IMG/VR virus record: IMGVR_UViG_3300031413_000001
From: a virus
Lineage: Duplodnaviria > Heunggongvirae > Uroviricota > Caudoviricetes
Reading direction: 5' to 3' (one strand)
Length of the DNA stretch: 63,025 bases
Shown here: positions 1 to 63,025 of the stretch, piece by piece
How positions within the stretch are numbered: position 1 is the first letter of the stretch
Layout of the letters: the number at the start of each line of letters is the position of its first letter
The notes under the pieces: model-generated
Database searches by the model: none
Told to the model about the DNA's origin: nothing
The model's input: the letters and a program-made list of their open reading frames with translations, nothing else
Position numbers and translations under genes: made by a program

Positions 1-569
1 ACCATGTAGGGAGAACGGGGCAAGTGGATGTCAAACACCTTGGGCCAATGCGTTTCGGTCTCGGCCTGATAAATTGGATCGGATCCTGGCGCCTTATATG
101 TGGGCCATTTTGCCTCATAGGCCTCATCCTCTTCCTGACCATCGCTGATGTGCCAGTTGTTCAAATGAGCATGCCACATCTCATAGCAGCTTAAAAGCAT
201 CCTCTTTCGAGGAACTAACGCGATGACCCGTGGAAAGATAGGGAGTGTTTTGCGCTCCTTGGCATCCCAGCTGGTTACCCACTTTCGCTCATTTTGTCTC
301 TTGAGCCATGTCCATACGGGCAGATCCCCACTGAAGTCTGGAATGCGCTCGGCCATCTGGCGTCGCATCCACTCGTAGGGATATTCAAAATGACCGTTGA
401 CCTCATCATCTCCAGCACCATGACTTCCTGTCAGATAGCCACGAGCTACTGCTTCATCCCAAGCCCTGGGATCCTGCCGAGTGTAGACGCGCACCAGCTC
501 ATCGGGTCCCATGGACATAAGTCGTTGGATGTGGCCCAGGGAGACCCGTTTGTGATCGGTGTATCCCAT
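1..569 (-). CDS. DUF3841-like protein (runs off window start)
   Basis: Manual translation MGYTDHKR...YEWMRRQM...LPVWTW...MLLSCYEMWHAHLNNW. ATG overlaps the coaD TGA. Not in the ORF track. Confidence 0.65.
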   Translation of the reverse strand, partial: MGYTDHKRVSLGHIQRLMSMGPDELVRVYTRQDPRAWDEAVARGYLTGSHGAGDDEVNGHFEYPYEWMRRQMAERIPDFSGDLPVWTWLKRQNERKWVTSWDAKERKTLPIFPRVIALVPRKRMLLSCYEMWHAHLNNWHISDGQEEDEAYEAKWPTYKAPGSDPIYQAETETHWPKVFDIHLPRSPYM

Positions 570-1111
570 CACAGTTCTTTCTTGTAGAGCTTTCTAAAGG
601 CGTACTCTGCCTTCAACGCTCCTTCGACACTTGGGGTGACAAGCCAGCTGACATCCTCATTCAAGCTGGCAAGTTCCCGAGCAAAGCTGCTCGAAACGTG
701 CAGATACTGTTCCTTGCAGATAAAGTGCGTGAAGATCACACTGGAATCCAAGTGTCCTGCGACTCCTGCGAGTGCGAACTCATCATTGAAGTCACCAGCC
801 TGTCGCAGCCCTCGGACAATATGAGTGGCGCCGATCTGATGCGCGTATTTGACGATACTGATGCCCTCATAGGAACCACAGAGCAATCGGCCCTGACTTA
901 GCGCCTGAGCCAATATGGGGTTCTCCCACTCCTTGACTGCCTGGCCGATAAGCGAGATCCTCTCATCCACTGAGAAGAAGCCCTTTTTGGCAACGTTCTG
1001 ACCAATCCCCAGATGCACGACATCAAAGGTCTGCACCGCCTTACTGATAATATCGAGATGACCGCGTGTCAGTGGATCAAAGGATCCGGCGTAGAGGGCT
1101 GTTGTATCCAT
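569..1111 (-). CDS. coaD: phosphopantetheine adenylyltransferase
   Basis: YAGSFDPLTRGHLDII, IVRGLR, VSSS motifs. Confidence 0.9.
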   Translation of the reverse strand: MDTTALYAGSFDPLTRGHLDIISKAVQTFDVVHLGIGQNVAKKGFFSVDERISLIGQAVKEWENPILAQALSQGRLLCGSYEGISIVKYAHQIGATHIVRGLRQAGDFNDEFALAGVAGHLDSSVIFTHFICKEQYLHVSSSFARELASLNEDVSWLVTPSVEGALKAEYAFRKLYKKEL

Positions 1112-1181
1112 GCCTCTTCCTAACAAGACGCTCCAAACTGTCAAGTTGCATAAATATGTGTGCGTTTAATGGAGGTTGGAA

Positions 1182-1469
1182 ATGTCGCGACCAAAACCAA
1201 AGATCCTGCTCGACTACACTGACCCAAAGACCTACAAGGCTGAGCAGATCCTTGAGGCCGAAGCAATCTATGCCGTCTTCTATGAGGGCAAGCCGATCAA
1301 CCTGCGTAGCATCAATAGCCTGCTGAACTATCCTGGACCCAAGTACAAAAAGGTAAGCTTCAGCAATCCCGGTCATGCGTTCAACTTGGCTGAAAAGCTC
1401 AACAAGTTGTTCAAAAGCGATCGGTTCAAGGTTTATGAGCTAACGGGCGGCAAGCCAATCAGCGAGTGA
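1182..1469 (+). CDS. hypothetical phage protein
   Basis: GGAGG SD, TAAATA at 1151. Confidence 0.75.
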   Translation: MSRPKPKILLDYTDPKTYKAEQILEAEAIYAVFYEGKPINLRSINSLLNYPGPKYKKVSFSNPGHAFNLAEKLNKLFKSDRFKVYELTGGKPISE

Positions 1470-1861
1470 GCGTTCATCATCAAATAGTGAGTGCTATTCG
1501 AAAGCACCATGCGCTCACGCCCAAGGCAGCAGCCACACTGATCGACCAAATGAATGATGAGGAAGTCATCCGGATGATGTTCAGCAACATCCGATACGGT
1601 GATGGCGACCTCCGCGGGTTGCAGCTTACACAGGGCGGACTGGCTATCATGCAGAGCTTTTTCAAAAGCTACCGCGTGGAGTTCCCCGATCAAGCGACAT
1701 TCAGCAGTCGCCATATATTGTATCTAGACCGTATGTGTCAGATGCCCTGGTGGGCCGTGTCCACCCTTCCCGTCACCATAACGTTCTTTGAACCCGGGCT
1801 TGCCATGAAGGCAAAGCTAGTTGGTGACCTCGACATACTCCTTACCGCTTTCTCAGGCTGA
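1466..1861 (+). CDS. hypothetical protein (possible distant FKL-motif family member)
   Basis: GTGA overlap; TITFFEPGLAMKAKL. Confidence 0.65.
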   Translation: MSVHHQIVSAIRKHHALTPKAAATLIDQMNDEEVIRMMFSNIRYGDGDLRGLQLTQGGLAIMQSFFKSYRVEFPDQATFSSRHILYLDRMCQMPWWAVSTLPVTITFFEPGLAMKAKLVGDLDILLTAFSG

Positions 1862-2068
1862 TAAAAATCTCACCAGTGGCACTTTCTTATATTGCACTCA
1901 TGCGAGTGTGGCAATAGTTCAACCAGTGCGCGGGGGCCACTTGCTTGTGGTCGCGGTGTAGCAAAACAGAAAAGTTGTTGGCAGCACAATTTACTGGTTG
2001 ACGGCCACTTAGCTGGTGTTAAGTTGGTCTAGGTTAGAACACTGTTAGGCCATTAAAAAGGAAATCGA

Positions 2069-3292
2069 ATGTCCAAGAAGGGTGCAAGCCGTATCGACAC
2101 TCTGACGGTGAAGCCGTCGGAAGCTGCCATTGCAATCAAGCACATGGTCGGCGTCAACATGGAGAATGCGCGCATCGGTAAGAAGCGCCGCGGTCTCTTC
2201 CTCTGGGGTCCTCCGGGTCTCGGTAAGTCTTCGGTCGCCGAGCAGGTCGCCGACGAGCTGAATCTCAAGCTCATCGACGTTCGTCTCACCCAGATGGAGC
2301 CGACCGATCTTCGTGGTATCCCGGTTCCGTTCCAGAGCAAGGACGGCGACGGTCGTGCTTATGTGCAGTGGGCAACGCCCGACATGCTGCCCAAGCGCGT
2401 TGCAGGCAAGCGCGTTTGCGAGCTGGTCGACGAGCTTTCGGGTCGCAAGTACGATGGCGCGATCATCCTGCTCGACGAGCTTCCCAACGCTGCCCCGTCG
2501 GTTCAGGCCGGTTCGTACCAGCTGGTTCTCGATGGCGCGCTCGGCGAGTACATCGTTCCGGACAACGTCGTGGTCATGGCCGCGGGTAACCGGGAAACGG
2601 ACAAGGGCGCAACGTTCAAGATGCCGACCCCGCTGCTGAATCGCTTCACTCACGTGGAAGTGCGTTCGGACTTCGAGGATTTCCAGACGTTCGCACTGAA
2701 CGCAGGCTTCGACAAGGACGTGGTCGGCTACCTGACGGCATTCAAGCACGAGCTGTTCCAGTTCGAGGCGACGAGCGCATCGCGCGGCTTCCCCACCCCG
2801 CGTTCGTGGGAGTCCGTTTCGGATATCCTGCGCGGTTCGAAGTCGGATGGTTCGCCCATCAACCTGCCGGAAATGGTCCTGATGAGCCTGATCGCTGGTG
2901 CGGTCGGTGACGGCATCGCGGTCAAGTTCCTCGAGTATCGGAAGAACGCAGGCTCGCTGCCCGCAGCTTCGGACGTCCTCGATGGCAAGGTCACGGACCT
3001 GAAGAAGGGTGCGGACATCTCCCTCATGTACGCGCTGACCACGGCGCTCTGCTATGAGCTGAAGGACCGCTTCGACGCACAGGCCAAGTCGAAGAAGGCC
3101 GAGGACAAGAAGGCGTTCTCGAAGAACGTCGACAACTTCCTGGGCTTCATGATGCGGCAGTTCCAGAGCGAGATGGTGATCATGGGTGCGCGAACCGCAC
3201 TGGCGATCTTCCGGATCACGTTCGATCCGAACGGCATGAAGAACTGGGACGAGTTCTCGGACAAGTACCAGGACCTCATCCTCCAGGCGTAA
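2069..3292 (+). CDS. MoxR-like AAA+ ATPase
   Basis: Walker A GPPGLGKS, Walker B LLDE, AAGNR, NRF, TPRSW. Confidence 0.9.
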   Translation: MSKKGASRIDTLTVKPSEAAIAIKHMVGVNMENARIGKKRRGLFLWGPPGLGKSSVAEQVADELNLKLIDVRLTQMEPTDLRGIPVPFQSKDGDGRAYVQWATPDMLPKRVAGKRVCELVDELSGRKYDGAIILLDELPNAAPSVQAGSYQLVLDGALGEYIVPDNVVVMAAGNRETDKGATFKMPTPLLNRFTHVEVRSDFEDFQTFALNAGFDKDVVGYLTAFKHELFQFEATSASRGFPTPRSWESVSDILRGSKSDGSPINLPEMVLMSLIAGAVGDGIAVKFLEYRKNAGSLPAASDVLDGKVTDLKKGADISLMYALTTALCYELKDRFDAQAKSKKAEDKKAFSKNVDNFLGFMMRQFQSEMVIMGARTALAIFRITFDPNGMKNWDEFSDKYQDLILQA

Positions 3293-3313
3293 GTCTCCGT
3301 TGGCCTAACGGGG

Positions 3314-3345
3314 AGGGGCAGTGTGGCAACATGCTGCCCCTTTTT
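3314..3345 (+). terminator. intrinsic terminator
   Basis: AGGGGCAG...CTGCCCCT followed by T run. Confidence 0.75.
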
Positions 3346-3436
3346 AGGCTAAATAAGCTACCTGAGGTCTCCTAATAAGTTGACTGCAGGGTGCTTCCTG
3401 CTATACTGCGGGAACAACGACAAAAGGAAGGATCTC

Positions 3437-4735
3437 ATGGCAGCGAATATGTCCGATCCAGTAGTCCAGGCAATCGTGGCAGCACGAGTCTCACTACTGT
3501 TCAATCAGCCATTCTTCGGCAACCTCGCAACCCGCATGGAGCTCATCGACGCGACCAAGTGGTGCAAGACGGCCGCAACGGATGGCCGGAAGCTCTACTA
3601 CAATCGTGAGTTCATCAAGGCCCTGACCCCCGAGGAACTCCTGTTCCTTATCGGCCATGAGGTTCTCCACTGCGTCTACGATCACCTTGGTCGTAAGGGT
3701 TCGCGCGAGCACAAGCTCTGGAACATGGCGAACGACTACATCGTCAACTATACGCTGGTCAAGGAAAAGCTGGGCGCAATGCCCAAGGGCGGCCTCTACG
3801 ACGACAAGTACACCGACGAGATGACCTCGGAGGAAGTGTACCGTCTTCTGGAGCAGAACCAGGCCAAGTTCCAGATGACCCTGGACGAGCATCTCGAAAT
3901 GGATGGCTCGGACGGCGACGATGACGGCGATGGCAACGGCGGCGGTCAGACGATCACCGTAACGGTCCAGGGCGACGGCAATGGTCCGCCCAAGCTGACC
4001 GAAGAGGACAAGGCCAAGATCCGTAACGAGATCAAGGCTGCGGTCATCAACGCTGCACAGGCAGTGGGTGCTGGCAAGGTCCCTGCAGGCGTCAAGCGTC
4101 TTATCGATGCTTTCACCAATCCGATCATGGACTGGCGGACGCTTCTCGAGATGCACATCCAGAGCTCGATCAAGGACGACTACACGTTCAATCGTCCGTC
4201 GAAGCGGTCGTGGGGCATGGGTGGCGGTGCATCCGTCATTCTCCCGGGCCAGAACTTCAAGGACACCGTTGACGTTGCAGTCTGCATCGACACTTCGGGT
4301 TCGATGACCGACGAGATGCTCCGCGATTTCCTCTCGGAAACCAAGGGCATCATGGAGACGTTCGACGACTTCAAGCTCACGCTTTGGACGTTCGACACGC
4401 AGGTCTATAACCCCGCGGTGTTCACAACCAACAACATCGACGAGATCATGGACTACGACCCCAAGGGCGGTGGTGGCACCATGTTCGAGTGCAACTGGGA
4501 GTTCATGCGCGATCCAGCTGGTGCTGGCTTTGCGGACGTGGACGGCCTGGGCGATGCCATCGAGCCGAAGAAGTTCGTTATGTTCACGGACGGTTATCCG
4601 TGCGGCCACTGGTGCCCGCCGGGTGACGAAGAGTATTGCGACACGCTGTTCGTTGTTCACGGCAACACCAGCATCGTTGCTCCGTTCGGCATGACGGCCT
4701 ACTACCAGAAGGAAGAGGTCCGCCAGGCGGCCTAA
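3437..4735 (+). CDS. DUF2201-type HEXXH metallopeptidase plus VWA domain protein (MoxR partner)
   Basis: TAATDG, HEVLH, DTSGS MIDAS, GGGGT, FTDG. Confidence 0.85.
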   Translation: MAANMSDPVVQAIVAARVSLLFNQPFFGNLATRMELIDATKWCKTAATDGRKLYYNREFIKALTPEELLFLIGHEVLHCVYDHLGRKGSREHKLWNMANDYIVNYTLVKEKLGAMPKGGLYDDKYTDEMTSEEVYRLLEQNQAKFQMTLDEHLEMDGSDGDDDGDGNGGGQTITVTVQGDGNGPPKLTEEDKAKIRNEIKAAVINAAQAVGAGKVPAGVKRLIDAFTNPIMDWRTLLEMHIQSSIKDDYTFNRPSKRSWGMGGGASVILPGQNFKDTVDVAVCIDTSGSMTDEMLRDFLSETKGIMETFDDFKLTLWTFDTQVYNPAVFTTNNIDEIMDYDPKGGGGTMFECNWEFMRDPAGAGFADVDGLGDAIEPKKFVMFTDGYPCGHWCPPGDEEYCDTLFVVHGNTSIVAPFGMTAYYQKEEVRQAA

Positions 4736-4742
4736 CCTTCGG

Positions 4743-4770
4743 TGGGGAGGGGCTAGTACCCTCCCCATTT
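4743..4770 (+). terminator. intrinsic terminator
   Basis: TGGGGAGGG/CCCTCCCCA then TTT. Confidence 0.6.
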
Positions 4771-4789
4771 AGATCGAAAAGGGGAAGAA

Positions 4790-5353
4790 ATGAAGACGCT
4801 TGCTCTGCTGCTGACTATGTTGGTAGCAACTCCAGCCGCTGCTCGTGATTTTGGAACCTACGATGGTTTCACGGTGGTTGCATCGGAAGCCGATAGCGAG
4901 ACCGCCGAAGGTGGTTTCTGCGGAATGCTCAAGGATGGCTACGAGGGAGCAGGCAGCTCGCGTCTCCTGGTGTACCGCTTTTTGGAGCATCCCGACTCCG
5001 TGGCCGTCAGTGTGGACAATTACAATTGGACCACCGTCAAGGGCAAGGAATACGAAGTCCAGTTCCATCTGGACGACTATTACTATGATCGGACGGCGAT
5101 CGGTACAGAAGACACGATCCGCAAGGGTCTGATGGGAGTCTTCCCGGCCAGTGACTTCCTGCCCGTGTTTGGAAAGTCCGCTGGATTCAAGATCACAATG
5201 GGTGATACCACGGTGGACAATCTGAGCCTCAGGGGTTCGGGTGCGGCCGTGGATGCACTGAACCGCTGCTGGCAGTATCTTCGGGGCGACCAGGCTGTGA
5301 AGATTGCCAAGCGCGACAAGTTCAAGCATATCCCCAAGGATCCATTCAAGTAA
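4790..5353 (+). CDS. secreted/periplasmic protein
   Basis: Signal peptide MKTLALLLTMLVATPAAA. Confidence 0.75.
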   Translation: MKTLALLLTMLVATPAAARDFGTYDGFTVVASEADSETAEGGFCGMLKDGYEGAGSSRLLVYRFLEHPDSVAVSVDNYNWTTVKGKEYEVQFHLDDYYYDRTAIGTEDTIRKGLMGVFPASDFLPVFGKSAGFKITMGDTTVDNLSLRGSGAAVDALNRCWQYLRGDQAVKIAKRDKFKHIPKDPFK

Positions 5354-5385
5354 TTCAACAGTTCTGCTGCCGCAGATCGTACCTG

Positions 5386-5417
5386 GCCCTCGGAGGAAAC
5401 TCCGGGGGTCTTTTTTG
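5386..5417 (+). terminator. intrinsic terminator
   Basis: GC-rich hairpin with GAAA loop and T run. Confidence 0.75.
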
Positions 5418-5462
5418 TCTGAAATAATGACACCGGTATCACACCTGTTTTATGCTCACCCT

Positions 5463-5774
5463 ATGAGCAATCCAACCAGCATCCAATTCACCGACTTTGA
5501 AATCGCCACTGATGTGCTGTTCCGACGCGCAAAAACGGGTCCTATGAACCCCCGATGGGTCCGCGTACAGTTTCCCATACCCGACAATTGGGATGCTCAC
5601 GTGGCCGTTGAGAAGTGGCTCAATGAGAATACGCCCGGTCGGTGGACCACGTACCACTACCACAATCCCAAGGGCAAGAAGCAGGACTTTATGATGGTTG
5701 TCCGCTTCGAGGATAAAAATGATGCACTCATGTTCAAGCTACGTGGTGGCCATCAGGCGTACGAAACTCACTAA
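5463..5774 (+). CDS. FKL-motif family protein
   Basis: EKWLNEN...W...RFEDKNDALMFKL. Confidence 0.75.
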   Translation: MSNPTSIQFTDFEIATDVLFRRAKTGPMNPRWVRVQFPIPDNWDAHVAVEKWLNENTPGRWTTYHYHNPKGKKQDFMMVVRFEDKNDALMFKLRGGHQAYETH

Positions 5775-5839
5775 AAGATATTGAAGTGTGTGTTCATACT
5801 CTCGTATAGAAGTTGAGTAACGCAAGGAGTTTATGGATT

Positions 5840-6466
5840 ATGGCACTGGTTCCAATGGTCGTAGAGCAGACCGCTCGTGGTGAGCGCAGCTACGACATCT
5901 ACTCCCGCTTGCTCAAGGAGCGCGTGGTGTTCCTCAACGCGGAAGTGGAGGACCATATGGCGCAGCTGGTTTGCGCGCAGCTTCTCTTCCTGGAAGCCGA
6001 CGACCCCGACAAGGACATCTGGCTCTACATCAACTCGCCGGGTGGTGCGGTGACCGCTGGTCTGGCAATCTACGACACGATGCGCTTTATCAAGCCCGAC
6101 GTCTGCACCCTCGTGATGGGCCAGGCAGCATCCATGGGCAGTTTCCTCGCGCAGGCAGGGGCCAAGGGAAAGCGTTACGTTCTGCCCGAGTCGCGGACCA
6201 TGATCCATCGCGTATCGTCGGGAACGCCGGGAACGCGCGGCAGCGTTCACGTGCAGGACCTTCAGATGGAAGACGTCAAGCGGTCGTTTGAAGAGAGCCT
6301 TCGCATCAACAAGCGCCTGACGGAACTCTATGTTCGCCACAACACGGCAAAGAAGACCTACGATGAGCTCTTCGAGAACATGAAGTTCGACACGTTTCTG
6401 TCCTCGGAAGAGGCAGTCAAGTACGGTCTGGCTGATCGCGTGATTGAGACTCGCGCAGACGTTTGA
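5840..6466 (+). CDS. clpP: Clp protease proteolytic subunit
   Basis: [23 protein letters not shown] (catalytic Ser), MIH. Confidence 0.95.
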
Positions 6467-6508
6467 CAAATGGAAGTGGAGCCTATATGGGATGGGCTCC
6501 ACTTTTTA

Positions 6509-6584
6509 AGGTATCTTGTTTTGGAAGCTCTGGCCCTCTAAGGTCGCGCTGATTGGGATCACGTATCCCCTAAGATACCTACCA
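6509..6584 (+). ncRNA. atypical tRNA-like element ending ACCA
   Basis: AGGTATCTT/AAGATACCT stem plus ACCA, 76 nt, two internal hairpins. Confidence 0.4.
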
Positions 6585-6662
6585 CTACCATAGCGTGGCC
6601 TAAGCACGGTAGCCCAGCTACCGTTTCTTACTCGCAGATCGATTTCTGCCTAGAGGCCACCT

Positions 6663-7853
6663 ATGTCATATCAGTTTCCCAAGATCACTCACCTTCAGCA
6701 GGTTCTTGACGCAATCAAGGGACGCGAAGAGTTCGTCATTCGCGTCAGCGAAGAGTACGACTACACGATCGTCAACTATGCTGTGAATTTTGAAGACACC
6801 TTTCCTCCGGTAACGGACGAGAGGACTGCTATCCTGCGTGAGTGCAGGGGCATCACGTTCCGCACCAGCACTGGCGAGATCATCTCACGAAAGTACCACA
6901 AGTTCTTCAACTTGGGCGAGCGTCCCGAGACGCTTCCGGGTAACATCGACTGGTCGATGTCATATCGGGAGTTTGAAAAGCTGGACGGCTCCATGATCAC
7001 CCCGCTGATGATTGATGGCGGTGTCCGGTGGTGCACCAAGATGGGCTTGACCGACGTGGCAAAGCCCGTTGATGAGCACACCAAGGACATGATCAACTAT
7101 CATGAGTTCGCCAAGTATTGGATCAGCCAGGGCTGGACTCCAATCTTTGAGTGGTGCTCGAGGACTCAGCGAATCGTCATCGACTATCCTGAGGACGCAT
7201 TGGTACTGACTGCCATCCGAAACAACATCTCGGGTGAATACAAAACCTACGAGGAGTTGAAAGATGAAGCAGACGCTTATGGTATTCCTCTGGTCAAAGC
7301 CGGTCCAGAAATTGATGGCTTTGATCAGGATGCTGTCGATCTAATCCGCGCCATTGAGGGCAAGGAAGGCGAAGTATGGCGTGGTCGTGATGGCCACATG
7401 CGAAAGCTCAAGGGCGAGCACTATTGCTTGCTTCACAAGACGCTGGAGCACTTGAACTACGAAAAGGACGTCATTCGTCTGATCGTTGATGAAAAGCTGG
7501 ACGACGCCAAGCCATTCCTTCCCGAGGATCTGGTCTCCAAGGTTGAGAACTTTGCCAAGGCAATCTTCCACGGCCTCCGTGTCTACTCCAGTTATCTCTT
7601 TTGGGAGGTTCAAGCGGACTTCGACAACACCAACGGAAGCAAGAAGAAGTTTGCCGAGAAGGTAAAGGACCTCAAGGACCAGCGTTTCCGCTTTTGGGCA
7701 TGGGATCATTTGGAAGAGGGCGAGGATGCAGTTCTTGCTCACATGATCCAGCAGGTTGGAAACAATCTGTCCAGCCAGACCAAAGTCAACGATTTCCGCT
7801 GGGTATGGGGCGGTGCCTCGTGGGCAGATTTCCGGAAGACCTCGGAGGAGTGA
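6663..7853 (+). CDS. RNA ligase 1 (T4 Rnl1-like)
   Basis: RECRG, KFFN, EKLDGS, FEW, EG, KLK motifs. Confidence 0.9.
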   Translation: MSYQFPKITHLQQVLDAIKGREEFVIRVSEEYDYTIVNYAVNFEDTFPPVTDERTAILRECRGITFRTSTGEIISRKYHKFFNLGERPETLPGNIDWSMSYREFEKLDGSMITPLMIDGGVRWCTKMGLTDVAKPVDEHTKDMINYHEFAKYWISQGWTPIFEWCSRTQRIVIDYPEDALVLTAIRNNISGEYKTYEELKDEADAYGIPLVKAGPEIDGFDQDAVDLIRAIEGKEGEVWRGRDGHMRKLKGEHYCLLHKTLEHLNYEKDVIRLIVDEKLDDAKPFLPEDLVSKVENFAKAIFHGLRVYSSYLFWEVQADFDNTNGSKKKFAEKVKDLKDQRFRFWAWDHLEEGEDAVLAHMIQQVGNNLSSQTKVNDFRWVWGGASWADFRKTSEE

Positions 7854-7910
7854 CAAATACTGTGGGCCGTGCTATTCAAAAGTACGGCCCATAAATATGG
7901 TGTGAGCACG

Positions 7911-8261
7911 ATGCGGACCACCAACCAAAAGTCAAAACTGTCTCAAGGCTTTCCAATTGTCCTCGAGGTATCCCATCTCAAGCAGACGAATGTGGACATG
8001 CTCTACAGCTTGATTGAGATCTGGCTCCGACAAAACTGCAAGAGCCCCTGGACCCTTGAGGAAATCAATGAAATCAAGGGCGAAGACCGCAAGACCCACG
8101 TCTACATCCGCTTGGTATTCCAAGACCCGCGTGAGGCCGTCTTCTACAAGCTAAGTCCCAGCTACCTCCACAACCGTCAGCAGGTTTCATTCTTTCTCTG
8201 CAACTTCAACGTTCAGCATAGTAGATTAGCTTCGGAAGCTAGTAGTTCTGCTAGTCAATAA
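7911..8261 (+). CDS. FKL-motif family protein
   Basis: EIWLRQNCKSPW...VFQDPREAVFYKL. Confidence 0.65.
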   Translation: MRTTNQKSKLSQGFPIVLEVSHLKQTNVDMLYSLIEIWLRQNCKSPWTLEEINEIKGEDRKTHVYIRLVFQDPREAVFYKLSPSYLHNRQQVSFFLCNFNVQHSRLASEASSSASQ

Positions 8262-8298
8262 AAACGTTGACGCTGGATAAGAAAGTGTTAAAACAAAA

Positions 8299-8412
8299 TT
8301 GCGTTGCTAGAACGCAAGATCGGAAAGGGGCTCTGGCAGCCCCAATTGGTGCATTCCTCGCGGTAGAGTCCGCGGGAGGGTACATCGCTCTGGCAGCGAA
8401 CTCCCCTTTCCG
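8299..8412 (+). ncRNA. structured intergenic RNA with twin GCTCTGGCAGC hairpins
   Basis: 10-bp closing stem 8321-30/8403-12; TTGACG promoter at 8267. Confidence 0.45.
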
Positions 8413-8441
8413 GTACTGGAAGCCCTATTGGGAGATCGAAC

Positions 8442-8774
8442 GTGTCAAAGTATCGTGTAACGATGGATTTGGATTTTGGTGAACTAGCGCCAGACGCGAT
8501 CCAGAATAACGCTGGTGACTCCGCACGGGTGGAAGAGGCCTTCAAAAGCATGATCATCGGTCAGGCTCGGTCCAAGTCCATCAGCGAACTCCATACGATC
8601 CGCAAGGATGAAGACATGGACATGGACGTCAAAGCCATCAGAATGGCTGAGAAGCTCATGAAGATAAAGGCCACGTTGATGGCTGAAGCAAACCTCACTG
8701 TGGAGCAGCTCAAAGGTGATACCTGTATTGGTACTGAGCTGCCCTTTGAGAGAAAATACTGCGACGCGGCATAA
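8442..8774 (+). CDS. hypothetical protein
   Basis: GGAG SD, GTG start. Confidence 0.65.
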   Translation: MSKYRVTMDLDFGELAPDAIQNNAGDSARVEEAFKSMIIGQARSKSISELHTIRKDEDMDMDVKAIRMAEKLMKIKATLMAEANLTVEQLKGDTCIGTELPFERKYCDAA

Positions 8775-8814
8775 TCCACATTGACAACTGGGCATTCCTC
8801 TTCCATAAGAGGGC

Positions 8815-9654
8815 ATGACCCAAGCAACATGGATTCTTCACGGTAACATCCTGGAAAGGCTTGTTTACCATGGGCGCTCGCTGCCCGAGGCCATTACGGC
8901 CGCAGGTCATCGGTTCTCGATCATCGAATGGGAAACAGGACAGACTCCTCCCACTTCCGATGTTGACGCAAACCAGCCTGTCGTGCTGTTTGGATCCCAT
9001 CCATTTGTTCGCGCAATCAATCCCTCAGGAAAGTATCAGCCTGGACAGCTTGGTGTAAACGAGCGAACCACCGCTTCTGCATACATGAGCAATCTGCCCC
9101 TGGAGTGGTTTATGAACCGTGACGGGTTCTTTTTGCCATGGGCGGTGTTCAAGTTGCGCGCCAAAGAACTCTTTTATACCTGGGACACCGACCGGCTGTT
9201 TATCCGCCCCAACACGGGCTTTAAGAGCTTTGCTGGTCAGGTAGTCAAGTTTGGCACCATTGATGAGGACATCAATGGGCTCAACCAACTTACAGGCATC
9301 ATGGACGAGAACATGATCCTCGTCGCCCCTCCGCAGAAGATCCTGGGTGAATTCCGCTTCGTAGTCGCAGACGGCAAGGTCGTCACTGGTAGTGAATACC
9401 GGTGGGATGGTCGTCTAGATATTCGACGCGACTGGACACCCGAGTGTGAGGATCTTGCCCGTCAGGTGGCCGAGCATTCCTGGCAAGTGGATATCGCTTA
9501 TACCTGCGACGTCGCGCTCCTAGAGGAAGGTCCCCGTCTGGTAGAGCTCAACGGCTTCTCATGCGCGGGAATGTACGCCTGCGATATTGATAAGGTTGTT
9601 CGCGCGGTCAGCGATGCTGCGATCAAGGAGTTCTATGGCGATGATATTTCGTAG
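8815..9654 (+). CDS. ATP-grasp protein (R2K/DUF4343-like)
   Basis: FIRP...KSFAG, EFRFVV, DVA...LVELN; ends in TAG. Confidence 0.75.
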   Translation: MTQATWILHGNILERLVYHGRSLPEAITAAGHRFSIIEWETGQTPPTSDVDANQPVVLFGSHPFVRAINPSGKYQPGQLGVNERTTASAYMSNLPLEWFMNRDGFFLPWAVFKLRAKELFYTWDTDRLFIRPNTGFKSFAGQVVKFGTIDEDINGLNQLTGIMDENMILVAPPQKILGEFRFVVADGKVVTGSEYRWDGRLDIRRDWTPECEDLARQVAEHSWQVDIAYTCDVALLEEGPRLVELNGFSCAGMYACDIDKVVRAVSDAAIKEFYGDDIS

Positions 9655-9982
9655 GCAGGCCCATTCCAGTCGAAGCAAGTTGCATCTAAAGGTGTTCAGC
9701 CTTCACCGTACACTTCTTCCCTGGTATTCCACCGATATTCACTTCTGTAATATCAGGGAGTTTCTGTGTCCAAAGATTCGCAACACTGATTGGACCATTA
9801 CCACCAGTCAAGGTCAGGACCTGGAACGCTGGTTCAGGGAAAACGGAAAGGGCAATGCCTGCTTTACTGTTTTCAAAGGTGAGTTTGATCTTTCCAGGAT
9901 GGATTTCAACAACCGAACAACAGTTAGCTTCACGGATCGAAACACCGCGCTGATGTTCAAACTTGCACTGGGTGGGCGATGA
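9635..9982 (+). CDS. FKL-motif family protein
   Basis: ERWFREN...SFTDRNTALMFKL. Confidence 0.7.
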   Translation: MAMIFRRQAHSSRSKLHLKVFSLHRTLLPWYSTDIHFCNIREFLCPKIRNTDWTITTSQGQDLERWFRENGKGNACFTVFKGEFDLSRMDFNNRTTVSFTDRNTALMFKLALGGR

Positions 9983-10362
9983 GCTGGATTGAGGAAACCG
10001 AACTCAAGTATGTCAATAAGGGTCCTCAAGTGGGTATTCGCACCTATACCTACGAGTTCAGGGAAAAGTGGTGGCACCGCTTCATGCCCTTTAGGTCACT
10101 TCAGACTCGACAGTTTGACACCAATGAAATCAACGTCAATGGTGACTCCAATGGTCACCGCATGGTGCTGGCCAATCCTGACTTCGAGATCAACGGACAC
10201 AACGTTGTGGAATGGTGCCGAGCCACTGTCAGTCAGGGGCGAGTGCATCTCTGCTTTACGGTGACCTATGAGCTCATGTCGTTCAAAGAACCGCTAACCT
10301 TGATGGAAGCCCGCTTCAGCGATCGTCGACTGGCCACTCTGTTCAAGCTGACTTTTGGTTGA
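9979..10362 (+). CDS. FKL-motif family protein
   Basis: VEWCR...RFSDRRLATLFKLTFG. Confidence 0.7.
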   Translation: MSWIEETELKYVNKGPQVGIRTYTYEFREKWWHRFMPFRSLQTRQFDTNEINVNGDSNGHRMVLANPDFEINGHNVVEWCRATVSQGRVHLCFTVTYELMSFKEPLTLMEARFSDRRLATLFKLTFG

Positions 10363-10392
10363 CAGGCATCCAGACTGGCGTAGGGTGGACTT

Positions 10393-11742
10393 ATGATAAA
10401 GATTCACAACAGCCAATCTAGGCAGCTGGAAGAGTTTGTTCCGCAAATGCCAGAGGACATCAAAATGTATGTCTGCGGCCCAACGGTCTATGGTCCGGCG
10501 CATATTGGTAATGCCCGTCCCGCGATCGTGTTCGACCAGATGTTTCGGCTGTTGCGCCACGTATATGGCGAGGATGCGGTCGTGTATGCTCGCAATATCA
10601 CAGACATTGATGACAAGATCATCGCAGCGGCCAATGCCCAGAACGTTCCCATCACCAGGATCACAGACACGGCAACCGCTGCATACAGGGCTGATTTGCA
10701 GGATCTAAACTGCCTTGAACCCAGCTATGAACCACAAGCCACTGCCTACGTGACGGGCATGATCGGCTACATCCAGCTGCTGATGGACAAGGGTCATGCT
10801 TATGGGGTCGATGGTGAGATCTTCTTCCACGTTCCCAGCAATCCCTATCCCGGCTTGGCCAACCACACGGCCCTGGAAAGCGGATCACGGGTGGAAGTGG
10901 ATCCACGCAAAAAGGATCCCAGGGATTTCGTGCTTTGGAAGCCGGCTAAGGTTGGTGAGCCCAGCTGGTATTCTCCCTTTGGCATTGGTCGTCCCGGTTG
11001 GCATATTGAATGCACGACGATGATCCGAAGCCTACTCGGCGATACCCTGGACATTCACGGTGGTGGTGCGGATCTTCGCTTTCCCCATCATGAAGCAGAG
11101 TGCGCGCAGAGTCAGTGCATCAGCGATGGTGCGCCACTTGCCAACTACTGGATGCACAATGGTCTCCTGACTGTTGATGACGAAAAGATGAGCAAGAGCC
11201 GCGGAAACGTGATCATGCTCAGCGAGTTGTTCGAGAGGGTGCCCGCCGAGAGCGTCCGGTACTATTTTCTGCAGAGCCATTACCGCAGCCCAATGAACTT
11301 TACCTATGAGGGCTTGGAAGCTTCGCACCGCGCGCTGAGCGGCCTGTATGATGCCCTCTACCGCTGCGACGATGTCAACTACGCGGAAGACGTCCGGGTT
11401 CATGCGGACTATCTGGGCGGATTGCTCAATGATCTCAACACTCCACAGGCGCTGAGCACAATGCACCAGCTTGCCAACGACATGGAGCGCGCGGACAACA
11501 AGGGCTTCTTCAAGGGTCAGCTTTTGGCTCTTGGTCGTCTCCTCGGTTTGTTTGAAAGCACACCGCACCAGTGGCGCACCTTTGGTGTTGACAAAGATGC
11601 AGTTGATGCTCTAGTGCAGGCACGTCAAGAGGCGCGTAGAAACAAAGACTACGCAGGTGCTGATGCGATTCGTCAGCAGTTACTGAGTATGGGAATCACG
11701 CTGGCCGATGGCGTTCACGGCACTGAATGGAGGAGGGCATAA
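10393..11742 (+). CDS. cysS: cysteinyl-tRNA synthetase
   Basis: CGPTVY, HIGN, GRPGWHIEC, FPHHE, KMSKS. Confidence 0.95.
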   Translation: MIKIHNSQSRQLEEFVPQMPEDIKMYVCGPTVYGPAHIGNARPAIVFDQMFRLLRHVYGEDAVVYARNITDIDDKIIAAANAQNVPITRITDTATAAYRADLQDLNCLEPSYEPQATAYVTGMIGYIQLLMDKGHAYGVDGEIFFHVPSNPYPGLANHTALESGSRVEVDPRKKDPRDFVLWKPAKVGEPSWYSPFGIGRPGWHIECTTMIRSLLGDTLDIHGGGADLRFPHHEAECAQSQCISDGAPLANYWMHNGLLTVDDEKMSKSRGNVIMLSELFERVPAESVRYYFLQSHYRSPMNFTYEGLEASHRALSGLYDALYRCDDVNYAEDVRVHADYLGGLLNDLNTPQALSTMHQLANDMERADNKGFFKGQLLALGRLLGLFESTPHQWRTFGVDKDAVDALVQARQEARRNKDYAGADAIRQQLLSMGITLADGVHGTEWRRA

Positions 11743-12332
11743 TGGCCTGGGAATTACTAGCTTTCGGGGGTGTCATGTTCTGGACCATCCTCGGCGTGAT
11801 CGGTCTGATCATCACCACGCAGGTTCACAATGAACGGGTAGGCTGGGCGGCCTTTACCTTCATCGCGATCATCGCCGCCCTGATCCTTTTCACCAACGTT
11901 CCCAAGCTTCTGGCAAATGCCACGCTTCTGGACTACGTGGAAGGTATCCTGCTCTACTTCGCACTTGCGGGTATCTGGGCGATCATCAAGTGGCGCGGAT
12001 TCTTCCTGCCCAGCTTGTTCCGGCGCTACAATGACTTGCGTGAGGACTTTCTGTTCCGCAAAAAGCTCAACGAGATGCCGGCCGATCCTGCGGTGATCAA
12101 GGAGTTCAACGATCACTATGGTGTGCAGAGCCTGAACATCAACGCCAACCGCATGGTGCGAAACAACAAGGGTCGCATCACCACGTGGATGATCTTCTGG
12201 CCGTTCTCGCTTCTCGAGACGTTCGTCGGAGACTTCCTGGCCAATATGTTCGACCGGATCTACCGGAGCATTCATGGTCTCCTGCAGCGCATGAGCGACA
12301 GCATGGCGAGCAAGTACAGCGAACTGAACTAA
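11742..12332 (+). CDS. multi-pass membrane protein
   Basis: 3-4 hydrophobic segments. Confidence 0.7.
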   Translation: MAWELLAFGGVMFWTILGVIGLIITTQVHNERVGWAAFTFIAIIAALILFTNVPKLLANATLLDYVEGILLYFALAGIWAIIKWRGFFLPSLFRRYNDLREDFLFRKKLNEMPADPAVIKEFNDHYGVQSLNINANRMVRNNKGRITTWMIFWPFSLLETFVGDFLANMFDRIYRSIHGLLQRMSDSMASKYSELN

Positions 12333-12383
12333 ACGGTTGACGGCCTCCTGTCCTGTGTTACGACCAGGACAGGAGGTGCAATC

Positions 12384-12854
12384 ATGCGGAAACAGATCGA
12401 TAACGTAATCACTATCGTCAACAGCAAGGATGAGACCAAGCTGACGCCCATGCAGCGGGCAACCAGCAGGATCATCACACTGCTGTTCATCTATGCCATC
12501 ATCGTGTTGGGCTCCGCAGAGGTGTTCTCGCTGATCGAAGGCACGCCGTACTGGCAGAGCTTTTACTGGGCCAACATGACCAGCACCAGCGTGGGCTACG
12601 GCGACATCTCGCCCAAGGTCGTGCTAGGTCAGATCATGGCCATCCTGCTGGCAAACTTCTCACTTCTCTTTCTGAGCCCGCTGATCACTGGTCGCGTTGC
12701 GGCTCAGATGATCGTGGACAGTGACAAGTACACCCACGAGGAGCAGGAAGAGGCAAAGGCTGCGTTGCTCCGAACGGAAGCCAATCAGGAAAAGATGCTC
12801 GCAATGCTGGAAAGTATCACGGCACGTCTTGACGCCCTGGATTCCAAAGCGTAA
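12384..12854 (+). CDS. two-TM potassium channel (KcsA-like)
   Basis: TSTSVGYGD selectivity filter between two TM helices. Confidence 0.85.
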   Translation: MRKQIDNVITIVNSKDETKLTPMQRATSRIITLLFIYAIIVLGSAEVFSLIEGTPYWQSFYWANMTSTSVGYGDISPKVVLGQIMAILLANFSLLFLSPLITGRVAAQMIVDSDKYTHEEQEEAKAALLRTEANQEKMLAMLESITARLDALDSKA

Positions 12855-12865
12855 TAGGACGTAAT

Positions 12866-12938
12866 GCTTCCATAGCTCAGTTGGTAGAGCAGGGGCCTCT
12901 AAAGCCTTGGGTCGGGAGTTCGAGCCTCCCTGGAAGCG
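12866..12938 (+). tRNA. amber suppressor tRNA (anticodon CUA)
   Basis: Acceptor GCTTCCA/TGGAAGC, D arm GCTC/GAGC, anticodon loop CT-CTA-AA, T loop TTCGAGC, G73; CCA not encoded. Confidence 0.9.
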
Positions 12939-12947
12939 CAAAAGGAT

Positions 12948-13490
12948 TTGATCGTGGCAACACTTGGCGAAGACTTAAAGGCTATCGAAGATCAAAAGAC
13001 AAACGAGCGGATTGCTCGTCGGTCTGACATGCTCCGAAAGTTCGTCAAAGAAGACCTGCTCAAAGCCCTACAACAGGATATCGAAAACGGCGGGGATGGT
13101 CGTAAGGCCCTGGAAGCCCCATCGGATATCCGACACCTCTTTGCCGGTCCTTTGGACTATGATGGCTACTGCCCGCATACCAGTCCCAGGTCGACCTATT
13201 ACAAGGTCTGGCGTGAACTAGATGCGTGGGCCAAGGGTGAAAACCTGGCGATCTCCACCGGTACGCCCTTTGACAAAAACCAATACGGCGGTACACCCTG
13301 GGATATGCGACGCTGGGGAGGGTATCTGTACATCTCGGTACCCAAACCAGAGGAACCCGTAAGGCCCACTCCACCGGCTCTTCGCAAGGTGGAAAACGGT
13401 GCAAACATCACGATGAATGAGATGCTAGTTGGCATCTTCGCGTCCGTGATAATCACCTTTCTGCTAACCTACTTTTCGATAAGGCACTAA
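12948..13490 (+). CDS. hypothetical protein with C-terminal TM anchor
   Basis: ORF, hydrophobic C-terminus. Confidence 0.65.
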   Translation: MIVATLGEDLKAIEDQKTNERIARRSDMLRKFVKEDLLKALQQDIENGGDGRKALEAPSDIRHLFAGPLDYDGYCPHTSPRSTYYKVWRELDAWAKGENLAISTGTPFDKNQYGGTPWDMRRWGGYLYISVPKPEEPVRPTPPALRKVENGANITMNEMLVGIFASVIITFLLTYFSIRH

Positions 13491-13491
13491 C

Positions 13492-13974
13492 ATGGTAATG
13501 AGTCTCCCAGGCGGCATGGACGACACGGGCCCCAAGAAGCCCGGTGACCCCAACCCATTCGCAGAGCTGCTGGACTTGGTTGGCGCGCTGGTGAGCCTCT
13601 ATGAGGCCAAGCCCACGCTGACCCTGGCGAAGAAGATTCCACCGGAGATCAGGTCGCTTCAGACTTTCACGCGGGGTATGGCAAATCGTGCAGCCACTGA
13701 TGCAGTGGAGGATCTGCGGATTCGTTTCGAGGCTGCCCAGCGGGAGGCCAACAAAAAGACCTATCCCATCGCGGACAAGTTCTACAGCCATTCGGGCAAG
13801 GAAGACGGCATGGACGATGCCGCCAAGCTGGGCTTTGAGCGAGGGACGGCTGCCTTCGAGACTTATTGTAGGACGGGGTATGAAACCACGTTCGACGTGC
13901 TGGTCTATGAGGACGGCACGGTCAAGGCAACTCACGTCAATGGCGTCGCGCTAGTCGAGCCAGTGGAGATCTAA
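13492..13974 (+). CDS. hypothetical protein
   Basis: ORF tightly packed in operon. Confidence 0.65.
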   Translation: MVMSLPGGMDDTGPKKPGDPNPFAELLDLVGALVSLYEAKPTLTLAKKIPPEIRSLQTFTRGMANRAATDAVEDLRIRFEAAQREANKKTYPIADKFYSHSGKEDGMDDAAKLGFERGTAAFETYCRTGYETTFDVLVYEDGTVKATHVNGVALVEPVEI

Positions 13975-14790
13975 ATGCAGAACATCTTCGACATCAATGG
14001 TCTCCAGTTTTGGAGCGAGGAAGAGATTCGTCTCCGGGAACACTTCCGGGACTTCTTCGCTCGGCGGATCCAGCAGGATCTCCTGGCCTTGAATCCACAG
14101 TGGGCCTTCCACTTTATCGAGGCTCCGCTCCTCACTCCTCGTCCGCTGCTGAATGCCAACTACACCAGCAAGGACGTGTGGGACCAGGCAGGTCACGGCG
14201 ACAGCGAGCAGCCGCTGACGCTTCGTCCGGAGACCACGCCGGGCAGCTACGCCTACGCGCAATATCTGCTCAACAACCACACGGGCAGCAAGCCTCCCTT
14301 TGTGGTCTGGCAAGCTGGTAAGAGCTTTCGTCGCGAGATCATCCAGCCAACCAAACACATGCGGTTGAAGGAATTCTATCAGCAGGAATTCCAGTGCCTG
14401 TTCACCGCAGATACGGCCAATGACTACCATGGGGCTATGCTGGAGCCCATCCGTGCGATGATCGCAAGCCAGATACCCCTGCCGACGCGCCTGGTCCCCA
14501 GTGATCGTCTGCCCACGTACTCGCTGAAGACCATGGACGTGGAAGTGTGGAACGGCGACAAGTGGATGGAAGTCTGCAGCATCAGCCTCCGAAATGACTT
14601 CCCGGAAAAGCTGACCTTTCAGACCAAAAAGGGTCTCGTGGAAAAGGACGCCCTGGTCCTCGAGATTGCCATTGGTCTGGACCGGATCATCTACAACTGG
14701 CAGCAGGGTCAGCGCACGAATATCATCCGGACAGCGCCCATTGAGTTGCCGGTAGCGGTGGAAGAGGAAGTTGAGGCGCATCCCTCGTGA
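13975..14790 (+). CDS. class II aaRS catalytic core, GlyRS-like, lacking anticodon-binding domain
   Basis: LRPET, motif 2 GKSFRRE..RLKEFYQQE, motif 3 EIAIGLDR; 271 aa. Confidence 0.8.
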   Translation: MQNIFDINGLQFWSEEEIRLREHFRDFFARRIQQDLLALNPQWAFHFIEAPLLTPRPLLNANYTSKDVWDQAGHGDSEQPLTLRPETTPGSYAYAQYLLNNHTGSKPPFVVWQAGKSFRREIIQPTKHMRLKEFYQQEFQCLFTADTANDYHGAMLEPIRAMIASQIPLPTRLVPSDRLPTYSLKTMDVEVWNGDKWMEVCSISLRNDFPEKLTFQTKKGLVEKDALVLEIAIGLDRIIYNWQQGQRTNIIRTAPIELPVAVEEEVEAHPS

Positions 14791-15068
14791 AGCAAACCGC
14801 CGTCACGCCGGAGAACTATCCAGTTATCGCAGGGGTGGGATCACTCTGCTTTAGCAAAGGGGTTCCGCTGGAAGTTGTCCTGACATTCTTCCAGACCAAC
14901 AAATACGTGGTTGATTGGTGTGATTACATTGTCACGGCGATCAAGGATGGGCACAATCCCCGCACCATACGGGCTCGCATTGATAGTGCGGTCACCGACA
15001 TATATGGCAAGGACTATGCCAAGGAAGTGCTGGAACGCACTGACAAAGTCTTGGATATCCTAATATGA
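14787..15068 (+). CDS. small protein resembling an AlaRS helical subdomain
   Basis: G..LCFSKGVPLEVV...VVDW is similar to AlaRS G..F.LYDTYGFP...VD. Confidence 0.45.
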   Translation: MKQTAVTPENYPVIAGVGSLCFSKGVPLEVVLTFFQTNKYVVDWCDYIVTAIKDGHNPRTIRARIDSAVTDIYGKDYAKEVLERTDKVLDILI

Positions 15069-15433
15069 GCATCCTAGCCCATCTGATTGAGAAGTCGCTT
15101 GACTTTGTAGTGAACGGATGGGAACTCAACAGGGAGCAGGACTCTGATGAACCTGTACCGTTCGTTGCAATCAGTCTGAACGTTACGATTCCTGAAGCGG
15201 ATATCGAGGAAGATCTCTGGTATTCTCTTGATGACAACTTCAAGGACCCTGAGACCGGAACAACCTACTATAGCTTTGATTTCGATGGTGATGGTCCCAA
15301 TCACTGGGGCAGATTTGCTGTTCATGCAAGGGGCACAGACATTCCTGAGATACTTGATATCCTTCGGGGTGAGATAGATTTCATGCTGGGATGGTTGACA
15401 ACCCTGAGTGGCAAGGATACAGTGACAGGATGA
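15065..15433 (+). CDS. acidic hypothetical protein
   Basis: ATGA overlaps at both ends. Confidence 0.65.
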   Translation: MSILAHLIEKSLDFVVNGWELNREQDSDEPVPFVAISLNVTIPEADIEEDLWYSLDDNFKDPETGTTYYSFDFDGDGPNHWGRFAVHARGTDIPEILDILRGEIDFMLGWLTTLSGKDTVTG

Positions 15434-15870
15434 AGTTCATTGTCCACAGCCGCTACAACATGATGGCCGCCATTCCACCTGAAACGCCCTGGGCAGTTAT
15501 CAGCGTGTGCGAGAAGGGTGACTTTCCCGAAATCCAGGCCAACTCCTTTATGAAGGGGCGACTGAACCTTCGCTTTCATGATGCGGATGGTGCGTTTGCT
15601 CATGAGCAGGAAGATACCGAAATCATCCTGTTCGACGAAGCCCATGCCCAGCAGATCCTGGAGTTCTACGAAAACATGGTCGAAAAGGGCGTGGAGATCA
15701 TGTTCGTCCACTGCCTGATGGGTCAGAGCCGGAGCGCAGCGATTGCGGCCGCCCTGGAAAAGACCTTCAACGGCGATGATGGCAAATACTTCAGCAACGG
15801 GCCCTACAAGCCCAACATGCTGGTGTTTCGCACCACGCTGAATGAAGCGCACGAGCGCGGACACATCTAA
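15430..15870 (+). CDS. protein-tyrosine/dual-specificity phosphatase-like
   Basis: HCLMGQSRS CX5R motif. Confidence 0.8.
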   Translation: MKFIVHSRYNMMAAIPPETPWAVISVCEKGDFPEIQANSFMKGRLNLRFHDADGAFAHEQEDTEIILFDEAHAQQILEFYENMVEKGVEIMFVHCLMGQSRSAAIAAALEKTFNGDDGKYFSNGPYKPNMLVFRTTLNEAHERGHI

Positions 15871-15932
15871 CTCTGAATTGCAAAACTGAGCGGAGGTAAC
15901 TAGAATGAAAGTATTCTAGTTTGAGGTCCTCT

Positions 15933-16787
15933 ATGAGTTTTGGTGCCTACATTATCAGCTTTGCGGACAACGATCCAGAGAAGCGCGCAGCACGTTTTGA
16001 AGTCCACAACATTCAGCTGAATGAGTGGCTTGAGAATACCGACATCGACATCAACGTTGTGGCGATGAATTACCAGCCCGGAGATCACCACCCTGACCCC
16101 CGCGTGATCTACCACGACACGGCTCCCCGGAAGTGTTCCGCAGCACGGCATGAAGCTTTCCGCTTGTTCTACGCCAGTGATTATGACTGGGGTGTGATCA
16201 TGGACAACGATGCAATGTTGTACAACGCTCCGCAGCACAATAGCGGATACGGGCTTATCAAGGAAATGACCAAGCATCTCAAAGATTACCGAGAGCTAGG
16301 CATATTCTTTCCCATCAATCCTGCAAAGAGTCCCTTCACGGAACTTCTAAAGGATTACCGTCACACGGATCGTCATGTTTTCAAGAGAAATATGGATCTC
16401 AAAGGAAGCCTGATGTTCGTAAAGAACTTTGTCAAGAAAGGCTTGCCCGCTCCCTATCCTGATCCGGAGTTTGATTGGTGTGAGGATGGAAAGCTGGCAC
16501 TGGACACGGTTGCACTTGGTCACACCGTGATGGTTTGCGAGAACTTGGTCTTAAAGGAAATGGGACTGAGTTCCAGTAGCTTCGCGACAGCGGAAGTGGA
16601 TCGCAAGCCATTCATGCAAGAGGCCAATCGTCGCATTGTGGAAAAGTTCAACGATCCACTACTAACTATGAGGTCCGGTGAAAGTCACCTCCTAGATAGC
16701 AAAAAGTGGGTCAACAGGGAATGGAAGGGTCGCCAGAGCCTCTCAGTTGGCAAGAGCGGTGATGACACTGAGCTGTTTTCCTTTTGA
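15933..16787 (+). CDS. putative GT-A glycosyltransferase
   Basis: AAR helix then VIMDND (DxD), later ED motif. Confidence 0.5.
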   Translation: MSFGAYIISFADNDPEKRAARFEVHNIQLNEWLENTDIDINVVAMNYQPGDHHPDPRVIYHDTAPRKCSAARHEAFRLFYASDYDWGVIMDNDAMLYNAPQHNSGYGLIKEMTKHLKDYRELGIFFPINPAKSPFTELLKDYRHTDRHVFKRNMDLKGSLMFVKNFVKKGLPAPYPDPEFDWCEDGKLALDTVALGHTVMVCENLVLKEMGLSSSSFATAEVDRKPFMQEANRRIVEKFNDPLLTMRSGESHLLDSKKWVNREWKGRQSLSVGKSGDDTELFSF

Positions 16788-16919
16788 TATTTGACCTGAG
16801 GGTCCGCTGGGTGTAAATACGTGGTATGAAAAAGATTCTAACACACCACTAGGCACCCCGCGGCCCTCCACTCACAGCTAGAACTGTCTTTGTTTTAGTT
16901 TCAAATGTGAGTGTATGGT

Positions 16920-17270
16920 ATGAGTGATGTTACATGGGTGGACTATTTTGCCACCGACGGCGTAATCGCCCCACAAACCCCTGAACAGGCGCAGGCTGAA
17001 GAAGCCGAGCGAAATGAACTCTTCGAAGAAGATGACTTCGAGGATGCCGACTTTGCGCCTAGCATCAACAGCAAGTTTCCAGGATGGTATCTGGTCCGTA
17101 TGTTTGGCTTCACGTGGAGCAACATGGGCGAGATCAAGACCTGGTGTGAGGAATGCACCTCATTCGGTGGCTGGGAAGCCGTTGGGTGGAGTAGCGGTTG
17201 CAGCACCAGCGTGGGTGTTGTATTCGAAAGTCCAAAGGATGCTATGATGTTCAAGTTGAGGTGGCGGTGA
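16920..17270 (+). CDS. FKL-motif family protein
   Basis: IKTWCEE...VFESPKDAMMFKLRW. Confidence 0.75.
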   Translation: MSDVTWVDYFATDGVIAPQTPEQAQAEEAERNELFEEDDFEDADFAPSINSKFPGWYLVRMFGFTWSNMGEIKTWCEECTSFGGWEAVGWSSGCSTSVGVVFESPKDAMMFKLRWR

Positions 17271-17623
17271 CATATTGGACTTGGAACGGTCACGATGATG
17301 ATCTGCCCACCCTCCATGTTTTTGAATATGGTCTGTTGAACATCTGGGAAGATGGTCTGACCACTGAAAAGCATTGGATGGATGCCGATCCTCCCCATCT
17401 CAAGCCTGAGGTTCTCGCGGACATCAAGGAATGGGGTGGAGTATGGGATGGTCCCAATATCCAAGTCCAGTTTCCTGATGGAAACGATCATGGTGCTCTT
17501 ATGTGGAAACTCAAGTATCCCAGTAAGAGTGGTTGTACGTCACCTGACCGCAGCACCTACACTGATGCCAATGGCGTCCGGTGGATTAAGAGCCAAGGTT
17601 CAGGTCTAGGCAAAAAGATTTGA
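17267..17623 (+). CDS. FKL-motif family protein (divergent)
   Basis: IKEW...QFPDGNDHGALMWKL. Confidence 0.6.
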   Translation: MTYWTWNGHDDDLPTLHVFEYGLLNIWEDGLTTEKHWMDADPPHLKPEVLADIKEWGGVWDGPNIQVQFPDGNDHGALMWKLKYPSKSGCTSPDRSTYTDANGVRWIKSQGSGLGKKI

Positions 17624-17698
17624 TTTAGTGGTTGACGTGTTCCTAATATCCACTAAGTTGAAGTTGTCCAATGAGGACATAGAAGAAAGGAAAGTTTA

Positions 17699-18157
17699 AT
17701 GCTCACGAACTCGTTCTTGTAGGAAGCAATCGACCGCTACGAAGCGGATAACGACGCCGAGGCCTTCGAAGCTGCCTCTGATAAGCTTCGCATTTACAGC
17801 ATCATCCGCGGCGACCTGGATATGACTCCGGGTAAGATGGCAAGCCAGGCTTGTCATGCGGCCAAGAACTGTGTGCTCCTCGCGAGTCGACGCGATCCCG
17901 CGCTCCTGCGTGTTTATCAGGGCCCGGACTTCATCGGCACCCAGGTCATCCTGAAGGCAAAGAACGAAGGTGCCATCTTGCGCGCCTACGAAGCAGCCCA
18001 GGAAGCTGGCCTGATCACCTCGCTTATTGTTGACAAGACCCACGTAATTCCGGGAACGGCATTCGATGGTAACCCCATCGTGACCGCCCTGGGTATTGGT
18101 CCTTGCACCAAGGAGCAGGCGCACGCCATCACCAAGCGATTCTCGGTGGTGGGCTGA
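17699..18157 (+). CDS. pth2: peptidyl-tRNA hydrolase Pth2 with in-frame TAG at codon 8 (17720-17722)
   Basis: IYSIIRGDLDMTPGKMASQACHA, VILK, IVD, TALGIGP; SD AAGGAA before ATG 17699. Confidence 0.85.
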
Positions 18158-18483
18158 TGAGCAGGGACTTTGAAACCGCACGGGCAGCGGCAACTCTCGC
18201 CTACACCACAGAGTACCAAAAGCACGGAGTAAACTTCGTTCCGCCGGTCAGTCCCATGAAGGACCGGGTATGGAGTGAGATGCTTCGAGCAGCGTGGCCC
18301 GATCAGGCCAGCGTTGAGGTGAAGAACTTTGGGTCCAACAAGCCCAACTACACCGAGATGCGACGCTGGTGCGATGAAAAGTCCAACTGCTCATATTGGA
18401 CAAATGGTGGCGGAAGCCGCTGGTATTTTGAGCGCAAGGACATCGCAGCGATGTTCAAACTGACTTTTGGAGGAGTTCAATAA
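18157..18483 (+). CDS. FKL-motif family protein
   Basis: RRWCDE...YFERKDIAAMFKLTFGG. Confidence 0.75.
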   Translation: MSRDFETARAAATLAYTTEYQKHGVNFVPPVSPMKDRVWSEMLRAAWPDQASVEVKNFGSNKPNYTEMRRWCDEKSNCSYWTNGGGSRWYFERKDIAAMFKLTFGGVQ

Positions 18484-18484
18484 C

Positions 18485-18742
18485 ATGACACAGTTTTCTT
18501 TTAACGACCGCGAATCGTACCTGGCTTATCGTGCCGACTGGCGCGCCCAGTACAAGGCTCTCACGCTGGAGATCCGTGCCAACAAGCGGGAACAGCGGAG
18601 CGAGACTGGTGAGGCAACCAGCAGCCTGCAGAGCAAGCTGCACTATCTCCGGCTGACCGCACGTCGGTTGATGGCGGAGCGCACGGCGGCCACCAAGTTC
18701 AAGAACGAGCAGATGGCCGCAGCCATCGCTGAAGCAGCGTAA
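18485..18742 (+). CDS. hypothetical helical protein
   Basis: GGAG SD; N-terminus similar to next gene. Confidence 0.7.
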   Translation: MTQFSFNDRESYLAYRADWRAQYKALTLEIRANKREQRSETGEATSSLQSKLHYLRLTARRLMAERTAATKFKNEQMAAAIAEAA

Positions 18743-18755
18743 GGGAGTAGAGACG

Positions 18756-19322
18756 ATGAGCGTTCATGGTATGCAGCCCAAGTTCACCGACTATGCTGGC
18801 TACAGCGCGTGGCGTTCCGATTGGCGTGAGCTTTATGCTCACGCTAGTGCGGACGTGGTGAAGAGCAAGAACAGCATCAAGCACTGGAACCGGATGGTCG
18901 TGAAGATGAAGTGCGGCGAACAGCGGGACAAGATCTGCGAGAACATCAGCAAGCTGACTGTTGAGCATGGTCACAAGCGAGCGGTTGCTCGTAAGCTGAA
19001 CACCGCGCTGGAAACGGCCAAGATCCGCTGGGCCCAGATCAAGGGCATGAAGGCCAGCATCTTGGAGCAGAAGAAGGAGTTTCCCTTGGAAGTGGAGGGC
19101 AAGAACATCGACTTCCACTTCAACAAAAAGAGCATGGAGTTCGACTTCATCCCCATGTGGGTTGTGAAGGCGCGGGGAAAGACCTTCTATGTCAATCACA
19201 TGGATTGTCAGGCGGGCTTTACGACCCGCGAGACCCCGGAGCACCCCTCAACCAAGGGATCACTCCGGGTCAAGCGTGGTACCCTGACAATTGATGCCGA
19301 GGGCAACGCGGTTATCAGTTAA
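18756..19322 (+). CDS. hypothetical phage protein
   Basis: GGAG SD; FHFNKK..PMWV..TTRETP C-terminal domain. Confidence 0.7.
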   Translation: MSVHGMQPKFTDYAGYSAWRSDWRELYAHASADVVKSKNSIKHWNRMVVKMKCGEQRDKICENISKLTVEHGHKRAVARKLNTALETAKIRWAQIKGMKASILEQKKEFPLEVEGKNIDFHFNKKSMEFDFIPMWVVKARGKTFYVNHMDCQAGFTTRETPEHPSTKGSLRVKRGTLTIDAEGNAVIS

Positions 19323-19768
19323 ATGTAAGGAGCGCAGACTTCGTCTAGTTTGTTGAGGAATTCATTGGGTTCCTCAACGGACTGGAAGGAGATAACAGCG
19401 TCCACTTCCGCCTTGGCTTCCATCTTGGACAGCAGATCGTCATAGGACTGACCGTCCATCCCAAGATTGATAGCTTCGGTCTTGAATGCTCCACGGAGCA
19501 GATCACCCAAGACTTCCTTTTGATCGTTCAGCTTATCCGATTGACTGATCAGTTGCCTCTTGGCCTTGCCAACCGCATGACGGCTTGCATAGCTGGGAAA
19601 GCTACTGGCAATCTCATAACCCACACGACAGTATGCCACACTCTGGACTTTGTCCATGTGGCGAGCCAGCTTGGCGTTGCGACTCAGCGGAGAAGCAACG
19701 GTTGCCGCAGTTGTAAATACAAGAAGAGCACCGGCTGCAATGCCGGCAAAGAGAAAAGCACGACGCAT
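19319..19768 (-). CDS. signal-peptide/membrane-anchored protein
   Basis: Hydrophobic N-terminus, GAGG SD. Confidence 0.65.
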   Translation of the reverse strand: MRRAFLFAGIAAGALLVFTTAATVASPLSRNAKLARHMDKVQSVAYCRVGYEIASSFPSYASRHAVGKAKRQLISQSDKLNDQKEVLGDLLRGAFKTEAINLGMDGQSYDDLLSKMEAKAEVDAVISFQSVEEPNEFLNKLDEVCAPYI

Positions 19769-19844
19769 GGGTAAGACCTCGACCTAGTTGTGCCAATATG
19801 CGGCTAAATTGACATCAAAGTCAATTGCCAAGTAGATTGGTGAT

Positions 19845-21113
19845 ATGAAAAAGATTCCACTGCACAGCTTAGTTATCCTGGTTGGACCTGCCGGTGGTGG
19901 AAAAACAACGGCAGCCAGCAAGTTTGCGTCCTATGAAATAATTGGCGCTGAAGCCGTGCGCTTTGAATTGATTGGGGATTTCCAGAGAATGGACATCAAC
20001 GATGTGGTCTTCCGAGAGATCCATCGACGTGCCCACATGAAGCTGGAAATGGGCGAACGTGTGGTCATTGATGCAACCAATCTTCGCAAAAAGGACCGTC
20101 TTGGACTGGCTGAGATTGGCGTCCGCCTTGGCGTTCCAATCTATTACATCGTATGTAATCGACCCCTTGAGGAAAAGCTCAAGGAAGCAGATAACAGTTG
20201 GCGTCACAGTCCACAAGGTATCATCACCAAGCATGAGCATGTTTTCCGCAACAATGAGCGGGATATTGTACGTGGCGATGGTGTTGCCAATGTGGTTGAT
20301 ACACGAGTTGAAAGCTTCTCCCCCATCAGCAAGATGCCAATCGGCGATATCCAAGTTCCAATTCGTGAGCGTGGATTTCGTGGTCTAATGGTTATCGGCG
20401 ATGTACATGGCATGATTGAACCAGTTAAGAATGCAACCGAGTGGGCACTTCAGCGTGGACTGTTTTGCGTTTTCCTCGGAGACATTGTTGACTATGGACC
20501 TGCTTCACTGGAGTGCGTGGACTACGTCTACGACATTGTGACACGTGGCCGGGGAATCACGCTTATGGGAAATCATGAACGTAAGATTGAGCGTTGGTTG
20601 GAGCAGTCCCGCTACAATGATGTGAGGGTTCGCCTAAGTGAGGGAAACAAGGTTACCACACGCGCCATTGATGCACTGAATCCTGACCAGCGTCGTCGCT
20701 TTGAAGTTCGTTTCCGAGCATTGCTGGGATTCTCTCGTCACCACTGGCTGGTAGGCAACACTTTGTTCACACATGGTGCTGCTGAGCCCGAGATGTTTGA
20801 GATGAACACTGGTCGACTGACTGGACGGTTTGAGACAATGGCTCTCTTTGGAGAAGTGGACAACACCGCTGCGCCTCGTCCAGATGGATACCCCACGAGG
20901 ATCTATGAATGGGTCAACCGCATTCCAGCAGGAAAGCGCGTGATGGTTGGTCACGACATTCGAAGCACCGTAATGCCCATGGTAGTGCAGGGAGACGCTG
21001 GTGGCGAGGCGTACTTTATGGACACTGGCTCGGGCAAGGGAGGTCGCCTAACAAGCGCCGACGTGTTGTTCCAGGGTGAGGACCTCAACGTAAAAGCCTT
21101 TAAGTATCACTGA
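19845..21113 (+). CDS. polynucleotide kinase-phosphatase (Pnkp-like kinase plus metallophosphoesterase)
   Basis: GPAGGGKT, DATN, GDVHG, GDIVDYG, GNHE, GH, DTG. Confidence 0.85.
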   Translation: MKKIPLHSLVILVGPAGGGKTTAASKFASYEIIGAEAVRFELIGDFQRMDINDVVFREIHRRAHMKLEMGERVVIDATNLRKKDRLGLAEIGVRLGVPIYYIVCNRPLEEKLKEADNSWRHSPQGIITKHEHVFRNNERDIVRGDGVANVVDTRVESFSPISKMPIGDIQVPIRERGFRGLMVIGDVHGMIEPVKNATEWALQRGLFCVFLGDIVDYGPASLECVDYVYDIVTRGRGITLMGNHERKIERWLEQSRYNDVRVRLSEGNKVTTRAIDALNPDQRRRFEVRFRALLGFSRHHWLVGNTLFTHGAAEPEMFEMNTGRLTGRFETMALFGEVDNTAAPRPDGYPTRIYEWVNRIPAGKRVMVGHDIRSTVMPMVVQGDAGGEAYFMDTGSGKGGRLTSADVLFQGEDLNVKAFKYH

Positions 21114-21228
21114 GTTAGCAAGTTTTTAGCCAGGCCCCGAAAAGAGTGGTTGACGTCCTAGTATGTAACCCACTATAAATAAGTCTGTGTAGGGGTACAC
21201 ACAACGCAGTAGAACGATTGGTGACCCA

Positions 21229-21804
21229 ATGTCTGACACTTTGATCCTCAACGCAGATGGCTTGCCCTTGAGCGTGGTGCCCTTGAGCACCCTCAACTGG
21301 CAGGCTGCCATCAAGCTTCAATTCCTCGAGAACGCCGAGGTCCTCGCGCTGTATGAGGACTGGGAAGTTCACAGCCCTTCGACCACGCTGGAAGTGCCTT
21401 CGGTGCTGATGTTGCGTGAGTACGTCAAGGTGGCTCGTGGGGTCAAGTTCAGCAAGGCCAACGTTTTGCTTCGCGACGACCACAAGTGCCAATACTGCGG
21501 ACTCAAGTCGCACGAGCTGAAGGAGCCCCTGACGCTCGACCACGTGGTTCCCAGGTTCCACGGTGGTAAGACTCGCTGGGAGAACGTGGTTGCCGCTTGC
21601 TCCAAGTGCAACTTGGAAAAGGCTCACTTCATGACCATGAAGCCCAAGTGCGGTACGCCCAAGCGTCCGGACTACTTCCAGCTGGTCGCCAAGTCCATGC
21701 AGATGCCCATCGAGGTACCGCATGAGTCTTGGATGGACTTCACTGGTTGGGATCCTTCGTTGGTGACTGTGAAGCCCAGGAAGCGTCGCAAGACCGGCCT
21801 CTAA
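21229..21804 (+). CDS. HNH endonuclease (McrA-like)
   Basis: RD..CQYCG, TLDHVVP, NVVAACSKCN. Confidence 0.9.
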   Translation: MSDTLILNADGLPLSVVPLSTLNWQAAIKLQFLENAEVLALYEDWEVHSPSTTLEVPSVLMLREYVKVARGVKFSKANVLLRDDHKCQYCGLKSHELKEPLTLDHVVPRFHGGKTRWENVVAACSKCNLEKAHFMTMKPKCGTPKRPDYFQLVAKSMQMPIEVPHESWMDFTGWDPSLVTVKPRKRRKTGL

Positions 21805-21814
21805 GGCTCTATTT

Positions 21815-21850
21815 TAGCGGCACTTAACTAAATACGGTTGAGTGCCGCTA
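21815..21850 (+). promoter_or_regulatory. late promoter TAAATA inside a 14-bp hairpin
   Basis: TAGCGGCACTTAAC-TAAATACG-GTTGAGTGCCGCTA. Confidence 0.6.
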
Positions 21851-21922
21851 TTATATTGATGTTCTGGTGTGGGTTCCTGTATTCTCTGAAGATCGGTAAA
21901 GAGTACCATCAAGGAGAATAGT

Positions 21923-22132
21923 ATGTCGGAAACCATCCAGGAAGAGGCTCCGCAGATCACGATCGTTGATTTGCAGAACATCCTCCAGGTCATTGATGTC
22001 GCAGCGACGCGCGGTGCCTACCGTGGCAATGAACTCACCAGCGTGGGTTCGGTTCGCGATAAGCTGGCCGCATTCCTCGAGGCAGTTGTGCCCAAGGAAG
22101 AGACCACCGATGAAGATCAGGCTGAAGCCTGA
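21923..22132 (+). CDS. small hypothetical phage protein
   Basis: AAGGAG SD. Confidence 0.75.
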   Translation: MSETIQEEAPQITIVDLQNILQVIDVAATRGAYRGNELTSVGSVRDKLAAFLEAVVPKEETTDEDQAEA

Positions 22133-22178
22133 TCTCATTGGAATGGCGAGATAATCGTCCAATAAGGAGAACTCTACA

Positions 22179-23318
22179 ATGAGCAATTTCAAGAAGCACG
22201 TTGGACGTATCAGGAACACTGATCGTCGCTGCGTGGTCGTTTACATGCAGATTCCAGGCAATGATGACAGCGCCCTCATCGTTGACACCGATGCACTACC
22301 CGATCGTTTCCACGACGCACTGATGGACGTCATTGACTCCACGGAAGGTCAGCAGGAAACACACCTTCACAAGCTGTTGGCTCGTCGCGTAATGCCCGAC
22401 ATGGGCACTGACATGATGAACGCATTCCACTCGCAGGGTCTGCTTCGTCCAATGGACATCGACAATGTTGTGATGTTCCCAGCACCAAACGCTCCTTGCC
22501 CACTTCGCACGATCGTTGATTACATCAACGGCAACCCCGAAGAGAAGGCAGAGATGGGTCAGCTGGAGAACCGCATCCTCGAGAATCAGAAGGCTGATGC
22601 TTCGCAGAGCCAGATTGATATCGCGCAGAACATGCTTCAGCAGGCGCAGGATCTCGAGAACAGCGCAAATGCCAAGCGTGAGCAGGCATACCGCATTGTG
22701 CCACATCTCCGCCCACAGGTGACGGATAGTCAAGAAGTAACCGAGGCATCGGAGTCTGCAGATGGTGAGAGCGATGAGTATCTAGACGAGCATCGCGCTG
22801 CCAACGAGGGAATGGTCATTCCAAGTGATCCAGAAGAGCCAAGCGTTGCGGTTGCTGATGCACCCGTCGACGAGTCGGCTCCAGCCCCTGAATACGACTT
22901 CGTGGTAAACGATAGTCCAGAGGCTGCCAGCGAACCACTGGTTCCTGGTCCGGTTTACACCCTGAATCCCGGTGATGTTGTGGAAGACCTTCACGACAAC
23001 TTCAGGACTTCCGATGAGCCACTTCCAACCCAGACGGAACTCAATGGCATTGCCAAGGAAGTTTTCGAGGATGACGATGATGGTGCGGAGTATGACGACA
23101 AGGGAAACCGCGTTGACACTTCCGACGAGGCAGTCCAGGCATTCCTGGATCGCGTTGCCCATCGTGCAGACTTGGCCGACAAGGAACTCCAGGAAAGCCT
23201 AAAGCCCAAGCAGCCAGTTGGTCGCCCTCGCAATGATGGCAAGCCCGCTGGTACGAAGGTTGAAGCACCTGCTCCCGAGCCAAAGAAGCGCGGTCGTCCG
23301 CCCAAGGCAAAGAAGTAA
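22179..23318 (+). CDS. acidic protein with C-terminal AT-hook-like motifs
   Basis: VGRPR and KKRGRPPK. Confidence 0.7.
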   Translation: MSNFKKHVGRIRNTDRRCVVVYMQIPGNDDSALIVDTDALPDRFHDALMDVIDSTEGQQETHLHKLLARRVMPDMGTDMMNAFHSQGLLRPMDIDNVVMFPAPNAPCPLRTIVDYINGNPEEKAEMGQLENRILENQKADASQSQIDIAQNMLQQAQDLENSANAKREQAYRIVPHLRPQVTDSQEVTEASESADGESDEYLDEHRAANEGMVIPSDPEEPSVAVADAPVDESAPAPEYDFVVNDSPEAASEPLVPGPVYTLNPGDVVEDLHDNFRTSDEPLPTQTELNGIAKEVFEDDDDGAEYDDKGNRVDTSDEAVQAFLDRVAHRADLADKELQESLKPKQPVGRPRNDGKPAGTKVEAPAPEPKKRGRPPKAKK

Positions 23319-23575
23319 TGCTTGAGCGTATCATCGATCTCATCCGTGAGGAGCGTCAGCGTCAGGCTGACCTTCCCGGAAGTGAGTGGGATGCCAAGAA
23401 TACCCCAGCCGACTGGGTAGCGATTGCTACTCACTATGTGGGCTCTGAGGTTCGCCGCAACGGAAGTGTTCCGTTTGCTGAGGACTTTGAAGACCAGTTG
23501 GTAAAGGCTGCGGCAGTGATTGTCGCCGCTTTGGAAAATCTAGAAGTCATGAAGGCTCGCGAAGAACTTCAATAA
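23318..23575 (+). CDS. hypothetical protein (possibly MazG-like helical)
   Basis: EERQRQ...QLVKAAAVIVAALE. Confidence 0.55.
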   Translation: MLERIIDLIREERQRQADLPGSEWDAKNTPADWVAIATHYVGSEVRRNGSVPFAEDFEDQLVKAAAVIVAALENLEVMKAREELQ

Positions 23576-23635
23576 TGCACTTCATGGTTGGTTAATGTAG
23601 AATCCTGGTTAGTGTAATGCTAACCAGGATTTTCT

Positions 23636-24100
23636 ATGAGCAGCAAACAACGTCGTTACCCTACCAAAAACCTTGGTATCTCCAAAGGCTACGCGGTAGC
23701 TTCCAGCAACAGTTCCAATTATCAGAGGGAAAGCAATCCCTTTGGTCCAGGCATGGCCGAGAGCGTCTTCAACGTCTACGACGATGACCTGGATGAATGC
23801 GTCAGCGACTACAGTGAAAAGTGCTATGACGCGGAAGTTGATCAGGAAGACATGTATGATGGTGTCCTCCAGAGCTTTCACTTCCGCTATCAGGAAGACC
23901 TCGATCTGGAAACCAACGCAGAGCGCGAAGAGCGCCTAAAGCGATCCATCCGTCGCTTTGAATCAGCATACCGGAAGATGAGCCTCTATGCTCTAAAGTG
24001 GGCATACCTCGAGGAAGAGGTTGAGGATGATGAGCAGGTTCGCAAAATGTTCAAGGACATGCAGATGATCCGGAAACTTCGTGGCAGCGATGCCGTCTAA
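23636..24100 (+). CDS. hypothetical protein
   Basis: ORF. Confidence 0.65.
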   Translation: MSSKQRRYPTKNLGISKGYAVASSNSSNYQRESNPFGPGMAESVFNVYDDDLDECVSDYSEKCYDAEVDQEDMYDGVLQSFHFRYQEDLDLETNAEREERLKRSIRRFESAYRKMSLYALKWAYLEEEVEDDEQVRKMFKDMQMIRKLRGSDAV

Positions 24101-24374
24101 GGACAAGATCCAGGGCTACAGCTTTTTAAAGGACAGGGATGCTGCCATTGAAGCCCTGGACAAAAGCCAGACGCGAGTTGCCAACTTGGAGTCGCATGTC
24201 AGGACCCTAAAGGAACAAATGGGCGACATGAACCGGCGGCTAAGTAGCTGTGAGCCAAAGGCACAACACTTCGATGAGCTGTTGGCAGCCGTCAAAGGAA
24301 ATGAACTCGTCCGTGCCGCGTGGGACAAGATGATGATGACCCTGCGGATTACTGGACATGATAAAAGAGAGTAA
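24090..24374 (+). CDS. coiled-coil hypothetical protein
   Basis: ORF. Confidence 0.6.
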   Translation: MPSKDKIQGYSFLKDRDAAIEALDKSQTRVANLESHVRTLKEQMGDMNRRLSSCEPKAQHFDELLAAVKGNELVRAAWDKMMMTLRITGHDKRE

Positions 24375-24835
24375 TGGGCATGGACGAGACACCTGAGACA
24401 AACCCCCTGATTGTTAATCAGCCCACCGACAAGAACTTCTACGACGATCTGTTGAAAAAGTACGCGGAAGATCTAAAGTTCAACGTGGTGTCCGAACACT
24501 ACACCATGCCCACCACGATCACGTCCTTTCCAAATTATCATGATCAGTATAGCTTGAATCACACCATTCCATCGCCCGTCAACTGGAATACTGTGATCTA
24601 CAGTGACAACTTGAAGACCTATCAGGTGTCTCCGCAAGTTGGAAAGCATGACAGCAAGGTGGAAGTCCGCATGGACGACAATTCCGTCGAGCACATCACC
24701 CGTGAAGAACTAGTTAAATACATTAGTGAACGAAAGGCTATTCGAGAGAATCCACTCGTTCGCAAATTGTATGAGAGGCTACAAGTAGCCCTCAAGCTCT
24801 CGAGGAGTGATGACAATGGCGAAACAGGAATTTGA
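24374..24835 (+). CDS. hypothetical protein
   Basis: TAATG overlap. Confidence 0.65.
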   Translation: MGMDETPETNPLIVNQPTDKNFYDDLLKKYAEDLKFNVVSEHYTMPTTITSFPNYHDQYSLNHTIPSPVNWNTVIYSDNLKTYQVSPQVGKHDSKVEVRMDDNSVEHITREELVKYISERKAIRENPLVRKLYERLQVALKLSRSDDNGETGI

Positions 24836-25091
24836 GGACGTGCTGGACCGAATCCTAGCTGAGATTGACCCAGAGCACGTTCCGGTTGAATTCGTTGAAG
24901 GTGCCTGTGTCACCGACACCGAAGAAGAAACCTATATCATCTCCAGAGAAGAACTGGAAGAGATCATGCTTGATGAAGCCTCGCTTGAAGAGCAGGGAAT
25001 CAGCGAGCTGGGCTTGATCTTGAATCTTCCTGAAGTGAAGGCTACCATTCGTCATTATAGCGAAATCATTCTAAAGGATATCGCGCTTTAA
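24816..25091 (+). CDS. acidic hypothetical protein
   Basis: GAGGAG SD. Confidence 0.65.
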   Translation: MAKQEFEDVLDRILAEIDPEHVPVEFVEGACVTDTEEETYIISREELEEIMLDEASLEEQGISELGLILNLPEVKATIRHYSEIILKDIAL

Positions 25092-25158
25092 GCCACTCCC
25101 AGTGTATAGTCTGGATTGAGAAACAAAACACTCAATCCAGATTACACAGGAGTGTAGA

Positions 25159-26088
25159 ATGACCCTTCAAACTGACGTTACTGGCGATGCTCGTTACGTT
25201 CCCATCTTGGATCACGGCTTCGTAGGCCTGGTTGACCACATGGGTGACGATGCAGCGATTGTCAGCGCAGCGCGAGTGTCCTACGGCGACGGCACCAAGA
25301 GTGTTCGTGAGGATCGTGGACTTATCCGCTACTTGGTGCGCCACAAGCATACCAGCCCCCTTGAGATGTGCGAAGTAAAGCTGCATCTCAAACTTCCCAT
25401 CTTTGTCATGCGCCAGCTGGTTCGTCACCGGACTTCGAGCCTCAATGAGTACTCGGGTCGCTACTCGGTACTGACTGATGAGATGTACATTCCACAGTTG
25501 GAAAACATCCAGCCACAGAGCGCGCTGAACAAGCAGGGTCGTGGAGGCGATATGGATCCGCAGGATCAGGTCGTGGCACAAAAGCTTCTAGCCGACGCAA
25601 CCCGCCACTCTCACGCCGTCTATAAGGCCCTGCTGGGCGAGGGCAGCAATGAAGCACTGGGCTTCACAGAGGACTTCCCTGGCATGACTCGTGAACTGGC
25701 ACGTATCACGATGCCAGTGGCCGGCTACACGGAGCTCTACTGGAAGCAGAATCTCCACAACTTGTTCCACATGCTTCGCCTCCGTGAAGACTCCCATGCT
25801 CAGTGGGAGATCCAGGAGTTTGCACGTGGTATCTACAAGCTGATTCAGCCACTCTTCCCAGCAGCTTGTGAGGCCTATGAGGATTATATCCGGGACAGCA
25901 AGACGTTCAGCGGAATGGAAGTAGAACTTCTCCAGGCACTGATCAACCGCAGCAATGAGTTCGATCTTTCCTTCAAGGAAGCATACGATCACATTCAGGC
26001 GCAGTTCAGCACTGAAGCAGAGTTCATTGAACACTTCCGAATGAGCAAGCGTGAGCTTGGTGAGTTCAAGACCACGTTCAACCTCTAA
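25159..26088 (+). CDS. thyX: FAD-dependent thymidylate synthase
   Basis: AARVSY, HTSPLE, RHRTSSLNEYSGRY, HAQWEI. Confidence 0.95.
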   Translation: MTLQTDVTGDARYVPILDHGFVGLVDHMGDDAAIVSAARVSYGDGTKSVREDRGLIRYLVRHKHTSPLEMCEVKLHLKLPIFVMRQLVRHRTSSLNEYSGRYSVLTDEMYIPQLENIQPQSALNKQGRGGDMDPQDQVVAQKLLADATRHSHAVYKALLGEGSNEALGFTEDFPGMTRELARITMPVAGYTELYWKQNLHNLFHMLRLREDSHAQWEIQEFARGIYKLIQPLFPAACEAYEDYIRDSKTFSGMEVELLQALINRSNEFDLSFKEAYDHIQAQFSTEAEFIEHFRMSKRELGEFKTTFNL

Positions 26089-26104
26089 GCAGGGTGTTCA
26101 GTCA

Positions 26105-26139
26105 AGAAAAAGCCTGGGAGTAAACTCCCAGGCTTTTCT
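26105..26139. terminator. bidirectional terminator between convergent genes
   Basis: AAAAGCCTGGGAG-TAAA-CTCCCAGGCTTTT. Confidence 0.8.
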
Positions 26140-26140
26140 G

Positions 26141-27832
26141 TTATACCCTTGTGATCGAAAAGCTACCACTGTAGCCGGGCAAGAGCGAACTACTGGACAG
26201 GTTGACATTCTGACGAGAACTGGGAACCAGATCCTTCATCATAGCAGTTCCTGAAAAGTCCGCCGATAGCCAGTTGGTACCCTTTACATAACTGCTGGAA
26301 CCATAACCGCTGATCAAGTTAACATTTTGCAACATTTTGGGGCCTGTAACATCCAAAGTCACAGTGCCAGTCAAATTTGCTCCTGAAAAAATCTGAAGCC
26401 TCCAGCCGGTTGGCACCACAATGCTCATAGCCGGCGAGGAGGTCTTCAGCTTCTTTGCTGTTGGAAACGCAGAAGCAACACTGAATGTTCCAGGACCAAA
26501 AATATACCAGTTGTCCGCAGAAGCGATCTTGGCTGATGTAATTTCGATGATTGGAATACTCTCATCCTGGACGCCATAGTTTTGGAAACCAATAGCTGCA
26601 TATCCAGGTCCGCCATTGTCAACAGGGGGAACGTAGACGGGGTCGTTCCCTGAATCAAAACCCACTGTACCGATAGCAACCCAATTGAAGCCGTCAATAC
26701 GCTTGTCCTCATCTCGCGCAGCCTGATACTGGGCCGTGAAGCCTCCAGCATCACCGCCGCCCAACACATCAACCCACATATCAGCGCGGGTGTTGAAGCT
26801 TGCAAGATAAGGGCTCACCGAAATGTTCTTCGCCAAGCCTGTAAAGGCAATTGGGAAGTTCTGGTACACCGAGATTTCCGTATAGCTGGTGCCACGATAC
26901 TGACCCCACTGCATACAAAAGCCACCGGCGAAGATCACGTAACCCTGGGTTCCGTAGCTTGCGCTGGTGATAACCTGCTGAGGATTGCCGTCGGCGCCCT
27001 TGGGGCCTGCTGGACCACCTGGGCCCTGTGGACCTTGAGGACCTGCTGGACCTTGAGGACCAACCGAACCAGCGCCACCAGCACCTGCTGGGCCTTGAGC
27101 ACCAGTATCGCCCTTGGGTCCCTGTGGACCTGCTGGGCCCTGGGGTCCCTGAGCACCACTCGTTGGATCCGGACCATTGAAGCTGACCTGGCCAGTCTGG
27201 GTGTTGACGTCAATATAACGACCACCGTAGAAAACAGCCCTTGCTCGACCATCGCTGAAATAAAGCTGGTCGCCTTCTGCAATGTGGCTTGTGGACAGTG
27301 GAACATTCTGCTGTCCATCAAAGCCAATACCACCGTTACGCGATCCAAAGACCCGAGCAGTCGTTAGCCTGTCTGCGGAATCAGCGTGACCGGAATTGGT
27401 TGCATACTGAACGCTTTCCTTTTGTGCTGGAAGACTTTCGGCGGGAACCTTGCCATCAGCACCACGAACAACCAGCGAACCAGGAGTTGGGTTGAGGTCA
27501 GGAAAAGCTGCCACACCATTGTAAAGCAGACCAGCACGATTGTTCGCAACGTCGATTACGAACAGCTTGGTCCACTGACCAGACCTGGTGTACTGACGCA
27601 GGATTGGAAAGTTGGCATCCGCAGTGTCATACCACAACTGGCCGACCAGCGGATTTGCCGGAGAAGCAGGGCTCGCAAAGTTCTCAGCCACACGGACAAA
27701 GTCTTCTGCGATCTCTTCACCATAGTTGACGTACCCATAGCCCAAGAGAGCAAGACCAGCAACGATCTCCTTCTTGTAGTCGCTGACAACAGCGACAATG
27801 CTACCGGTACTATTGTTGACTACATAAGCCAT
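26141..27832 (-). CDS. tail fiber protein with collagen-like repeat
   Basis: G-X-Y repeats, MQWG...FPIAF fiber-tip module. Confidence 0.8.
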
Positions 27833-27838
27833 AGTACC

Positions 27839-28225
27839 TTACTCCTTGGTGTTTGGATTAATAGGCCAGACAACCCTTGTGGGGTCCTTGTACTTGGTCG
27901 TGATATCCCTCAGAGCCTGACGATAATCTGCCCACTCCGTCTTTTGCTCATCGGTTAGAGCATTGTCGGGAAGCTGGGTCCAATCACACTTTGTCAGGAG
28001 AGTATCACGACGTTCTCGGATCTGATCCCAAGTGATTGGAGGAATGACTTGAGTTTCCAGCTTGAGCTTTCGACCCTTGTAGACAATCCTCTTGCCATCA
28101 CCCACTGCGGCCTGAAGAGCCGCATATTCTTCCTTATCCACTTCGAAGACATCGCCGGGGATGTAAGGATGAACGCCTTCAAGATAAAATGCAGCTAACT
28201 CAGGGCTGTAAAAGATTTTGTTCAT
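27839..28225 (-). CDS. tail fiber assembly chaperone
   Basis: RERRDTLL..DWTQLPD...YRQALRDI...WP. Confidence 0.8.
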   Translation of the reverse strand: MNKIFYSPELAAFYLEGVHPYIPGDVFEVDKEEYAALQAAVGDGKRIVYKGRKLKLETQVIPPITWDQIRERRDTLLTKCDWTQLPDNALTDEQKTEWADYRQALRDITTKYKDPTRVVWPINPNTKE

Positions 28226-28256
28226 ATCTTATCCTATAATCTGCTTACTTAGTGGA

Positions 28257-28820
28257 TTAGCTCATCTGAATCCTGAGGGTATAGACAACCTCAATCAGAC
28301 GATTCAGAGACTTCTGGATGGGATTGAAGATAACGTGAGTCAAGAGAACTCCCTCGTTGGTCTTCAAACCCAGCTCATCGAACACAAAAGTATCATCGCT
28401 GTTGGTACCGGTATCAAAGGCTTCCTGACCACTGGGTTCATTGTAATCAAGCGTACAGGTTACGACAATGTCAGTGTATGGCGTGCCCTGAAGGTGCTTG
28501 ACTTCGATGAAGTTGGTGTTGCTTCCTGTGATCAGCTTTTTATACGAGGGATCATAGAGATCGGCCTTAGGATCCTGCGTGTTGGTTGGAAAGTAGGTGA
28601 TAGCACCTGTTCCGCTAACCGCTGATCCACCATTACCAAAGTCCATGGCGTAGATAAAGCCTTCGAGTTTTCCAGCCATCGCGTAGCCAATGGCTAGACT
28701 CATGTTTTCATAGTGGATGGCGTTCTTCTTGTCCAACAGAACCAGACCAGACTCAGGATCACGAATTAGAACGTGACCTTGAATCTTGGAAAGAACTGTA
28801 TCCTTGAAATCTTCGCTCAT
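28257..28820 (-). CDS. virion/baseplate structural protein
   Basis: FGNGG, FDELGL, THVIF..IQKS; within tail module. Confidence 0.65.
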   Translation of the reverse strand: MSEDFKDTVLSKIQGHVLIRDPESGLVLLDKKNAIHYENMSLAIGYAMAGKLEGFIYAMDFGNGGSAVSGTGAITYFPTNTQDPKADLYDPSYKKLITGSNTNFIEVKHLQGTPYTDIVVTCTLDYNEPSGQEAFDTGTNSDDTFVFDELGLKTNEGVLLTHVIFNPIQKSLNRLIEVVYTLRIQMS

Positions 28821-28851
28821 GGTGTGTCCACTCCTATTATATGCGTATTTA

Positions 28852-31800
28852 TTAGTTCATCTTCCTCTGAAGAGAACCATCAACGACCTCGCCACCTGGA
28901 ATCTGGATCACAGTTCCATCATTGCTGATTGTGAGACTTGCCATCGTATTACTGTCAATCTTCGCACCAGTTAGATGCCACTCGCTTCCGCGCTGCTCCA
29001 TGCCGGTGTAAGTTAGGCGAACGTTACCAATCCAAACCACGCCTGGAACATTGTAGTTGTCAAGAGGGATGATGTTCCAGCTCTTACCATTTCCAAGATC
29101 CACGAAGTCGGTGGAAACATCAACTTGAATGGTGCCGTTCCAGTTGGCCTTTTCACTTCCCTTGGTCTGGTTTACCACAGTTCCAATTGCACGCTTGCTG
29201 GGGTCATTGACGTTCACGATTGCAACACGAACGTTATTGCCCATCAGACCAGCGGGAAGACCATCCAGTTCATTGCTGTTCCTCAGCTTGAACGTCTTGG
29301 CTCCCTGGGTCGTCATATCAACCTGCGAGCTGCTACGGAAGCCCTTGCTGATTGCCACATCCCTCATGAAGCCCGTAGAAGGCCGCTGTGGGTTGTGAAG
29401 TGGGGTGTAGCCCTTGTTATCCTCTTGAGCCAACTGGCCTTGGATGACTAGTTCCCGCGCACTCTGATCGTATGATACGAAGTTAAGTGTGCCACGAGTC
29501 ACTGAGCTGTCCTGCCAGATACCCTTGGTGTCCATAAAGGACTTTTGGATCAGGTTGCCACTGCGGGTAACGTTGACGATAATGCTCTCTGCGCCCTTGA
29601 TGTAAACCAACTCGCGAGGACGATCGCCATTGATTCCGGGCTGGGCAAACACGTTGCCATCAACACGGATACCCGCGGGATCAGCATCATCAGCTGGAGT
29701 GGAGTTGCCGTCCAGGCGATCATAGTCATCACCTGCGCGTGCCCTGACTTCATTGGTCCAGAGGCTGCTATCCCACTCAAACACATCCCATGCACCATCG
29801 AGGAACGGGCTGCTGACAATCGTGCCATCGAATCCACATCCCTCAATCAAGTTGGGATCGTCGGTGCGTGCCATGCCAGGAAGTGGACGATAAGCCTCAA
29901 GGCGAGAAGCGGTTCCCATGTCGGGATCCTGATTCCAACCAATGGACTGGAACTCAACCCAATCAGCACCAGACCACATGAAGTTCTTCTTCAGTGCGAT
30001 AACGACCACAATGGAGCCTGGACGATCAGGAGCAACAATTCCCTTACGTACCAGATAGTTGCGCTCCTCGATGGTCTCAACTGCCTGATCCTGATAGTAG
30101 TTGGCCGAACCATTGGTGGCTCCTGCTCGATACTTGGCAGTCAACTGGCTTAGAGTCTGAAGCTGGCCACCACGCTGATCATAGACAACCAGCGATGGAT
30201 CCCAGGGGTTCACATCCCATCCACGAAGACTTCCACAGCTAACGCGATCATACTTGATCGTGGTCTTCAGCTTTCGAACGCCATTCCAATCCTTGTCCCA
30301 GTCGGCCACATCCTTGGCGTCCTTCTGGTAATTGGTGATCCAATCCTTCCAAGGACGATTCAGCGACATGATCTGAGTGTCAGCTGGGTTGTTGACGTCT
30401 AGGACGCGGTTTGCTGCACCATCAGGATACACAGGCTTGTCAAAGTCCGTGATCGCAAGGTCAGCAACATCGGGACCATAGCTTAGGCGACGAACGTATT
30501 CGCGAATCTTCACGTGGTAGGGCTTGACGTCCTCCAAGTATGCGATAACGTTGTCAATCTGGTCCTTGAATGCCACTGGGCTCTGACGAAGCGTTTCCGA
30601 GTAACCACCCAAGTAGAGGAATGATGTCTTAAACGCCCAGTCGATAACCATGCTCTGACGGAATGCACTCTTGACCATGCTGAAGAAGATCTTGTTCCTC
30701 TGAAGCGTGTCCAGAAGAATGGTCCTCATTGTGTTGAGCATGAACTCAATCTCACGACTACCATCACGATAGTTGATCATGTCTGCAAGGACCTGGATCC
30801 TATCAGGAGTCAAGCGCGCTTCCGGAGAGGTGTCCAATAGTGCTGAGACCTGCTCAGGACCAAACTCACGACGTGCGTTGTCGTAGAATGCGTCACTTAG
30901 CTTCATCGTGCTGTTGTGCTTGGCAACCTGATACTTGGTTGTGTTGGTGTACACATCCCAGGTCCAGCGACTATCAGTGTCAACATGGTCAATCTGAACC
31001 AACGTTCCCTTTAGAAGCGTTACGTCCAGGTTACCAGCAGCATCACGTGCCGCAGTGGTTGCAAAGCGATAGTTGGGGAAGTTCTTGGCCGACCAGTTGT
31101 CATCATACCAGTCAACGAGGTTCCACAATTCACCTTCCTGCATACGCCACTTCTGCGTGTCCTCAAGGATAAACTGACGAGCACCATTGATCTCAACCAT
31201 CTTCCAGAGGGTCCAGAAACCACTAGCTGCCTCAGTTGCTGGGATGAACACGCACTCATTTACTTGCACCAAGTTACGCGATGCTGGAATCAGTGCCTTC
31301 AACTCATCAAGATCCAACGCGGTCGTCACATAACGATCGCTGGTTGGTGGTGTCTCACCAGTCTCAAAGACCTCACGCCAGTTGTACCACTGATCGATGA
31401 ATGGCTGGGCAGCCAACACGTTGTTCATGATATCAACAAATGCCTCGCGTGCTTCGCGATGTGGACGCTGGCCACCATTGGGGCTTGGCTGCGCGGGGAA
31501 CCAGCTCTGACGAGGACGAACCAGCGAACCAACCTGCTGGGCACGCGGCAAACGTGCATCAGGAACTGGCTTCTTGGTTGCATCCCAGCCCACCAAGCTG
31601 TCGCGCATCTTGCTCCACAGACTGTCGTGGATTGTATTGCGCTCATCTTCCTCACGAAGGATGATCCACTGCTTGTGATGATTGTTGTGGATCTCTGCGT
31701 CGATGTTCCACTTTACCTTCAGGACAGTGTCGGTTTCATTCAGGAACTGCTTGATGCCGCCGACGATTACCTGGTTCTTGCCAATAACTGCGAAGAATGG

Positions 31801-34800
31801 AATGTCGTTGGCACTGGGGTTACCAATGATGTTTGAGACCTGCTGAGCACTCAGCTTTCGACCTGGGCGAAGTGGTGTAATCGATGGGTTGCGGACCCAG
31901 AAGTAATAGGCCAGTTCATCGGCCTGTGCTTCATCGTTCCACTCCTCGGATACCACATAGGGCACGACCAGAGGATCACGAATCTCACCGCTGGGCTTTC
32001 CATCAATCTTGAGGTTTGCCTTACTGGCCACGAAATCGTTCCAACCGCTGGGCAACACAGGGCTACGAACCCACTCATAGACATCAATGGAGATGCCTGG
32101 AGCGACTCGACCCCAATTCTTCCAGCGGTAGTTGATACCATGACCCATGTTGTCCTCAATCTCATAATCGAGGTAACGTGTGGTGCTCTGATCCCACCAA
32201 AGCTGGCCAACCTGCTCCTTGCCCCAAACATACTGAGTGTCGGAGTAGTTTGCTGGATCGACGATCATCTTGAACTCAAGCTCACGATCAGCCACACCAG
32301 GAATGTATCCCTTGGCAGGATCGTAAAGCTGAAGAACCATCTTCTGCTTGTTTTCCTTGGTGTTGAAGATTGCCGCGCTGGTCAGGAGATCGCTGTTTAC
32401 CTTTCGGTTCTGGCGACGAAGCTCAGTGAAGCCACCATTGACCATCTTGTATGTGGACCACAATCCTGCTTCCTCACCCGAGTCAACTTCCACAATGTCG
32501 CCATTGTTCCAAGTGTTGCCAATGGCTGGAATGGATGCCCTTGTGGGGTAGCGGGTCTTGATCCAAGTGTGGATGTCTGCAGTTGCTCCGGTTTCACCAA
32601 TGCCCACAGGAGTCACGCCGTTGGCATCATCAATCTGAACCAACTCACAACCACGAATGTAATAGTACTCAACCTCGATTACCAGACGGCCCTTGATACC
32701 CGTGCTGGACAGGTTTGCCATCATGTTGCGTGCCGGCGATACCACTGCGGTATTGAAGGGGAACATCGAGTAACCGCTTTCCTTGCTGAACGTGTAGGTT
32801 CGCTGGCGCGTTAGATCAACAACGTTGATTCCTGCGCTCTGGGTCCTCACGAACTTCAAATACTGGCGATCAGTCTCAGCACCATTGGTGCGAATGATCA
32901 GAGTTCCCTCCGAACCAGCTGGTTCGCCCTCGGTCATCAGCGGAAGCTGAATGTTCCTCAGATAGTTGGCATTGTCGGGAAGCGTGGGATCATAGTCGCT
33001 GGGGCGAGGGAATGTAACGTTCTGAACCAAACGGAACTGATCCCTAGCCCTGACCCACTCATACTCAACCGTTGTCTCACCGCAGACATTCAAGTTCTTA
33101 CCCACGCGAATCAAGTCAACGTCGGCAACATCTGCGCTTCCTGGAATGTAGGAAACTGCTGGTGTCTGGATCAACACCGTGTCATTGGGATAGTTGGTTG
33201 GATAGATGGGACGGACTTCTTCCTCACGAACAGCCACAAAGTAGTTGGGGTCATTCTCATGACCAATCTCCAACACGGAGCCCTCTTCAAAAGCATCCAG
33301 GACTGTTACCTTGATGCTCTTGATCAGCTGGTATGCTTCTGGCATAAAGCCCATCAGGAACACGTTGGGGTTGCTCATTGCATCAATAGTCTGGATCACA
33401 CGACCATGGAACTTGGGCGTGTAGGTCTGACGAGCCTGCAGGTTGTTTCCAAGCAGGTTCTTCATGATCAGCTTTTCACCACTGATTGGGTAACCAGTGA
33501 TGCTGGAAAGCAAGCCACTCTTGATGTTCTGACTCAAGTAGAAGTCGTCGGGATTTCCCACACCATCCGCAAAGCCATTAACTGTCTGATCAAGCTGCAC
33601 GACTGCGCCCTGATCCGCATAGGTTCCAGGGAAGATGTTGAGCATGTTGAAGCCAGTGTCATGGAACTTGTAGGTCTTCCAAGCATTGAAGTTTGGCGAA
33701 CCATCAGGGTTCTTTGCACCCATTCCATAAATCCAAGCACGATCACCTGCATTGATGGGTTCCTGTGCGTCCAGCTGGTCTCCGTAGAGGTTTCCAAATG
33801 CCACATCATCATGAACTGCAAAGCGTACTTCATCCAAGTTCACGAAGCCGGCGGTTGGCAGATCATCAGGACCATATTCCTTGACAGGCCAGGTGATCTT
33901 GTTCATGTCTGGGCGCCAGGTCCAACGCTCATCAAAACCATCTAGGACACCATCGACCGTGAAGTCGGTTACCTTGATGACACCATAGGTGTTGCTGGTC
34001 GTCGTTCCATGCGGTGCTTGTTCAAAGCTGATCAACTGTGGGTTGTGCTTGAACTCGCTCTGGCGGATCTGAATGTCCAGCGAGGGGCTGACTTCCTGAC
34101 CACCATAGGAACCTGCACGGAATGCCCACTCCTCAAACAACTTCAAGCCCTTGTTGTGGCGTACAAAGTTGCTGCGAAGGAGACGACGCATCGCCGTTGG
34201 GCTGCCCTTTTGCTGGATCATGCCCTGATAGAACTCAAACTGGTTTGTTGGTGTCAGGAGTAGATTGTTGAGGTATTCCTTTTCCTCATAACCAAAGTTC
34301 GCACGAGCACGGTCCTGGAGAACCTTGTTCTCCATGGATTCAGTTTCAAAGAACCTCCTGAAGTCATCGGCAGCGCGTTCAAAGTTTGGCGTCAGTGTGT
34401 CGCCGGTAACGATGAAGCCTGGAGCGTCGATGCGACCCTTCCAACCCACAGTCTTAAAGCCCTGAACACGCAACCTTGGCTGCTTGATGTTGAGGAGTGG
34501 ACTGTAGATGGTGTCACCAAAGATCGTCTGGTTGTTGAAGACCAAAACGTGCTCTAGTTCACTGATGTAGAGGCGGAGACCAAAGATACCACCACTCACG
34601 CTGTCGCAGGATACCGACAGGTTGCCATCATTGCGGATGACTCGTGTCTTCTGATTGTCAATGGGCTGGCCATTCTGATCCACAACCGCATAGAGGCCGT
34701 TGACAATCTGCTCAATGGGCTGGATTGTTCCCGTGTCACTCTTGAACTGAACCAGCTTGCTGCTGGGGCTCAACGCAATGTAGTCGCCTGCTTCCCTCTG

Positions 34801-37800
34801 GGCATTGTTGCTCCACAGGATAAAGTTCTTCAGGGAGTTCTGCCAATCACGAATCTCTTGGTCGCCATCAACGTTGGTAAACAACCAACCACGGCTTTCC
34901 AAGTAGCGCTCATAGCCGTTCATAAAGTCAGCGACGTCCTGAGGAGTCTTCAAGACCGTTCCATAGGGAACCTTGACCACTGGTGCTTCAAACTCGCCTT
35001 CGAGTGCCCACGAAAGACTGGTTCCATCGGCATACTGAGGGCGGGCAACCTGCAACCAAAACTCTGGCTCAAAGTAGCTTGAGCTGGTGTGAGTCTTCAG
35101 CGAGCGATAGAAGTTATCGCCTTCCTTGACTGTTAGGTTGACGCTGTAATAGGTGCTGGGCCTCCAGCTGGGAACGCTGGCAGCCGCTGCGCCACTACCC
35201 ACGCTGGTCTTGGGACCAAACTGGTTTCCGTTGATGATGGAAAAGTAGGGATTCAGTGCGTCATAGCCCTGGATCTGATAACCACGACCTGTCCACTCAA
35301 TAGCCAGACCGCTGTATGTTTCCTCACGGACACTTGGCGACCTGTAGAGCGTTACCGTGACGTCCTCGCTGGGAATACGACCAAATGCGTCGGAGACCGT
35401 AACGAGTGTGGTAGCGTCGGTGAATCCTGCAACCTTGTAGCTGAGCTGAGTTCCCAGACCACGAACCTTGACCGCAAGGTTTTCGTTGATCGAGGAGTTC
35501 TTGCTGGACAACAGATCAGAGATCCACTGCTGAATTCCAACCTTGGTTACTAGACTCAAGTCCTCGAGGACCTCACCATGAACCTGCAATTCTGCGTGAC
35601 GGCTACGACCCTTGGTGTCCTGATTTAGAAGCTGCTCGCTCTTGGTTCCCTTGAAGAACAAGCCCAGGTCCTGGGTGTTCCAACCCATTTCCACAAAAGC
35701 TGCTGGCTTCATCAGGTAAGCAGAAGTTGCTGCCGCGAAAGCATACGCGGACGAACGCCTCCAGCTCTGTTCAACAGGACCCAGGTCTCCCCAATCCCAG
35801 TCGGCCCTACGGTCGCTGATTGTGGGAACACTCTGTAGGATTCCGCAGCCTAGAACTGGCTCGTTGACAACCTTCCACTTGCTTTCATCAAACTCTGCTT
35901 CCGACTTGTGGTTTTCCAGTGCCTGGATCCAAACAACGGGGAGATTGGGAAGTGCCAACTGAACGGTCTGACGTGCAATGAACGAAGTATCGGCGGTCCA
36001 GAAGCCATAGAACGTGGAAGTGTCGTACTCGAACTCGCTGCACTTTTCTTCATTGATTACACCATCGGTGGTCAACATGCTGGGATAGTTGCCATCGCCT
36101 GCAAGGTTTCTGGGACCAGGATGACGAAGACGACCACGAGGATCCACAGGAATATGCTGGGTAACGCCTGGACGTGCCCATTCCTTGTTGATTCCCTGAC
36201 GATCACCATCGTCGATGTATCCGGCTTCAATGTCCTCCCAGAGAACCAAGTTCTCGCTGGTGTAAGGTGCGCTGCCATAGCGAGCATCCCACCAGCTGGG
36301 CTTACGAGCAAATCCCAAGCATTCCCAAGGAGTTAGATCAGGGCGCTGAGTTCCGTAGAACTTCTGATAGATTCCGCGCCAGTGACCGGGAACACCCTGG
36401 CTGCTCCAGTTCCAAGTCCAAGGATCATGCAGATCGACCTGATCATTTTCCTTGTAATCCAGACGGAATGTGACTGCCCAGCGCTCAAAGGATGGACGCA
36501 GGATCTGAAGCCACTCATCATGGCTGTAATCGTTGACACGATACTGATCACCATGCGTTGCATCAAAGTCCACAACAGGACGTTCACGATCACGAACAGT
36601 TGCTGGAATGCTGTTGAAGATTCTCTCTTCAAGCGCCAAGCAAACGGCCGCTGTGGTGCCATCTTCAATCTGAGAGATGGAGCCATCGTGTCCACGAAGG
36701 AACCAAACAGTCGTCCTGCCACCGGTGGTCTGAACTTCCTCAGACATCAGTGCTGGCTGGAAGATTGGATACACACCAAGATAGCTGGGCGTTGCAGGAA
36801 TGAACGTTGGAAGCTGATTTCCCTCATCCTTTGCCATACCGCTGAGGTAAAATGCAAAGTGCTTGGTCTTGCCCTTGTTGAGCTCGTCCAGTGCGGTGTT
36901 GATCCACACATTGTAGGGAGTGGATGCTGTCAAACGACCACTCGTCACATAGCTGAGAACCTTCTGCTGGAACTTGTCCTTGAAGCGACTGTACTCACTC
37001 TCACTGTAGCGGATAGCCGCTGTGATATCCAGCTGGCTCTGACTTGCCAACAACATGGTCTTGAGCAAACCAGCTGAGTGCTGGATGATATGCGTGCCAA
37101 GTGTGGTGTCACGGGCAGTGTCACGGTAATTGTTGTCCGCGTACTCCGCACCAGTGAAGCCGGGCTGCTTCTTGATGATCTCACTGAAGTGATCATAGAA
37201 GTCGCCCTTGGTTACCTGCGAGATCGCATCGTTGTCTGGGTTGGCCTGAAGATTCAGAGGAACCTCATAGTGACCAGTCGCATCCTGTGGAGGATTGCGG
37301 TCACTGTAGGTCTTGATCTCAATGATGTCACCGCGCTTGATGTCGATGATCATGATGTCGCGGTTGACGCGAATGAAGTCACGATCCTCAACCAGCGTGA
37401 TGCGTTCAAAGCTCTTGCTGGAGTTCACGCGACCAACGATTACGTTGATCTCCTGTGCATCCTGGCTGACCTTGAACAGCTTGGTACGACCATCACTCAC
37501 ATAGCGGTCAACCATGAACTGACGAGTCTGGCCAGCGGCCTTATACCAGTCGTTGCTTAGGTGACCATCTTCACTGTGAAAATAAAAGCCATTGATTGGA
37601 AGAGGCTTACCACCAACCACATACTCATAGGAGTTGGTGTGGAGGTAGTTCTCAAAGAGGATCTGACCCTTGTTGTCATGAAGTAGTGGGATGCCAAGAA
37701 TCTTGTCAGCTACTCGCGTGCCCGTGTTATCCAGCTTGTAACTGAACAGCTTGCTTCCGTTGAAGTTGCTGTTGGGGTACAGGAATGGATCACGAAGGCT

Positions 37801-39984
37801 GGAACCGTTGAGGTCATAGAGCTCAAACAGCGGAGCCTGGTTGGCACGAAGCTTGGACTGACTTTGTGCCCAGTTGCTGCCGTCCCAGTGGAAATTCTTT
37901 CCTTGATAGCTTCCCAGTCGAATACGAACAACTTCTCCGTACTCGGGCAGGCCGCTGGGGTTCTGACCATCGGTCTCAAGGATCAACTTCAGGACGTTGC
38001 CCTGGTTTACGAGAACGAACACATTGTTGTTGAGCAGAGGGTTGACTGTGTTGCGGATCAGCAAGCGAATGCTCTCCACGTCACCATAGACCACACCGGT
38101 ATCTGGGTTCACTGCATCAACAGTGATCAGATTGGAGCCCAGCGTTCTGATGCGAACTCCACCAAGTGTGACATCCTGCGGCCACTGATTCAGGTAGCCG
38201 TTGACATCCTCAATGTTGTCAACCAAGACATCAACGTCTAGGCGACGAGTCAGACCATAGTTGAACATCTCTACATCGCGATTGAACTCAACGATTGGAC
38301 GAGTTGCGCGATGAGCCTGTACAAAGTCGGGATCCAAGTTGGGAGACAAGGTGGACACGTGGAACCAACGGTTGCCAGTTGACCACTCATTACGGTTCTT
38401 GGAACCACGCTCGATGACCATGTAGTCGGGAGTTGCTGATCCCTTGAGATTTTCCTCAAGGAGAAACAAGCTGCGACCCACATTTTCCACAATCCAAACG
38501 TTGCCATTTGTGTAGTCGGTGTTCTTGTCCAGCTTTACCGTGATCCTCATGCCACTGCTCAGCTTGACTCCACCGAACGCACGAGGATCGGGAGTTGCCT
38601 GACCAACGGCGTTGTTTTCCAAGTCGCTGTAAACGGAGATCTGAACATCCGCATCTGCTGCTGGGCGCTGATTGAATGTGATCGTGGTAGCGCCAGGAGT
38701 ATAAGTGAAGGGACGGCTCACGCCATCAACCAACGCTGTGATCAAATCCTGATTTAGCAAGCTGAGGTCGTAGAACTTCTTGAGCTCAGGATCCGAAGTG
38801 CCATAACCGGGAAGGTTCCACACCGAGGTCGTGCCATCGCTTACCTGCGTGTGACTGGGACCATAGACGAGGATAGTTGTGGTGTCGCTTCGGCTCTGGA
38901 AGACTCGAACGTTATCTAGACCAAGACCCTCGTTCGTCGTGGGCTCATCTGCTACCAGACCAAAGCCCAGCTTGAGTGTCTTACCAGTTCCAGTCAGGCT
39001 GATCGAGAAGTTGTAGACACGATCATAGTAATTGCTGGGCTGATTGGTCTGTGGCGTGTTGGGAACAACATGATCACCATCGAGGTCACTGTCAACACCC
39101 GGCGAGGTGATGTTGTAGGTTCCCTTGATATCACCAAGATCAAAGCTACCATTTCCAAGGCTGCTACCACCAAGACCACTGATGCCCACTGGTGTAAAGT
39201 TGAAAGCCAGCTGGTCATTGATCCAAACGGAGCAATGCTCATCACCGTAAGCGGCTGGCGGTTGAACGCCACCAACACCAGCGACAGTATCCCAGGAGTT
39301 CAACTTGAGCATGTCCAGCTGAATGTCAGTGGTTGTTGAGCTGCCATTGAGTGTGAAGGTCTTGCTTACCTGCTGCTGATCGGTGGGCAGTCCACCAAGA
39401 GTTCCCAGATACTTGCTGAGACCCTTGTAGGGACCCTCGGTGTTGGCCGGTGAACCATCAGCCAGCGTCCAGCCATTGGGACCATCATCAAACGTGCTCG
39501 TTGGTTCCACGTCATCAACTGGAAGCCAGACATACTGGCGGAAGTTGACCATCTTGTCCAGGTCGATGGGCGGGCACCAAGTGTAATAGTCCTGCGAGAA
39601 CAGTCGGTTGTGGTTTTCAGTCAGGGCTCCCTGAAAGCGCAACTGATTGATCAGGTCGCTGTAAGGGAGAAGATCCGTTAGATCACCCTCAGCGGAACGG
39701 CTGACCATGCCAGCTTCCAGCTGATAGAAGGTACGATCGCTCGTGCCCTCTTCCAAGTAATAGTCCTGATCGGGATCATACCAAAGCGGCTTCTGACCCA
39801 CATAACCATTGATTGCTCGACCCTTGCCTGGATCAAAGAGATGATCGGCACTGGCGCCAAAGAACTTTGTAAGAGTCTCAGTCTGGTGAACACCAGGAAG
39901 CTGCTTGATTACACGACGCTTTTCGTGACTGTCCTGATCGAGAACAATGGGAGTAAATGCAAAAGGATTGTTGTTTTTGGCCAT
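28852..39984 (-). CDS. giant (3710 aa) baseplate/virion structural protein
   Basis: Uninterrupted ORF after the gp6-like gene; VKPYH motif. Confidence 0.75.
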   Translation of the reverse strand: MAKNNNPFAFTPIVLDQDSHEKRRVIKQLPGVHQTETLTKFFGASADHLFDPGKGRAINGYVGQKPLWYDPDQDYYLEEGTSDRTFYQLEAGMVSRSAEGDLTDLLPYSDLINQLRFQGALTENHNRLFSQDYYTWCPPIDLDKMVNFRQYVWLPVDDVEPTSTFDDGPNGWTLADGSPANTEGPYKGLSKYLGTLGGLPTDQQQVSKTFTLNGSSTTTDIQLDMLKLNSWDTVAGVGGVQPPAAYGDEHCSVWINDQLAFNFTPVGISGLGGSSLGNGSFDLGDIKGTYNITSPGVDSDLDGDHVVPNTPQTNQPSNYYDRVYNFSISLTGTGKTLKLGFGLVADEPTTNEGLGLDNVRVFQSRSDTTTILVYGPSHTQVSDGTTSVWNLPGYGTSDPELKKFYDLSLLNQDLITALVDGVSRPFTYTPGATTITFNQRPAADADVQISVYSDLENNAVGQATPDPRAFGGVKLSSGMRITVKLDKNTDYTNGNVWIVENVGRSLFLLEENLKGSATPDYMVIERGSKNRNEWSTGNRWFHVSTLSPNLDPDFVQAHRATRPIVEFNRDVEMFNYGLTRRLDVDVLVDNIEDVNGYLNQWPQDVTLGGVRIRTLGSNLITVDAVNPDTGVVYGDVESIRLLIRNTVNPLLNNNVFVLVNQGNVLKLILETDGQNPSGLPEYGEVVRIRLGSYQGKNFHWDGSNWAQSQSKLRANQAPLFELYDLNGSSLRDPFLYPNSNFNGSKLFSYKLDNTGTRVADKILGIPLLHDNKGQILFENYLHTNSYEYVVGGKPLPINGFYFHSEDGHLSNDWYKAAGQTRQFMVDRYVSDGRTKLFKVSQDAQEINVIVGRVNSSKSFERITLVEDRDFIRVNRDIMIIDIKRGDIIEIKTYSDRNPPQDATGHYEVPLNLQANPDNDAISQVTKGDFYDHFSEIIKKQPGFTGAEYADNNYRDTARDTTLGTHIIQHSAGLLKTMLLASQSQLDITAAIRYSESEYSRFKDKFQQKVLSYVTSGRLTASTPYNVWINTALDELNKGKTKHFAFYLSGMAKDEGNQLPTFIPATPSYLGVYPIFQPALMSEEVQTTGGRTTVWFLRGHDGSISQIEDGTTAAVCLALEERIFNSIPATVRDRERPVVDFDATHGDQYRVNDYSHDEWLQILRPSFERWAVTFRLDYKENDQVDLHDPWTWNWSSQGVPGHWRGIYQKFYGTQRPDLTPWECLGFARKPSWWDARYGSAPYTSENLVLWEDIEAGYIDDGDRQGINKEWARPGVTQHIPVDPRGRLRHPGPRNLAGDGNYPSMLTTDGVINEEKCSEFEYDTSTFYGFWTADTSFIARQTVQLALPNLPVVWIQALENHKSEAEFDESKWKVVNEPVLGCGILQSVPTISDRRADWDWGDLGPVEQSWRRSSAYAFAAATSAYLMKPAAFVEMGWNTQDLGLFFKGTKSEQLLNQDTKGRSRHAELQVHGEVLEDLSLVTKVGIQQWISDLLSSKNSSINENLAVKVRGLGTQLSYKVAGFTDATTLVTVSDAFGRIPSEDVTVTLYRSPSVREETYSGLAIEWTGRGYQIQGYDALNPYFSIINGNQFGPKTSVGSGAAAASVPSWRPSTYYSVNLTVKEGDNFYRSLKTHTSSSYFEPEFWLQVARPQYADGTSLSWALEGEFEAPVVKVPYGTVLKTPQDVADFMNGYERYLESRGWLFTNVDGDQEIRDWQNSLKNFILWSNNAQREAGDYIALSPSSKLVQFKSDTGTIQPIEQIVNGLYAVVDQNGQPIDNQKTRVIRNDGNLSVSCDSVSGGIFGLRLYISELEHVLVFNNQTIFGDTIYSPLLNIKQPRLRVQGFKTVGWKGRIDAPGFIVTGDTLTPNFERAADDFRRFFETESMENKVLQDRARANFGYEEKEYLNNLLLTPTNQFEFYQGMIQQKGSPTAMRRLLRSNFVRHNKGLKLFEEWAFRAGSYGGQEVSPSLDIQIRQSEFKHNPQLISFEQAPHGTTTSNTYGVIKVTDFTVDGVLDGFDERWTWRPDMNKITWPVKEYGPDDLPTAGFVNLDEVRFAVHDDVAFGNLYGDQLDAQEPINAGDRAWIYGMGAKNPDGSPNFNAWKTYKFHDTGFNMLNIFPGTYADQGAVVQLDQTVNGFADGVGNPDDFYLSQNIKSGLLSSITGYPISGEKLIMKNLLGNNLQARQTYTPKFHGRVIQTIDAMSNPNVFLMGFMPEAYQLIKSIKVTVLDAFEEGSVLEIGHENDPNYFVAVREEEVRPIYPTNYPNDTVLIQTPAVSYIPGSADVADVDLIRVGKNLNVCGETTVEYEWVRARDQFRLVQNVTFPRPSDYDPTLPDNANYLRNIQLPLMTEGEPAGSEGTLIIRTNGAETDRQYLKFVRTQSAGINVVDLTRQRTYTFSKESGYSMFPFNTAVVSPARNMMANLSSTGIKGRLVIEVEYYYIRGCELVQIDDANGVTPVGIGETGATADIHTWIKTRYPTRASIPAIGNTWNNGDIVEVDSGEEAGLWSTYKMVNGGFTELRRQNRKVNSDLLTSAAIFNTKENKQKMVLQLYDPAKGYIPGVADRELEFKMIVDPANYSDTQYVWGKEQVGQLWWDQSTTRYLDYEIEDNMGHGINYRWKNWGRVAPGISIDVYEWVRSPVLPSGWNDFVASKANLKIDGKPSGEIRDPLVVPYVVSEEWNDEAQADELAYYFWVRNPSITPLRPGRKLSAQQVSNIIGNPSANDIPFFAVIGKNQVIVGGIKQFLNETDTVLKVKWNIDAEIHNNHHKQWIILREEDERNTIHDSLWSKMRDSLVGWDATKKPVPDARLPRAQQVGSLVRPRQSWFPAQPSPNGGQRPHREAREAFVDIMNNVLAAQPFIDQWYNWREVFETGETPPTSDRYVTTALDLDELKALIPASRNLVQVNECVFIPATEAASGFWTLWKMVEINGARQFILEDTQKWRMQEGELWNLVDWYDDNWSAKNFPNYRFATTAARDAAGNLDVTLLKGTLVQIDHVDTDSRWTWDVYTNTTKYQVAKHNSTMKLSDAFYDNARREFGPEQVSALLDTSPEARLTPDRIQVLADMINYRDGSREIEFMLNTMRTILLDTLQRNKIFFSMVKSAFRQSMVIDWAFKTSFLYLGGYSETLRQSPVAFKDQIDNVIAYLEDVKPYHVKIREYVRRLSYGPDVADLAITDFDKPVYPDGAANRVLDVNNPADTQIMSLNRPWKDWITNYQKDAKDVADWDKDWNGVRKLKTTIKYDRVSCGSLRGWDVNPWDPSLVVYDQRGGQLQTLSQLTAKYRAGATNGSANYYQDQAVETIEERNYLVRKGIVAPDRPGSIVVVIALKKNFMWSGADWVEFQSIGWNQDPDMGTASRLEAYRPLPGMARTDDPNLIEGCGFDGTIVSSPFLDGAWDVFEWDSSLWTNEVRARAGDDYDRLDGNSTPADDADPAGIRVDGNVFAQPGINGDRPRELVYIKGAESIIVNVTRSGNLIQKSFMDTKGIWQDSSVTRGTLNFVSYDQSARELVIQGQLAQEDNKGYTPLHNPQRPSTGFMRDVAISKGFRSSSQVDMTTQGAKTFKLRNSNELDGLPAGLMGNNVRVAIVNVNDPSKRAIGTVVNQTKGSEKANWNGTIQVDVSTDFVDLGNGKSWNIIPLDNYNVPGVVWIGNVRLTYTGMEQRGSEWHLTGAKIDSNTMASLTISNDGTVIQIPGGEVVDGSLQRKMN

Positions 39985-42900
39985 TACCTGATCCTGAGAT
40001 TCGTTGGCGTATTTGCAGTGATAATGTCGATGTCACTTACCTGTGCTGTCGCGAAGAACAACTCATCTGGTGCACACCTAATTTCGCGCAAGTTACCAAA
40101 GTAACTGTTGTCGAGAACTGGGACAATTTCCACACTTGAAATTGCCGTTGCCAACTGCCTGTGAATAAAGGCACCCAGCTCAGAGAAGAAGAACGTCTCT
40201 CCAAAGTCCCAGTTACTTACCTCGAAGAAATTCCTGATTCCTTCGATAACGCGGCTCTTGATTTCACCATCGCTCATTGCCGTACCAGCCAGCTTGACAA
40301 TCTTAAACTTGGCCTGATATGCACTGGCCGCCGATTGTCCAAAGAGCTGCTTGAACTTCACGGGACGCCAAATGATCTCATCACTGAACATCTTGTATGC
40401 TTCCAAGTCGCTGAACGTGGTCTTCAAGTTCAACTCACTGGGAGCCTTGGGCATAATCGCAGGATCTGCACCTGCGTTGCGCCAGCTGATCATTGCATCG
40501 TTGTACTCACGAGTTAGAACAAAGATGTCGATGATGTTGGAGATCGCAGGATCAATCCTGTGACTGCTTGGTGCGAAATGCTTCCACTGATAGATCAGAT
40601 TGTTGACACCCTCACGAACCACAAACTGCTGATTTCCCACAGTGTAGGTTTGTGCAAAGTAGGAGACCGCAAGGTTGATTGCGATGCGGTCTGAGGAGTT
40701 CAACAAGGGGATCAAATGATCGGCCTGACCAATGTAGATGTCCACAACCCTCTGGGCACCTTCTTGGCGCTCAAAGTAGCCGTAATCGCCGGGAAGCAAC
40801 TGAGTTACAAAGCGATTGTTCTGCGTGTCCAGTTCCAGTCGAGTAACCAGACGCTCCACAGGATATCCCGACGTATCGTAGGTCTTCCAGTGAACGATCG
40901 CATTCTGTGCGGTGTCCAGATTCTTCAGTACCTTGTAGGTAAAGGGAACGTCTGGCTTACCATCACCGTTGCGATCATTGAAGCGGACCTTTACCTTGCC
41001 GGGCTCATGAAAGCCGTCTGCGTAGATAAATGGTGCTTCCAACTTGAAGATCAAGTCAGTGCTCAGGCTGATTGGGCTGGTGCCCTGATACAAGCGAACA
41101 CCCTTGAAGTTGTTGGGAGCCTTCAACACCGTTACGGTATCGCTGCCAGCACGGCCAGTCTGAGGATCAATGCTCTTGAACTCGTTGACGAAGAAGAACT
41201 TGCAATCCTTTTCACTCTCAAAGACGTAGTTGAGACCACGGGTTGTAATGCGCCAGAAGTCACTGGTGTACTCGCAGTGGATCAACCAGCTGTTGGGACC
41301 CTTTCCCGTTGCGGTCTCAATGCCATACTGGGCATCCAGATCGGGATTGATCTCGCTGGAGTTTAGAACGTACCAGCCCTCAGAAGTCCTGTTGTCAAAG
41401 CCCAGTGCAAAGGTACGATTCAAGTCCAAGTTGTCCTGCACCTGACGACGCACTTCGCTCTTGTTGGTGTACTCACTTGTGAACAAGTTGGTGATATCAA
41501 TGCGATCATCGGAGACCAGACGATACAAGAAGTTGCTGAAGAAGTCCCTGAGCGCAATGCTCTGAGCTGCCACAGCCAAATAGTTGTTCATCATCTCTTC
41601 CGTGCCGGCAACCGTGTGGGCTACTTCAACACTCTCAGAACTCTCATCAAGATAGAACGCACCATCGTCAGCAAACACCTGCGTGTTCTGATAGTTTCCC
41701 GTGGGATCGTTCAAGTCAATATAACGGCTCTGACCACTGTAGACGCGATTGACCGCCTTTAGCTTGACAGCAAGGTTGGTCTGAACTGGCAGCTCATTGT
41801 AATCACTGCCGCTGACCATGCGACCCTGCGTTCCATAGACGCGCGATGCACGACGACGAATCTCATTGCTGGACTCCGTGGGAACCGCATTGTTGACTGC
41901 TTCCTGGAGCGCAAAGGTCATCGTCAGACGCTTCTGCGTGTTGTTCCTTGCATAGAAGGGAACGTTAATCGAGATGCCCTGAACATCCTCTGGGCGGATG
42001 TTGATGTTCTGATTGGCAGACACTCGATACCAAACGCGCAAGTTGCCCACTGGGCTCTTACCAAAACGACCATCACCAAAGCGAAGGGCAATCTTGTCGT
42101 CTTCCTGCGTTACCACCTGATAGATGGTCTGAACGTCGCTGTCCACGCTGTTGTAGGTAACGTTCTCGGTTGTGAGGAGAACCTTTACGATATCATCGCT
42201 GGGAACGTGACCCACACGAGTCCATTCACCATCGGCCACAATGGAACCAAGATCATCAACGCTCTGAACCCACACATCCGTTTCATTGATGTTTGCAGTG
42301 TCGAGGTAGATTGTCCTGTTCTCAGTTGGCTCCGAGATACCAAAGTCTTCCTTCTGCAGAGTTCCCTGCTTGAAGTAAACAAAGAAGCCCGTGTTGGGTG
42401 AGCTGTTGCCGTTACCATCCGACCTGTAGATAAGGTGGAAGCTGGTGTTGGGATTGGGCGTCTGCTCCACAAAGCCGTATGTGGTGTTGAAGTCCGCATT
42501 CACTACGTCAAAGCTCAAGTTCTGATTGTTGACGCTGGTTGTGAATGGATAGTTTCCTGCGGTGTTTGCAACGTTGTCCACTCGATAAAGCTGAGTCTCG
42601 GCGTCCTCGAGACTTTCAGTCTTCAAGGGAACACCAAAGGGATTGGTTTCAATCAACGAAGCGTTGAGAACCAGCACCCACTGCTCAAACCAGTCGGCGT
42701 TGTTGGGATCATCCCAGCGGATTGCCACACTGTTGAGGTTTCGACCTGTGCTGTCATAGACATCATGCGTGGTACGAATCTCGGTTAGCTTTGCGAGCCC
42801 ACGTGCTGGATAGTTTCGCTTGGCATTGTAGCTGAGCGAGCGTGCAAGACGCAGGATGCTCTCACGACGACGTGCCACATCGAGAAAGTTCTCGCGTGCG

Positions 42901-43145
42901 TTGATATCCGTTCTAAATGCGAGACTCTGACCAAGGTATGCGAGCAGATCGATGAGCGCAACAAATTCCGAAGACTCAATCCAATCGTTGAAGTCCTCTG
43001 GGTAGTTGCGTCGAATGTACTCCACCATTGCCTGGCGAATGGTCGAGAAGTCAAAGGCGTTGAGGTTGACTTCCGTGAAGGCGCGATACGCTGCCAGCCA
43101 GTCATTACCAGCAAAGAGCTCCGATTGACGTTGACTCTGACTCAT
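39984..43145 (-). CDS. baseplate wedge subunit (T4 gp6-like)
   Basis: DF..IR...LIDLLAY...ENFLDVARRRESI, FGDGRFG, RMVSGSDY. Confidence 0.8.
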   Translation of the reverse strand: MSQSQRQSELFAGNDWLAAYRAFTEVNLNAFDFSTIRQAMVEYIRRNYPEDFNDWIESSEFVALIDLLAYLGQSLAFRTDINARENFLDVARRRESILRLARSLSYNAKRNYPARGLAKLTEIRTTHDVYDSTGRNLNSVAIRWDDPNNADWFEQWVLVLNASLIETNPFGVPLKTESLEDAETQLYRVDNVANTAGNYPFTTSVNNQNLSFDVVNADFNTTYGFVEQTPNPNTSFHLIYRSDGNGNSSPNTGFFVYFKQGTLQKEDFGISEPTENRTIYLDTANINETDVWVQSVDDLGSIVADGEWTRVGHVPSDDIVKVLLTTENVTYNSVDSDVQTIYQVVTQEDDKIALRFGDGRFGKSPVGNLRVWYRVSANQNINIRPEDVQGISINVPFYARNNTQKRLTMTFALQEAVNNAVPTESSNEIRRRASRVYGTQGRMVSGSDYNELPVQTNLAVKLKAVNRVYSGQSRYIDLNDPTGNYQNTQVFADDGAFYLDESSESVEVAHTVAGTEEMMNNYLAVAAQSIALRDFFSNFLYRLVSDDRIDITNLFTSEYTNKSEVRRQVQDNLDLNRTFALGFDNRTSEGWYVLNSSEINPDLDAQYGIETATGKGPNSWLIHCEYTSDFWRITTRGLNYVFESEKDCKFFFVNEFKSIDPQTGRAGSDTVTVLKAPNNFKGVRLYQGTSPISLSTDLIFKLEAPFIYADGFHEPGKVKVRFNDRNGDGKPDVPFTYKVLKNLDTAQNAIVHWKTYDTSGYPVERLVTRLELDTQNNRFVTQLLPGDYGYFERQEGAQRVVDIYIGQADHLIPLLNSSDRIAINLAVSYFAQTYTVGNQQFVVREGVNNLIYQWKHFAPSSHRIDPAISNIIDIFVLTREYNDAMISWRNAGADPAIMPKAPSELNLKTTFSDLEAYKMFSDEIIWRPVKFKQLFGQSAASAYQAKFKIVKLAGTAMSDGEIKSRVIEGIRNFFEVSNWDFGETFFFSELGAFIHRQLATAISSVEIVPVLDNSYFGNLREIRCAPDELFFATAQVSDIDIITANTPTNLRIR

Positions 43146-43147
43146 AG

Positions 43148-43531
43148 TTAGATCCTCTCGAGAGCGCGGCGATCAAACTCCAACGAGAATGTTCCCAGGC
43201 TATCCCAGGGTTCATACTTGAGTTCGATCGCAACTTTGATTCCGCGGGCACTGGTTGAAACATTGACACCCTGCAGGCTTACCCTGGGATCATGTCCAAC
43301 AACGCGCTTGACGTCATCGACGATTGCTGCCTGAATACCATCCGTGAAGGGCTCAAAAAGCAGATCCCAGATGCCGGTTCCATAAAGTGGAAGCATCAGG
43401 CGCTCACCCTTTCTGGTGTAGAATTCGTTCAGGAGGTCGCGCTTGATAAGCTGAACATCCGTGACTGACCAGCCCCGTTTGCCTTCCATCTCCTGCGTGC
43501 TGAATCCGATAAAAAGACTACGCTGCGCCAT
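43148..43531 (-). CDS. baseplate wedge subunit (gp25-like)
   Basis: TRKGERLMLPLYGT.IWDLLFEP, DPRV. Confidence 0.8.
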   Translation of the reverse strand: MAQRSLFIGFSTQEMEGKRGWSVTDVQLIKRDLLNEFYTRKGERLMLPLYGTGIWDLLFEPFTDGIQAAIVDDVKRVVGHDPRVSLQGVNVSTSARGIKVAIELKYEPWDSLGTFSLEFDRRALERI

Positions 43532-43628
43532 ACCGCCCTCCAATGTATGTATATTTACCGTCCTATAAACCACGTGGTTAATGGGCAGGATATTGACAGA
43601 ATGGGCACTGGTGCTACATTGTAGAGGA

Positions 43629-43880
43629 ATGGAAAAGCCAGAAGAAGGTGATCCTGTTGAGGCTAAGGCCTTGGCGGATCGTGCCAAGTTTGAGAGCATC
43701 ACGAAGGTGACGACTAAACCACTGATTACCAAAGGTAGTCGGGGGCGCAGGACTCTAAACGTTCCTGATCTCAAGAGTCCAGATGAGCACAACCCCAAAT
43801 GGGTGGTGGATCCTGAGGACATTATTGCTGCTCGCAAGGCAGCAAGAAAGGCAAAGCGCGATCCCAACTCTCAAGCCTAA
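43629..43880 (+). CDS. basic hypothetical protein
   Basis: TTGACA promoter, GAGG SD. Confidence 0.55.
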   Translation: MEKPEEGDPVEAKALADRAKFESITKVTTKPLITKGSRGRRTLNVPDLKSPDEHNPKWVVDPEDIIAARKAARKAKRDPNSQA

Positions 43881-43911
43881 GATCCAGACAGCTGGACGGA
43901 AAGGTGAGCAA

Positions 43912-44517
43912 ATGGGCAGCAAGCGTGAAATCTATTGCATGACCGATGTTGAGGCCGACGGCAAGTGCCCAGGTCTCTCCAGTATGCTCAGCTTTGCCAC
44001 TGCGGCTTTTGATGTAGAAAAGAACCTCGTTGGTACGTTTGAGGCAAACCTCGAACTACTCGAAGGTGCTGAACCGCACCCAGAGACAATGGCGTTCTGG
44101 AATGAAAGTGATGCCAACAAGGCCGCTTACGAAGTAACTCGCGTAAACGTCCAACATCCTGCAGAAGCCATGAAGGCCTATGAGGAATGGCTCAAGACCC
44201 TACCCGGACAGCCCATTTTTGTGGGCTACCCGGCAGTCTACGATTTCAAGTGGATTGATTACTATTGCGTGAAGTTTCTTGGCAACAATCCCTACAGCTT
44301 TAGTAGGGCCGTTGACGTCAAGAGCTACGCATGGGCAATACTGGGACGGCACTTTCAGTCGTGCAGCAAACGCACAATGCCAAAGCATTGGTTCGATGAT
44401 CTGCCACATACCCATGTGGCAATCGACGATGCCATTGAGCAAGGCGCCATGTTTATCAACATGATGCGCGATCAGCGCGGAATGGATCCCATCAAGGGCA
44501 TTCCAAACCGAGCATGA
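43912..44517 (+). CDS. DEDDh 3'-5' exonuclease
   Basis: DVEADG, YD, H.AIDDA. Confidence 0.8.
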   Translation: MGSKREIYCMTDVEADGKCPGLSSMLSFATAAFDVEKNLVGTFEANLELLEGAEPHPETMAFWNESDANKAAYEVTRVNVQHPAEAMKAYEEWLKTLPGQPIFVGYPAVYDFKWIDYYCVKFLGNNPYSFSRAVDVKSYAWAILGRHFQSCSKRTMPKHWFDDLPHTHVAIDDAIEQGAMFINMMRDQRGMDPIKGIPNRA

Positions 44518-44518
44518 C

Positions 44519-44545
44519 AAAGGGGGACCAACGTGTCCCCCTTTA
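44519..44545. terminator. bidirectional terminator
   Basis: AAAGGGGGAC...GTCCCCTTT between convergent genes. Confidence 0.6.
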
Positions 44546-46393
44546 TTATTTCTGAGCACCCGCTTTGTTCTGTCCACCCATGTGGAATGGAACCACCTGA
44601 GCAGGGTTCACAGGCGTACCTCCCTTTCTGATCTCAAAGTGCAAGTGGCTACCGGTTGAAACACCAGTGTTGCCCATTCGGCCAATGGCCTGCATCTGCT
44701 TGACATCCGCTCCCTTGGCCACACCAATCTGACTCAAGTGACCATAACGTGAGGTCATGCCATTTCCATGATCGATGATGATGATGTTTCCGTAACCGCG
44801 TTGCTGACCAGCGAATGTTACCTTGCCACCCTTGGTTGCATAGATGGGCGTTCCCGTGGGTGCCGCAATATCAACGCCCTGGTGCATCTTACGCTTGCCA
44901 GTAACGGGATGGGTCCTGAAGCCAAACGGTGAAGTTCCCCTGCCGCTTGTTGGCATGCAGAACTTGGTTCCATCATCGGGAACAATCACTGGTGGACTCT
45001 CATCCACTTCATTTCCTGTACCCACATTTTCAACGCCACTGCTATTCTCGCCCGATGGCATCGAGACAGCGCCACTCTTGGTACCTGGGTGACCGTCCCA
45101 AGGTTCATGAGCGGGCATCCTGCTGGTGATGCTCTTGGTTGTGATCTGAGGATAGTTGGAAGCCTGATCGAGATCACGATCTCCCTGATCTCCCGGCTTG
45201 GGACCCTTTGCTTCCTTGGCCGCTGTTGCCTTGGGCCCACTTCCACCGTTGCTTTGAACTTGCGCGCCCTTCAAGACCACATTGCCACCTGCGGTGACGC
45301 CCAGTGCTCCGCCTGACTGCAAGGCAAGTGTTCCAGTGCCCTTGATGCTTGCGTTGCCGCTTGCAGTCATGTTGGCGTTGGATTTGCTCAGGAGGTTTAG
45401 ATCGCTGGCAGAACTCATGTTCAGCGCACCACCAGCGAGAACGTTGAAGTCCGCTCCCGACTGAATGGAGCCACCACCAGCACCATAGGCATTCCAGCCC
45501 TTGTTGGCATGGAGGTTGATGTTTCCATCCGCGTGCATGTTGATATCACCGTTGCTTCGAAAGCTCACGCTCTTGGCTGAATAGCCGTCAATACCTTCGT
45601 CGCTGATTTCAAACCAACTGTTGCCATTTCCACTGATCATGTAAACATAGCCCGTGGCGTCGTTGATCAAAATCTGCGCGCCGCTCTTGGTACGAAAGCG
45701 GATAAAGCCCTCATCACCATCATCAAAGACCATGTTGTGGCCTTCTGGACTCTTGAAGCCATAGACCTTACTGACTGGAGCACGTCGAGCACCAGCATCC
45801 GTGGGTCCACGAACACTATCGGTGTACAGACCCTGTGCGGCCAAGCCCTCATGAAGAGGTTCAAAGCGTGCGCGGGTGTGGTTGTCACTGTTGGGAACAT
45901 TAGGGTCCCAGCGGTTGTACTCGGCGACCGGAGGATCATTTCCTTCCACGCCATCGGTGTAGCTTTTGTCACTGGGAACGCCGGGAACCATGTGGTTCAT
46001 AAACTGCTGGTAGAGTCCACCAATGTAGATTCCCTGATTGGGATCGCCATTGAGAAACATAACGACCACTTCGTTATCAAGATCCGGTGGAACTGCCCAC
46101 CAGCCATATGACTGCTGGGTGTCGGACAGCTTTTGTCCCTGCTTGGTGTTGCTCTTCACGGACGTTGCGCCGGCGAATGGGCTGCAATACTGAACAGTGA
46201 ACCAAGCAGTCTCATCGTTTTCATTGCTGGAAAACTCGGGGATCCAAACTTGGAGGCGACCCATTGAAAAAGCGTCCTCGTTGTTCTTCACAAAGCCCCT
46301 GTAGACTTGGTTGAACAGCGCAACGCGACCACCGGGATCCTGATGGTAGCCCTTGGGCGTGCGAAAGCTGCGACGAAAGCTCTGATTGGGCAT
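44546..46393 (-). CDS. baseplate hub/spike (gp5-like) with C-terminal M23 peptidase
   Basis: GRLQVWIP OB fold, beta-helix repeats, HEPW, HQGVD and HLH. Confidence 0.8.
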   Translation of the reverse strand: MPNQSFRRSFRTPKGYHQDPGGRVALFNQVYRGFVKNNEDAFSMGRLQVWIPEFSSNENDETAWFTVQYCSPFAGATSVKSNTKQGQKLSDTQQSYGWWAVPPDLDNEVVVMFLNGDPNQGIYIGGLYQQFMNHMVPGVPSDKSYTDGVEGNDPPVAEYNRWDPNVPNSDNHTRARFEPLHEGLAAQGLYTDSVRGPTDAGARRAPVSKVYGFKSPEGHNMVFDDGDEGFIRFRTKSGAQILINDATGYVYMISGNGNSWFEISDEGIDGYSAKSVSFRSNGDINMHADGNINLHANKGWNAYGAGGGSIQSGADFNVLAGGALNMSSASDLNLLSKSNANMTASGNASIKGTGTLALQSGGALGVTAGGNVVLKGAQVQSNGGSGPKATAAKEAKGPKPGDQGDRDLDQASNYPQITTKSITSRMPAHEPWDGHPGTKSGAVSMPSGENSSGVENVGTGNEVDESPPVIVPDDGTKFCMPTSGRGTSPFGFRTHPVTGKRKMHQGVDIAAPTGTPIYATKGGKVTFAGQQRGYGNIIIIDHGNGMTSRYGHLSQIGVAKGADVKQMQAIGRMGNTGVSTGSHLHFEIRKGGTPVNPAQVVPFHMGGQNKAGAQK

Positions 46394-46397
46394 TAGC

Positions 46398-49250
46398 TTA
46401 CCTCTTCATAAATCTATGGTTGCCAATAACCGTAGTTTGAGTATATACGTTCGCCCAACTGGGGGTTACTTTGGCCGGAGCATAATAGTCCGTTGCACCA
46501 CCAGTAATGTCCTTGGAAGTACCATCAAGAATGCCACCGGCAATCTGGTAAGCCTGATTGTAAATGGGCGTTCCCTCACGACGACTAAGCGACCGAGGGA
46601 TGGAACCCTGTGCATTCCAAGCACTGAACTGTTTGGGACTTGTGATAACCTGACTGACAGTGTTGCCTCGAATACCATAACGTGCGCGATTGGCAATAAC
46701 GTTGCCAACTGCCTGCATTCCCTTGGCACCCTCGCCGCCTGCTTCCTCAACCAGCGTGAGTGCGAGAAGCTGACGCTCATTGACACTTCCGTTGGAGATG
46801 GTGCTGTTCTTGACCGTGCTGTTGTTTCCGGTCATGTTTCCACCACCAGTGTTGGAACCTGGAGTGATTGCTGGCTTGTCAGGACCCTTGGAGTTATTGT
46901 AGATCGTGCTGTCGTTGAGTGGATTCTCACGTCCCTCGATGATGTTCTCATAGGACCATCCGGGGATACGAGTTGCCTTCAGCGTCTGTGTAAAGCGACC
47001 TTCTTGGAACTTGTGGTTGACTTCAGTGGTTGCATAGAAGCCCGTGAAGATGTTGCTGAGAGTTCCAACCTTCTGACTGTCGGCTTGATCACCCACACCT
47101 GCTTTGGCTCCTGCATCAGTTCCGGCCTGTGGTCCGGTTGTCACAGCAACAGTTCCTGTTTTGGCATCATAACCCAAAGGCAGCTTGAAACGGAACAAGA
47201 ACATGTGTTCGCCGTTCATGAAGTTGGGGCAGGTATCAGTGCTTGGTGCATCAAAGGGAAGACCCTTGTCACCAGGTCCAAGCCAATAGGGATCGCCGCG
47301 AATGTCAAGTTCAATCGACTGCAGGTTTCCATCAATGGTACCGTAGAGCTGATTCAAGAGTGAGCCATAGACCGTCTTATTAGGGTCATTGTCATTGGCC
47401 GTTCCCGTGCTGGTTCGAAGACCGGGATTGTTGGAATCCTGCACGATGGTGATCGGCAGATAGCTGGCACCCTTTTGCTCTGCACCCTGATACTGCGTCT
47501 TTTGCGCGTTCTCGTGAACAAGATCCTCACCTTCACCACGACCAATTTGTGGCAGGGGATTACGTGCCAGCTGAGCAGCGCGTTCCTTGGCCATCTCAGC
47601 ATTGAGCGTGTCAGTTTTCTTGCCTAGAACGGTGGAAATATCCTCACGTTCCTTCTTTAGAACTGCCAAGCGGGCCGCTGCATCTTCTTTGGCTTTGGTA
47701 CGCTCTGCACTTGGTGGAGTGTTGGGATCAGAGGATTCCTGATTTAGATCATCCAGCTTTTTCTGTGCATCATTGAACTCATTGTTCTTGTTGTTCAAAT
47801 CGGCCTGAAGTGTCTGGACGTTCTTGCTCAAGTCAACCTGTGCGGGTGTTCCCGTGTTGGTATTCTGACCCTGGAACATGGGAACCTGAACAGCCCAGTT
47901 GAAGTTGACATTGATATCAAACCTCTCAACTTCGGTGTTCAAACCAGTAAAGATGTAGTCGTATTGCTTCTTCAAGAATGCCTTTTGATGAGCAAAGTTT
48001 GCCTTGTTTTGATTGAGCGTCTTTTCCTTGTCAAACTTCATTGCTCGACCCATCGAGGTCAAGAGACGGAGGCTTGCATAGGGCTTGATAATGTAGGTGA
48101 TCTTCTTGGAGTAATCACCAGCCGCGTAATCGTAGTCTAGGTATTCCACCTTGGTGTCAATGCGATGCAAGATGCTGACCACATCGCGCACCTCATTTTC
48201 GTCATCATTGCCAGATGCTGGTGGTAGCTCACGACTGATACGTGCCATCTTCACAGCCGTTTCACTTCGAGCCATCGTCATATCCACAATAGCTGGAAAG
48301 TCCGTACCAGGACTGAAGTGTCCCGTCTGACTGTCATAGGCTTTGTTGGTTGTCTGATTTCCAACAGTTGGTGTGCTGTTGGTAATGGGGTGATCGAATG
48401 GATTGCTGACACCAACCTTGGTATCGTAGGGGTATGGAAGCTGCTCAACGGCAAACTCCACAAGTGGCTTGCTGGATGCACCATACCTGTACTTTACCGA
48501 CTCATTCATACCCTTGATAACACTCTGCAGAACTTCACCAACAGTGGTGCCAGTTGCCTGTGAGGGCTGTGCCAGCATACAATACTGATCGTTGAGTGCC
48601 TGCTCGGAAATGGGCATGGCCGTGATGGTGTGCATGGATCCGTTTTCACTGATTGTGCTCGCCACATCAATCAGCGTAAGGGACCAATCCCATCCAGCAC
48701 CAATCTGAACAACATTGCCTTCTTCGTCGTATCCACGAAGCTTTAGCTTCAAAAACCAGGGAGCCTTGAGGTAGTTTCGGATGCCCTTGGACACCGCTGC
48801 CTGATACAACAGATCGGGCAACTGGGCGCCATAGGGTTCATAGATGCGGATCGTTACATTGGTGGTCATCGCATTCTTGGTGCGGATGTTGGGACCAACC
48901 ACTGCATCAATGTTGACTTCCTGAATGTTCATGCCAGTCAGGCCAGTCTCAGCAATCACGAACTCAGTTCCTGGACCTCTCTCGCTGGGCAACTCACCAT
49001 CGAGAAAGAAGGAAAAGTGATAGCTGGGCTGAAACACATCGCCCATTGGGTTGGGTTGTGGTTTGAAACCAATTCCCTTTAGGAATCCCTCACCAGTGTT
49101 GGTTCCGTCTTGGATGTTGCCAGGGTCCTTGTTGTTTACAGGGCTGACATTGGTTGGACGGCCATTGCTCTCACGAACACCGCCTTCTTTGAGGTCCTTT
49201 AGTAGATCGTCATCAAGTGTCAGCTTGGGAATAATGGGGTTCTTTGCCAA
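46398..49250 (-). CDS. tail/baseplate hub protein with C-terminal cell wall hydrolase (SleB/Hydrolase_2)
   Basis: IRGDPYWL; EAGGE..GMQAVGNVIANR, QFSAWN, IGNHRF; TTG start. Confidence 0.75.
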   Translation of the reverse strand: MAKNPIIPKLTLDDDLLKDLKEGGVRESNGRPTNVSPVNNKDPGNIQDGTNTGEGFLKGIGFKPQPNPMGDVFQPSYHFSFFLDGELPSERGPGTEFVIAETGLTGMNIQEVNIDAVVGPNIRTKNAMTTNVTIRIYEPYGAQLPDLLYQAAVSKGIRNYLKAPWFLKLKLRGYDEEGNVVQIGAGWDWSLTLIDVASTISENGSMHTITAMPISEQALNDQYCMLAQPSQATGTTVGEVLQSVIKGMNESVKYRYGASSKPLVEFAVEQLPYPYDTKVGVSNPFDHPITNSTPTVGNQTTNKAYDSQTGHFSPGTDFPAIVDMTMARSETAVKMARISRELPPASGNDDENEVRDVVSILHRIDTKVEYLDYDYAAGDYSKKITYIIKPYASLRLLTSMGRAMKFDKEKTLNQNKANFAHQKAFLKKQYDYIFTGLNTEVERFDINVNFNWAVQVPMFQGQNTNTGTPAQVDLSKNVQTLQADLNNKNNEFNDAQKKLDDLNQESSDPNTPPSAERTKAKEDAAARLAVLKKEREDISTVLGKKTDTLNAEMAKERAAQLARNPLPQIGRGEGEDLVHENAQKTQYQGAEQKGASYLPITIVQDSNNPGLRTSTGTANDNDPNKTVYGSLLNQLYGTIDGNLQSIELDIRGDPYWLGPGDKGLPFDAPSTDTCPNFMNGEHMFLFRFKLPLGYDAKTGTVAVTTGPQAGTDAGAKAGVGDQADSQKVGTLSNIFTGFYATTEVNHKFQEGRFTQTLKATRIPGWSYENIIEGRENPLNDSTIYNNSKGPDKPAITPGSNTGGGNMTGNNSTVKNSTISNGSVNERQLLALTLVEEAGGEGAKGMQAVGNVIANRARYGIRGNTVSQVITSPKQFSAWNAQGSIPRSLSRREGTPIYNQAYQIAGGILDGTSKDITGGATDYYAPAKVTPSWANVYTQTTVIGNHRFMKR

Positions 49251-49251
49251 G

Positions 49252-49557
49252 TTAGCCTCCCAGGATCTGAGTCAAGCGATTTACCGTTGGCGTAAAGATC
49301 ACCATGCCGGGCTTGAAATCATAGATTGGATCCTTGATCTTGTCGGGATTGACCACCATGAAGACCCACCAATAGTTGGGAGTTCCATAGAGATCATAGG
49401 ACAAGAGATCAGGACGATTCTCATAACGTGACTCAAGGATCTTGATCTGATCGCTGCCATCGCGGGGAATATCCCGATAGGTCATGTTACTCAGAAACCA
49501 ACTGGTCTGCTGGGTGGCAGAGTAGGGGCTACTGTTCTTGTAATCAACTTTTGCCAT
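49252..49557 (-). CDS. baseplate wedge subunit (gp53-like)
   Basis: RPDLLSYDLYG...WWVF..N. Confidence 0.75.
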   Translation of the reverse strand: MAKVDYKNSSPYSATQQTSWFLSNMTYRDIPRDGSDQIKILESRYENRPDLLSYDLYGTPNYWWVFMVVNPDKIKDPIYDFKPGMVIFTPTVNRLTQILGG

Positions 49558-50732
49558 TAGATCCAACCCTTTATGTTACCAGCACCACCGCTCATCATTT
49601 TACCAGAAGCAAAATCATTGAGGTTGAACTCCGTTCTCTGCATCTTGGGAGTCTGCTGAACCACGCACGTAAGGCTGAATGTGGTCAAGCTGGGAACCCA
49701 CGCGATGCTGTCACCGATCGTAACTTCCAAGTAGTCAACGTTGTTGGGCATTGCCATCGAAAAGTCTGTCAAGATCACATTCAAGTCGTTGAAGATGAAC
49801 TCGCCATAACCGCTGAGAACCAGCATGGGTGGTGGAAGACCTGCATCGGGATCGTTCTCACCAAAGTGCATCTTGGTTGCGCTCCGGAAAAAGTGCATGG
49901 CCGCAAGTGTGTACTTGGCCTCTGCAAGATTCTGAGCCGTGAACTGACCTTCCAGCTGGATCTGAACCGCTGGCGTATTGTTGTAGGTGTGATAGCTGGT
50001 GTTGGCATGCGTGGGTGCCATTTCGCTATAGACAGCTTTGTGAAGATAGGTAACCGTTGGAGTGTAGGGAAAGAACACGCCATTGGTTTCATTCAGCTGA
50101 TAGAGAACACTGGTTTCATCACCATAAAAGGGGAAGAGACCATTGTCACCGCGTAGCTTGGGGCGGATGCGGACACGATTGTCCGTCTTACGACCAGTGA
50201 CCACAATATCTTCAGGCTCGGCTGAGAGATCGGGAAGAGAAGTTCCCAGACCATCGAGATCGATCGCAGTTGCTGAGACTGGCAAGTCAGCATTCAGGAG
50301 ATCATCAGAGACCGTTAGGTTGCTGCTTTCATTAGTTGCAACTTCCTCGAGGTTGTTTCGAGCAAGTTCCCAACTGTACTGACTGGACATCGCAGCCTGC
50401 TTTTGCGCCAGATAACTTTCACTGGACGTGTCATTGACCGACCAATGCTGGCTGAGCAGATTCATCTGCGTGGTGTAATTCTTATCAGCGGCTTCCAGCT
50501 GCTTTTTGCTGACCTGTGTTCGCTTGGTGTTGGGTAGAATGGTCGTGGTGCTCAGAAGGGCAGCGTTGCCCATTCCGCCTGCGGTTCCACTTCCCAACGA
50601 ACCATAGGCAAAGTCGCCGGCTGCGATTGCCTCGGCGTTGACACTGGTGGCTGATTTGCCACCGCTACCACTCTTTACTGGAGCGTTAGCTGCCTTGGGT
50701 GTGGAGTCTATTCCGGGATTGGTAGCCATCAT
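49557..50732 (-). CDS. tail/baseplate protein (tube initiator-like)
   Basis: FPYTP, PPP.LVLSGYG; tail context. Confidence 0.55.
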   Translation of the reverse strand: MMATNPGIDSTPKAANAPVKSGSGGKSATSVNAEAIAAGDFAYGSLGSGTAGGMGNAALLSTTTILPNTKRTQVSKKQLEAADKNYTTQMNLLSQHWSVNDTSSESYLAQKQAAMSSQYSWELARNNLEEVATNESSNLTVSDDLLNADLPVSATAIDLDGLGTSLPDLSAEPEDIVVTGRKTDNRVRIRPKLRGDNGLFPFYGDETSVLYQLNETNGVFFPYTPTVTYLHKAVYSEMAPTHANTSYHTYNNTPAVQIQLEGQFTAQNLAEAKYTLAAMHFFRSATKMHFGENDPDAGLPPPMLVLSGYGEFIFNDLNVILTDFSMAMPNNVDYLEVTIGDSIAWVPSLTTFSLTCVVQQTPKMQRTEFNLNDFASGKMMSGGAGNIKGWI

Positions 50733-51261
50733 TTGCCTCGCGAATCATCTGTGCAATGTCCGCAAGTTCAGTGGCTGGGAGGGCGGGCATGTGATGCGAG
50801 AACGCTTCCATGTTTCCGTCAAGTGCCGCTTGGCGCGCTGCCGTGGCCGAAATGCCATCCGCTTCGCCTGCCTCGCGATCCACCTCAACCACCTCGCAAT
50901 CCAGTTGTTCACTGGCTACGAGTTTGCGGTAGTTGGAGGCACGATCCGAGCCAGCAATCCAAGCCTTGAGTTTGTATCCCTGAATATCCAGGACCTCCAA
51001 GGCTTCATAAGCGGATGCCACAACATCAATGGTAATGCCGGGAAAGAGCTTCCTAGCAATGACAAGACGTTGTTCCGCCGACAAAGGATTCTTTCTCTTG
51101 TCCAGTCCGCTCTTTTCCCCATCGGTTAGATAGAGAACTGGTCGAACACCCAGACGCAAGGCAGTTTCCTTGAGCTTTCGGACCAAGATGGTGTGTCCCT
51201 CGGTGGGTGGATTCATCCTCCCCACCAATAGTGCCACTCCGTTAATCTGGCCTCCACTCAT
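50686..51261 (-). CDS. cytidylyltransferase-family nucleotidyltransferase
   Basis: GRMNPPTEGH, KNPL, AGSDR, ISATAAR. Confidence 0.8.
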   Translation of the reverse strand: MSGGQINGVALLVGRMNPPTEGHTILVRKLKETALRLGVRPVLYLTDGEKSGLDKRKNPLSAEQRLVIARKLFPGITIDVVASAYEALEVLDIQGYKLKAWIAGSDRASNYRKLVASEQLDCEVVEVDREAGEADGISATAARQAALDGNMEAFSHHMPALPATELADIAQMIREANDGYQSRNRLHTQGS

Positions 51262-51443
51262 ATTTACCGCCCTATAAAGTATGCAGATAACACGACCACA
51301 ATAGCCATGGCTTTCCTGATCCCAGAATAGTGACTTCTGAGTTCCAATTCTGTATAAACAGAACAGTGCTAACTGATAGCTTAAAACCTATGCGGGGCAC
51401 AATATTCAAATCCGCCAGAACAGAACATAAGGAGCGGCAAAAC

Positions 51444-52397
51444 ATGGCTCTAGCGCCCAAAGTAAATTATCTGACCAACAAGGAACTCCTAAGCGAGATC
51501 CACAAGAGCAAGAATTCCTTCAGCTATTTTGTCGACAAATCCTACGAAGCATACGATGGTATTGTGGACAACATTGAGGACATCACTCCAGCGTTGATTG
51601 AAGCCACCCAGGCTCTCAAGGCCAAGAAGATGATGCAAGCGGCCAAGGCCACACTCAAGGAACAGGGCTTGAAGAACCACCAGATCAAGGTGGACGACAT
51701 TGATCCAGCGACCATTCCCGTTGACAGCTTGGTCTTTCGCGTGATGACGTTTGAACACATTCCAGAAGCAGTTGGTAAAACAAAGGTCTCCAAGAAGGAA
51801 TCCGACAACCACGTTCGTTTGAACTTTCCACCGTTCAAGCATGTGGTTCTTGAGCCCACTGGTTTCCGTGAGGTTGGTCGCAGTCACTGGAAGAACGCAC
51901 TGGAAAACGGTGAGTTCTCACAGGATCACGGCAAGATCACCAACCGATTGGCACTGATGTTTATGAAGCTGGTTGAGCGGTACAGCCAGCGTGGTAACTG
52001 GCGCGGATACAGCTACATTGATGAGATGCGTAGTCAGGCTCTCTTGCAGCTGAGCGTTATGGGATTGAAGTTCAACGAAGCACGCTCCGACAATCCCTTT
52101 GCTTACTATTCGGTCATGGTTGGCAACGCATTCACGCACGTTCTAAATCTTGAAAAGCGTAACCAGAGCATCCGCGATGACATGCTGGTAATGCACGGTG
52201 TGACACCTTCGATGACTCGTCAGATTGACAACAGCATCGCTCAGAGGGCACTGGCAAACGGTGAGGCTCCAGAGCAGAAAAAGCTGGTTCGTCGCACGTC
52301 GCCCAATTCCAAGATTGAAACGGTGGAGCTCACACAGGAAGAGCTAGACGCGCGTAAGGCACGAGTCGCTGCCCACTATGCCAAGCATCCTGAATAA
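51444..52397 (+). CDS. late transcription sigma factor (T4 gp55-like)
   Basis: NYLTNKELL, NWRGYSY.DEM, NPFAYY; precedes gp47/gp46 as in T4. Confidence 0.85.
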   Translation: MALAPKVNYLTNKELLSEIHKSKNSFSYFVDKSYEAYDGIVDNIEDITPALIEATQALKAKKMMQAAKATLKEQGLKNHQIKVDDIDPATIPVDSLVFRVMTFEHIPEAVGKTKVSKKESDNHVRLNFPPFKHVVLEPTGFREVGRSHWKNALENGEFSQDHGKITNRLALMFMKLVERYSQRGNWRGYSYIDEMRSQALLQLSVMGLKFNEARSDNPFAYYSVMVGNAFTHVLNLEKRNQSIRDDMLVMHGVTPSMTRQIDNSIAQRALANGEAPEQKKLVRRTSPNSKIETVELTQEELDARKARVAAHYAKHPE

Positions 52398-52446
52398 TGA
52401 CTTTTAGTGTCCAGAAAGTCTATATAAGGGCAAACTAGGAGCCATT

Positions 52447-53475
52447 ATGAGCGATAAACTCTTTAAGAGGGCCGCTGTTTTTACTGACATTCACTTTGGT
52501 AAGAAAAACAACGACCGACAGCACAATCAGGACTGCGAAGACTTCGTCAAGTGGTTTATTGAGCAAGCCAAGGAAGCTGAAGCAGATACGATCATCTTTT
52601 CCGGGGATTGGCATGACAACCGTCATGCCATCCACGTTTCCACACTCAACTACTCGCTGAGCAACATGGAACGACTGGCAAACGAGTTTGAGAACTTCTA
52701 CTTTATCCCTGGAAACCACGATCTCTACTATAAGGAGAAGCGTGAGATTTCCAGCATTGCAATTGGTAGGAACCTGAAGAACATCACCATCGTCAATGAC
52801 TTTTTGACCGTCGGTGGTGTGACGTTCTGCCCCTGGCTGGTTGGTGATGATTGGAAGCGGGTTGCCAAGCTGGCCAAGAAGTCCGATTACATCTTTGGTC
52901 ACTTTGAGCTTCCTCACTTTATGATGAACGCCATGGTGGAAATGCCCGACCACGGTGGACTGAATGCAGACCACTTTGACGATGTCACATACTGGGCATT
53001 CAGCGGTCACTTTCACAAGCGACAGGCCAAGCGGAAGATCTGCTACATTGGCAATCCCTTTCCACACAACTTCGCCGATGCGTGGGATGATGAACGTGGT
53101 ATGATGATCCTGGATTGGGGTCAGGAACCCAAGTTCAAGGCATGGCCTGGTGCGCCCAAGTACAAGACGCTCAAGCTGAGTGAACTCTTGGAAGCGCCCA
53201 CGGACTTTCTCGATGAGCGAACCTACGCGAGGATCACAACCGACGTGGGCATCAACTACGACGAAAGTCAGTTCATGAAGGACACCTTTCAGGCGCACTT
53301 CAATCCACGCAAGATTGACATCACACCAGGGGCCAAGGCGGAAGCCGATCAGAGCTTTGGTGATGATGTGCTTTTCCAGACTGTTGATCAGATTGTTCTA
53401 GAGGGTCTCAAGGGCATTGACAGTCTGACTGTTGATAAGGGTCTCCTAATGGAGATCTACAAGGGGCTGAACTAA
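52447..53475 (+). CDS. recombination nuclease (gp47/Mre11/SbcD-like)
   Basis: DIHFG, GD, GNHD, GHFH. Confidence 0.9.
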   Translation: MSDKLFKRAAVFTDIHFGKKNNDRQHNQDCEDFVKWFIEQAKEAEADTIIFSGDWHDNRHAIHVSTLNYSLSNMERLANEFENFYFIPGNHDLYYKEKREISSIAIGRNLKNITIVNDFLTVGGVTFCPWLVGDDWKRVAKLAKKSDYIFGHFELPHFMMNAMVEMPDHGGLNADHFDDVTYWAFSGHFHKRQAKRKICYIGNPFPHNFADAWDDERGMMILDWGQEPKFKAWPGAPKYKTLKLSELLEAPTDFLDERTYARITTDVGINYDESQFMKDTFQAHFNPRKIDITPGAKAEADQSFGDDVLFQTVDQIVLEGLKGIDSLTVDKGLLMEIYKGLN

Positions 53476-53873
53476 TGAAAGACTACAATCCGGACAAGGA
53501 TCCCAGCAGGGCCAGCGTGGGAATTGATACGCCAAAGTTTCGCATCGACGACTGGCAGATCAAGCTGATCAGCGAATCTGACAAGCATGGCGACAAGAAG
53601 CCATTCCAGCACGTCTACGCCTTTGTGAAGAACAATCAGAGCATGAGCAGGCATGACTTTGAGACCACGCTGTCTTCGATTCGTGACATTCTGGATGAAA
53701 AGGGTGTAAACTCAGGTATCCTGATGTTCATGCACGGAACTTACGTCTTTACAGAAGTGCCCGTTGATTTGAACGCAGTCATCGTCAAGCTGGCTAGCGG
53801 GATTAATTTCAATGGGGAGGTAACCGGCTCGATGGAGAATCTGGAACTGGTGAACTCCCAGCTGGGGCGATAA
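53475..53873 (+). CDS. hypothetical protein
   Basis: ORF between gp47 and gp46. Confidence 0.65.
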   Translation: MKDYNPDKDPSRASVGIDTPKFRIDDWQIKLISESDKHGDKKPFQHVYAFVKNNQSMSRHDFETTLSSIRDILDEKGVNSGILMFMHGTYVFTEVPVDLNAVIVKLASGINFNGEVTGSMENLELVNSQLGR

Positions 53874-53880
53874 ACATAAG

Positions 53881-55665
53881 ATGATCAAAATCCGCACCAT
53901 TACAATGAAGAACTTTCTGAGCGTGGGAAACACCACTCAGGCAGTTCAGCTTGACCAGCATGGTCTTACTCTAATCCTTGGTGAGAACGTTGACCAGGGA
54001 AGCGCAGGTTCGCGAAACGGTGTAGGCAAGACCACGCTGATTCAGGCAATCTGTTACGCTCTATATGGCGAGGCCCTGACGGCAATCCGCAAGGACAACC
54101 TGATCAACAAGATCAACCAAAAGGGAATGGTTGTCTCGCTGGACTTTGAGATTGGTTCGAGAAGCTATCGTATTGAACGTGGTCGCAAGCCCAACTTCCT
54201 CCGCTTTTATGTCAACGATGGACTGGTAACACAGGACGGCGACAACGAGGCACACGGTGAAAGCAAAGTCACCCAAGAGGAAATCGAAAAGACCATTGGT
54301 TGCAGCCACACGTTGTTCAAGCATGTGGTTGCCCTGCATAGCAAGACCACACCCTTCTTGGAGCTCAACGCTGGCAATCAGCGGGCAGTCATTGAGGAAC
54401 TTCTTGGTATCACACAGCTGAGCAGCAAGGCTGAGCAGTTGAAGGTGCTGGTAAAGGAAATCCGAGACGAGATCAAGGGCGAGGAACTTCGCATCAAGAT
54501 CATGATGGACAACAATGACAGGATCCAACGGACTATCAATGATCTAAAGTTCAAGAGCTCGCTCTGGGACAAGGAACATATGAAGACCATGGAAAAGCTC
54601 GTTGCTGCCATTGGTCAGTTGAACGAGATTGATATCGAAACGGAGATCAACAACCAAAAGATCCTCGTAGAGTTCAATCGCATCTCCAATGAAGTCATGC
54701 GCTTTGAGCGTGATGCTGCCCGTGTGGAGCGAACCTTCAATACCGCGGACGCCAGTGTTCAGCGCATCGACAGTCAGCTGGCAACAGTTGAGCAAAAGAA
54801 GTGCCACACTTGCGGACAGGACGTCCACGACGACAAGCACCAAGAGATCCTAGCCGAGTTGCTTACTCGGAAGGAACGGTACGTGGAAGAGCGTAGGACG
54901 GCGGAGGAAGAGCTGTATGCGGCTGCGGTGGACCTTGAGAAAGCAATCGGTGAACTGACTGCACTGGGTGAGATGCCAACTGTCAGCTACTCCACAATGG
55001 AGCAGGCTCTCAATCATCGTCACACACTGGACAAGCTGGATGGTGACTTCATGCGCGAAAGTGTCAAAGACAGTCCCTTCTTGGATCAGATTGCCAACTT
55101 GATTGACACCTCTCTTCAGGACATCACATACGATTACTTGAATGAGCTGGTTCGACTCAAGGAGCATCAGGACTTTTTGCTGAAGCTTCTAACGGATAAG
55201 AACTCCTTTATCCGCAAAAAGATCATCGACCAGAACTTGAGCTACTTGAATGTTCGCCTCAACAGCTACCTGGACAAGATCCAGTTGCCACATGAGGTTG
55301 CCTTTCAGAGTGATCTAACGGTTGAGATCACCCGACTGGGCAAGGAATACGATTTCGCGCAGCTGAGCAACGGTGAGCAGAATCGTGTTGTGCTCGCACT
55401 TGCGTGGGCATTCCGAGATGTTTGGGAGACAATGAACAAGCCCCTGAACTTGCTGATGATTGACGAATTGGTCGACAGCGGCATGGACAGCAAGGGAATG
55501 GACTTGGCTCTCGAGATTCTGAAAAAGAATGCACGTGAGCGTGGCAAGAACATTTTCCTGATCAGCCACAAAGATGAATTGACGTCCAGGGTACCGAGGG
55601 TGCTACTCGTACAGTACGAGAACAACTTCACAACCTTCGTGACGGACACCGAGCAGAATGACTGA
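53881..55665 (+). CDS. recombination ATPase (gp46/Rad50/SbcC-like)
   Basis: NGVGKT, CHTC hook, LSNGE, IDE, ISH. Confidence 0.9.
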
Positions 55666-56536
55666 TATCCTTTACAGTGAAGAAGATGCCAGTGTGAACT
55701 TTGTAACGCCTCATCCTCTGGGTGGGGCGTTCGAGTCTCGGTATGTTCGCCGCGAGCAGGACTACTTTATCACATACCTGAGCAGCCATAGCGGTTGCAA
55801 CAAGGCGTGTCGCTTCTGTCACCTGACACAAACCCGTCAGACCATGATGGATCCCGCGACCGTCGATGACTACTATCTTCAGGCCCTTCAGGTGTTTCGC
55901 CACTACCGTCAGTTTGATGATGCAGGTCGCGTCAACTTCAACTTCATGGCCCGCGGCGAGCCACTGAGCAACCCATCGGTTCTGGAAAACTGGGCGCGGG
56001 TTCAGGCGCCTCTTCAGAGCTTGGCGAGCCAGCACGCCCTGGTGGCCAAATACAACATCAGCACCATTATGCCAGAGGAAATGGCCGACCGATCCCTCTA
56101 TGAGGTATTTGGCGATAGTGGAGCCCAGCTTTACTATTCCCTCTACAGCATGGATGAGAAGTTCCGGAAGCGGTGGCTGCCCAAGGCCATGGGCGCGCAT
56201 GATGCTCTTTACAAACTGAGCGACTGGCAGCAGAAGACCGGAGAGTTGGTCACCCTTCACGGGGCATTCATCGAGGGCGAGAATGACAGTTTGGAAGATC
56301 TGGAAAAGATCGTCATGGCGGTCATCTTCCGTGGGCTCAAGGTAAAATTCAACCTTGTCCGCTACAATCCCTTCAGCCCTGCCCAGGGAAAAGAACCCAG
56401 TGAAGATATACTTCACCGAAATTTCAACTACCTCGCAGAGGCTTTCGGCCATGAAAAGTCGAGAATTGTGCCCCGAGTTGGTTTTGACGTCAAGGCAAGC
56501 TGCGGTATGTTCGTCGATGCCCACCACAAGCCTTGA
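55658..56536 (+). CDS. divergent RlmN/Cfr-like radical SAM enzyme
   Basis: [31 protein letters not shown]. Confidence 0.75.
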
Positions 56537-56540
56537 CGCA

Positions 56541-56753
56541 ATGGCTTCCCACTGGATCAAGCAAGGGATTGCTGACCGAATCTGGGGAGACCTCGTCCTA
56601 ACCGTTGAGCTACGTCAATGGCTACGGGACAACCTAGGCCAGGAACATGGTGGTGATCTATGGTGGTGGGATCACTATCGGGAAGAGGATGAGGTAGCGA
56701 TCTTCTTTCGAAAGCCCCAACATGCCGTAATGTTCAAGCTGGCATGGCTATGA
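56541..56753 (+). CDS. FKL-motif family protein
   Basis: RQWLRDN...FFRKPQHAVMFKLAW. Confidence 0.7.
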   Translation: MASHWIKQGIADRIWGDLVLTVELRQWLRDNLGQEHGGDLWWWDHYREEDEVAIFFRKPQHAVMFKLAWL

Positions 56754-57076
56754 TTGAAGTTGAATCCTACTTCAATCTAGAACGCGGATTCTGCTTTGAG
56801 GAAGACGGTGGTATTCTGGTCAACGATTCCTGGAGCAAACATGATCCAGAAGATCGTCCCAGCATTGTATATCAGTTCAGGGGATCGCCCACTTGGCGCT
56901 TGTATCTGGCCGATGAAGCGCACCTTGATATCCGTGGTCGCTATACGATCCGCGATGGCAACAACAATGCAGTTGGTGGTCACTGGATAAGCCCTCGGAT
57001 TGCCCAGTGGCAAACATGGATTTTAGGCTTCGAGGATCGACTGGATGCTCAGAGGTTCAAACTCAAATGGATGTAA
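56744..57076 (+). CDS. FKL-motif family protein
   Basis: GFEDRLDAQRFKLKW. Confidence 0.7.
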   Translation: MAMIEVESYFNLERGFCFEEDGGILVNDSWSKHDPEDRPSIVYQFRGSPTWRLYLADEAHLDIRGRYTIRDGNNNAVGGHWISPRIAQWQTWILGFEDRLDAQRFKLKWM

Positions 57077-57315
57077 AGCGCGCTCCTAGAATCCTATGTG
57101 AGATGCCCATCAAGGTTCCTATGGACAACCGCCATGACAGCAATGTTGTGTGGAATTGGCTGGTTGAGAATATGGGACCACACCGACAGCATCTTGAAGT
57201 GGATGATTGGCGCTGGTGGACCAGTCGTCGGGACCTGGTGGATGATGATTACCGCAGGGTATATTGCTTTCGCTATCCCAAGGACGCCATGTTGTTCAAA
57301 CTCACATGGGGATGA
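57067..57315 (+). CDS. FKL-motif family protein
   Basis: WNWLVENMG...CFRYPKDAMLFKLTWG. Confidence 0.75.
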   Translation: MDVKRAPRILCEMPIKVPMDNRHDSNVVWNWLVENMGPHRQHLEVDDWRWWTSRRDLVDDDYRRVYCFRYPKDAMLFKLTWG

Positions 57316-57527
57316 TCCAACAGCGCATAACGGGTTGCAAACACCTCCGCTATGGTAGATCGACCCTGTGCTTTCGACAAAGCGTCCAAGAATGGCTTGA
57401 GCATAGCATTGGAATCCACGGGGTGGCTTGGCACATCAAGCGTATTCCCAACAAACATGGCGAACATGATATTGTGCTGGTATGCGGTCGCCGCGACGCC
57501 ATGATGTTTTGGCTGCGCTGGATGTGA
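57312..57527 (+). CDS. FKL-motif family protein
   Basis: QEWLEHSIG...RRDAMMFWLRW. Confidence 0.7.
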   Translation: MIQQRITGCKHLRYGRSTLCFRQSVQEWLEHSIGIHGVAWHIKRIPNKHGEHDIVLVCGRRDAMMFWLRWM

Positions 57528-57802
57528 GCGGCTGGAAGGTTACCTTTGAGTTCATGTCGCTTGTGGGCGTGGTAGGCGAAAACTCCCAAATCGTGTTCTA
57601 CGACTGGTGCGTGTTGAACTTTGGCAAGCCCAATTACAGCGTCAGTGTTGGAAAGTGGCGCTGGCGTCTCAGGGGAACCTACCCCATTGTGCTCAGCTTT
57701 CGTTATCGCAAAGATGCCATGATGTTCAAGCTTCATTGGGCGGAACTGGTTGACATGCTTCCAAAGTCTGCTACATTCCTCGAGAGTGTAAATACGGAGT
57801 GA
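57524..57802 (+). CDS. FKL-motif family protein
   Basis: YDWCVLNFG...SFRYRKDAMMFKLHW. Confidence 0.7.
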   Translation: MSGWKVTFEFMSLVGVVGENSQIVFYDWCVLNFGKPNYSVSVGKWRWRLRGTYPIVLSFRYRKDAMMFKLHWAELVDMLPKSATFLESVNTE

Positions 57803-57805
57803 GCG

Positions 57806-58168
57806 ATGAGCAGCAGACTTGATATCAGCAAGGTCAATCGGTATGAGGCCGATTGGGACCCCAAGACGATATTCTCAGGTTTTTCCATCCGGGCTGTTCT
57901 CGCTGGCACAACTGATATGGTCACGAGGATCACCGAACGATCGCGGCTCGCCAAGCGGCTGAAGCGCGAAATCGGGGACGAGGATGTGGACTGGATGCTC
58001 CAGGAACATCCACACAATGGCGAGGTCGAGCTCTACTTGAAGAACTCGGGTCCTCTGATCATGTGGAAGCTTCAAGACCATGAAGCCTTCAATAAGCTGT
58101 TCGACCGGGTAGAACAGCACGTGGATAACCTCGATGCAGTTTCAAACGACCCAGCGCCTGATCAATAA
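57806..58168 (+). CDS. FKL-motif family protein (divergent)
   Basis: ELYLKNSGPLIMWKL. Confidence 0.6.
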   Translation: MSSRLDISKVNRYEADWDPKTIFSGFSIRAVLAGTTDMVTRITERSRLAKRLKREIGDEDVDWMLQEHPHNGEVELYLKNSGPLIMWKLQDHEAFNKLFDRVEQHVDNLDAVSNDPAPDQ

Positions 58169-58364
58169 CAAGTGGCGCTATCAGGCTAACTTTCTAGATC
58201 CCAAGGCGATGAAGCGAGCCCAGGAGTGGTTCGCTTTTCGCTCATCTGAAAAGGTGTGTGGAGAAGGTGCCAGCCTGTTTACCAATGACCTCCAGATCAT
58301 CTTTGAGATCCGAGTTCACTTTGACACCACGTTGAAGTTTATTCGGGCCGCGCAGGAATCTTGA
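58134..58364 (+). CDS. small hypothetical protein
   Basis: ORF; AQEWF helix; start uncertain. Confidence 0.45.
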   Translation: MQFQTTQRLINNKWRYQANFLDPKAMKRAQEWFAFRSSEKVCGEGASLFTNDLQIIFEIRVHFDTTLKFIRAAQES

Positions 58365-58659
58365 TCTTGTAGATCTTGTGTAGCTTCTCGCCGTGGACCA
58401 GCTTTACCATTGCTAGGTCCATGGCATTGGTCAAGTAGAGTTCAGTGTAGACACGCTTGCCGTGGCAGTTCTTTTCCCAAACCAACTTGTAATCGCCCGC
58501 GCAGGTGTTGCGGAGCAGATCCCTCATGGACTCAACGATCCCTGCATTGGTACCTGCGATGTAGGGACGGTGGGCGGTCCTCTTCAGGAGAACCATAAAA
58601 GAGAACTTTCCATAGGGGAGGTTGTTACGCTCCAGCGTCTTCAAGGAAAGTTTGCTCAT
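58339..58659 (-). CDS. FKL-motif family protein (divergent)
   Basis: ELYLTNAMDLAMVKL; GGAG SD. Confidence 0.6.
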   Translation of the reverse strand: MSKLSLKTLERNNLPYGKFSFMVLLKRTAHRPYIAGTNAGIVESMRDLLRNTCAGDYKLVWEKNCHGKRVYTELYLTNAMDLAMVKLVHGEKLHKIYKIKIPARPE

Positions 58660-58671
58660 TTGTACTCCATG

Positions 58672-58706
58672 GAAAAGCCGTCCAGGACAACTGGACGGCT
58701 TTCTTT
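58672..58706 (-). terminator. terminator hairpin
   Basis: AAAGCCGTCCAG-GACAA-CTGGACGGCTTT. Confidence 0.65.
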
Positions 58707-58729
58707 ATGCAGTATTGACTACCCTAATG

Positions 58730-59272
58730 TCAATTTTCAGCACCGCCGAGTTTCCTCACTGCGGCCTTGTTCTGGGTAAAGAACTTCTCATGCGTTACGA
58801 TGATGTAATCACAAGCCTTCTCGGTGTTGAAAGCCTTGCGATACGTCACGTAGCTGAGTCCCGTCATATCAAACTTGTCCAGGTTTTCTGCCTTGAATGC
58901 AGCCCAGCTTCCCTTGCGGGTGATCTTGAAGATCGTAACCGAAAAGTCCGTGGGATCAGCTGGTTCCTCAGTCTGATCAATCCACGTGTCCAGCTGCTTA
59001 CAGCCTCCGTCAATGATCTGATGGAACGCGATGTCCGCGTAGTTCTTGGCTTCCAAGTTCAAGTGTGGAAGATCGTCAGGTGGGATGATGTCGCCCTTGG
59101 CTGCCCTCATCTGAATGTCGCTCATCGTGGCCTTGCGGAACACGTTCTTGCCACCCATGTAGGCACCGCTGTTGGGAACCCTCTGGAAGTTTCCGCCCAG
59201 CGTGGCACCGAGGAAAACGCAGATCTCGCGCTCCCAGCTGTTGCCCTTTTGCTTTGCCTTTGAGGTCATCAT
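58730..59272 (-). CDS. Holliday junction resolvase-like PD-(D/E)XK nuclease
   Basis: KQKGNSWERE, GDI, LEAK. Confidence 0.75.
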   Translation of the reverse strand: MMTSKAKQKGNSWEREICVFLGATLGGNFQRVPNSGAYMGGKNVFRKATMSDIQMRAAKGDIIPPDDLPHLNLEAKNYADIAFHQIIDGGCKQLDTWIDQTEEPADPTDFSVTIFKITRKGSWAAFKAENLDKFDMTGLSYVTYRKAFNTEKACDYIIVTHEKFFTQNKAAVRKLGGAEN

Positions 59273-59323
59273 ACTCTCCTGTTCTAGTCTGATATTTAGT
59301 GACAGAGCGCGGTGTGATGTCGC

Positions 59324-60181
59324 ATGTTCCATGTAGAGCATAGGAGCAAGTTTGTGGATAAGAAAGTTCGTGATCTGACCGTAATGGTGGATATTCCTGT
59401 AACGGATCAGATGCGCTACAAGGAGTTCATGAAACAGGAACTCCACTATTACAATTCAATGATCGAGGTCCTCAGCCCAAGGGCACGGACTTTTCCGGAG
59501 ACCATCTTGGCAATCCACAAGGATTGGGAAAATCTCTGGAACGCACTGGCCTTTGGTGGCCATGATGTCAAGCTCTATGAAAAGTTCGCCGACGATGCAG
59601 CTCTTCCGGTGGATTTGGAGCCCCATAGAAAGATGCTGTTGGGACGGGACAGCAAGGGTGTTCGCTTTCTAAACGAGCGTATGCTGAACATCCTAGGGGT
59701 AGCGGGAACCAAGAGTCTCATCCACCCCACGGTTCGAAAGAACATGGCAAGTCAGATGCTGGAGTTCTACAAGGACCAGGCAGCCAAGCTGATCAACCGA
59801 AACGATGAAGCTTTTGGTGACGAGGACCTTTACAGCAATCCTGTTGAGCTCCTGGTAAAGCATGATCTGGTAACCAAGCGCCACTTACAGATTCCCCGCA
59901 ACATCCTGAACGCTGTCTACTATTACAAGGAGCGGGACTTCTCGGAAGTCTACACGCCCTACAGCGAGCGACCCATCGTCGTCCCCGGACAGGATCTGGA
60001 AAACAACAATCACTGGAACTTTATCATGCTGCACCAGCAGCCTGGCATCGAGGCCATCAACACCACTCCCTGGGTTGTTGACATCAAGTACACTCAGGTG
60101 CCATACTTGATCAAGTACCAGGATGTTGAGCAGCCCAAGACTGGTCGCATCTTCGCCACGATGAAGAAGCGCGCTTACTAA
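59324..60181 (+). CDS. hypothetical protein with weak resemblance to the TnpB N-terminal half
   Basis: Long ORF; start may be GTG 59354; fold assignment is speculative. Confidence 0.65.
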   Translation: MFHVEHRSKFVDKKVRDLTVMVDIPVTDQMRYKEFMKQELHYYNSMIEVLSPRARTFPETILAIHKDWENLWNALAFGGHDVKLYEKFADDAALPVDLEPHRKMLLGRDSKGVRFLNERMLNILGVAGTKSLIHPTVRKNMASQMLEFYKDQAAKLINRNDEAFGDEDLYSNPVELLVKHDLVTKRHLQIPRNILNAVYYYKERDFSEVYTPYSERPIVVPGQDLENNNHWNFIMLHQQPGIEAINTTPWVVDIKYTQVPYLIKYQDVEQPKTGRIFATMKKRAY

Positions 60182-60271
60182 AATGGGGGACCTAGGTCCC
60201 CCAAGATCGATCTCAGATGTAGCTGAATCGAAACGCGATCCGCGTTTTTAACCGTGTGCATAAATAGAAAA

Positions 60272-60820
60272 ATGCACACAGATCCTACTTTATAGCCCCT
60301 ACCTAGCTCACCGGCACAAAACATAAAAACTAATGAGTCCGGGACGGATAAAGATCCCAACCCGGACCATACATAGCTAGAAATCCTAGATTATAGAGAA
60401 ACCTGGCCCGGACGATTGACGGGATGGTAGCTGCTAGGGGCGAACTGGGTCCACCATTAGGTGGTATAGCGGAGACGCTTGCGACACACCAGTATAAACA
60501 AAGGCTACGGAGAAAACGTAGCTGGTGATCCGAGAAGCAACTTTTGGGTGCAAACAAGACTTTCCCCTCAAGCTCTGGTTCTTCGTAGGAAGCGAGGGTA
60601 AACCCATGACTGGGAACCTCGCAAGCGACCCATGCTACTTGAAAGGTGTGGATCACGCTACCGCCATATTTCAGAGTTCCTAACTGCAAAGCCGACCGGA
60701 TGACCCCGGCGCTGATGTAATGTCAGTGTTAGTTTCAAGATCTTGCGACAACCTCCAACTGCAAGTTTTTACTCCCTCTTCATAGACCTTTTTATTTGGG
60801 TCTGTGTGGGGGGAGTAAAG
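60272..60820 (+). ncRNA. large structured ncRNA candidate
   Basis: TAAATA at 60261, many nested stems and GNRA loops, no credible ORF. Confidence 0.6.
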
Positions 60821-61161
60821 ATCATCTGCTTCCTACCTACTGCAAGCTCAACAATCACTCGCTTGCTCGTTCTTTCTAATTTCTGCCTTTTATTAGTTCT
60901 GGACATCAAAGCTACTTTTCAAAGAATCACTGAATTCAAAGCCAAAGTCAGACAGATTCCACTAGGATTCGTGAACATTCAGAAACATTGGATCCAAGGG
61001 ATCTGAACATCTGATTCCAAGATATTCCGAACAATCAATTGTAATGATCAGCAACCAGAACCATGACTCTCATTCAGAGTCCTCCTGGAGTTCCATTTGA
61101 CTGAATTCCGCGGATTGCTTTCTGTAGGTTAGTTAAATACAGCTATTAAAGGAGATGGTGC

Positions 61162-61542
61162 ATGGAGATTTATTTTGATGGCGGATGTGCACCAAACCCA
61201 GGTGCGATGAGTTCCTGTATTGTAATCTGCCGCCCAGGGCAAAAGGCCCAAGCCTTTACTATGAAAGACCTGGGCCAGGGAACCAACAATGTAGCGGAGT
61301 GGTCAGCCCTCGTCTGGGCTGCTCTTTGGGCCAAAGACAATGGCGTTCAAAAGGCCACTATCTACGGCGACAGTCTCCTCGTTATCAATCAGGCCAGTGG
61401 AGCCTGGAAGATCAATAACCAGTTGCTTGCCAACTTGTTCAAACAGTTCAAGGAGGTCTCGAATGGACTTGATCTTGAGCTTTGCCATGTTTACCGGGAT
61501 TCCAATCTTGCTGGTATCTATTTGGAGCACGGAACTCTTTAG
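61162..61542 (+). CDS. rnhA: ribonuclease HI
   Basis: YFDGG, TNNVAEW, GDS.LVINQ, HVYRDSN; ends in TAG. Confidence 0.85.
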   Translation: MEIYFDGGCAPNPGAMSSCIVICRPGQKAQAFTMKDLGQGTNNVAEWSALVWAALWAKDNGVQKATIYGDSLLVINQASGAWKINNQLLANLFKQFKEVSNGLDLELCHVYRDSNLAGIYLEHGTL

Positions 61543-61757
61543 TGCATCATAACGCCCGTTTTGTTGGTGCGTTCGATGTTTTCTTCAATGAGTGCCAGTG
61601 CCCATTTTCTCTGATTGGGTGTCATTGAGTACACTTGCTCAATATCCGCCCCACCTCTCATAAACCATGTGATCTGAACCAAGTTCTTTTCCATGGCCCT
61701 TGCATCATCGGCATATTCCTGAAGCATCACTGGTACTTCTTCAGGCTCCGTGCTCAA
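61539..61757 (-). CDS. small baseplate/tail chaperone ORF, probable -1 frameshift extension of the gp26-like gene
   Basis: In the -1 frame after T TTT TTC; weak own SD. Confidence 0.55.
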   Translation of the reverse strand: MSTEPEEVPVMLQEYADDARAMEKNLVQITWFMRGGADIEQVYSMTPNQRKWALALIEENIERTNKTGVMMH

Positions 61758-61762
61758 GAGCC

Positions 61763-62605
61763 TTAGGCGAAAAAATGGCTGGGATCAAAGACCATTGCGG
61801 TCTTCCATTCATGCCCACACTTTTCGTTGGCGCACTTGACTTCGATTTCCTTGGGGATTCCGCTTTCACTCAACAGCTTGAGCTTTTCGGTGATCTTCTT
61901 GATCGTTCCGCGGTCAGTGTTCTTGATGAACTCCTGAATGTGCTTTTTGTTGGTTACTTCCCCGGTGGGTACCGTTACGGTCTCCACACAGTTACCCAAA
62001 AGATCCAAGTTCAACTCCGCGATGCGTTCAAACGCAACGTTGAAGCGTTTCTGCTTGTCTTCTTCACTCATGTCAGTGTCCAGCAGATACTGAAACATCT
62101 TTGATTCCTCAAAGGTGGTAAGATCCAGCTTGGTCTTGTCCTCAAAGTTGTAAGGACAAACACGAATCACCAGGTCGTCAGAGACGCGGATAACCGTGTC
62201 CTCGGCTTTGATGGTTTCCGCAGCACCCAATAGTCCTCGGATGCTGGTGTCAGTGGAGAACTCATGCTTGCACTCAGGGCATGTTACGTTGACTTCCAGT
62301 GCGTCACCATAGCTTGCCAGCTTGATGGCTAGAAGCAATACGTCCATATCGGGAACGCTGATCTTTCGTGGTGCCTTGATTGCTGGAACGCAACTGCGAA
62401 AGAGGTTTTCCAGTGCATCGCCGTTGAGCAACGCATCGGGGTTCTTCAACACGATCTCATCCTTGGCAGTCATTGGGAAAACAGCAACTTCGCCGTTCAT
62501 GGCAGTATCAATTTCACCTTTGGCAAAGAACTGTCCAGCAGTTGGAAGTGTCTGCTGAACGTTGGCAATGCGAAAGTGACCGGCTAGTGGATTGTTGGAT
62601 TCCAT
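61763..62605 (-). CDS. baseplate hub assembly protein (T4 gp26-like)
   Basis: LPT.G, PMTAKDE, IKLASYG, CPEC, C..C, terminal FF. Confidence 0.75.
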   Translation of the reverse strand: MESNNPLAGHFRIANVQQTLPTAGQFFAKGEIDTAMNGEVAVFPMTAKDEIVLKNPDALLNGDALENLFRSCVPAIKAPRKISVPDMDVLLLAIKLASYGDALEVNVTCPECKHEFSTDTSIRGLLGAAETIKAEDTVIRVSDDLVIRVCPYNFEDKTKLDLTTFEESKMFQYLLDTDMSEEDKQKRFNVAFERIAELNLDLLGNCVETVTVPTGEVTNKKHIQEFIKNTDRGTIKKITEKLKLLSESGIPKEIEVKCANEKCGHEWKTAMVFDPSHFFA

Positions 62606-62664
62606 TGATGCCTCCTATATTCACACATATTTACCACGTACTTAAAAGCCCTGGTTTATAGCCG

Positions 62665-62672
62665 TATAAATA
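62665..62672 (+). promoter_or_regulatory. T4-type late promoter TATAAATA (divergent partner at 62628-62633)
   Basis: Exact T4 late consensus upstream of an ORF. Confidence 0.7.
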
Positions 62673-62694
62673 ATGGACACCACTGGGGAGCGCC

Positions 62695-63025
62695 ATGTCT
62701 GACCTGACATATGAGCAGATGAAAGTTCTGTTCGAAAACCTACAAGATCGACTGGACAAGACCGCTGGCGACAAGCTGAGCCAAGAAGAGCTTGAGCGCA
62801 TTCGCGAGATCCTGGACAAGACTCAAAAGACGATCGCCAAAAATCAAACGCAGGGAAAGTCCGCTGACCCCAAGTTGATCATCAATGAGTTCTTCAATCA
62901 GTGGCGTTCCAATGCACCTCTTCGCGAACTCACGGCTGCACAAAAGTCGGGAAATCGTGGCAATGGTCCGGTATCCAGTCCGGGCAACACCTTTATTGAA
63001 CGACAGCTTCGCGACCGCGCGGCGG
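62695..63025 (+). CDS. partial late protein (possibly tape measure)
   Basis: GGGGAG SD, open to window end, MSDLTYEQMKVLF... Confidence 0.55.
   Translation, partial: MSDLTYEQMKVLFENLQDRLDKTAGDKLSQEELERIREILDKTQKTIAKNQTQGKSADPKLIINEFFNQWRSNAPLRELTAAQKSGNRGNGPVSSPGNTFIERQLRDRAA

What the first reader, a model, noticed from the sequence alone, without database searches (positions are those of the whole stretch)
12866..12938. Canonical amber suppressor tRNA(CUA) in a genome that is not globally recoded
Seen: clean 73-nt cloverleaf, anticodon CTA at 12899-12901, G1-C72, C2-G71, G73, two G-U pairs in the anticodon stem. By my manual check only 2 of roughly 70 called genes end in TAG (9654, 61542), and long genes (3710, 1053, 950 aa) have no internal TAG. 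Inference: UAG is avoided as a stop and used sparingly as a conditional sense codon. The tRNA could also disturb host UAG termination. The charged amino acid cannot be read from the sequence.
Basis: partly seen in the sequence, partly recalled or inferred. Interest (0 to 1): 0.8.

Follow-up and report, generated by a model that had tools for sequence, protein, structure and literature searches.

The report
Amber suppressor tRNA gating phage Pth2
A giant soil phage that otherwise uses the normal genetic code carries a genuine UAG-reading tRNA, and its one conserved target is an early in-frame UAG in the phage's own peptidyl-tRNA hydrolase (Pth2) gene 4.8 kb downstream, so that enzyme is probably made only when the tRNA overrides the stop.

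Summary
The tRNA(CUA) at 12866-12938 is real (Rfam 65.9 bits). It is conserved with an invariant CUCUAAA anticodon loop, and 16 of its 21 stem pairs show compensatory changes across 11 diverged ~420-480 kb phages. No relative carries a sense anticodon.

The genome is not recoded. In three near-complete relatives TAG ends 5-6% of genes, swaps freely with TAA/TGA between orthologues, and coding density falls if TAG is read as sense.

One gene is the exception. Pth2 (window 17699-18157) reads SD, ATG, six codons, TAG, then 33 codons with no start codon that include the fold's first beta-strand. This layout holds in all 24 related loci. A genome-wide scan finds it only in Pth2.

Agrobacterium phage Atu_ph07 has TGA at that site and carries a tRNA(UCA) instead of CUA, so the stop and the anticodon co-vary.

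The adjacent GlyRS-like core is not its dedicated synthetase, because it is missing from three relatives that keep the system. The inserted amino acid is unknown, and nothing here is experimental.

This scan has found the same tRNA/Pth2 pairing before on other DNA (120 notes, at least 84 genomes). I found no published description.

The parts
12866..12938 (+). tRNA(CUA), amber suppressor. Canonical 73-nt cloverleaf, G73, no encoded CCA. It sits 11 nt after the stop of the K-channel-like gene and 9 nt before the next ORF, so it is probably processed out of an operon transcript.
   Evidence: conservation and covariation
12899..12901 (+). Anticodon CTA inside the loop CTCTAAA, which is invariant in 11 of 11 family members.
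17686..17694 (+). Shine-Dalgarno-like AAAGGAAAG, 7 nt upstream of the leader ATG of Pth2.
   Evidence: an SD is present before the leader in all relatives
17699..17719 (+). Seven-codon leader of Pth2 (MLTNSFL). Within the close clade the peptide is kept through synonymous changes.
17720..17722 (+). In-frame TAG, codon 8 of Pth2: the proposed target of the tRNA. Invariant in 8 of 8 close relatives. An early TAG is present in 23 of 24 loci; Atu_ph07 has TGA.
17723..17821 (+). 33-codon stretch with no ATG/GTG/TTG, encoding an N-terminal extension plus the first beta-strand and RGDL motif of the Pth2 fold. Variable sites by codon position 1/2/3 are 7/6/23 of 33 each.
17699..18157 (+). Full read-through Pth2 ORF, 152 codons including the TAG. 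Public annotations of relatives start it at the internal ATG (17822 here), which would remove beta-strand 1.
   Evidence: annotations
8815..9654 (+). ATP-grasp (R2K) gene ending in a genuine TAG stop. The orthologue ends in TGA in G003. Read-through would add 32 codons.
13975..14790 (+). GlyRS-like class II catalytic core without an anticodon-binding domain. It neighbours the tRNA in the close clade but is not required for the system.

Best explanation
The tRNA is a functional phage-encoded amber suppressor. After transcription, processing, CCA addition and charging (probably by a host synthetase; amino acid unknown), it competes with release factor 1 at UAG. Its selected target is codon 8 of the phage's own Pth2 gene. 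Ribosomes start at ATG 17699 and translate MLTNSFL. Without suppression they terminate and release only a heptapeptide. With suppression they continue in frame through a 33-codon stretch that holds the first beta-strand of the Pth2 fold, and so make complete Pth2. Full-length Pth2 is therefore gated on the presence and activity of the suppressor tRNA: a one-gene code switch in an otherwise standard-code genome. TAG stays an ordinary stop for about 5% of genes, which would suffer partial read-through. Shown here: the tRNA is real and under selection, the in-frame stop is conserved, the downstream stretch is under coding selection, only this gene has the layout, and stop and anticodon co-vary. 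Inferred: expression, charging, actual read-through, and the purpose of the gate (a timer or feed-forward link between the phage's tRNA supply and peptidyl-tRNA recycling).
For: The tRNA is real and selected. It scores 65.9 bits against Rfam. In 11 family members, 16 of 21 stem pairs carry compensatory changes and the loop CUCUAAA is invariant. All 7 viral contigs found through the neighbouring gene carry CUA, and so does Phosso.

The target is defined by several results. The Pfam PTH2 profile matches positions 3-113 only if translation passes the TAG, against 13-113 from the internal ATG. Solved Pth2 structures (1q7s, 1rlk, 2zv3) align from their residue 3-7 to the stretch upstream of the internal ATG. 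The leader-TAG-linker layout is present in all 8 close relatives, with variable sites at codon positions 1/2/3 of 7/6/23 in the linker against 18/16/84 in the core. The same layout, with different leaders, occurs in Phosso, G009, G010, L103, L105 and 10 further metagenome loci. All have an SD and none has a canonical start before beta-strand 1.

The layout is specific. A scan for SD + short leader + stop + at least 12 startless coding codons finds 3 TAG cases (Pth2 in each of three genomes), 0 TAA and 0 TGA. It finds only Pth2 in the window. A second PTH2 paralogue in the same genomes starts normally, as do the distant Pth2 genes of XacN1, Xoo-sp13 and phiM12.

Stop and anticodon co-vary. Atu_ph07 has MIGEHF-TGA at the site, a tRNA(UCA), and no CUA tRNA among all Rfam-detected tRNAs. 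Complete genomes whose tRNA lies far from Pth2 (G009) still carry a CUA tRNA.
Against: Nothing here is experimental. Expression, CCA addition, charging and read-through are all unobserved. The covariation rests on a single TAG-to-TGA switch, that is, one evolutionary event. A suppressor strong enough to make Pth2 would also extend the roughly 5% of phage genes, and many host genes, that end in TAG, and I found no compensating context or tandem-stop signal. XacN1 has two CUA tRNAs but a normally starting Pth2, so suppressor tRNAs in jumbo phages are not always tied to Pth2. G001-G003 carry a second, unrelated CUA tRNA, which could be the actual decoder. My gene calls are crude, and amber codons in poorly conserved genes could have been missed.
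Confidence: 0.75

Rival explanations
1. Orphan or general suppressor. The tRNA serves a genome-wide or host-directed purpose, such as buffering amber mutations in a huge genome, disturbing host UAG termination, or a first step towards recoding as in the Borges model. Under this reading the early stop in Pth2 is handled by another mechanism or is only a side effect.
For: Published jumbo phages carry suppressor tRNAs with no known target: XacN1, Atu_ph07 and phiKp24. Borges et al. propose that suppressor acquisition precedes recoding. XacN1's Pth2 starts normally.
Against: The stop type co-varies with the anticodon. The arrangement is stable across phages whose Pth2 is only 67-75% identical, and in-frame TAGs have not spread to other genes, which does not look like a transitional state. 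No canonical start codon exists for re-initiation in any of 24 loci.
Confidence: 0.15
2. Dedicated orthogonal pair. The adjacent GlyRS-like class II core, which lacks an anticodon-binding domain, charges the tRNA(CUA) without reading its anticodon.
For: The core lies 50-1900 nt downstream of the tRNA in all 7 close viral contigs and in Phosso. It retains the motif 2 region conserved with dimeric GlyRS.
Against: The core is absent from complete genomes G009 and Atu_ph07 and from the held 38% of G010, all of which keep the suppressor and the gated Pth2. The acceptor-stem pairs 1-3 vary freely and position 73 is A in G009, so no fixed acceptor identity set exists. An earlier agent reached the same verdict (e1-5595605).
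Confidence: 0.05
3. Not a translational suppressor. The tRNA acts outside decoding, for example as a decoy for host anticodon nucleases, a primer, or an aminoacyl carrier for a transferase.
For: It lies in a cluster with a T4 RnlA-like RNA ligase, ATP-grasp enzymes and a phosphatase, which by background knowledge suggests tRNA repair.
Against: This reading does not explain a matched in-frame stop in Pth2, or the switch to UCA with TGA. The tRNA has a fully canonical elongator shape.
Confidence: 0.05

Closest known systems
Stop-codon-recoded phages with phage-encoded suppressor tRNAs (TAG read as Gln, 'code 15': crAss-like and Lak phages; Borges et al., bioRxiv 10.1101/2021.08.26.457843)
   Same: A phage-encoded tRNA(CUA) in a standard-code host. 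In-frame TAG makes expression depend on the phage's own tRNA, which that work proposes as a timing device.
   Different: There, dozens of genes (structural and lysis) carry in-frame TAG, and coding density rises under code 15. Here density falls, TAG is a working stop, and one gene is gated, at its very start. No release factor gene is present.
Orphan suppressor tRNAs of cultured standard-code jumbo phages: XacN1 (2 x CUA, PMC5852040), Atu_ph07 (UCA, PMC6102473), phiKp24 (UUA, PMC8386662)
   Same: The same kind of genome and the same puzzle. Atu_ph07 is a true relative (Pth2 67-69% identical, syntenic RNA ligase).
   Different: Those papers report no target. XacN1's authors searched read-through of its 18 amber stops and found none. 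Here a target is identified, and it applies to Atu_ph07 (gp256) but not to XacN1's Pth2.
prfB (RF2) autoregulation through an early in-frame UGA
   Same: An early in-frame stop in a translation-factor gene, with output set by competition at that stop.
   Different: prfB is passed by a +1 frameshift, and its own product reads the stop. Here the frame is unchanged, a dedicated tRNA is the decoder, and Pth2 does not recognise stop codons. No feedback loop has been shown.
bldA tRNA-Leu(UAA) and rare TTA codons in Streptomyces (background knowledge)
   Same: A specialised tRNA gates a handful of genes that carry a codon otherwise almost unused in reading frames.
   Different: bldA reads a sense codon. 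Here the codon is a stop that still terminates other genes.
Engineered suppressor-tRNA feed-forward loop (PMC7969014)
   Same: The target gene carries an amber codon and the suppressor tRNA is supplied separately, so output needs both inputs.
   Different: That system is synthetic. This one is natural and conserved.
Archaeal/eukaryotic-type peptidyl-tRNA hydrolase Pth2 (PF01981; PDB 1q7s, 1rlk, 2zv3)
   Same: The gated protein matches the family over profile positions 3-113 (E 5.8e-21).
   Different: It has a roughly 20-residue N-terminal extension and the leader-stop. Its enzymatic activity is untested.

Membership tests
tRNA (Rfam RF00005) | Cloverleaf scoring above the family's gathering score | tested here: met
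   65.9 bits against a gathering score of 29, full model 1-71. 16 of 21 pairs carry compensatory changes in 11 relatives.
Amber suppressor tRNA | Anticodon CUA in a normal 7-nt loop | tested here: met
   CTA at 12899-12901, with loop CTCTAAA invariant.
Amber suppressor tRNA | Inserts an amino acid at UAG in vivo | not testable with these tools
   The only evidence is indirect: a conserved in-frame TAG with coding selection downstream of it, and covariation between stop and anticodon.
tRNA-Pyl (ARAGORN's label) | Atypical shape: short D-loop without G18G19, 6-bp anticodon stem, 3-nt variable loop (background knowledge) | tested here: not met
   The tRNA has a canonical D-loop AGTTGGTA, a 5-bp anticodon stem, a 5-nt variable loop and a TTCGA T-loop. 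I did not search for pyl genes.
Globally TAG-recoded phage (code 15) | Many genes with in-frame TAG; higher coding density when TAG is read as sense | tested here: not met
   Density is 0.833 under code 11 and 0.818 with TAG as sense. No in-frame TAG lies inside conserved genes. TAG stops are interchangeable with TAA/TGA between orthologues.
Globally TAG-recoded phage (code 15) | Phage RF2 or another release-factor gene (present in some members) | tested here: not met
   No RF-1 domain match in G001, G002, G003, G007 or G009.
Suppressor-tRNA-gated Pth2 cassette (known only from this scan's earlier notes; unpublished as far as I could find) | PTH2-family gene whose only canonical start lies upstream of an early in-frame stop | tested here: met
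Suppressor-tRNA-gated Pth2 cassette (known only from this scan's earlier notes; unpublished as far as I could find) | A tRNA matching that stop encoded in the same genome | tested here: met
   A CUA tRNA is on the same contig in 16 TAG loci. Atu_ph07 has UCA with TGA. Seven short fragments could not be assessed.
Dedicated aaRS/suppressor-tRNA pair | Synthetase and tRNA always co-occur | tested here: not met
   The GlyRS-like core is absent from G007, G009 and G010.

The most novel reading that the evidence does not exclude
The suppressor tRNA and the stop-gated Pth2 form a self-contained translational circuit. Pth2 output reports how well the phage's own tRNA is made and charged relative to release factor 1, and Pth2 may in turn act on peptidyl-tRNA species produced by suppression or by very short reading frames. 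That would be a natural switch or feedback loop coupling a private codon reading to tRNA recycling during infection. It would give the 'orphan' suppressor tRNAs of standard-code jumbo phages such as Atu_ph07 and Phosso a defined function.
Probability: 0.3. Interest if true: 0.85.

Novelty: new variant of a known kind. Interest (0 to 1): 0.7.

Why it matters
Suppressor tRNAs in standard-code jumbo phages have been reported repeatedly with no target. XacN1's authors looked for targets and found none, and Atu_ph07's authors only guessed at 'several potential genes'.

A single conserved, stop-matched target in a translation-quality-control gene turns that puzzle into a testable natural gene switch. 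Two members of the clade are cultured, Atu_ph07 on Agrobacterium and Phosso on Sinorhizobium, so the test is within reach.

The result also shows that public annotations truncate this Pth2. They start it at an internal Met. RefSeq omits the Atu_ph07 tRNA altogether, and the Phosso record labels its tRNA 'Undet'.

Finally, it offers a natural minimal example of one-gene stop-codon reassignment. That bears on how code change begins, and could be of interest to engineers of amber-suppression circuits.

Tried and rejected
1. First cross-genome scan for in-frame stops, six frames with stops read as X. It was swamped by conserved antisense and off-frame 'shadow' ORFs and I discarded it.

2. Scan restricted to called genes with at least 20 aa on each side. 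It found no in-frame TAG, but by design it cannot see stops that are conserved in all genomes or that lie near N-termini. It missed Pth2.

3. X-to-X aware scan. Apart from Pth2, every conserved TAG-to-TAG column lay in a conserved 5' leader upstream of an obvious ATG. The TGA and TAA controls gave many more such hits, because neighbouring genes often share a frame.

4. Programmed C-terminal read-through of TAG-terminated genes. Extension lengths, coding scores, the base after the stop and tandem stops do not differ between the three stops, and TAG stops are not conserved between orthologues. Rejected.

5. Isotype by paralogy. The best match among G001's other 54 tRNAs is 53 of 73 identities, to the other CUA tRNA. 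BLAST against phages hits mostly Lys tRNAs, with single Phe, Arg, Thr and Leu hits, through the generic D-arm. No assignment was possible.

6. GlyRS-like core as a dedicated synthetase. Rejected.

7. AlphaFold model of Pth2 from a 6-sequence alignment. Mean pLDDT was 59, too weak to use beyond secondary structure, so I ran no fold search.

8. Promoter and terminator scan of 10000-18400. Counts were no better than shuffles.

9. XacN1 as a second cultured example. Its Pth2 starts normally.

Full report
**1. The observation**

ARAGORN finds exactly one tRNA in the window, at 12866-12939 (+), with anticodon CTA at position 34. Rfam's tRNA model matches 12866-12938 end to end at 65.9 bits, against a gathering score of 29. 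CCA is not encoded. ARAGORN's 'tRNA-Pyl' label reflects only the anticodon; the shape is that of an ordinary elongator tRNA.

**2. Where the window comes from**

The window's own assembly is not held. The nearest record, G001, is a 416,714-base IMG/VR phage contig that is 96% identical around the tRNA. Distant relatives include two cultured phages:
- Sinorhizobium phage Phosso, 469 kb.
- Agrobacterium phage Atu_ph07, 490 kb, identified as G007.

The window is therefore a piece of a roughly 420-470 kb jumbo phage. These phages carry 30-59 tRNA genes.

**3. The tRNA is under selection as a CUA tRNA**

I fetched seven viral contigs using the neighbouring class II synthetase-like gene as query. 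All seven have a tRNA(CUA) just upstream of that gene. Phosso has one at the syntenic position, annotated 'tRNA-Undet'.

In an 11-member alignment:
- 16 of 21 cloverleaf pairs carry compensatory double changes.
- The loop CUCUAAA is invariant.
- Position 73 is G in 10 members and A in one.

G001, G002 and G003 each also carry a second, unrelated CUA tRNA, and none has a UCA or UUA tRNA.

**4. The genome is not recoded, and TAG is an ordinary stop**

I used a crude codon-score gene caller of my own.

| Source | Result |
|---|---|
| Window | TAA 39, TGA 23, TAG 1 of 63 genes |
| G001 / G002 / G003 | TAG share 5.6% / 4.7% / 6.0% |
| G001 coding density | 0.833 under code 11; 0.818 with TAG as sense |

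Further points:
- Reciprocal-best orthologues that end at the same C-terminus exchange TAG with TAA and TGA freely. The window's ATP-grasp gene ends in TAG, and its G003 orthologue ends in TGA.
- Read-through extension lengths have medians of 19, 23 and 19 codons for TAG, TGA and TAA.
- The base after the stop and the frequency of nearby backup stops do not differ between the three stops.
- No release-factor gene is present in five genomes.

'UAG avoided as a stop' is therefore no more than the usual rarity of TAG.

**5. The target**

My first comparative scans found no in-frame TAG. An earlier first-reader note on this same window (e1-5595603) pointed to the Pth2 gene, and I tested that lead.

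The sequence reads:
- AAAGGAAAG (Shine-Dalgarno-like), then 4 nt.
- ATG at 17699, then six codons, giving the leader MLTNSFL.
- TAG at 17720-17722.
- 33 codons with no ATG, GTG or TTG.
- The ATG at 17822, which gene callers pick as the start.

Evidence that the protein must begin upstream of the internal ATG:
- The Pfam PTH2 profile matches positions 3-113 (E 5.8e-21) when the stretch after the TAG is included, but only 13-113 from the internal ATG.
- Solved Pth2 structures (human Bit1 1q7s, 1rlk, 2zv3) align from their residue 3-7 to 'RIYSIIRGDLDM'. Their first beta-strand lies upstream of the internal Met.
- Distant phage Pth2 genes (XacN1, Xoo-sp13, phiM12) start with a normal Met just before that strand.
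- A second PTH2 paralogue in G001-G003 also starts normally.

**6. Conservation of the layout**

In eight close genomes the leader peptide, the TAG and the linker are all kept.

| Region | Variable sites at codon position 1 / 2 / 3 | Sites per position |
|---|---|---|
| Linker | 7 / 6 / 23 | 33 |
| Pth2 core | 18 / 16 / 84 | 111 |

The linker is therefore translated in this frame. The TAG is invariant.

More distant relatives have different short leaders, each preceded by an SD. In every case the leader is followed by TAG and then 8-38 codons with no canonical start before beta-strand 1. The leaders are MKY, MTYN, MSY, MTAFT, MTM, MDFT, MSEFT, MNVHLPFR and MNMKTEFL.

In all, 24 loci show the layout.

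**7. Specificity**

I scanned for SD + leader of at most 12 codons + stop + at least 12 startless codons with positive coding score, upstream of a called gene. In G001, G002 and G003 this returns three TAG cases, which are Pth2 in each genome. It returns none for TAA or TGA. In the window it returns only Pth2.

The other conserved TAG-to-TAG columns lie in 5' leaders upstream of clear starts.

**8. Covariation**

Atu_ph07 has MIGEHF-TGA at this site. Among all of its Rfam-detected tRNAs, including three with introns, there is one tRNA(UCA) and no CUA tRNA.

The complete genome G009 and the partial genome G010 have the TAG form, and each carries a CUA tRNA far from Pth2. Where a tRNA lies within the available flank of the metagenome loci, it is CUA.

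So 16 TAG loci have a CUA tRNA on the same contig, and the one TGA genome has UCA. The remaining loci are short fragments or flank-limited loci that cannot be assessed. This is a single evolutionary switch, so it is suggestive rather than statistical proof.

**9. The neighbouring GlyRS-like core**

The 271-residue protein at 13975-14790 is a class II catalytic core. Its nearest relatives are dimeric GlyRS (PDB 8u2q, E 8e-10; the NCBIfam GlyRS model matches at a score far below its cutoff). It lacks an anticodon-binding domain. It belongs to a large family on long phage contigs.

It is tightly linked to the tRNA in the close clade. However, it is absent from Atu_ph07, from G009 and from the held part of G010, all of which keep the suppressor and the gated Pth2. 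It is therefore not the dedicated synthetase. This agrees with an earlier agent's verdict (e1-5595605).

**10. Which amino acid**

This cannot be read from the data.
- The stop sits in a clade-specific extension, and no relative has a sense codon there.
- Acceptor pairs 1-3 vary freely, so identity probably rests on the anticodon and position 73.
- Borges et al. see only TAG read as Gln and TGA read as Trp in phages, and note that CUA tRNAs are glutaminylated in E. coli.

Gln is the best guess, held with low confidence.

**11. Literature**

- The Atu_ph07 paper notes the UCA suppressor and lists gp256 as a putative Pth, but does not connect the two.
- RefSeq starts gp256 at the internal ATG and omits the tRNA.
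- The XacN1 paper searched for targets of its two CUA tRNAs and found none.
- Four full-text searches found no description of a suppressor-gated Pth2.

Within this scan the same pairing has been reported before on other DNA: 120 notes in at least 84 genomes.

**12. Verdict**

The most likely mechanism is a one-gene translational gate: full-length Pth2 is made only when the phage's amber suppressor overrides the early UAG.

Caveats:
- There is no expression or charging evidence.
- The covariation rests on a single event.
- The cost of reading through ordinary TAG stops is unexplained.
- The purpose of the gate is unknown.

Noticed in passing
G001:330698-330776 (-); G002:441571-441647 (-); G003:293258-293333 (-): A second, unrelated tRNA(CUA), with A73 and encoded CCA in the G001 copy (the one whose sequence I read), is conserved in all three near-complete relatives. 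G009 has only the window-type CUA tRNA. Its role, and whether the window's own genome carries it, are unknown.
   Followed up: partly
window 13975-14790 (+): GlyRS-like class II catalytic core of 271 aa with no anticodon-binding domain. It belongs to a large family (1911 hits; the top 120 are all at least 56% identical, many on contigs of over 100 kb). It sits next to the tRNA in the close clade but is absent from Atu_ph07, G009 and G010. Its function is unknown.
   Followed up: partly
window 6505-6590 (+): A tRNA-sized structured element upstream of the RNA ligase gene, with a long closing stem, a hairpin whose loop contains CUCUAA, and an ACCA near the 3' end. The fold energy z-score is only -2.0, and I did not check conservation.
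   Followed up: partly
window about 17664-17680 (+) and relatives: A short conserved hairpin (GTCC-N6-GGAC) lies about 10-25 nt upstream of the Pth2 Shine-Dalgarno in all close relatives. It could be a regulatory or processing element for the Pth2 message.
   Followed up: no
window 6663-18157 (+); L007, L102, L089: A conserved translation and tRNA-maintenance cluster: T4 RnlA-like RNA ligase, R2K ATP-grasp, CysRS (449 aa, TIGR00435 above its cutoff), a K-channel-like protein, the tRNA, the GlyRS-like core, a dual-specificity phosphatase-like protein and Pth2. The order is kept, with losses, from Phosso to Atu_ph07.
   Followed up: partly
Atu_ph07 = G007: 68159-68280, 323905-324023, 335108-335213: Three tRNA genes of Atu_ph07 carry short insertions of 26-48 nt in the anticodon loop. 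ARAGORN calls them Lys(UUU), Tyr(GUA) and Ser(UGA) only in its intron mode.
   Followed up: no
NC_042013.1 430713-430784 and gp256; PV764938.1 171983-172058 and CDS 267: Public annotations miss the system. Atu_ph07's RefSeq record lacks the UCA tRNA and starts gp256 at the internal ATG. Phosso labels its CUA tRNA 'tRNA-Undet(nnn)' and also starts Pth2 at the internal ATG.
   Followed up: yes
window 28852-39984 (-): A 3710-aa ORF followed by a 1053-aa ORF on the minus strand. I did not examine them beyond noting that orthologues exist in G001-G003.
   Followed up: no

What the first reader, a model, noticed from the sequence alone, without database searches (positions are those of the whole stretch)
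13975..15068. Anticodon-blind GlyRS-like core plus AlaRS-like mini-subunit near the amber tRNA
Seen: a 271-aa protein with class II motifs 2 and 3 and LRPET that ends about 30 aa after motif 3, so it has no anticodon-binding domain. It is translationally coupled (GTGA) to a 93-aa protein resembling the AlaRS YDTYGFP helical region. Established: GlyRS reads G1-C72/C2-G71, which the CUA tRNA has, although G73 is not the Gly discriminator. Inference: a two-part synthetase that could charge the suppressor tRNA (a natural orthogonal pair). Alternatively it is an aaRS paralog acting as an amino acid ligase.
Basis: partly seen in the sequence, partly recalled or inferred. Interest (0 to 1): 0.75.

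Follow-up and report, generated by a model that had tools for sequence, protein, structure and literature searches.

The report
Jumbo-phage minimal GlyRS-like enzyme core
A giant phage encodes a stripped-down glycyl-tRNA-synthetase-like enzyme with no anticodon-reading domain; it belongs to a large uncharacterised phage family found near tRNA genes, and comparative evidence does not support pairing it with the small downstream protein or dedicating it to the nearby amber-suppressor tRNA.

Summary
The observation largely holds. ORF 13975-14790 is a 271-aa class II synthetase core closest to dimeric (alpha2) GlyRS, and all three class II motifs are present. It ends 34 residues after the motif 3 arginine and has no anticodon-binding domain. 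Its stop overlaps (GTGA) the start of a 93-aa ORF. The AlaRS likeness of that ORF is real as a motif but statistically weak.

- The core belongs to a large jumbo/huge-phage family: about 1,900 clusters at 90% identity and 291 at 50%, nearly all 220-270 aa.
- The 93-aa ORF is missing from close relatives that keep both the core and the CUA tRNA. It also occurs beside tRNA arrays in phages that lack the core.
- The CUA tRNA is linked to the core in only one clade. I found no CUA tRNA in four of five complete genomes that carry a core.
- The acceptor stems of the CUA tRNAs vary, and all have G73, unlike the U73 of tRNA-Gly.

Best reading (about 45%): a stand-alone, anticodon-blind mini-GlyRS in the phage's translation gene cluster. 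A suppressor-charging role in this clade remains possible (about 12%).

The scan noted a similar core in another genome (e1-5382649).

The parts
13975..14790 (+). 271-aa stand-alone class IIa (alpha2-GlyRS-type) catalytic core. It has motif 1 (P51 region), LRPETT at 83-88, motif 2 FRRE with R119, SxRxDF at 204-209 and motif 3 with R237. It has no anticodon-binding domain. The variable C-terminal tail (about 254-271) is modelled with lower confidence.
   Evidence: AF2 pLDDT is 93.9. Foldseek's top hits are GlyRS (8t5n, 2.8e-16). The family profile against PDB gives GlyRS 4.3e-20, PylRS 5.5e-6 and HisRS 1.9e-5.
14787..15068 (+). 93-aa ORF whose start overlaps the core's stop (GTGA). The model is a small beta-hairpin plus a five-helix protein of no known family. 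I read it as an accessory gene of tRNA/translation gene clusters, not a subunit of the core.
   Evidence: overlap; 32 homologues; absent from L016-L022; found without the core, beside tRNA arrays; pLDDT 96.1; no fold match; weak AlaRS motif.
12866..12939 (+). Canonical class I tRNA with anticodon CUA, G73 and anticodon loop CUCUAAA; CCA is not encoded. It lies 1,036 nt upstream of the core on the same strand. It is shown as context. A functional link to the core is not shown.
   Evidence: The synteny is conserved in L015-L022, L009, L010, L098 and Phosso. In the near-identical record G002 this tRNA is solitary, about 240 kb from the main tRNA array.
10393..11742 (+). Full-length CysRS (449 aa), part of the same translation gene cluster. 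A CysRS also lies within 10 kb of the core in other lineages.
   Evidence: PF01406, 8.7e-106; TIGR00435, 443 bits vs cut-off 340; CysRS directly after the core in L024-L028 and about 5 kb from it in L087.
17699..18157 (+). Pth2 (peptidyl-tRNA hydrolase) gene with an in-frame TAG at 17720-17722. It is shown as context: it suggests that the clade's CUA tRNA is used.
   Evidence: the TAG and the protein sequence on both sides of it are conserved in 10 related loci. Pth2 recurs within 3 kb of the core in L066 and L073, outside this clade.

Best explanation
ORF 13975-14790 encodes a stand-alone, catalytically intact class IIa synthetase core of the alpha2-GlyRS type. It is one member of a large family found on jumbo and huge phage contigs. 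It most likely forms glycyl-adenylate and transfers glycine to the 3' end of a tRNA that it recognises only through the acceptor end. The most plausible substrate is tRNA-Gly, from the phage or the host. On this reading it is an auxiliary mini-GlyRS within the phage's translation gene cluster (CysRS, tRNAs, Pth2).

The 93-aa ORF is translationally coupled to the core here, but it is a separate accessory gene and not a subunit.

Shown: the fold, the motifs, the missing domains, the size of the family, its enrichment near tRNA genes, and the lack of a conserved protein partner. Inferred: glycine specificity, tRNA as the acceptor, and which tRNA.
For: - Active-site conservation across 66 diverse members: R84, E86, T87 and T88; R119 and E121 in motif 2; E138; S204, R206 and D208; E230, G234, D236 and R237 in motif 3.
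- E86 aligns with residue 188 of T. thermophilus GlyRS, and E138 with residue 239 or 240 (1ati offsets). From memory, Glu188, Glu239 and Glu359 form the glycine pocket of that enzyme.
- GlyRS is clearly the nearest relative by sequence profile (4.3e-20, against 5.5e-6 for the next family) and by fold.
- The motif 2 loop has the same length as in GlyRS.
- 31 of 80 family loci, spread over 10 of 24 clusters at 60% identity, have a tRNA gene within 1 kb. By comparison, 6.7% (G002) and 11.8% (Phosso) of genome positions lie that close to a tRNA.
- tRNA-Gly is often among the nearest tRNAs (L005, L006, L032, L045, L050, L054, L062, L067, L089).
- Phage tRNA-Gly genes near cores carry U73 in 43 of 45 cases, mostly with G1-C72 and C2-G71. 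That is an identity set readable at the acceptor end alone (identity rules: PMC9976931).
- No protein neighbour is conserved across lineages except CysRS and Pth2.
- No separate HGTP_anticodon ORF exists in G002, XbC2, Domovoi or CcrBL9.
- There is precedent that minimal GlyRS-type cores activate glycine and acylate tRNA-Gly (PMC11602164).
- The same phage lineage also carries a 146-aa HisRS-like mini-core about 500 nt from tRNA-His, inside the main tRNA array.
Against: - There is no biochemical evidence.
- The core lacks both the anticodon-binding domain and most of the GlyRS N-terminal region: about 75 residues stand where the PRK04173 profile has 157 positions. From memory, that region includes the insertions that grip the acceptor stem.
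- Its score against GlyRS equivalog models is far below cut-off (58 vs 312 bits).
- The residue matching the pocket serine of GlyRS is alanine (A232), so glycine specificity is not assured.
- Phage tRNA-Gly genes look ordinary, so it is unclear why a second GlyRS would be needed.
- 37 of 80 loci have no tRNA within the fetched flanks.
- In this clade the core is far from the tRNA-Gly genes and next to a CUA tRNA.
- Many aaRS paralogues that lack tRNA-binding domains act on non-tRNA acceptors.
Confidence: 0.45

Rival explanations
1. One reading: the anticodon-blind core has been recruited to charge the solitary CUA suppressor tRNA. UAG, for example the conserved UAG in Pth2, would then be read as glycine or another small residue, giving a natural orthogonal pair.
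For: - A CUA tRNA lies 53-1,875 nt upstream of the core, on the same strand, in L015-L022. The same holds in L009, L010, L098 and Phosso.
- In G002 this tRNA is solitary, about 240 kb from the 12-kb main tRNA array.
- The suppressor appears to be used: an in-frame TAG in Pth2, 3 kb away, is conserved in 10 loci.
- A suppressor benefits from an enzyme that ignores the anticodon.
- The subclade has a specific change in the motif 2 loop, E-I-[IV]-Q instead of E-[QN]-[DE]-Q. From general knowledge of class II enzymes, this loop faces the acceptor end.
Against: - The synteny covers the whole neighbourhood, so it counts as one evolutionary event.
- Only 11 of 80 family loci have a CUA tRNA within 10 kb.
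- No CUA tRNA was found in 4 of 5 complete genomes that carry a core.
- The acceptor stems of the CUA tRNAs vary: pair 1-72 is G-C or C-G, and pairs 2-71 and 3-70 vary freely. All have G73, which many other tRNA types share, whereas tRNA-Gly has U73.
- Phosso has the adjacent CUA tRNA but keeps the ancestral motif 2 loop.
- A second CUA tRNA lies elsewhere in G002 and in Phosso.
Confidence: 0.12
2. The core is an amino-acid ligase acting on a non-tRNA acceptor such as a carrier protein, a small molecule or a protein side chain. Known examples are the SerRS-like amino acid:carrier-protein ligases, AsnA, HisZ and EpmA.
For: - The protein is only a catalytic core with no recognisable tRNA-binding module.
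- Truncated aaRS paralogues commonly have such roles (review PMC9437257).
- 37 of 80 loci have no tRNA within the fetched flanks.
Against: - No carrier protein or other partner gene is conserved next to it across lineages.
- The 93-aa neighbour has no Pfam hit at E<=1, carrier-protein families included, and is not conserved with the core.
- The strong enrichment beside tRNA genes, CysRS and Pth2 points to translation.
Confidence: 0.2
3. The core is a nucleotide-signal or Ap4A synthase. GlyRS can make Ap4A, so the phage core could make dinucleoside polyphosphates to manipulate the host.
For: - Human GlyRS has been crystallised with Ap4A (entry 2zt5 appears among the fold matches).
- An earlier scan note on another genome (e1-5382649) saw a similar core next to MazG-like and Nudix genes.
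- A Nudix gene lies about 3 kb from the Domovoi core, and NAD-salvage genes lie near the cores of XbC2 and CcrBL9.
Against: - The residues that align with the amino-acid pocket of GlyRS are nearly invariant, which a glycine-independent reaction would not need.
- No Nudix or MazG neighbour recurs in the neighbour clustering.
- The association with tRNA genes would be unexplained.
Confidence: 0.08
4. The core is a non-catalytic binder or decoy, for example one that sequesters a tRNA or a host factor.
For: The loss of accessory domains could reflect a change of function. There is no direct evidence.
Against: Both catalytic arginines and the ATP- and amino-acid-binding residues are invariant or nearly so across members as low as 26% identical to the window protein. 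That argues for retained catalysis.
Confidence: 0.05

Closest known systems
Dimeric (alpha2-type) glycyl-tRNA synthetase, e.g. M. tuberculosis 8t5n/8u2q, T. thermophilus 1ati, human 2pme
   Same: Same class IIa catalytic fold and motifs. These include LRPET, FR-x-E in motif 2 with an equally long loop, R-x-DF, and G-x-DR in motif 3. It is the best match by sequence profile and by fold.
   Different: - Only about 22% identity.
- No C-terminal anticodon-binding domain.
- About 75 N-terminal residues stand where the PRK04173 profile has 157 positions.
- 58 bits against an equivalog cut-off of 312.
- Alanine stands where, from memory, GlyRS has the pocket serine.
PylRS catalytic domain with split PylSc/PylSn and tRNA-Pyl (CUA)
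   Same: A core of about 270 aa that ignores the anticodon, a small separate protein and a CUA tRNA would look alike on paper. ARAGORN labels the tRNA 'Pyl' from its anticodon alone.
   Different: - PylRS is a far weaker match than GlyRS (5.5e-6 vs 4.3e-20).
- The tRNA is a canonical cloverleaf with an 8-nt D-loop and a 5-nt variable loop. From memory, tRNA-Pyl has a compact, atypical core.
- The 93-aa protein has no Pfam hit at E<=1 and is not conserved with the core.
Minimal GlyRS 'urzymes' (GlyCA; PMC11602164) and designed class II urzymes
   Same: A much reduced GlyRS-type core. The published ones activate glycine and acylate tRNA-Gly.
   Different: The published ones derive from the alpha subunit of the heterotetrameric GlyRS-B, a different lineage, and are shorter fragments. 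The phage family is a natural, conserved, complete three-motif core of the alpha2 lineage, and it is untested.
aaRS paralogues without tRNA-binding domains (SerRS-like aa:carrier-protein ligases, HisZ, AsnA, EpmA/PoxA)
   Same: A class II core used alone.
   Different: None of these derives from alpha2-type GlyRS. Each has a defined partner or gene context (from memory), which is not seen here. This family sits among tRNA genes instead.
AlaRS tRNA-recognition helical domain (E. coli residues about 382-425, YDTYGFP segment), compared with the 93-aa ORF
   Same: A shared motif pattern over about 44 columns: SG-x-T-x-DG, then T-x-G-x-P, then VD. 4 of 31 members hit PF01411, and the three shown all match the same stretch.
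   Different: - All matches are below threshold: hhalign probability 8%, best Pfam E 0.007.
- Two fold searches did not list AlaRS.
- The position of AlaRS Asp400 is not conserved.
- The ORF is a free-standing 93-aa protein.

Membership tests
Class II aminoacyl-tRNA synthetase catalytic domain (PF00587, G/H/P/S/T group) | Score above Pfam's gathering cut-off and the class II fold | tested here: met
   35.2 bits vs 29.3. The AF2 model has pLDDT 93.9, and all top-50 Foldseek hits are GlyRS or ProRS, at E 2.8e-16 to 5.1e-12.
Class II aminoacyl-tRNA synthetase catalytic domain (PF00587, G/H/P/S/T group) | Motifs 1, 2 and 3 with the two catalytic arginines | tested here: met
   E49 and the motif 1 proline region, R119 and E121 in motif 2, and G234, D236 and R237 in motif 3 are invariant or at least 90% conserved in 66 members.
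Glycine--tRNA ligase, alpha2 type (TIGR00389 / PRK04173 equivalogs) | Whole-protein score above the equivalog cut-off | tested here: not met
   PRK04173 gives 58.2 bits vs 312, and TIGR00389 gives 36.4 vs 243.3.
Glycine--tRNA ligase, alpha2 type (TIGR00389 / PRK04173 equivalogs) | C-terminal HGTP_anticodon (PF03129) domain, in cis or as a split gene | tested here: not met
   - The protein has no PF03129 hit.
- GlyRS profile positions 337-454 are unmatched.
- No PF03129 ORF exists anywhere in G002, XbC2, Domovoi or CcrBL9.
- All 150 best representatives are 352 aa or shorter.
Glycine--tRNA ligase, alpha2 type (TIGR00389 / PRK04173 equivalogs) | Acidic glycine-binding pocket (T. thermophilus Glu188, Glu239, Glu359; numbering from memory) | tested here: inconclusive
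   E86 aligns with residue 188, and E138 with residue 239 or 240, by the 1ati alignment offsets. E230 is placed only by its position before motif 3. All three are at least 90% conserved. The neighbouring serine is alanine here.
Glycine--tRNA ligase, alpha2 type (TIGR00389 / PRK04173 equivalogs) | Glycylation of tRNA-Gly | not testable with these tools
   This needs ATP-PPi exchange and aminoacylation assays.
Pyrrolysyl-tRNA synthetase system (PylSc/PylSn/tRNA-Pyl) | Catalytic core closest to PylRS, together with the atypical tRNA-Pyl architecture | tested here: not met
   GlyRS scores 4.3e-20 and PylRS 5.5e-6. The tRNA has a standard D-loop and variable loop.
Amino acid:carrier-protein ligase systems (SerRS-like) | Adjacent phosphopantetheine carrier protein conserved with the ligase | tested here: not met
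   The 93-aa neighbour has no Pfam hit at E<=1 and is absent from L016-L022 and Phosso. No conserved neighbour exists across lineages.
Two-subunit synthetase (core plus 93-aa ORF) | The two genes co-occur across relatives | tested here: not met
   The family has about 1,900 cores but only 32 small-ORF homologues. The small ORF is absent from 7 of 8 IMG/VR loci of the CUA clade, and it occurs without a core in L095-L097 and CC2.
AlaRS tRNA-recognition domain (PF01411, C-terminal part), for the 93-aa ORF | Significant profile or fold similarity | tested here: inconclusive
   4 of 31 members hit PF01411 with best E 0.007 (cut-off 30.3 bits, best score 15.4). hhalign gives E 0.0043 and probability 8%. 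AlaRS is not among the listed fold matches.

The most novel reading that the evidence does not exclude
In the Phosso/AP-J-162-like clade of roughly 420-470 kb phages, the anticodon-blind GlyRS-type core has been co-opted to charge the solitary G73 CUA tRNA encoded just upstream. This would form a natural orthogonal synthetase/suppressor pair. It would decode the conserved UAG in the nearby Pth2 gene, and the subclade's change in the motif 2 loop (E-I-[IV]-Q) would reflect a new acceptor-end specificity.
Probability: 0.1. Interest if true: 0.85.

Novelty: new variant of a known kind. Interest (0 to 1): 0.55.

Why it matters
If these cores are active, jumbo phages maintain under selection class II synthetases reduced to the bare catalytic domain. 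The GlyRS-type core is about 240 aa, and the same lineage carries a 146-aa HisRS-like one.

That would give a natural, widespread test case for two questions. The first is how little protein suffices for specific tRNA charging, which is the 'urzyme' question. The second is how phages supplement host translation.

An enzyme that ignores the anticodon would also be a compact scaffold for engineered tRNA/synthetase pairs.

In this clade the neighbourhood combines CysRS, a CUA suppressor, the core and a Pth2 gene with a conserved in-frame UAG. This makes a small system in which suppressor use by a non-recoded phage can be studied.

At present the family has no PHROG, no dedicated model in the Pfam or NCBIfam scans and inconsistent database names: GlyRS, SerRS, 'RNA synthetase class II' or hypothetical.

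Tried and rejected
- Complex prediction of the core (A3) with the 93-aa protein (A5) gave score 0.00, and the tool returned no verdict. I use it neither for nor against binding.
- Foldseek against PDB and VIA-align wide, both with the 93-aa model, gave no convincing match. The best was Z 7.1 to a designed protein, and AlaRS was not listed. The ESM Atlas gave nothing usable.
- I tried to infer the suppressor's amino acid from in-frame TAGs. I ran tblastn of Phosso ORFs against G002 with TAG read as sense. After removing shadow frames, no internal TAG remained in about 230 shared gene segments, so no residue could be inferred. At the Pth2 TAG the Phosso sequence is too diverged to align.
- I compared each CUA tRNA with the other 54 tRNAs of G002. 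No close paralogue appeared (at most 69% identity), so the tRNA's origin is unresolved. BLAST against phage tRNAs gave mixed types: Lys, Trp, Thr, Asn and Phe.
- phmmer of the motif 3 segment alone against PDB gave no GlyRS alignment.
- I considered a PylRS-like split system and rejected it (see membership test).
- A whole genome for the window (G000) is not held. I used the 99% identical IMG/VR record G002 instead.
- The long-variable-arm pattern scan in the two AT-rich huge phages was as noisy as its control. Not all of its matches could be checked with ARAGORN, so absence of a long-arm CUA tRNA there is not fully proven.
- Literature searches found no paper that characterises this family.

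Full report
**What is there**

ORF 13975-14790 (+) encodes 271 aa. It sits in a run of tightly packed same-strand genes: TAA-ATG at 13972-13977, GTGA at 14787-14790 and ATGA at 15065-15068.

It passes Pfam's cut-off for the class II core PF00587. Its best named relatives are alpha2-type GlyRS:
- NCBIfam PRK04173 at 6.5e-16. The match covers protein residues 76-240 and profile positions 158-336 of 454, so the last roughly 118 GlyRS positions, the anticodon-binding domain, have no counterpart.
- PDB 8u2q at 7.8e-10.

A 66-sequence family profile separates GlyRS (4.3e-20) from PylRS (5.5e-6) and HisRS (1.9e-5). An AlphaFold model (pLDDT 93.9) finds GlyRS first (2.8e-16) and ProRS next.

Residues invariant or at least 90% conserved include the LRPETT block, R119 and E121 of motif 2, E138, S204/R206/D208, and E230/G234/D236/R237 of motif 3. 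The enzyme therefore looks active.

**The family**

The word-indexed search found 1,911 relatives at 90% clustering. The best ones are 237-325 aa, on contigs up to 958 kb. Exhaustive HMMER over 1.84 billion representatives found 291 clusters at E<=1e-3, and all of the best 150 are 352 aa or shorter.

GenBank members are jumbo phages: Sinorhizobium Phosso (61% identity), Xanthomonas XbC2, Brevundimonas and Caulobacter phages, and two roughly 635-kb uncultured phages. Their annotations range from 'serine-tRNA synthetase' and 'RNA synthetase class II' to hypothetical.

No PHROG matches the protein. No separate anticodon-binding-domain ORF exists in four genomes that carry a core.

**Is the 93-aa ORF a subunit?**

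The 93-aa ORF has only 32 detectable homologues.
- In this clade it follows the core in L008-L012, L015 and L098.
- It is absent from L016-L022, whose cores are 69-82% identical. There the core is followed almost directly by the next conserved gene.
- Phosso, XbC2, Domovoi, CcrBL9 and LR756504 have unrelated downstream ORFs.
- Conversely, family members occur with no core nearby in L095 and L096. They also lie directly after tRNA arrays in L097 and in Aeromonas phage CC2, where the match scores 59.9 bits.

It is therefore an independent small gene that tends to sit in tRNA gene clusters.

Its AlaRS likeness is specific but weak. Four of 31 members hit PF01411, and the three shown all match about positions 379-443 (best E 0.007). 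hhalign against E. coli AlaRS picks residues 382-425, which hold YDTYGFP, at E 0.0043 but probability 8%. Fold searches with a pLDDT 96 model gave nothing.

**Is the core tied to the CUA tRNA?**

Within the close clade it is. One CUA tRNA lies 53-1,875 nt upstream on the same strand in L015-L022, and likewise in L009, L010, L098 and Phosso. In G002, a 416,714-bp record 99% identical to the window, this tRNA is solitary. It lies about 240 kb from the 12-kb main array, which holds most of the genome's 55 tRNAs, including three tRNA-Gly genes.

The whole neighbourhood is syntenic, however: CysRS, a membrane protein, a channel-like gene, the tRNA, the core, a phosphatase and Pth2. That makes this one evolutionary event.

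Across the family the link does not hold.
- Only 11 of 80 IMG/VR loci have a CUA tRNA within 10 kb.
- XbC2's CUA tRNA is 21 kb from its core.
- Pattern scans checked with ARAGORN found none in Domovoi, CcrBL9, LR745206 or LR756504.
- The orthologous CUA tRNAs keep G73, the D-arm and the CUCUAAA loop, but their acceptor stems vary. Pair 1-72 is G-C or C-G, and pairs 2-71 and 3-70 vary freely. An enzyme limited to the acceptor end would have little that is specific to read.
- tRNA-Gly genes near cores have U73 in 43 of 45 cases.

**What the family is associated with**

31 of 80 loci, in 10 of 24 clusters at 60% identity, have a tRNA gene within 1 kb. The background is 6.7-11.8% of genome positions. 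Many cores sit inside tRNA arrays, often with tRNA-Gly close by.

The only protein neighbours that recur across lineages are CysRS and Pth2. This points to a role in translation carried out by the core alone.

From general knowledge, glycine and histidine are among the systems in which acceptor-stem microhelices are charged. It is therefore notable that the same phage lineage also carries a 146-aa HisRS-like mini-core about 500 nt from tRNA-His.

**Verdict**

The best-supported reading is an anticodon-blind mini-GlyRS (about 0.45).

The suppressor-charging idea survives only as a clade-specific possibility (about 0.12). It is helped by the conserved in-frame TAG in Pth2 and by a subclade-specific change in the motif 2 loop. 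It is weakened because Phosso has the adjacent CUA tRNA without that change.

The genome is not recoded. No internal TAG appears in about 230 shared gene segments, and TAG ends 10 of 188 conserved genes.

No paper in the library characterises this family. The nearest precedent is the GlyRS-B-derived urzymes (PMC11602164).

Noticed in passing
window 17699-18157 (+), TAG at 17720-17722: The Pth2 gene has an in-frame TAG eight codons in. The TAG and the protein sequence on both sides of it are conserved in 10 related loci (L008, L009, L015-L022). Phosso has no TAG there. This suggests programmed read-through by the phage's CUA tRNA.
   Followed up: partly
L169:18290-18730 (-), i.e. G002 358,290-358,730; Phosso 4225-4593: A second mini class II core: a 146-aa HisRS-like ORF (PF13393, 1.4e-13) with the HisRS motifs 2 and 3. 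It has no anticodon-binding domain and lacks the HisRS N-terminal region. It lies inside the main tRNA array, about 500 nt from tRNA-His.
   Followed up: partly
L007:2998-3264 (Aeromonas phage CC2) and L097:1623-1898: Homologues of the 93-aa ORF lie directly downstream of tRNA arrays in phages without the GlyRS-like core. tblastn finds the homologue in 17 T4-like Aeromonas phage records; the CC2 context is the one I examined. The small protein may have a tRNA-related role of its own.
   Followed up: partly
G002 330,698-330,776 (-); Phosso 446,731-446,798: Both G002 and Phosso carry a second, different CUA tRNA (79 nt in G002), so these phages have two amber-suppressor-type tRNAs.
   Followed up: no
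window residues 121-124 of the core (about 14335-14346); In the motif 2 loop, the subclade made up of the window, L009, L012, L098 and L015-L022 has E-I-[IV]-Q. Phosso and most other relatives with a loop of this length have E-[QN]-[DE]-Q. The loop has the same length as in GlyRS.
   Followed up: partly
L012:2854-2924 and L012:2941-3588: In one metagenomic relative, ARAGORN reads the tRNA at the CUA-tRNA position with a two-base anticodon, and the core ORF is cut to 215 aa. This may be a decaying locus or an assembly error.
   Followed up: no
P0129, P0130, P0139, P0140, P0152: Some family members are 306-352 aa because about 65-80 extra residues precede the LRPET block. They have no Pfam match.
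   Followed up: no
L024-L028 (about 10738-12030) and L087 (3370-4686): A full-length CysRS lies directly after the core in L024-L028 and about 5 kb from it in L087. These lineages are outside the window's clade and have no CUA tRNA within 10 kb, so the CysRS/core pairing recurs independently.
   Followed up: no
window 12384-12854 (+): A 156-aa potassium-channel-like protein (PF07885 Ion_trans_2, 3e-10) is encoded immediately upstream of the CUA tRNA. It is conserved at that position in most of the clade.
   Followed up: no

What the first reader, a model, noticed from the sequence alone, without database searches (positions are those of the whole stretch)
17699..18157. Pth2 gene interrupted by an in-frame amber codon: candidate suppressor-gated translation switch
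Seen: SD (AAGGAA), ATG 17699, then MLTNSFL-TAG(17720-22)-EAIDRYEADNDAEAFEAASDKLRIYSIIRGDLDMTPGKMASQACHA. There is no in-frame ATG/GTG/TTG between the TAG and ATG 17822. Established: the first Pth2 beta strand and R-x-DL lie upstream of the M-x-x-GK motif, so a start at 17822 would remove conserved core. Inference: full-length Pth2 needs UAG readthrough, and this phage encodes a CUA tRNA 4.8 kb upstream. Pth2 output would then depend on charged suppressor tRNA or on RF1 status, giving a conditional switch rather than genome-wide recoding.
Basis: partly seen in the sequence, partly recalled or inferred. Interest (0 to 1): 0.9.

Follow-up and report, generated by a model that had tools for sequence, protein, structure and literature searches.

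The report
Suppressor-tRNA-gated Pth2 gene in jumbo phages
A giant phage that otherwise uses the normal genetic code keeps a deliberate stop codon eight codons into one tRNA-recycling enzyme gene (Pth2) and carries its own tRNA that reads that stop; relatives keep the same pairing, so the enzyme is probably made only when that tRNA is working.

Summary
Observation confirmed. ATG 17699 has a Shine-Dalgarno (SD) site. TAG 17720-22 follows seven codons later, in frame with a Pth2 domain. A tRNA with anticodon CUA lies at 12866-12938.

This is neither an error nor a fresh mutation. All 23 distinct related loci, including the cultured phages Phosso and Atu_ph07, have the same layout: SD, ATG, a 2-8 codon leader, one in-frame stop, then the Pth2 core. 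The leader and the stretch after the stop both evolve as protein in that frame. Seven loci have no NTG or ATN codon at all between the stop and strand beta1. Three loci lack the internal Met that annotators use as the start. Starting at that Met (ATG 17822) would delete beta1.

The stop type matches the phage's suppressor tRNA. Every TAG genome or large contig that could be searched has a tRNA-CUA, usually 2-5 kb upstream. Atu_ph07 has TGA and instead carries an unrelated tRNA-UCA.

Comparative scans found no other gene built this way, so this is single-gene gating, not genome-wide recoding.

What the gate is for, and which amino acid is inserted, remain unknown, and no experiment exists. I found no publication. 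This scan has noted the same theme on other phage DNA. A class II aaRS catalytic core linked to the tRNA may charge it.

The parts
17687..17692 (+). Shine-Dalgarno site (AAGGAA), 6 nt before the leader ATG
   Evidence: One search shows the sequence. Every one of 23 related leaders has a 4-6 nt SD match at proper spacing.
17699..17719 (+). Leader codons 1-7 (MLTNSFL), read as the true N-terminus of Pth2
   Evidence: The peptide is conserved (M-L/I-T/S/I-N-S-F-L) while its Leu, Thr, Asn and Ser codons change synonymously. Variable sites by codon position are 2/1/4.
17720..17722 (+). In-frame amber codon (TAG), the gate
   Evidence: Invariant in 9 close relatives. A stop is present in all 23 distinct loci: 22 TAG and 1 TGA. 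The base after the stop is a purine in 22 of 23.
17723..17782 (+). Post-stop N-terminal extension: 20 codons with no canonical start codon
   Evidence: Substitutions are biased to the third codon position, 6/5/16. Predicted as two helices at low to moderate confidence.
17783..18157 (+). Pth2 core (KLRIYSIIRGDL... to the TGA stop)
   Evidence: Pfam PF01981 at 75.1 bits. The top 14 Foldseek hits are all Pth2 structures, with TM-score up to 0.86 against the target. K46, Q50 and H53 are invariant.
17822..17824 (+). Internal ATG (Met42), used as the start in the GenBank annotations of relatives; not the real start
   Evidence: Phosso and Atu_ph07 CDSs are called from this Met. The Met is absent in L170, L177 and L178. 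Starting here deletes beta1, residues 31-37.
12866..12938 (+). Amber suppressor tRNA (anticodon CUA, discriminator G73, no encoded CCA)
   Evidence: In a family of 11 tRNAs, 15 of 21 stem pairs show compensatory double changes and the anticodon loop CUCUAAA is invariant.
13975..14790 (+). Stand-alone class II aaRS catalytic core, 271 aa, no anticodon-binding domain; possible charging enzyme for the suppressor (tentative part)
   Evidence: Pfam tRNA-synt_2b. Best matches are GlyRS and HisRS, far below family cut-offs. Motifs 1, 2 and 3 are invariant. It lies downstream of the syntenic tRNA-CUA in 13 of 13 loci. It is absent from Atu_ph07 and G002.

Best explanation
Ribosomes start at the SD-preceded ATG 17699, translate seven codons and reach UAG. 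If release factor 1 wins, only a heptapeptide is made. If the phage's own amber suppressor tRNA (12866-12938) decodes the UAG, translation continues in the same frame. That yields a 152-residue Pth2 with a roughly 28-residue N-terminal extension. The gene is therefore a single-gene, suppressor-tRNA-dependent readthrough gate in a phage that otherwise uses the standard code: Pth2 is made only when, and in proportion to how well, the suppressor tRNA works.

Shown here:
- the layout and its conservation
- coding selection on both sides of the stop
- lack of any alternative start codon
- the match between stop type and suppressor anticodon
- that pth2 is the only such gene found

Inferred:
- that readthrough occurs and is carried out by this tRNA
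- that the purpose is to couple a peptidyl-tRNA hydrolase to suppressor activity, as a timer, a feed-forward safeguard against the side effects of readthrough, or a feedback loop like that of RF2. This last step is the weakest.
For: (1) All 23 distinct related loci have SD + ATG + a 2-8 codon leader + one in-frame stop + 7-37 codons + the Pth2 core. This holds across at least six unrelated leader sequences.

(2) Substitutions are biased to the third codon position in the leader (2/1/4), the post-stop extension (6/5/16) and the core upstream of ATG 17822 (1/1/7), as in the undisputed core (2/1/9). TAG is invariant. Between the window (52% GC) and Atu_ph07 (37% GC) the residues KLRIYSI are kept through changes such as CGC to AGA and AGC to TCC.

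(3) Seven of 23 loci have no NTG or ATN codon between the stop and beta1. The internal Met is missing in three loci. A start at M42 would delete beta1.

(4) Stop type and suppressor match. TAG goes with tRNA-CUA in the window, G001, G002, G005-G010, Phosso, L047, L056, L168, L169, L173 and L179. TGA goes with tRNA-UCA, and no CUA, in Atu_ph07.

(5) The suppressor tRNAs are under selection: 15 of 21 stem pairs show compensatory changes and the anticodon loop is invariant.

(6) pth2 is the only conserved gene whose conserved N-terminus has no start codon, and no real gene is split by TAG.

(7) Distant phage Pth2 genes (XacN1, Xoo-sp13, RsoM2USA, SCTP-2, phiM19, Baka) start normally, so the gate is specific to this subfamily.

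(8) No called protein among 5.8 billion carries this N-terminal region, which fits a universal stop.
Against: There is no direct evidence: no proteomics, ribosome profiling or reporter data, and reads were unavailable.

The match between stop type and anticodon rests on essentially one switch, Atu_ph07 against all the rest.

The suppressors cannot be very efficient, or readthrough must be tolerated. TAG still ends 2 of 65 window genes and 13 of 218 conserved G001 genes. TGA ends about 37% of Atu_ph07 genes (PMC6102473).

The amino acid inserted is unknown; tRNA identity is ambiguous.

No RNA element that stimulates readthrough is supported by covariation.

Three small contigs and two records that are not held could not be checked for a suppressor.
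Confidence: 0.8

Rival explanations
1. The short ORF is a separate regulatory leader (uORF). Pth2 is started independently, at a non-canonical codon after the stop or by reinitiation after termination, without any readthrough.
For: The leader has a strong SD and is very short, like regulatory leaders. Some loci have ATC or ATT three codons after the stop, preceded by the GGAA of TAG-GAA. Earlier scan notes describe leader-peptide designs upstream of phage Pth genes.
Against: Seven of 23 loci have no NTG or ATN codon between the stop and beta1. The leader is in frame with pth2 and separated from it by exactly one stop in every lineage. The stop type matches the phage suppressor anticodon, which a plain uORF would not need. 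No proline-rich arrest motif (RAPP or RGPP type) follows the stop.
Confidence: 0.07
2. [quoted passage not shown] The phage suppressor serves some other purpose.
For: The early position, the purine after the stop (22 of 23) and the conserved aromatic residue 1-2 positions before it suggest selection on context. G003, G004 and L177 show no suppressor, though they are fragments.
Against: Every genome or large contig that could be searched has the matching suppressor. The one change of stop type comes with a change of suppressor type, using an unrelated tRNA. The tRNA is syntenic with pth2 in 13 loci.
Confidence: 0.08
3. The gene is a pseudogene, or it makes only a truncated protein from ATG 17822. 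Alternatively the TAG is an assembly error.
For: GenBank annotators of Phosso and Atu_ph07 called the CDS from the internal ATG.
Against: The stop is conserved across 23 distinct loci from independent assemblies and two cultured phages. Purifying selection acts upstream of the internal ATG. That ATG is absent in three loci. The truncated product would lack beta1.
Confidence: 0.02
4. The phage recodes TAG genome-wide (code 15-like), and pth2 is just one of many recoded genes.
For: A phage-encoded CUA tRNA, with a second copy elsewhere in the genome. TAG is a rare terminator in the window, 2 of 65.
Against: Long ORFs are intact under the standard code, including one of 3710 aa. No other conserved gene contains or is split by TAG. 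TAG still ends 13 of 218 conserved G001 genes. Atu_ph07 uses TGA as a terminator for about 37% of its genes.
Confidence: 0.02

Closest known systems
Stop-codon-recoded phages with phage-encoded suppressor tRNAs (TAG read as Gln, TGA read as Trp; crAss-like, Lak, Jade and others; Borges et al., bioRxiv 10.1101/2021.08.26.457843; PMC9523058)
   Same: A phage-encoded suppressor tRNA decodes an in-frame stop in a phage gene. Expression of that gene is proposed to wait for the tRNA.
   Different: There, dozens to hundreds of genes, mainly late, structural or lysis genes, carry in-frame stops, and the code is effectively reassigned. Here a single gene carries one stop at codons 3-9. The rest of the genome uses the standard code and still uses that codon as a terminator.
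prfB (release factor 2) autoregulation through an early in-frame UGA (from general knowledge, not tested here)
   Same: A translation-factor gene carries an early in-frame stop, and how that stop is decoded sets the gene's own output.
   Different: prfB escapes by a +1 frameshift and senses its own product. Here the downstream frame is the same one, so this is readthrough, and the thing sensed is a tRNA. Feedback from Pth2 onto suppression is only conjecture.
'Orphan' suppressor tRNAs of standard-code jumbo phages (Atu_ph07 tRNA-UCA, PMC6102473; XacN1 tRNA-CUA, PMC5852040)
   Same: Same kind of phage; Atu_ph07 is a member of this very clade. Those papers report suppressor tRNAs, and separately Pth genes, in the same genomes.
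   Different: The papers found no target. The XacN1 authors read through the 18 amber terminators and found nothing. The Atu_ph07 authors suggested many UGA-ending genes. Here a specific conserved target inside a gene is identified for the Atu_ph07 clade. XacN1's own Pth has a normal start, so its suppressor's target remains unknown.
Programmed stop-codon readthrough in viruses (Qbeta A1 protein, retroviral gag-pol; PMC13517186, PMC7026636)
   Same: An in-frame stop is decoded at some frequency to give a longer functional protein.
   Different: Those systems use host near-cognate tRNAs, extend the C-terminus to give two functional products, and often need a downstream RNA structure. Here the virus supplies a cognate suppressor, the stop is at the very N-terminus so the terminated product is only a 2-8 residue peptide, and no RNA structure is supported.
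Earlier notes of this scan on other phage genomes (e1-5368939, e1-5378256: Pth2-like genes with an early TAG beside a CUA tRNA)
   Same: Same design: an early in-frame stop in a Pth2-type gene, paired with a phage suppressor tRNA whose anticodon matches the stop.
   Different: Those are different phage lineages and are unchecked AI notes. Some variants (e1-5651225, e1-5652803 and others) put the stop in a separate leader carrying a ribosome-arrest motif, which is absent here.

Membership tests
Pth2 (peptidyl-tRNA hydrolase 2, Pfam PF01981) | Sequence match above the Pfam gathering score | tested here: met
   75.1 bits against a cut-off of 23, E 6.8e-21, profile positions 3-113 of 115.
Pth2 (peptidyl-tRNA hydrolase 2, Pfam PF01981) | NCBIfam equivalog cut-off (PRK04322, TIGR00283) | tested here: not met
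   64.3 bits against 126, and 57.9 against 82. This is a divergent subfamily, not an equivalog of archaeal Pth2.
Pth2 (peptidyl-tRNA hydrolase 2, Pfam PF01981) | Pth2 alpha/beta fold including N-terminal strand beta1 | tested here: met
   AF2 model with pLDDT 81.8 and beta1 at residues 31-37. The top 14 Foldseek PDB hits are all Pth2 (2zv3, 1wn2, 3erj, 1q7s, 1rlk, 1xty), with TM-score 0.77-0.86 against the target.
Pth2 (peptidyl-tRNA hydrolase 2, Pfam PF01981) | Conserved G-K-x-A-x-Q-x-x-H-A motif and the Asp of the (I/V)-x-D strand | tested here: met
   K46, Q50, H53 and A54 are invariant and D112 is nearly invariant across 13 sequences. That these residues are catalytic is taken from general knowledge of Pth2.
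Pth2 (peptidyl-tRNA hydrolase 2, Pfam PF01981) | Peptidyl-tRNA hydrolase activity | not testable with these tools
   Needs an enzyme assay.
Phage stop-codon reassignment (code 15 / code 4 phages) | Phage-encoded suppressor tRNA matching the in-frame stop | tested here: met
   CUA with TAG in the window and at least 15 relatives; UCA with TGA in Atu_ph07.
Phage stop-codon reassignment (code 15 / code 4 phages) | In-frame stops spread over many genes | tested here: not met
   Only pth2, among 66 conserved window ORFs and about 220 conserved G001 ORFs.
Phage stop-codon reassignment (code 15 / code 4 phages) | The reassigned codon is no longer used as a terminator | tested here: not met
   TAG ends 2 of 65 window genes and 13 of 218 G001 genes. 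TGA ends 154 of 427 long Atu_ph07 ORFs.
prfB-type autoregulatory recoding | Early in-frame stop in a translation-factor gene | tested here: met
   The stop lies at codons 3-9 of pth2 in all loci.
prfB-type autoregulatory recoding | +1 frameshift to reach the downstream frame | tested here: not met
   The downstream coding frame is the same as the leader frame in all loci.
Selenocysteine / pyrrolysine insertion | Specialised tRNA architecture (Sec: long variable arm and extended acceptor stem; Pyl: short D-loop and 3-nt variable loop) | tested here: not met
   Canonical 7/4/5/5 cloverleaf with a normal D-loop (GG) and T-loop (GTTCGA), 73-76 nt. The 'Pyl' and 'SeC' labels from ARAGORN reflect the anticodon only.
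Context-driven programmed readthrough (viral type) | Conserved stimulatory RNA structure downstream of the stop | tested here: inconclusive
   RNAalifold predicts pairings after the stop, but every such pair is invariant, so there is no covariation either way.

The most novel reading that the evidence does not exclude
The locus is a self-contained module for a private codon. A phage-encoded suppressor tRNA is charged by the adjacent class II aaRS core, which has no anticodon-binding domain (13975-14790). That tRNA decodes one deliberately placed stop in one gene. The gene's product, a peptidyl-tRNA hydrolase, acts back on the consequences of suppression or on the suppressor itself. Together they form a feedback loop that measures and sets the level of stop-codon readthrough in the infected cell. 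This would be the natural function of the 'orphan' suppressor tRNAs seen in standard-code jumbo phages.
Probability: 0.2. Interest if true: 0.92.

Novelty: new variant of a known kind. Interest (0 to 1): 0.78.

Why it matters
Suppressor tRNAs in phages that use the standard code have had no known target. Both the XacN1 and the Atu_ph07 papers say so or leave it open (PMC5852040, PMC6102473). This finding gives them a specific, conserved target in the Atu_ph07/Phosso clade: a natural gene circuit in which one tRNA gates one gene.

It also corrects the deposited annotation of pth2 in two cultured phages, where the CDS is called from an internal Met and lacks strand beta1.

It links stop-codon suppression to peptidyl-tRNA recycling, which hints at how phages manage the cost of readthrough.

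It is directly testable. Atu_ph07 (host Agrobacterium tumefaciens C58) and Phosso (host Sinorhizobium meliloti) are in culture.

The design may also represent an early stage on the path to full stop-codon reassignment.

Tried and rejected
- **Stop-tolerant six-frame BLAST of the window against relatives.** Too noisy, because alignments ran through non-coding frames on nucleotide similarity alone. Replaced by an ORF-level scan with an antisense ('shadow' frame) filter.
- **'Split gene' candidates G001_40/41 and G001_3242/3243.** Their translations look like antisense junk. Rejected.
- **Other flags for conserved N-termini without a start codon (ORFs at 8367, 9928, 18672, 50686, 58339, 61539 and others).** Each has an ordinary ATG, GTG or TTG start. 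The extra upstream alignment comes from SD-region similarity or from overlap with the conserved end of the upstream gene.
- **tRNA identity by similarity to other phage tRNAs.** Ambiguous (Trp, Lys or Val-like), so no amino acid can be assigned.
- **Search for a relative with a sense codon at the stop position, using the N-terminal 45 residues against 5.8 billion proteins.** No hit.
- **XacN1, Xoo-sp13, RsoM2USA, SCTP-2, phiM19 and Baka pth2.** All start normally. XacN1's CUA tRNAs therefore remain without a target.
- **Readthrough-stimulating RNA structure.** No covariation.
- **Sigma-70 promoter and terminator scan near pth2 and the tRNA.** Nothing passed near pth2.
- **Whole-record tRNA search for L172, L173 and L177.** Those records are not held.
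- **The aaRS-like core as an obligatory partner.** Rejected, because the complete genome G002 has TAG-pth2 and a CUA tRNA but no such gene.

Full report
**What is there.** The window is part of a jumbo phage (52% GC) related to Sinorhizobium phage Phosso and Agrobacterium phage Atu_ph07. A near-identical 417-kb metagenomic genome, G001, is held; it is 93% identical across this region. At 17687-17692 there is an AAGGAA Shine-Dalgarno (SD) site. ATG follows at 17699, then the codons for LTNSFL, then TAG at 17720-17722. The same frame stays open to TGA at 18155-18157. Read through, the product is 152 residues. It matches Pfam PTH2 at 75.1 bits from residue 32. An AlphaFold2 model (pLDDT 81.8) has strand beta1 at residues 31-37, and its top 14 PDB neighbours are all Pth2 structures. 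The first canonical start codon after the TAG is ATG 17822 (Met42). Solved Pth2 domains align from query residues 31-34, so starting at Met42 would remove beta1. A tRNA with anticodon CUA lies at 12866-12938 on the same strand.

**It is conserved, not an accident.** I collected 26 related loci from GenBank phages, IMG/VR and JGI metagenomes; 23 are distinct sequences. Every one has the same layout: an SD of 4-6 matching bases, ATG, a leader of 2-8 codons, exactly one in-frame stop, 7-37 further codons, then the conserved core KLRIYSIIRGDL…. The leaders fall into at least six unrelated types:

| Leader and stop | Where |
|---|---|
| MLTNSFL-TAG | window clade |
| MKTEFL-TAG | L179 |
| MKY / MSY / MTYN-TAG | Phosso clade |
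| MTAFT / MDFT / MSEFT / MFS-TAG | L158, L175, L178, L177 |
| MNVHLPFR-TAG | L170 |
| MTM-TAG | L053 |
| MIGEHF-TGA | Atu_ph07 |

An aromatic residue sits one or two positions before the stop in nearly all loci. The base after the stop is a purine in 22 of 23. In the GenBank records of Phosso and Atu_ph07 the CDS is called from the internal Met, 13 codons after protein similarity begins. That is an annotation artefact of the stop.

**Both sides of the stop are translated as one protein.** Among nine close relatives, variable sites by codon position are as follows:

| Segment | Variable sites at positions 1/2/3 |
|---|---|
| Leader | 2/1/4 |
| Post-stop extension | 6/5/16 |
| Core upstream of ATG 17822 | 1/1/7 |
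| Core downstream of ATG 17822 | 2/1/9 |

The leader peptide is kept through synonymous changes (CTC/CTT/CTG/TTG, ACG/ACC, AAC/AAT, TCG/TCT, TTG/CTG), while TAG never varies. Between the window and the AT-rich Atu_ph07, the residues KLRIYSI are kept through changes such as CGC to AGA and AGC to TCC. Translation must therefore begin upstream of beta1.

**There is no other place to start.** In 7 of 23 loci there is no NTG or ATN codon at all between the stop and beta1. The internal Met is absent in L170, L177 and L178. A search of 5.8 billion called proteins with the first 45 residues found nothing. That is what one expects if no relative has an uninterrupted N-terminus. The only SD-equipped start is the leader ATG, so the stop has to be decoded.

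**The decoder is supplied by the phage and matches the stop.** A tRNA-CUA lies 2-5 kb upstream of pth2 on the same strand in the window, G001, L046-L051, L056, L168, L169, L173, L179 and Phosso. G002 and G010 carry one elsewhere in the genome. Complete ARAGORN inventories give:

| Genome | tRNAs | Suppressors |
|---|---|---|
| Phosso | 63 | 2 x CUA |
| G001 | 56 | 2 x CUA |
| Atu_ph07 | 31 | 1 x UCA, no CUA |

Atu_ph07 is the one phage whose pth2 stop is TGA. Its UCA tRNA is unrelated in sequence to the CUA tRNAs, so the stop and the suppressor changed together. The CUA tRNAs are real, selected genes. Across 11 sequences, 15 of 21 stem pairs show compensatory double changes and the anticodon loop CUCUAAA is invariant. 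They are ordinary cloverleafs, not Sec or Pyl tRNAs. Only fragments (G003, G004, the short contigs) and records that are not held (L172, L177) could not be checked.

**It is one gene, not a changed code.** Under the standard code the window has long intact ORFs, including one of 3710 aa. I ran an ORF-level comparison with an antisense filter in two ways: G001 plus the window against Phosso and Atu_ph07, and the window against syntenic regions of three intermediate relatives. It produced 66 conserved ORFs in the window and about 220 in G001. pth2 is the only one whose conserved N-terminus begins right after a stop with no start codon, and no real gene is split by TAG. Window terminators are TAA 40, TGA 23 and TAG 2. 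In G001 they are 144, 61 and 13. The two TAG-ending window genes would gain 31 and 23 unconserved codons if read through. In Atu_ph07, TGA ends about 37% of genes (PMC6102473). Suppression is therefore probably partial, or its side effects are tolerated. Distant phage Pth2 genes (XacN1, Xoo-sp13, RsoM2USA, SCTP-2, phiM19, Baka) all start normally with M-x-x-K-Q-(I/V)-I-V-V-R. These jumbo phages also carry a second Pth2 paralogue with a normal start. The gate is a property of one Pth2 subfamily.

**Most likely mechanism.** Ribosomes load at the leader ATG. At the stop, release factor competes with the phage suppressor tRNA. Termination gives a tiny peptide; suppression gives full-length Pth2. 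Pth2 output therefore reports the amount of functional, charged suppressor relative to release factor. I put 0.8 on this decoding mechanism. The purpose is inferred and less certain. Candidates are:
- a timer, so that Pth2 appears only after the tRNA accumulates
- a feed-forward safeguard, making a peptidyl-tRNA hydrolase in proportion to readthrough, which drives ribosomes into 3' ends and raises peptidyl-tRNA load
- a feedback loop in which Pth2 acts on the suppressor or its products, analogous to RF2 sensing its own early UGA
- an evolutionary lock that keeps the tRNA in the genome

No ribosome-arrest motif follows the stop, and no stimulatory RNA structure is supported by covariation.

**A possible third component.** Shortly downstream of the syntenic tRNA-CUA, in 13 of 13 loci, lies a 271-residue protein (window 13975-14790). 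It consists of a class II aaRS catalytic core only. Its best matches are GlyRS and HisRS, far below family cut-offs. Motifs 1, 2 and 3 are invariant, and the protein ends just after motif 3, so it has no anticodon-binding domain. An enzyme that cannot read the anticodon is an attractive candidate for charging a suppressor. However, it is absent from Atu_ph07 and from the complete genome G002, which still has TAG-pth2 and a CUA tRNA. It is therefore not obligatory. The wider neighbourhood is rich in tRNA-related genes: CysRS at 10393-11742 and a kinase-phosphatase at 19845-21113.

**Comparison with what is known.** Phage-encoded suppressors that decode in-frame stops are known from recoded phages (Borges et al., 10.1101/2021.08.26.457843; PMC9523058), but there many genes are affected. 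The Atu_ph07 paper reports the UCA suppressor and two putative Pth genes without linking them (PMC6102473). The XacN1 paper looked for targets of its CUA tRNAs and found none (PMC5852040). Four full-text searches found no description of a suppressor-gated Pth gene. Earlier notes of this scan, which are unchecked AI notes, describe the same theme in other phage lineages. The design therefore seems widespread, and this report is not the scan's first sighting of it. I class it as a new variant of a known kind: suppressor-mediated recoding reduced to a single-gene gate.

**Limits.**
- There is no experimental evidence.
- The match between stop type and anticodon rests on one switch event.
- The inserted amino acid is unknown.
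- Reads could not be examined.
- The scan for other gated genes covers only genes conserved among the relatives compared.

Noticed in passing
window 13975-14790 (+): A 271-aa stand-alone class II aaRS catalytic core (GlyRS/HisRS-like). Motifs 1, 2 and 3 are invariant and there is no anticodon-binding domain. It always lies just downstream of the syntenic tRNA-CUA (13 of 13 loci). It is absent from Atu_ph07 and G002. Candidate anticodon-blind charging enzyme for the suppressor.
   Followed up: partly
window 17654-17679 (+): Conserved motif TA(A/T)GTTGA followed by a small hairpin (TGTCC-loop-GGACA) 8-20 nt upstream of the pth2 SD. Three of its pairs show compensatory changes among relatives. 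No sigma-70 promoter call. Function unknown; it could be a phage promoter, an operator or a processing site.
   Followed up: partly
L001 3040-3372 (Phosso XYS97424.1); L002 3040-3372 (Atu_ph07 AUZ95035.1): The deposited pth2 CDSs of both cultured phages start at the internal Met and so lack strand beta1. The Atu_ph07 product is labelled 'hypothetical protein'.
   Followed up: yes
Phosso 17791-18324 (+); Atu_ph07 466378-466869 (-): A second Pth2 paralogue with a normal start and a long N-terminal extension. In Atu_ph07 this probably corresponds to gp680, which the paper reports as having a transmembrane segment. These phages therefore carry one ungated and one gated Pth2.
   Followed up: no
G001 330698-330776 (-); Phosso 446731-446806 (+): A second tRNA-CUA per genome, outside the pth2 neighbourhood. 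The Phosso copy has discriminator A73 and two U-U mismatches in its acceptor stem. The G001 copy is 79 nt with a longer variable region. Their targets and functionality are unknown.
   Followed up: no
G001 358290-358832 (-): A HisRS/HisZ-like ORF whose conserved N-terminus begins right after a TGA, with no start codon for 34 codons. Its Phosso orthologue (4066-4686) starts normally. Possibly an assembly error or frameshift in the metagenomic contig.
   Followed up: no
window 9652-9654 and 61540-61542 (+): The only two conserved window genes that end in TAG. Amber readthrough would add 31 and 23 unconserved codons respectively.
   Followed up: partly
window 10393-12854 (+): Upstream of the tRNA lie a full-length CysRS (449 aa, Pfam tRNA-synt_1e, E 9e-106), a conserved 201-aa ORF and a 156-aa protein with an ion-channel (Ion_trans_2) domain. 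CysRS and the 201-aa ORF keep the same position next to the tRNA in Phosso.
   Followed up: no
all pth2 leaders: An aromatic residue (F or Y) sits one or two codons before the stop in nearly every leader type, and the base after the stop is a purine in 22 of 23. This may be a context that favours suppression, or part of the mature N-terminus.
   Followed up: no

Follow-up and report, generated by a model that had tools for sequence, protein, structure and literature searches.

TnpB is the protein from which CRISPR-Cas12 descends. In tnpB loci of the IS200/IS605 group, the omega RNA is encoded on the same strand as tnpB and lies at the 3' end of the gene (PMC10097598). TldR and the sigma-associated dCas12f/TnpB proteins are domesticated, non-cutting representatives of this protein family that retain an adjacent guide RNA, and some of them are phage-encoded (bioRxiv 10.1101/2023.11.30.569447; PMC13472631; PMC10691335). 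EGFOA has been described as a putative small RNA found where gene-free regions are unusually large, and in vitro it assembles into trimers and strand-swapped dimers (bioRxiv 10.64898/2026.07.01.735769). Here we compare these systems with a locus in a 63,025-nucleotide stretch of DNA, referred to below as the window, from a T4-like jumbo phage that encodes SbcC/SbcD-type gp46/gp47, a gp26-type baseplate hub and RNase HI.

The locus is a 980-nt gap (60182-61161) flanked by a 285-aa open reading frame (ORF; 59324-60181, + strand) and an RNase HI ORF (61162-61542, + strand). An earlier note, made from the sequence alone, had described this gap as gene-free, which is borne out. The ORFs within it matched nothing in Pfam or PHROG, and no protein-coding gene was recognized on either strand. 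An antisense ORF at 60330-60689 has neither a frame nor an extent that is conserved among relatives and displays no codon periodicity, variable columns numbering 49, 53 and 59 of 120 at the three codon positions. The DNA of the gap had no match in public phage records, and the closest relatives of the window are contigs of 160-480 kb from IMG/VR, ENA and Logan. Gene and gap are kept together in ∼22 distinct loci, in which the identity of the protein ranges from 40 to 100%. The RNA locus is single-copy in each contig, including those of 416-465 kb, and keeps a constant place with the same core genes on either side. These belong to a replication/recombination module comprising SbcCD, a RusA-like/PD-(D/E)XK protein and RNase HI, joined in relatives by an endonuclease VII-like ORF. 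The RNase HI gene is directly 3' of the gap in nearly all loci; it is missing from contigs L040 and L087. The endonuclease VII-like (His-Me finger) ORF is located between the RNA and RNase H in four of the eight loci that have the RNA type of the window (type A, see below); the window contains neither this ORF nor a remnant of it at 60800-61200, and contig L024 also lacks it. An IS200/IS605 or IS607 transposon, which would have a TnpA transposase, subterminal hairpins at its ends and several copies, was not recognized, as the locus is single-copy and constant in position and no transposase is among the called neighbours. The whole region is syntenic across these phages, and adjacency by itself is weak evidence.

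The gap contains a structured RNA that is real, conserved and encoded on the + strand. The + strand of 60261-60820 has a predicted folding energy of −187.2 kcal/mol (z −4.89), compared with z −2.74 for the minus strand. Relatives were gathered through the upstream protein, an invariant 27-nt box and a body-specific word, and yielded a type A alignment of eight distinct sequences with 64-84% identity to the window RNA, except for two near-identical pairs. RNAalifold predicted 156 pairs from these eight sequences, 44 of them with compensatory changes. The nested model, from which a dubious terminal helix was removed, consists of 151 pairs in which 94.7% of the cells are standard pairs. It displays 45 compensatory pairs, against 23.9±3.0 in column shuffles (none of 500 reached 45) and only 4-10 when the partners were slid by one to three columns; its covariation score is 0.293 versus 0.149. 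The alignment contains 119 GU/UG cells and 16 AC/CA cells, demonstrating that the RNA is read from the + strand, as the earlier note had supposed from its G-U pairs. Unpaired stretches of up to 22 nt are also invariant in the type A alignment. Searches with the body-specific word found the type A body at this locus only, where it is kept in jumbo-phage contigs of IMG/VR, JGI, ENA and Logan. We term this multi-domain RNA of ∼680 nt type A; its fold spans about 60184-60880. The limits of 60261-60820 proposed previously are too narrow, as covarying hairpins begin at 60184 and 60208 and conservation extends to ∼60880. Alignable conservation stops near this position and the sequence beyond it is variable. 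Irrespective of any relationship between the RNA and the protein encoded upstream, these data define a well-supported new RNA family.

Table 1. Features of the RNA locus and its flanking genes (positions are those of the window)
Feature	Position	Strand	Description
285-aa gene	59324-60181	+	AlphaFold2 model corresponds to the WED+REC lobe of TnpB/Cas12f, without RuvC; proposed RNA partner
HP0, GC-rich hairpin just past the stop codon	60184-60203	+	In all 19 relatives folded, with differing sequence; not followed by a U-tract on the + strand
HP1 box hairpin, stem CGAU-UCAG, invariant loop AUGUAG	60204-60230	+	Most conserved element; common to both body types; left junction of the cassette swap
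HP2 hairpin	60231-60248	+	Pairing kept in every relative, with different sequence
HP3, stem GUGUGCA/UGCACAC around TAAATA (60261-60266)	60254-60279	+	Stem covaries across both types
Domain 1	60285-60441	+	Conserved CUACUUUAUAGCCCC, then a multi-helix junction closed by 60295-98/60438-41 and 60303-07/60433-37
Domain 2	60444-60583	+	Helices 9-15; 11 compensatory pairs
Domain 3	60585-60836	+	Closed by GUAGGA/UCCUAC (60585-90 with 60831-36); helices 16-26; 22 compensatory pairs
Candidate pseudoknot, loop CUUGAAA (60638-44) with UUUCAAG (60733-39)	60638-60739	+	7 bp, perfect in 8/8 sequences
3' tail	60837-60880	+	Third CYWACUGCAAG copy and CACUCGCUUGCUCGUUC motif; end of alignable conservation
Spacer, poorly conserved	60881-61161	+	Putative RNase H late promoter (TAAATA 61134-39) and Shine-Dalgarno; often holds an extra ORF in relatives
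RNase HI gene	61162-61542	+	Pfam RVT_3 7e-10, RNase_H 1.5e-7; phrog_531; right junction of the cassette swap

The 5' end of the fold comprises the same series in 19/19 relatives folded, namely HP0, HP1, HP2, HP3 with its TAAATA, and conserved CUACUUUAUAGC, and in every one of these relatives the covarying hairpins begin 3 nt past the stop codon of the 285-aa gene. The HP1 box is invariant in type A and occurs once per contig in IMG/VR, while its outer stem carries a compensatory change in L043. Domain 1 houses an A/C-rich variable linker (60308-60332), the CCGGG hairpin (60333-60370) and further hairpins at 60377-89 and 60397-432; the part through the CCGGG hairpin is shared with a second RNA type, type B, described below. 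Domain 2 is built from a three-way element (60444-60493) containing the AUUA-loop hairpin, a hairpin (60499-60527) with the near-invariant loop GGAGAAAAC and a long hairpin (60532-60583), and includes single-stranded CGACACACCAGUAUAAACAAAG, which is invariant in the type A alignment. Within Domain 3 are hairpins at 60592-622 and 60624-659, a three-way element (60674-736), a hairpin (60741-766) and a long G-U-rich hairpin (60770-60817). All seven local stems that had been read from the window sequence are confirmed, most of them with covariation. Thus, GCCCC/GGGGC (60295-98 with 60438-41) holds in eight relatives with one compensatory change, and GTCCGGG/CCCGGAC (60337-67) displays four compensatory pairs and a further three in its inner helix. 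Two compensatory pairs each support CCACC-AUUA-GGUGG (60452-63) and AGCG-GAGA-CGCU (60464-82), four support GCUACG/CGUAGC (60499-527), and seven the G-U-rich hairpin. The two long-range pairings proposed alongside these stems, GTGATCC 60525/GGATCAC 60650 and GGTAGC 60426/GCTACC 60657, are rejected. GTGATCC and GGTAGC are invariant, and the changes in their supposed partners (in L024, L007 and L003) are not compensated; the bases concerned are engaged in other covarying helices. The pairing of CUUGAAA with UUUCAAG is a better long-range candidate; its two compensatory pairs occur in L003 and L028, which represent one lineage, and it is an alternative to a 3-bp helix in the nested model. The terminal helix that RNAalifold formed between AGAUCGA of the 5' box and UCGUUC at ∼60872 was dropped, because the box makes its own hairpin, as evident from the compensatory change in L043; both sides of the terminal helix are invariant and it contains a U-U mismatch. 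A pairing of UUUAUA (60289) with UAUAAA (60493), which is invariant and broken in L003, was not adopted.

Covariance-model searches placed the RNA in no known family. Across the whole window Rfam 15 returned only a tRNA (12866-12938) at the gathering score, and at E≤10 nothing in the interval 60100-61250 matched beyond miRNA and frameshift models, whose scores were far below threshold and reflect chance hairpins. The previous reading of the element as an undescribed large phage RNA is thus upheld by strong covariation, conservation in jumbo-phage contigs and the lack of an Rfam family. The note had recognized no RNase P, tmRNA or group I/II intron hallmarks, and Rfam likewise gave no match to these families, whether the gathering score or E≤10 was applied. 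The same note had offered two identities for the RNA. Kinship with ROOL and GOLLD stands as a resemblance in size and ornateness, but membership fails because no covariance model matched; the Rfam models for ROOL, GOLLD, HEARO and OLE did not reach their gathering scores against type A. The alternative, a ribozyme, is unsupported, with no match to a group I, group II or small-ribozyme model at E≤10.

A further 14 distinct relatives carry type B in this gap. Type B is a different conserved RNA of ∼1.1 kb and is commoner than type A, the type found in the window. The two types have in common a 5' module that starts at HP0 and includes the CCGGG hairpin. On visual comparison, a U-run followed by a CCC/GGG hairpin and a CTCGCAAGCTCG-like word are common to the 3' side of both types, and a CACTCGCAAGCTCG-like motif of the 3' tail is also visible in type B. 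The exchange is best illustrated by contig G001 (416,714 bp), which matches the window at 98% identity across 59324-60230 and at 95% across 61162-61542, with no match in between. The upstream protein of G001 is 100% identical to that of the window and yet its RNA body is type B. These near-identical flanks around unlike bodies show that the body was exchanged recently, and that the junctions of the swap are the HP1 box (60230) and the start of RNase H (61162).

Type B provides a link to EGFOA. This family is defined here by a covariance-model score of at least 37.7 bits (the gathering score) and by a core, GUAAAGCUAGACCUNGG, which is closed by a short stem and preceded by CCGUCCUAG. Type A did not match the EGFOA model (RF02955; threshold 37.7 bits). 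By contrast, 12/12 type B loci scanned contain an EGFOA-like domain at the same place, with scores of 29-38 bits against the gathering score of 37.7; the best are L030 (38.0 bits), which passes, and L005 (37.5 bits). Canonical EGFOA cores with the flanking stem were found in five viral loci and one MAG, in gene-free gaps of ∼1 kb; two of them, L090 and L100, appear to be the same in the vicinity of the core. At the canonical loci no homologue of the 285-aa protein was found where upstream DNA was present. The canonical pattern had 41 matches in 185,579 species genomes, and none of the 18 loci analysed by cmscan reached the gathering score; the matches in these 18 loci are regarded as chance. 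An EGFOA-like flanking stem was seen in L048, one of the matched loci beyond these 18.

The earlier note had placed the RNA behind a late promoter starting at TAAATA (60261). In T4-type phages the late promoter consists of a TATAAATA-like −10 element, found genome-wide 5' of late genes. TAAATA is enriched in the window (17 copies versus 7.6 expected), and several copies are located 11-28 nt 5' of ORF starts on the coding strand (for example 3380, 57806, 61162, 62605(−) and 62695), these ORFs including RNase H and hub genes. At the RNA the motif is part of CATAAATA (60259-60266), and TAAATA is kept at the HP3 position in every relative, irrespective of body type. The late-promoter call is therefore plausible, and TAAATA is a credible putative late-promoter core of the T4 TATAAATA type. 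The view that the RNA starts at TAAATA alone does not hold, as four covarying hairpins are upstream of or around the motif, suggesting that at least some transcripts begin further upstream. Such transcripts probably represent read-through of the 285-aa gene, which would be allowed by HP0, a hairpin that on the + strand has no U-tract after it.

The product of the 285-aa gene matched no family in Pfam or PHROG. With 31 homologues as input, AlphaFold2 produced a model (pLDDT 83.7, pTM 0.80) in which residues 26-157 form a helical bundle and residues 187-255 contain six strands, in addition to one further strand. Over 160-170 residues VIA-align returned Z scores of 9.9 for CnCas12f (169 aa), 9.5 for a mimivirus Fanzor2 and 9.2/8.9 for ISDra2 TnpB residues 1-174, and all 50 of the matches listed were Cas12, TnpB, Fanzor or TranC proteins. 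The fold match covers residues 1-174 of TnpB and 1-208 of Cas12f, the point at which the 285-aa protein ends, without a RuvC domain. Foldseek gave no match at E≤0.001, its top rows being nearly all Cas12, and both of the top-ranked ESM Atlas clusters are annotated with HTH_OrfB_IS605/OrfB_IS605 (PF12323/PF01385). As hmmsearch against PDB sequences returned nothing at E≤10, and hence no sequence-level link to solved TnpB or Cas12 proteins, the predicted likeness to TnpB is structural only. A profile search of 1.84 billion proteins identified 196 clusters, in which the matches listed are 96-345 aa long and none is of TnpB length, leaving no room for a RuvC half. On these models and lengths, the proteins form a family of their own, made up of predicted WED+REC lobes that lack RuvC; every member derives from a metagenomic contig, some of jumbo-phage size. 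A wide protein alignment (A4) was too diverse for locus finding, and P0140 and P0100 yielded no viral loci. Two remote members, L087 and L088, are followed by structured gene-free gaps (750 nt, z −3.2, and 1280 nt, z −5.35, respectively). The RNAs in these gaps could not be aligned to type A or B, and neither nhmmer profiles nor Rfam returned a match for them. By eye, they contain words in common with both types. No RNA gap follows the gene of a third remote homologue, L089. Conversely, contig L024 contains the type A RNA in the absence of an upstream 285-aa gene.

We propose, with moderate confidence, that the RNA is a subunit, or an omega RNA/reRNA descendant, of the RuvC-less TnpB lobe encoded directly upstream, greatly enlarged and additionally served by a late promoter. 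This reading is put first because a rare giant RNA abutting an RNA-binding fold of the TnpB type, in the position and orientation of an omega RNA, is unlikely to arise by chance. As with omega RNAs and Cas12f guide RNAs, the RNA is on the same strand as the effector-like gene and at or beyond its 3' end. The linkage of gene and gap in ∼22 loci, and also in the remote L087 and L088, supports the proposal. The RNA would be made as a 3' extension of the mRNA for the 285-aa protein, HP0-HP3 being right past the stop codon, and additionally, late in infection, from the embedded TAAATA promoter. The likeliest scaffold for protein binding is the 5' module, consisting of the AUGUAG-loop box hairpin, HP2, HP3, CUACUUUAUAGC and the CCGGG hairpin, while the central body may be an exchangeable cargo domain, type A in the window and EGFOA-like type B in most relatives. 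The resulting particle, which would possess no nuclease of its own, may bind or scaffold nucleic acid within the replication/recombination module of the phage. Several observations weaken the partnership. The partners of omega RNAs contain WED, REC, RuvC and zinc-finger/TNB domains, of which only WED and REC are present here, and the RNA is three to five times longer than known omega RNAs and sgRNAs. In omega RNAs a variable 3' guide of ∼16-20 nt pairs with a target beside a TAM. Here the sequence past ∼60880 is variable, and no match of at least 13 nt to the gap was found elsewhere in the 63-kb window, nor a guide segment or target. In G001 the body was swapped independently of the protein, L024 has the RNA and no protein gene, L089 has the homologue and no RNA gap, and canonical EGFOA RNAs occur with no member of the lobe family nearby. 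The general synteny of the region and a likeness to TnpB that is structural only also weigh against it.

It is possible, if less probable, that the RNA acts alone as an ornate RNA of the ROOL/GOLLD/EGFOA kind, expressed late, which folds and perhaps self-assembles as a scaffold, cage or decoy, the adjacent TnpB lobe reflecting inherited gene order. The size of the RNA, its many covarying domains and candidate pseudoknot, and the late-promoter motif are consistent with such a role. So too are the EGFOA-like domain (29-38 bits) in 12/12 type B loci scanned, the trimers and dimers of EGFOA in vitro (bioRxiv 10.64898/2026.07.01.735769), and the canonical EGFOA cores in ∼1 kb gene-free gaps that lack the lobe family, together with the independent body swap and the absence of the protein gene from L024. 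However, type A itself matches neither EGFOA, ROOL nor GOLLD, and an RNA-binding TnpB lobe abutting it in omega RNA orientation would be an unlikely coincidence.

ColE1 RNA II is comparable in length to the ∼650 nt of the RNA described here, and the RNase HI gene directly downstream in nearly all loci, within a module that contains SbcCD, a RusA-like ORF and, in relatives, an endonuclease VII-like ORF, raises the question of whether the transcript is a pre-primer or origin RNA, in which a persistent RNA-DNA hybrid is trimmed by RNase HI as in ColE1 RNA II and T4 R-loop origins. We consider this improbable. By T4 precedent, expression from a late promoter would come at the wrong time for an origin to fire, and the RNase H gene has a putative promoter of its own and is missing from L040 and L087. 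The presence of two unrelated bodies at a single locus also sits poorly with a sequence-specific origin, and the gap displays no composition or skew signal. Slimmer still is the chance that the TnpB lobe and the giant RNA together open a specific phage DNA site as an R-loop, whose hybrid RNase HI trims to a primer. If true, this would represent an RNA-programmed start of replication or recombination derived from a domesticated transposon nuclease, within a SbcCD/resolvase/RNase H module.

The recent body swap between near-identical phages, with its sharp junctions, would also be expected of a mobile self-splicing or self-cleaving cassette, such as a group I-like ribozyme spreading with the nuclease ORF that neighbours the RNA in relatives. 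The different bodies are bordered, as if by exons, by 5' and 3' modules that both types have, the endonuclease VII-like ORF is just downstream in four of the eight type A loci, and group I introns are known from TnpB elements (PMC10690162). Some words in type B (GGGAAAG...AAACCCCAG, R/S-like) resemble group I by eye, a resemblance with no covariance-model support. Searches of 1.15 kb of type A or type B returned no group I, group II or small-ribozyme match at E≤10, including RF00028, a model that can miss divergent group I introns. A group I intron would have a P3-P9 catalytic core with a G-binding site and exons that continue either side of it. No gene is split at the locus, both flanking ORFs being intact and their stop and start codons conserved. 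Furthermore, the type A body is confined to this locus, and the nuclease ORF is absent from the window and L024, all of which make a ribozyme cassette a very slender prospect. The least likely explanation is that the RNA is only a long structured UTR without a function in trans, either an mRNA-stabilizing 3' UTR or a 5' leader regulating RNase H or inserted ORFs, as, although it lies between two co-oriented genes and HP0 is stabilizer-like and has no U-tract, a strongly covarying, multi-domain element of 680-1150 nt with a candidate pseudoknot is far beyond known phage UTR elements, invariant single-stranded stretches reach 22 nt, and, 280 nt past the conserved fold, RNase H is provided with a putative promoter and a ribosome-binding site of its own.

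The new RNA extends the short list of giant phage RNAs, and its natural variation is sufficient for structure work. If the proposed pairing of RNA and protein holds, the locus would represent a TnpB-derived system cut down to its recognition lobe and still tied to RNA, in this case an RNA of 0.7-1.1 kb with an exchangeable centre. This would widen the range of forms taken by domesticated RNA-guided nucleases, and would provide the orphan EGFOA motif with a genomic, and possibly a protein, context.

With respect to known systems, the locus resembles ColE1 RNA II and the T4 R-loop origin transcripts in presenting a folded RNA of several hundred nucleotides beside an RNase H function, but differs from them in its late-promoter motif and in an RNase H that has its own promoter, and no origin has been mapped here. 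ROOL and GOLLD are of the same size class, contain many conserved helices and share the phage context, whereas the RNA described here matches neither covariance model and is not in a tRNA neighbourhood, the nearest tRNA being 47 kb away. The likeness to EGFOA (RF02955), which also occurs in unusually large gene-free regions, is confined to type B, which scores 29-38 bits at this locus; type A does not match, and the EGFOA motif is ∼108 nt compared with the ∼680 nt of the RNA in the window. TldR and the dCas12f/TnpB proteins are similarly domesticated members of the TnpB family that do not cut and are accompanied by an adjacent RNA. In such proteins the RuvC fold survives in inactivated or shortened form, and their guide RNA is short and has a mapped target, whereas the 285-aa protein has lost the RuvC half and lies beside a giant RNA. 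Relative to TnpB itself, the 285-aa protein is without the RuvC and zinc-finger half, and the RNAs are 650-1150 nt long against ∼130-250 nt for omega RNAs and sgRNAs. In contrast to TnpB loci, no transposon ends, TnpA, TAM or 3' guide were identified, and the central body is exchangeable. What the RNA has in common with omega RNA/reRNA and with Cas12f sgRNAs (ISDra2 TnpB, PDB 8H1J, 8EXA) is its location on the same strand as a WED+REC gene, at or beyond the 3' end of that gene, and a multi-hairpin scaffold that starts where the ORF ends.

At the same locus the RNA body differs wholly between the window (60231-61161) and G001 (C1 62653-63783), the near-identical 416,714-bp phage record, while the flanks share 95-98% identity. 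The boundaries of this swap are sharp, with the invariant box (hairpin HP1) on one side and the start codon of the RNase H gene on the other. In loci with the type B body, the ∼1.1-kb alternative carrying an EGFOA-like domain, a sigma-70-like TTGAYT-N17-TAWAAT pair lies just 5' of RNase H (relatives L005, at ∼5950-6000, L008, L025 and L038), whereas the window has the late motif TAAATA (61134-39) ahead of this gene. With the exchange of bodies, the likely timing of RNase H expression thus shifts as well.

The interval between the type A RNA, the body present in the window, and RNase H also varies in coding content. Four relatives encode an endonuclease VII-like protein at this position, with a His-Me finger, an HLDH...HHNL motif and a match to phrog_1035; L004 and L007 contain an unrelated ORF of 162-164 aa, and no ORF occupies the interval in the window or L024.

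Within the type A RNA the word CYWACUGCAA(A)G occurs three times (60680-60690, 60755-60765 and 60836-60846) at a spacing of 72-82 nt. All copies are kept among type A relatives and could represent a repeated protein-binding or tertiary-contact motif. The single-stranded linker is A/C-rich and almost free of G, a composition conserved in both RNA types while the sequence itself is variable.

The protein encoded upstream of the RNA models as the WED and REC lobe of TnpB/Cas12f lacking RuvC. Its family comprises 196 clusters (50% identity), with lengths of 96-345 aa among the matches listed, and derives from metagenomic contigs, part of them of jumbo-phage size. Divergently oriented to this gene is the 179-aa ORF, whose relatives belong to PF24608 (PDDEXK_15) and which has TAAATA 24 nt to its 5' side (59293-59298, minus strand). 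The tRNA gene is the sole Rfam match within the window.

Coordinates of features in the window and in related or other loci
Feature	Source	Position	Strand	Remark
tRNA gene	window	12866-12938		Rfam, 65.9 bits
3710-aa single ORF	window	28852-39984	-	
179-aa ORF	window	58730-59269	-	phrog_244 RusA-like resolvase
285-aa ORF	window	59324-60181		modelled TnpB/Cas12f lobe
Single-stranded linker	window	60308-60332		∼20-25 nt; corresponding stretch in type B
Endonuclease VII-like ORF	L001	5701-6138		
Endonuclease VII-like ORF	L003	5621-6082		
Endonuclease VII-like ORF	L028	4204-4677		
Endonuclease VII-like ORF	L042	4226-4678		
Canonical EGFOA core	L099	9043-9059		
Canonical EGFOA core	L090	750-766		
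Canonical EGFOA core	L048	4404-4420		
Canonical EGFOA core	L100, L102, L107			

Elsewhere, viral contigs and one Deltaproteobacteria MAG contain the canonical EGFOA core together with the stem that flanks it. In both loci checked (L099 and L048) the core sits in a gene-free gap of ∼0.9-1.15 kb, and EGFOA may therefore often be a domain within a longer RNA.
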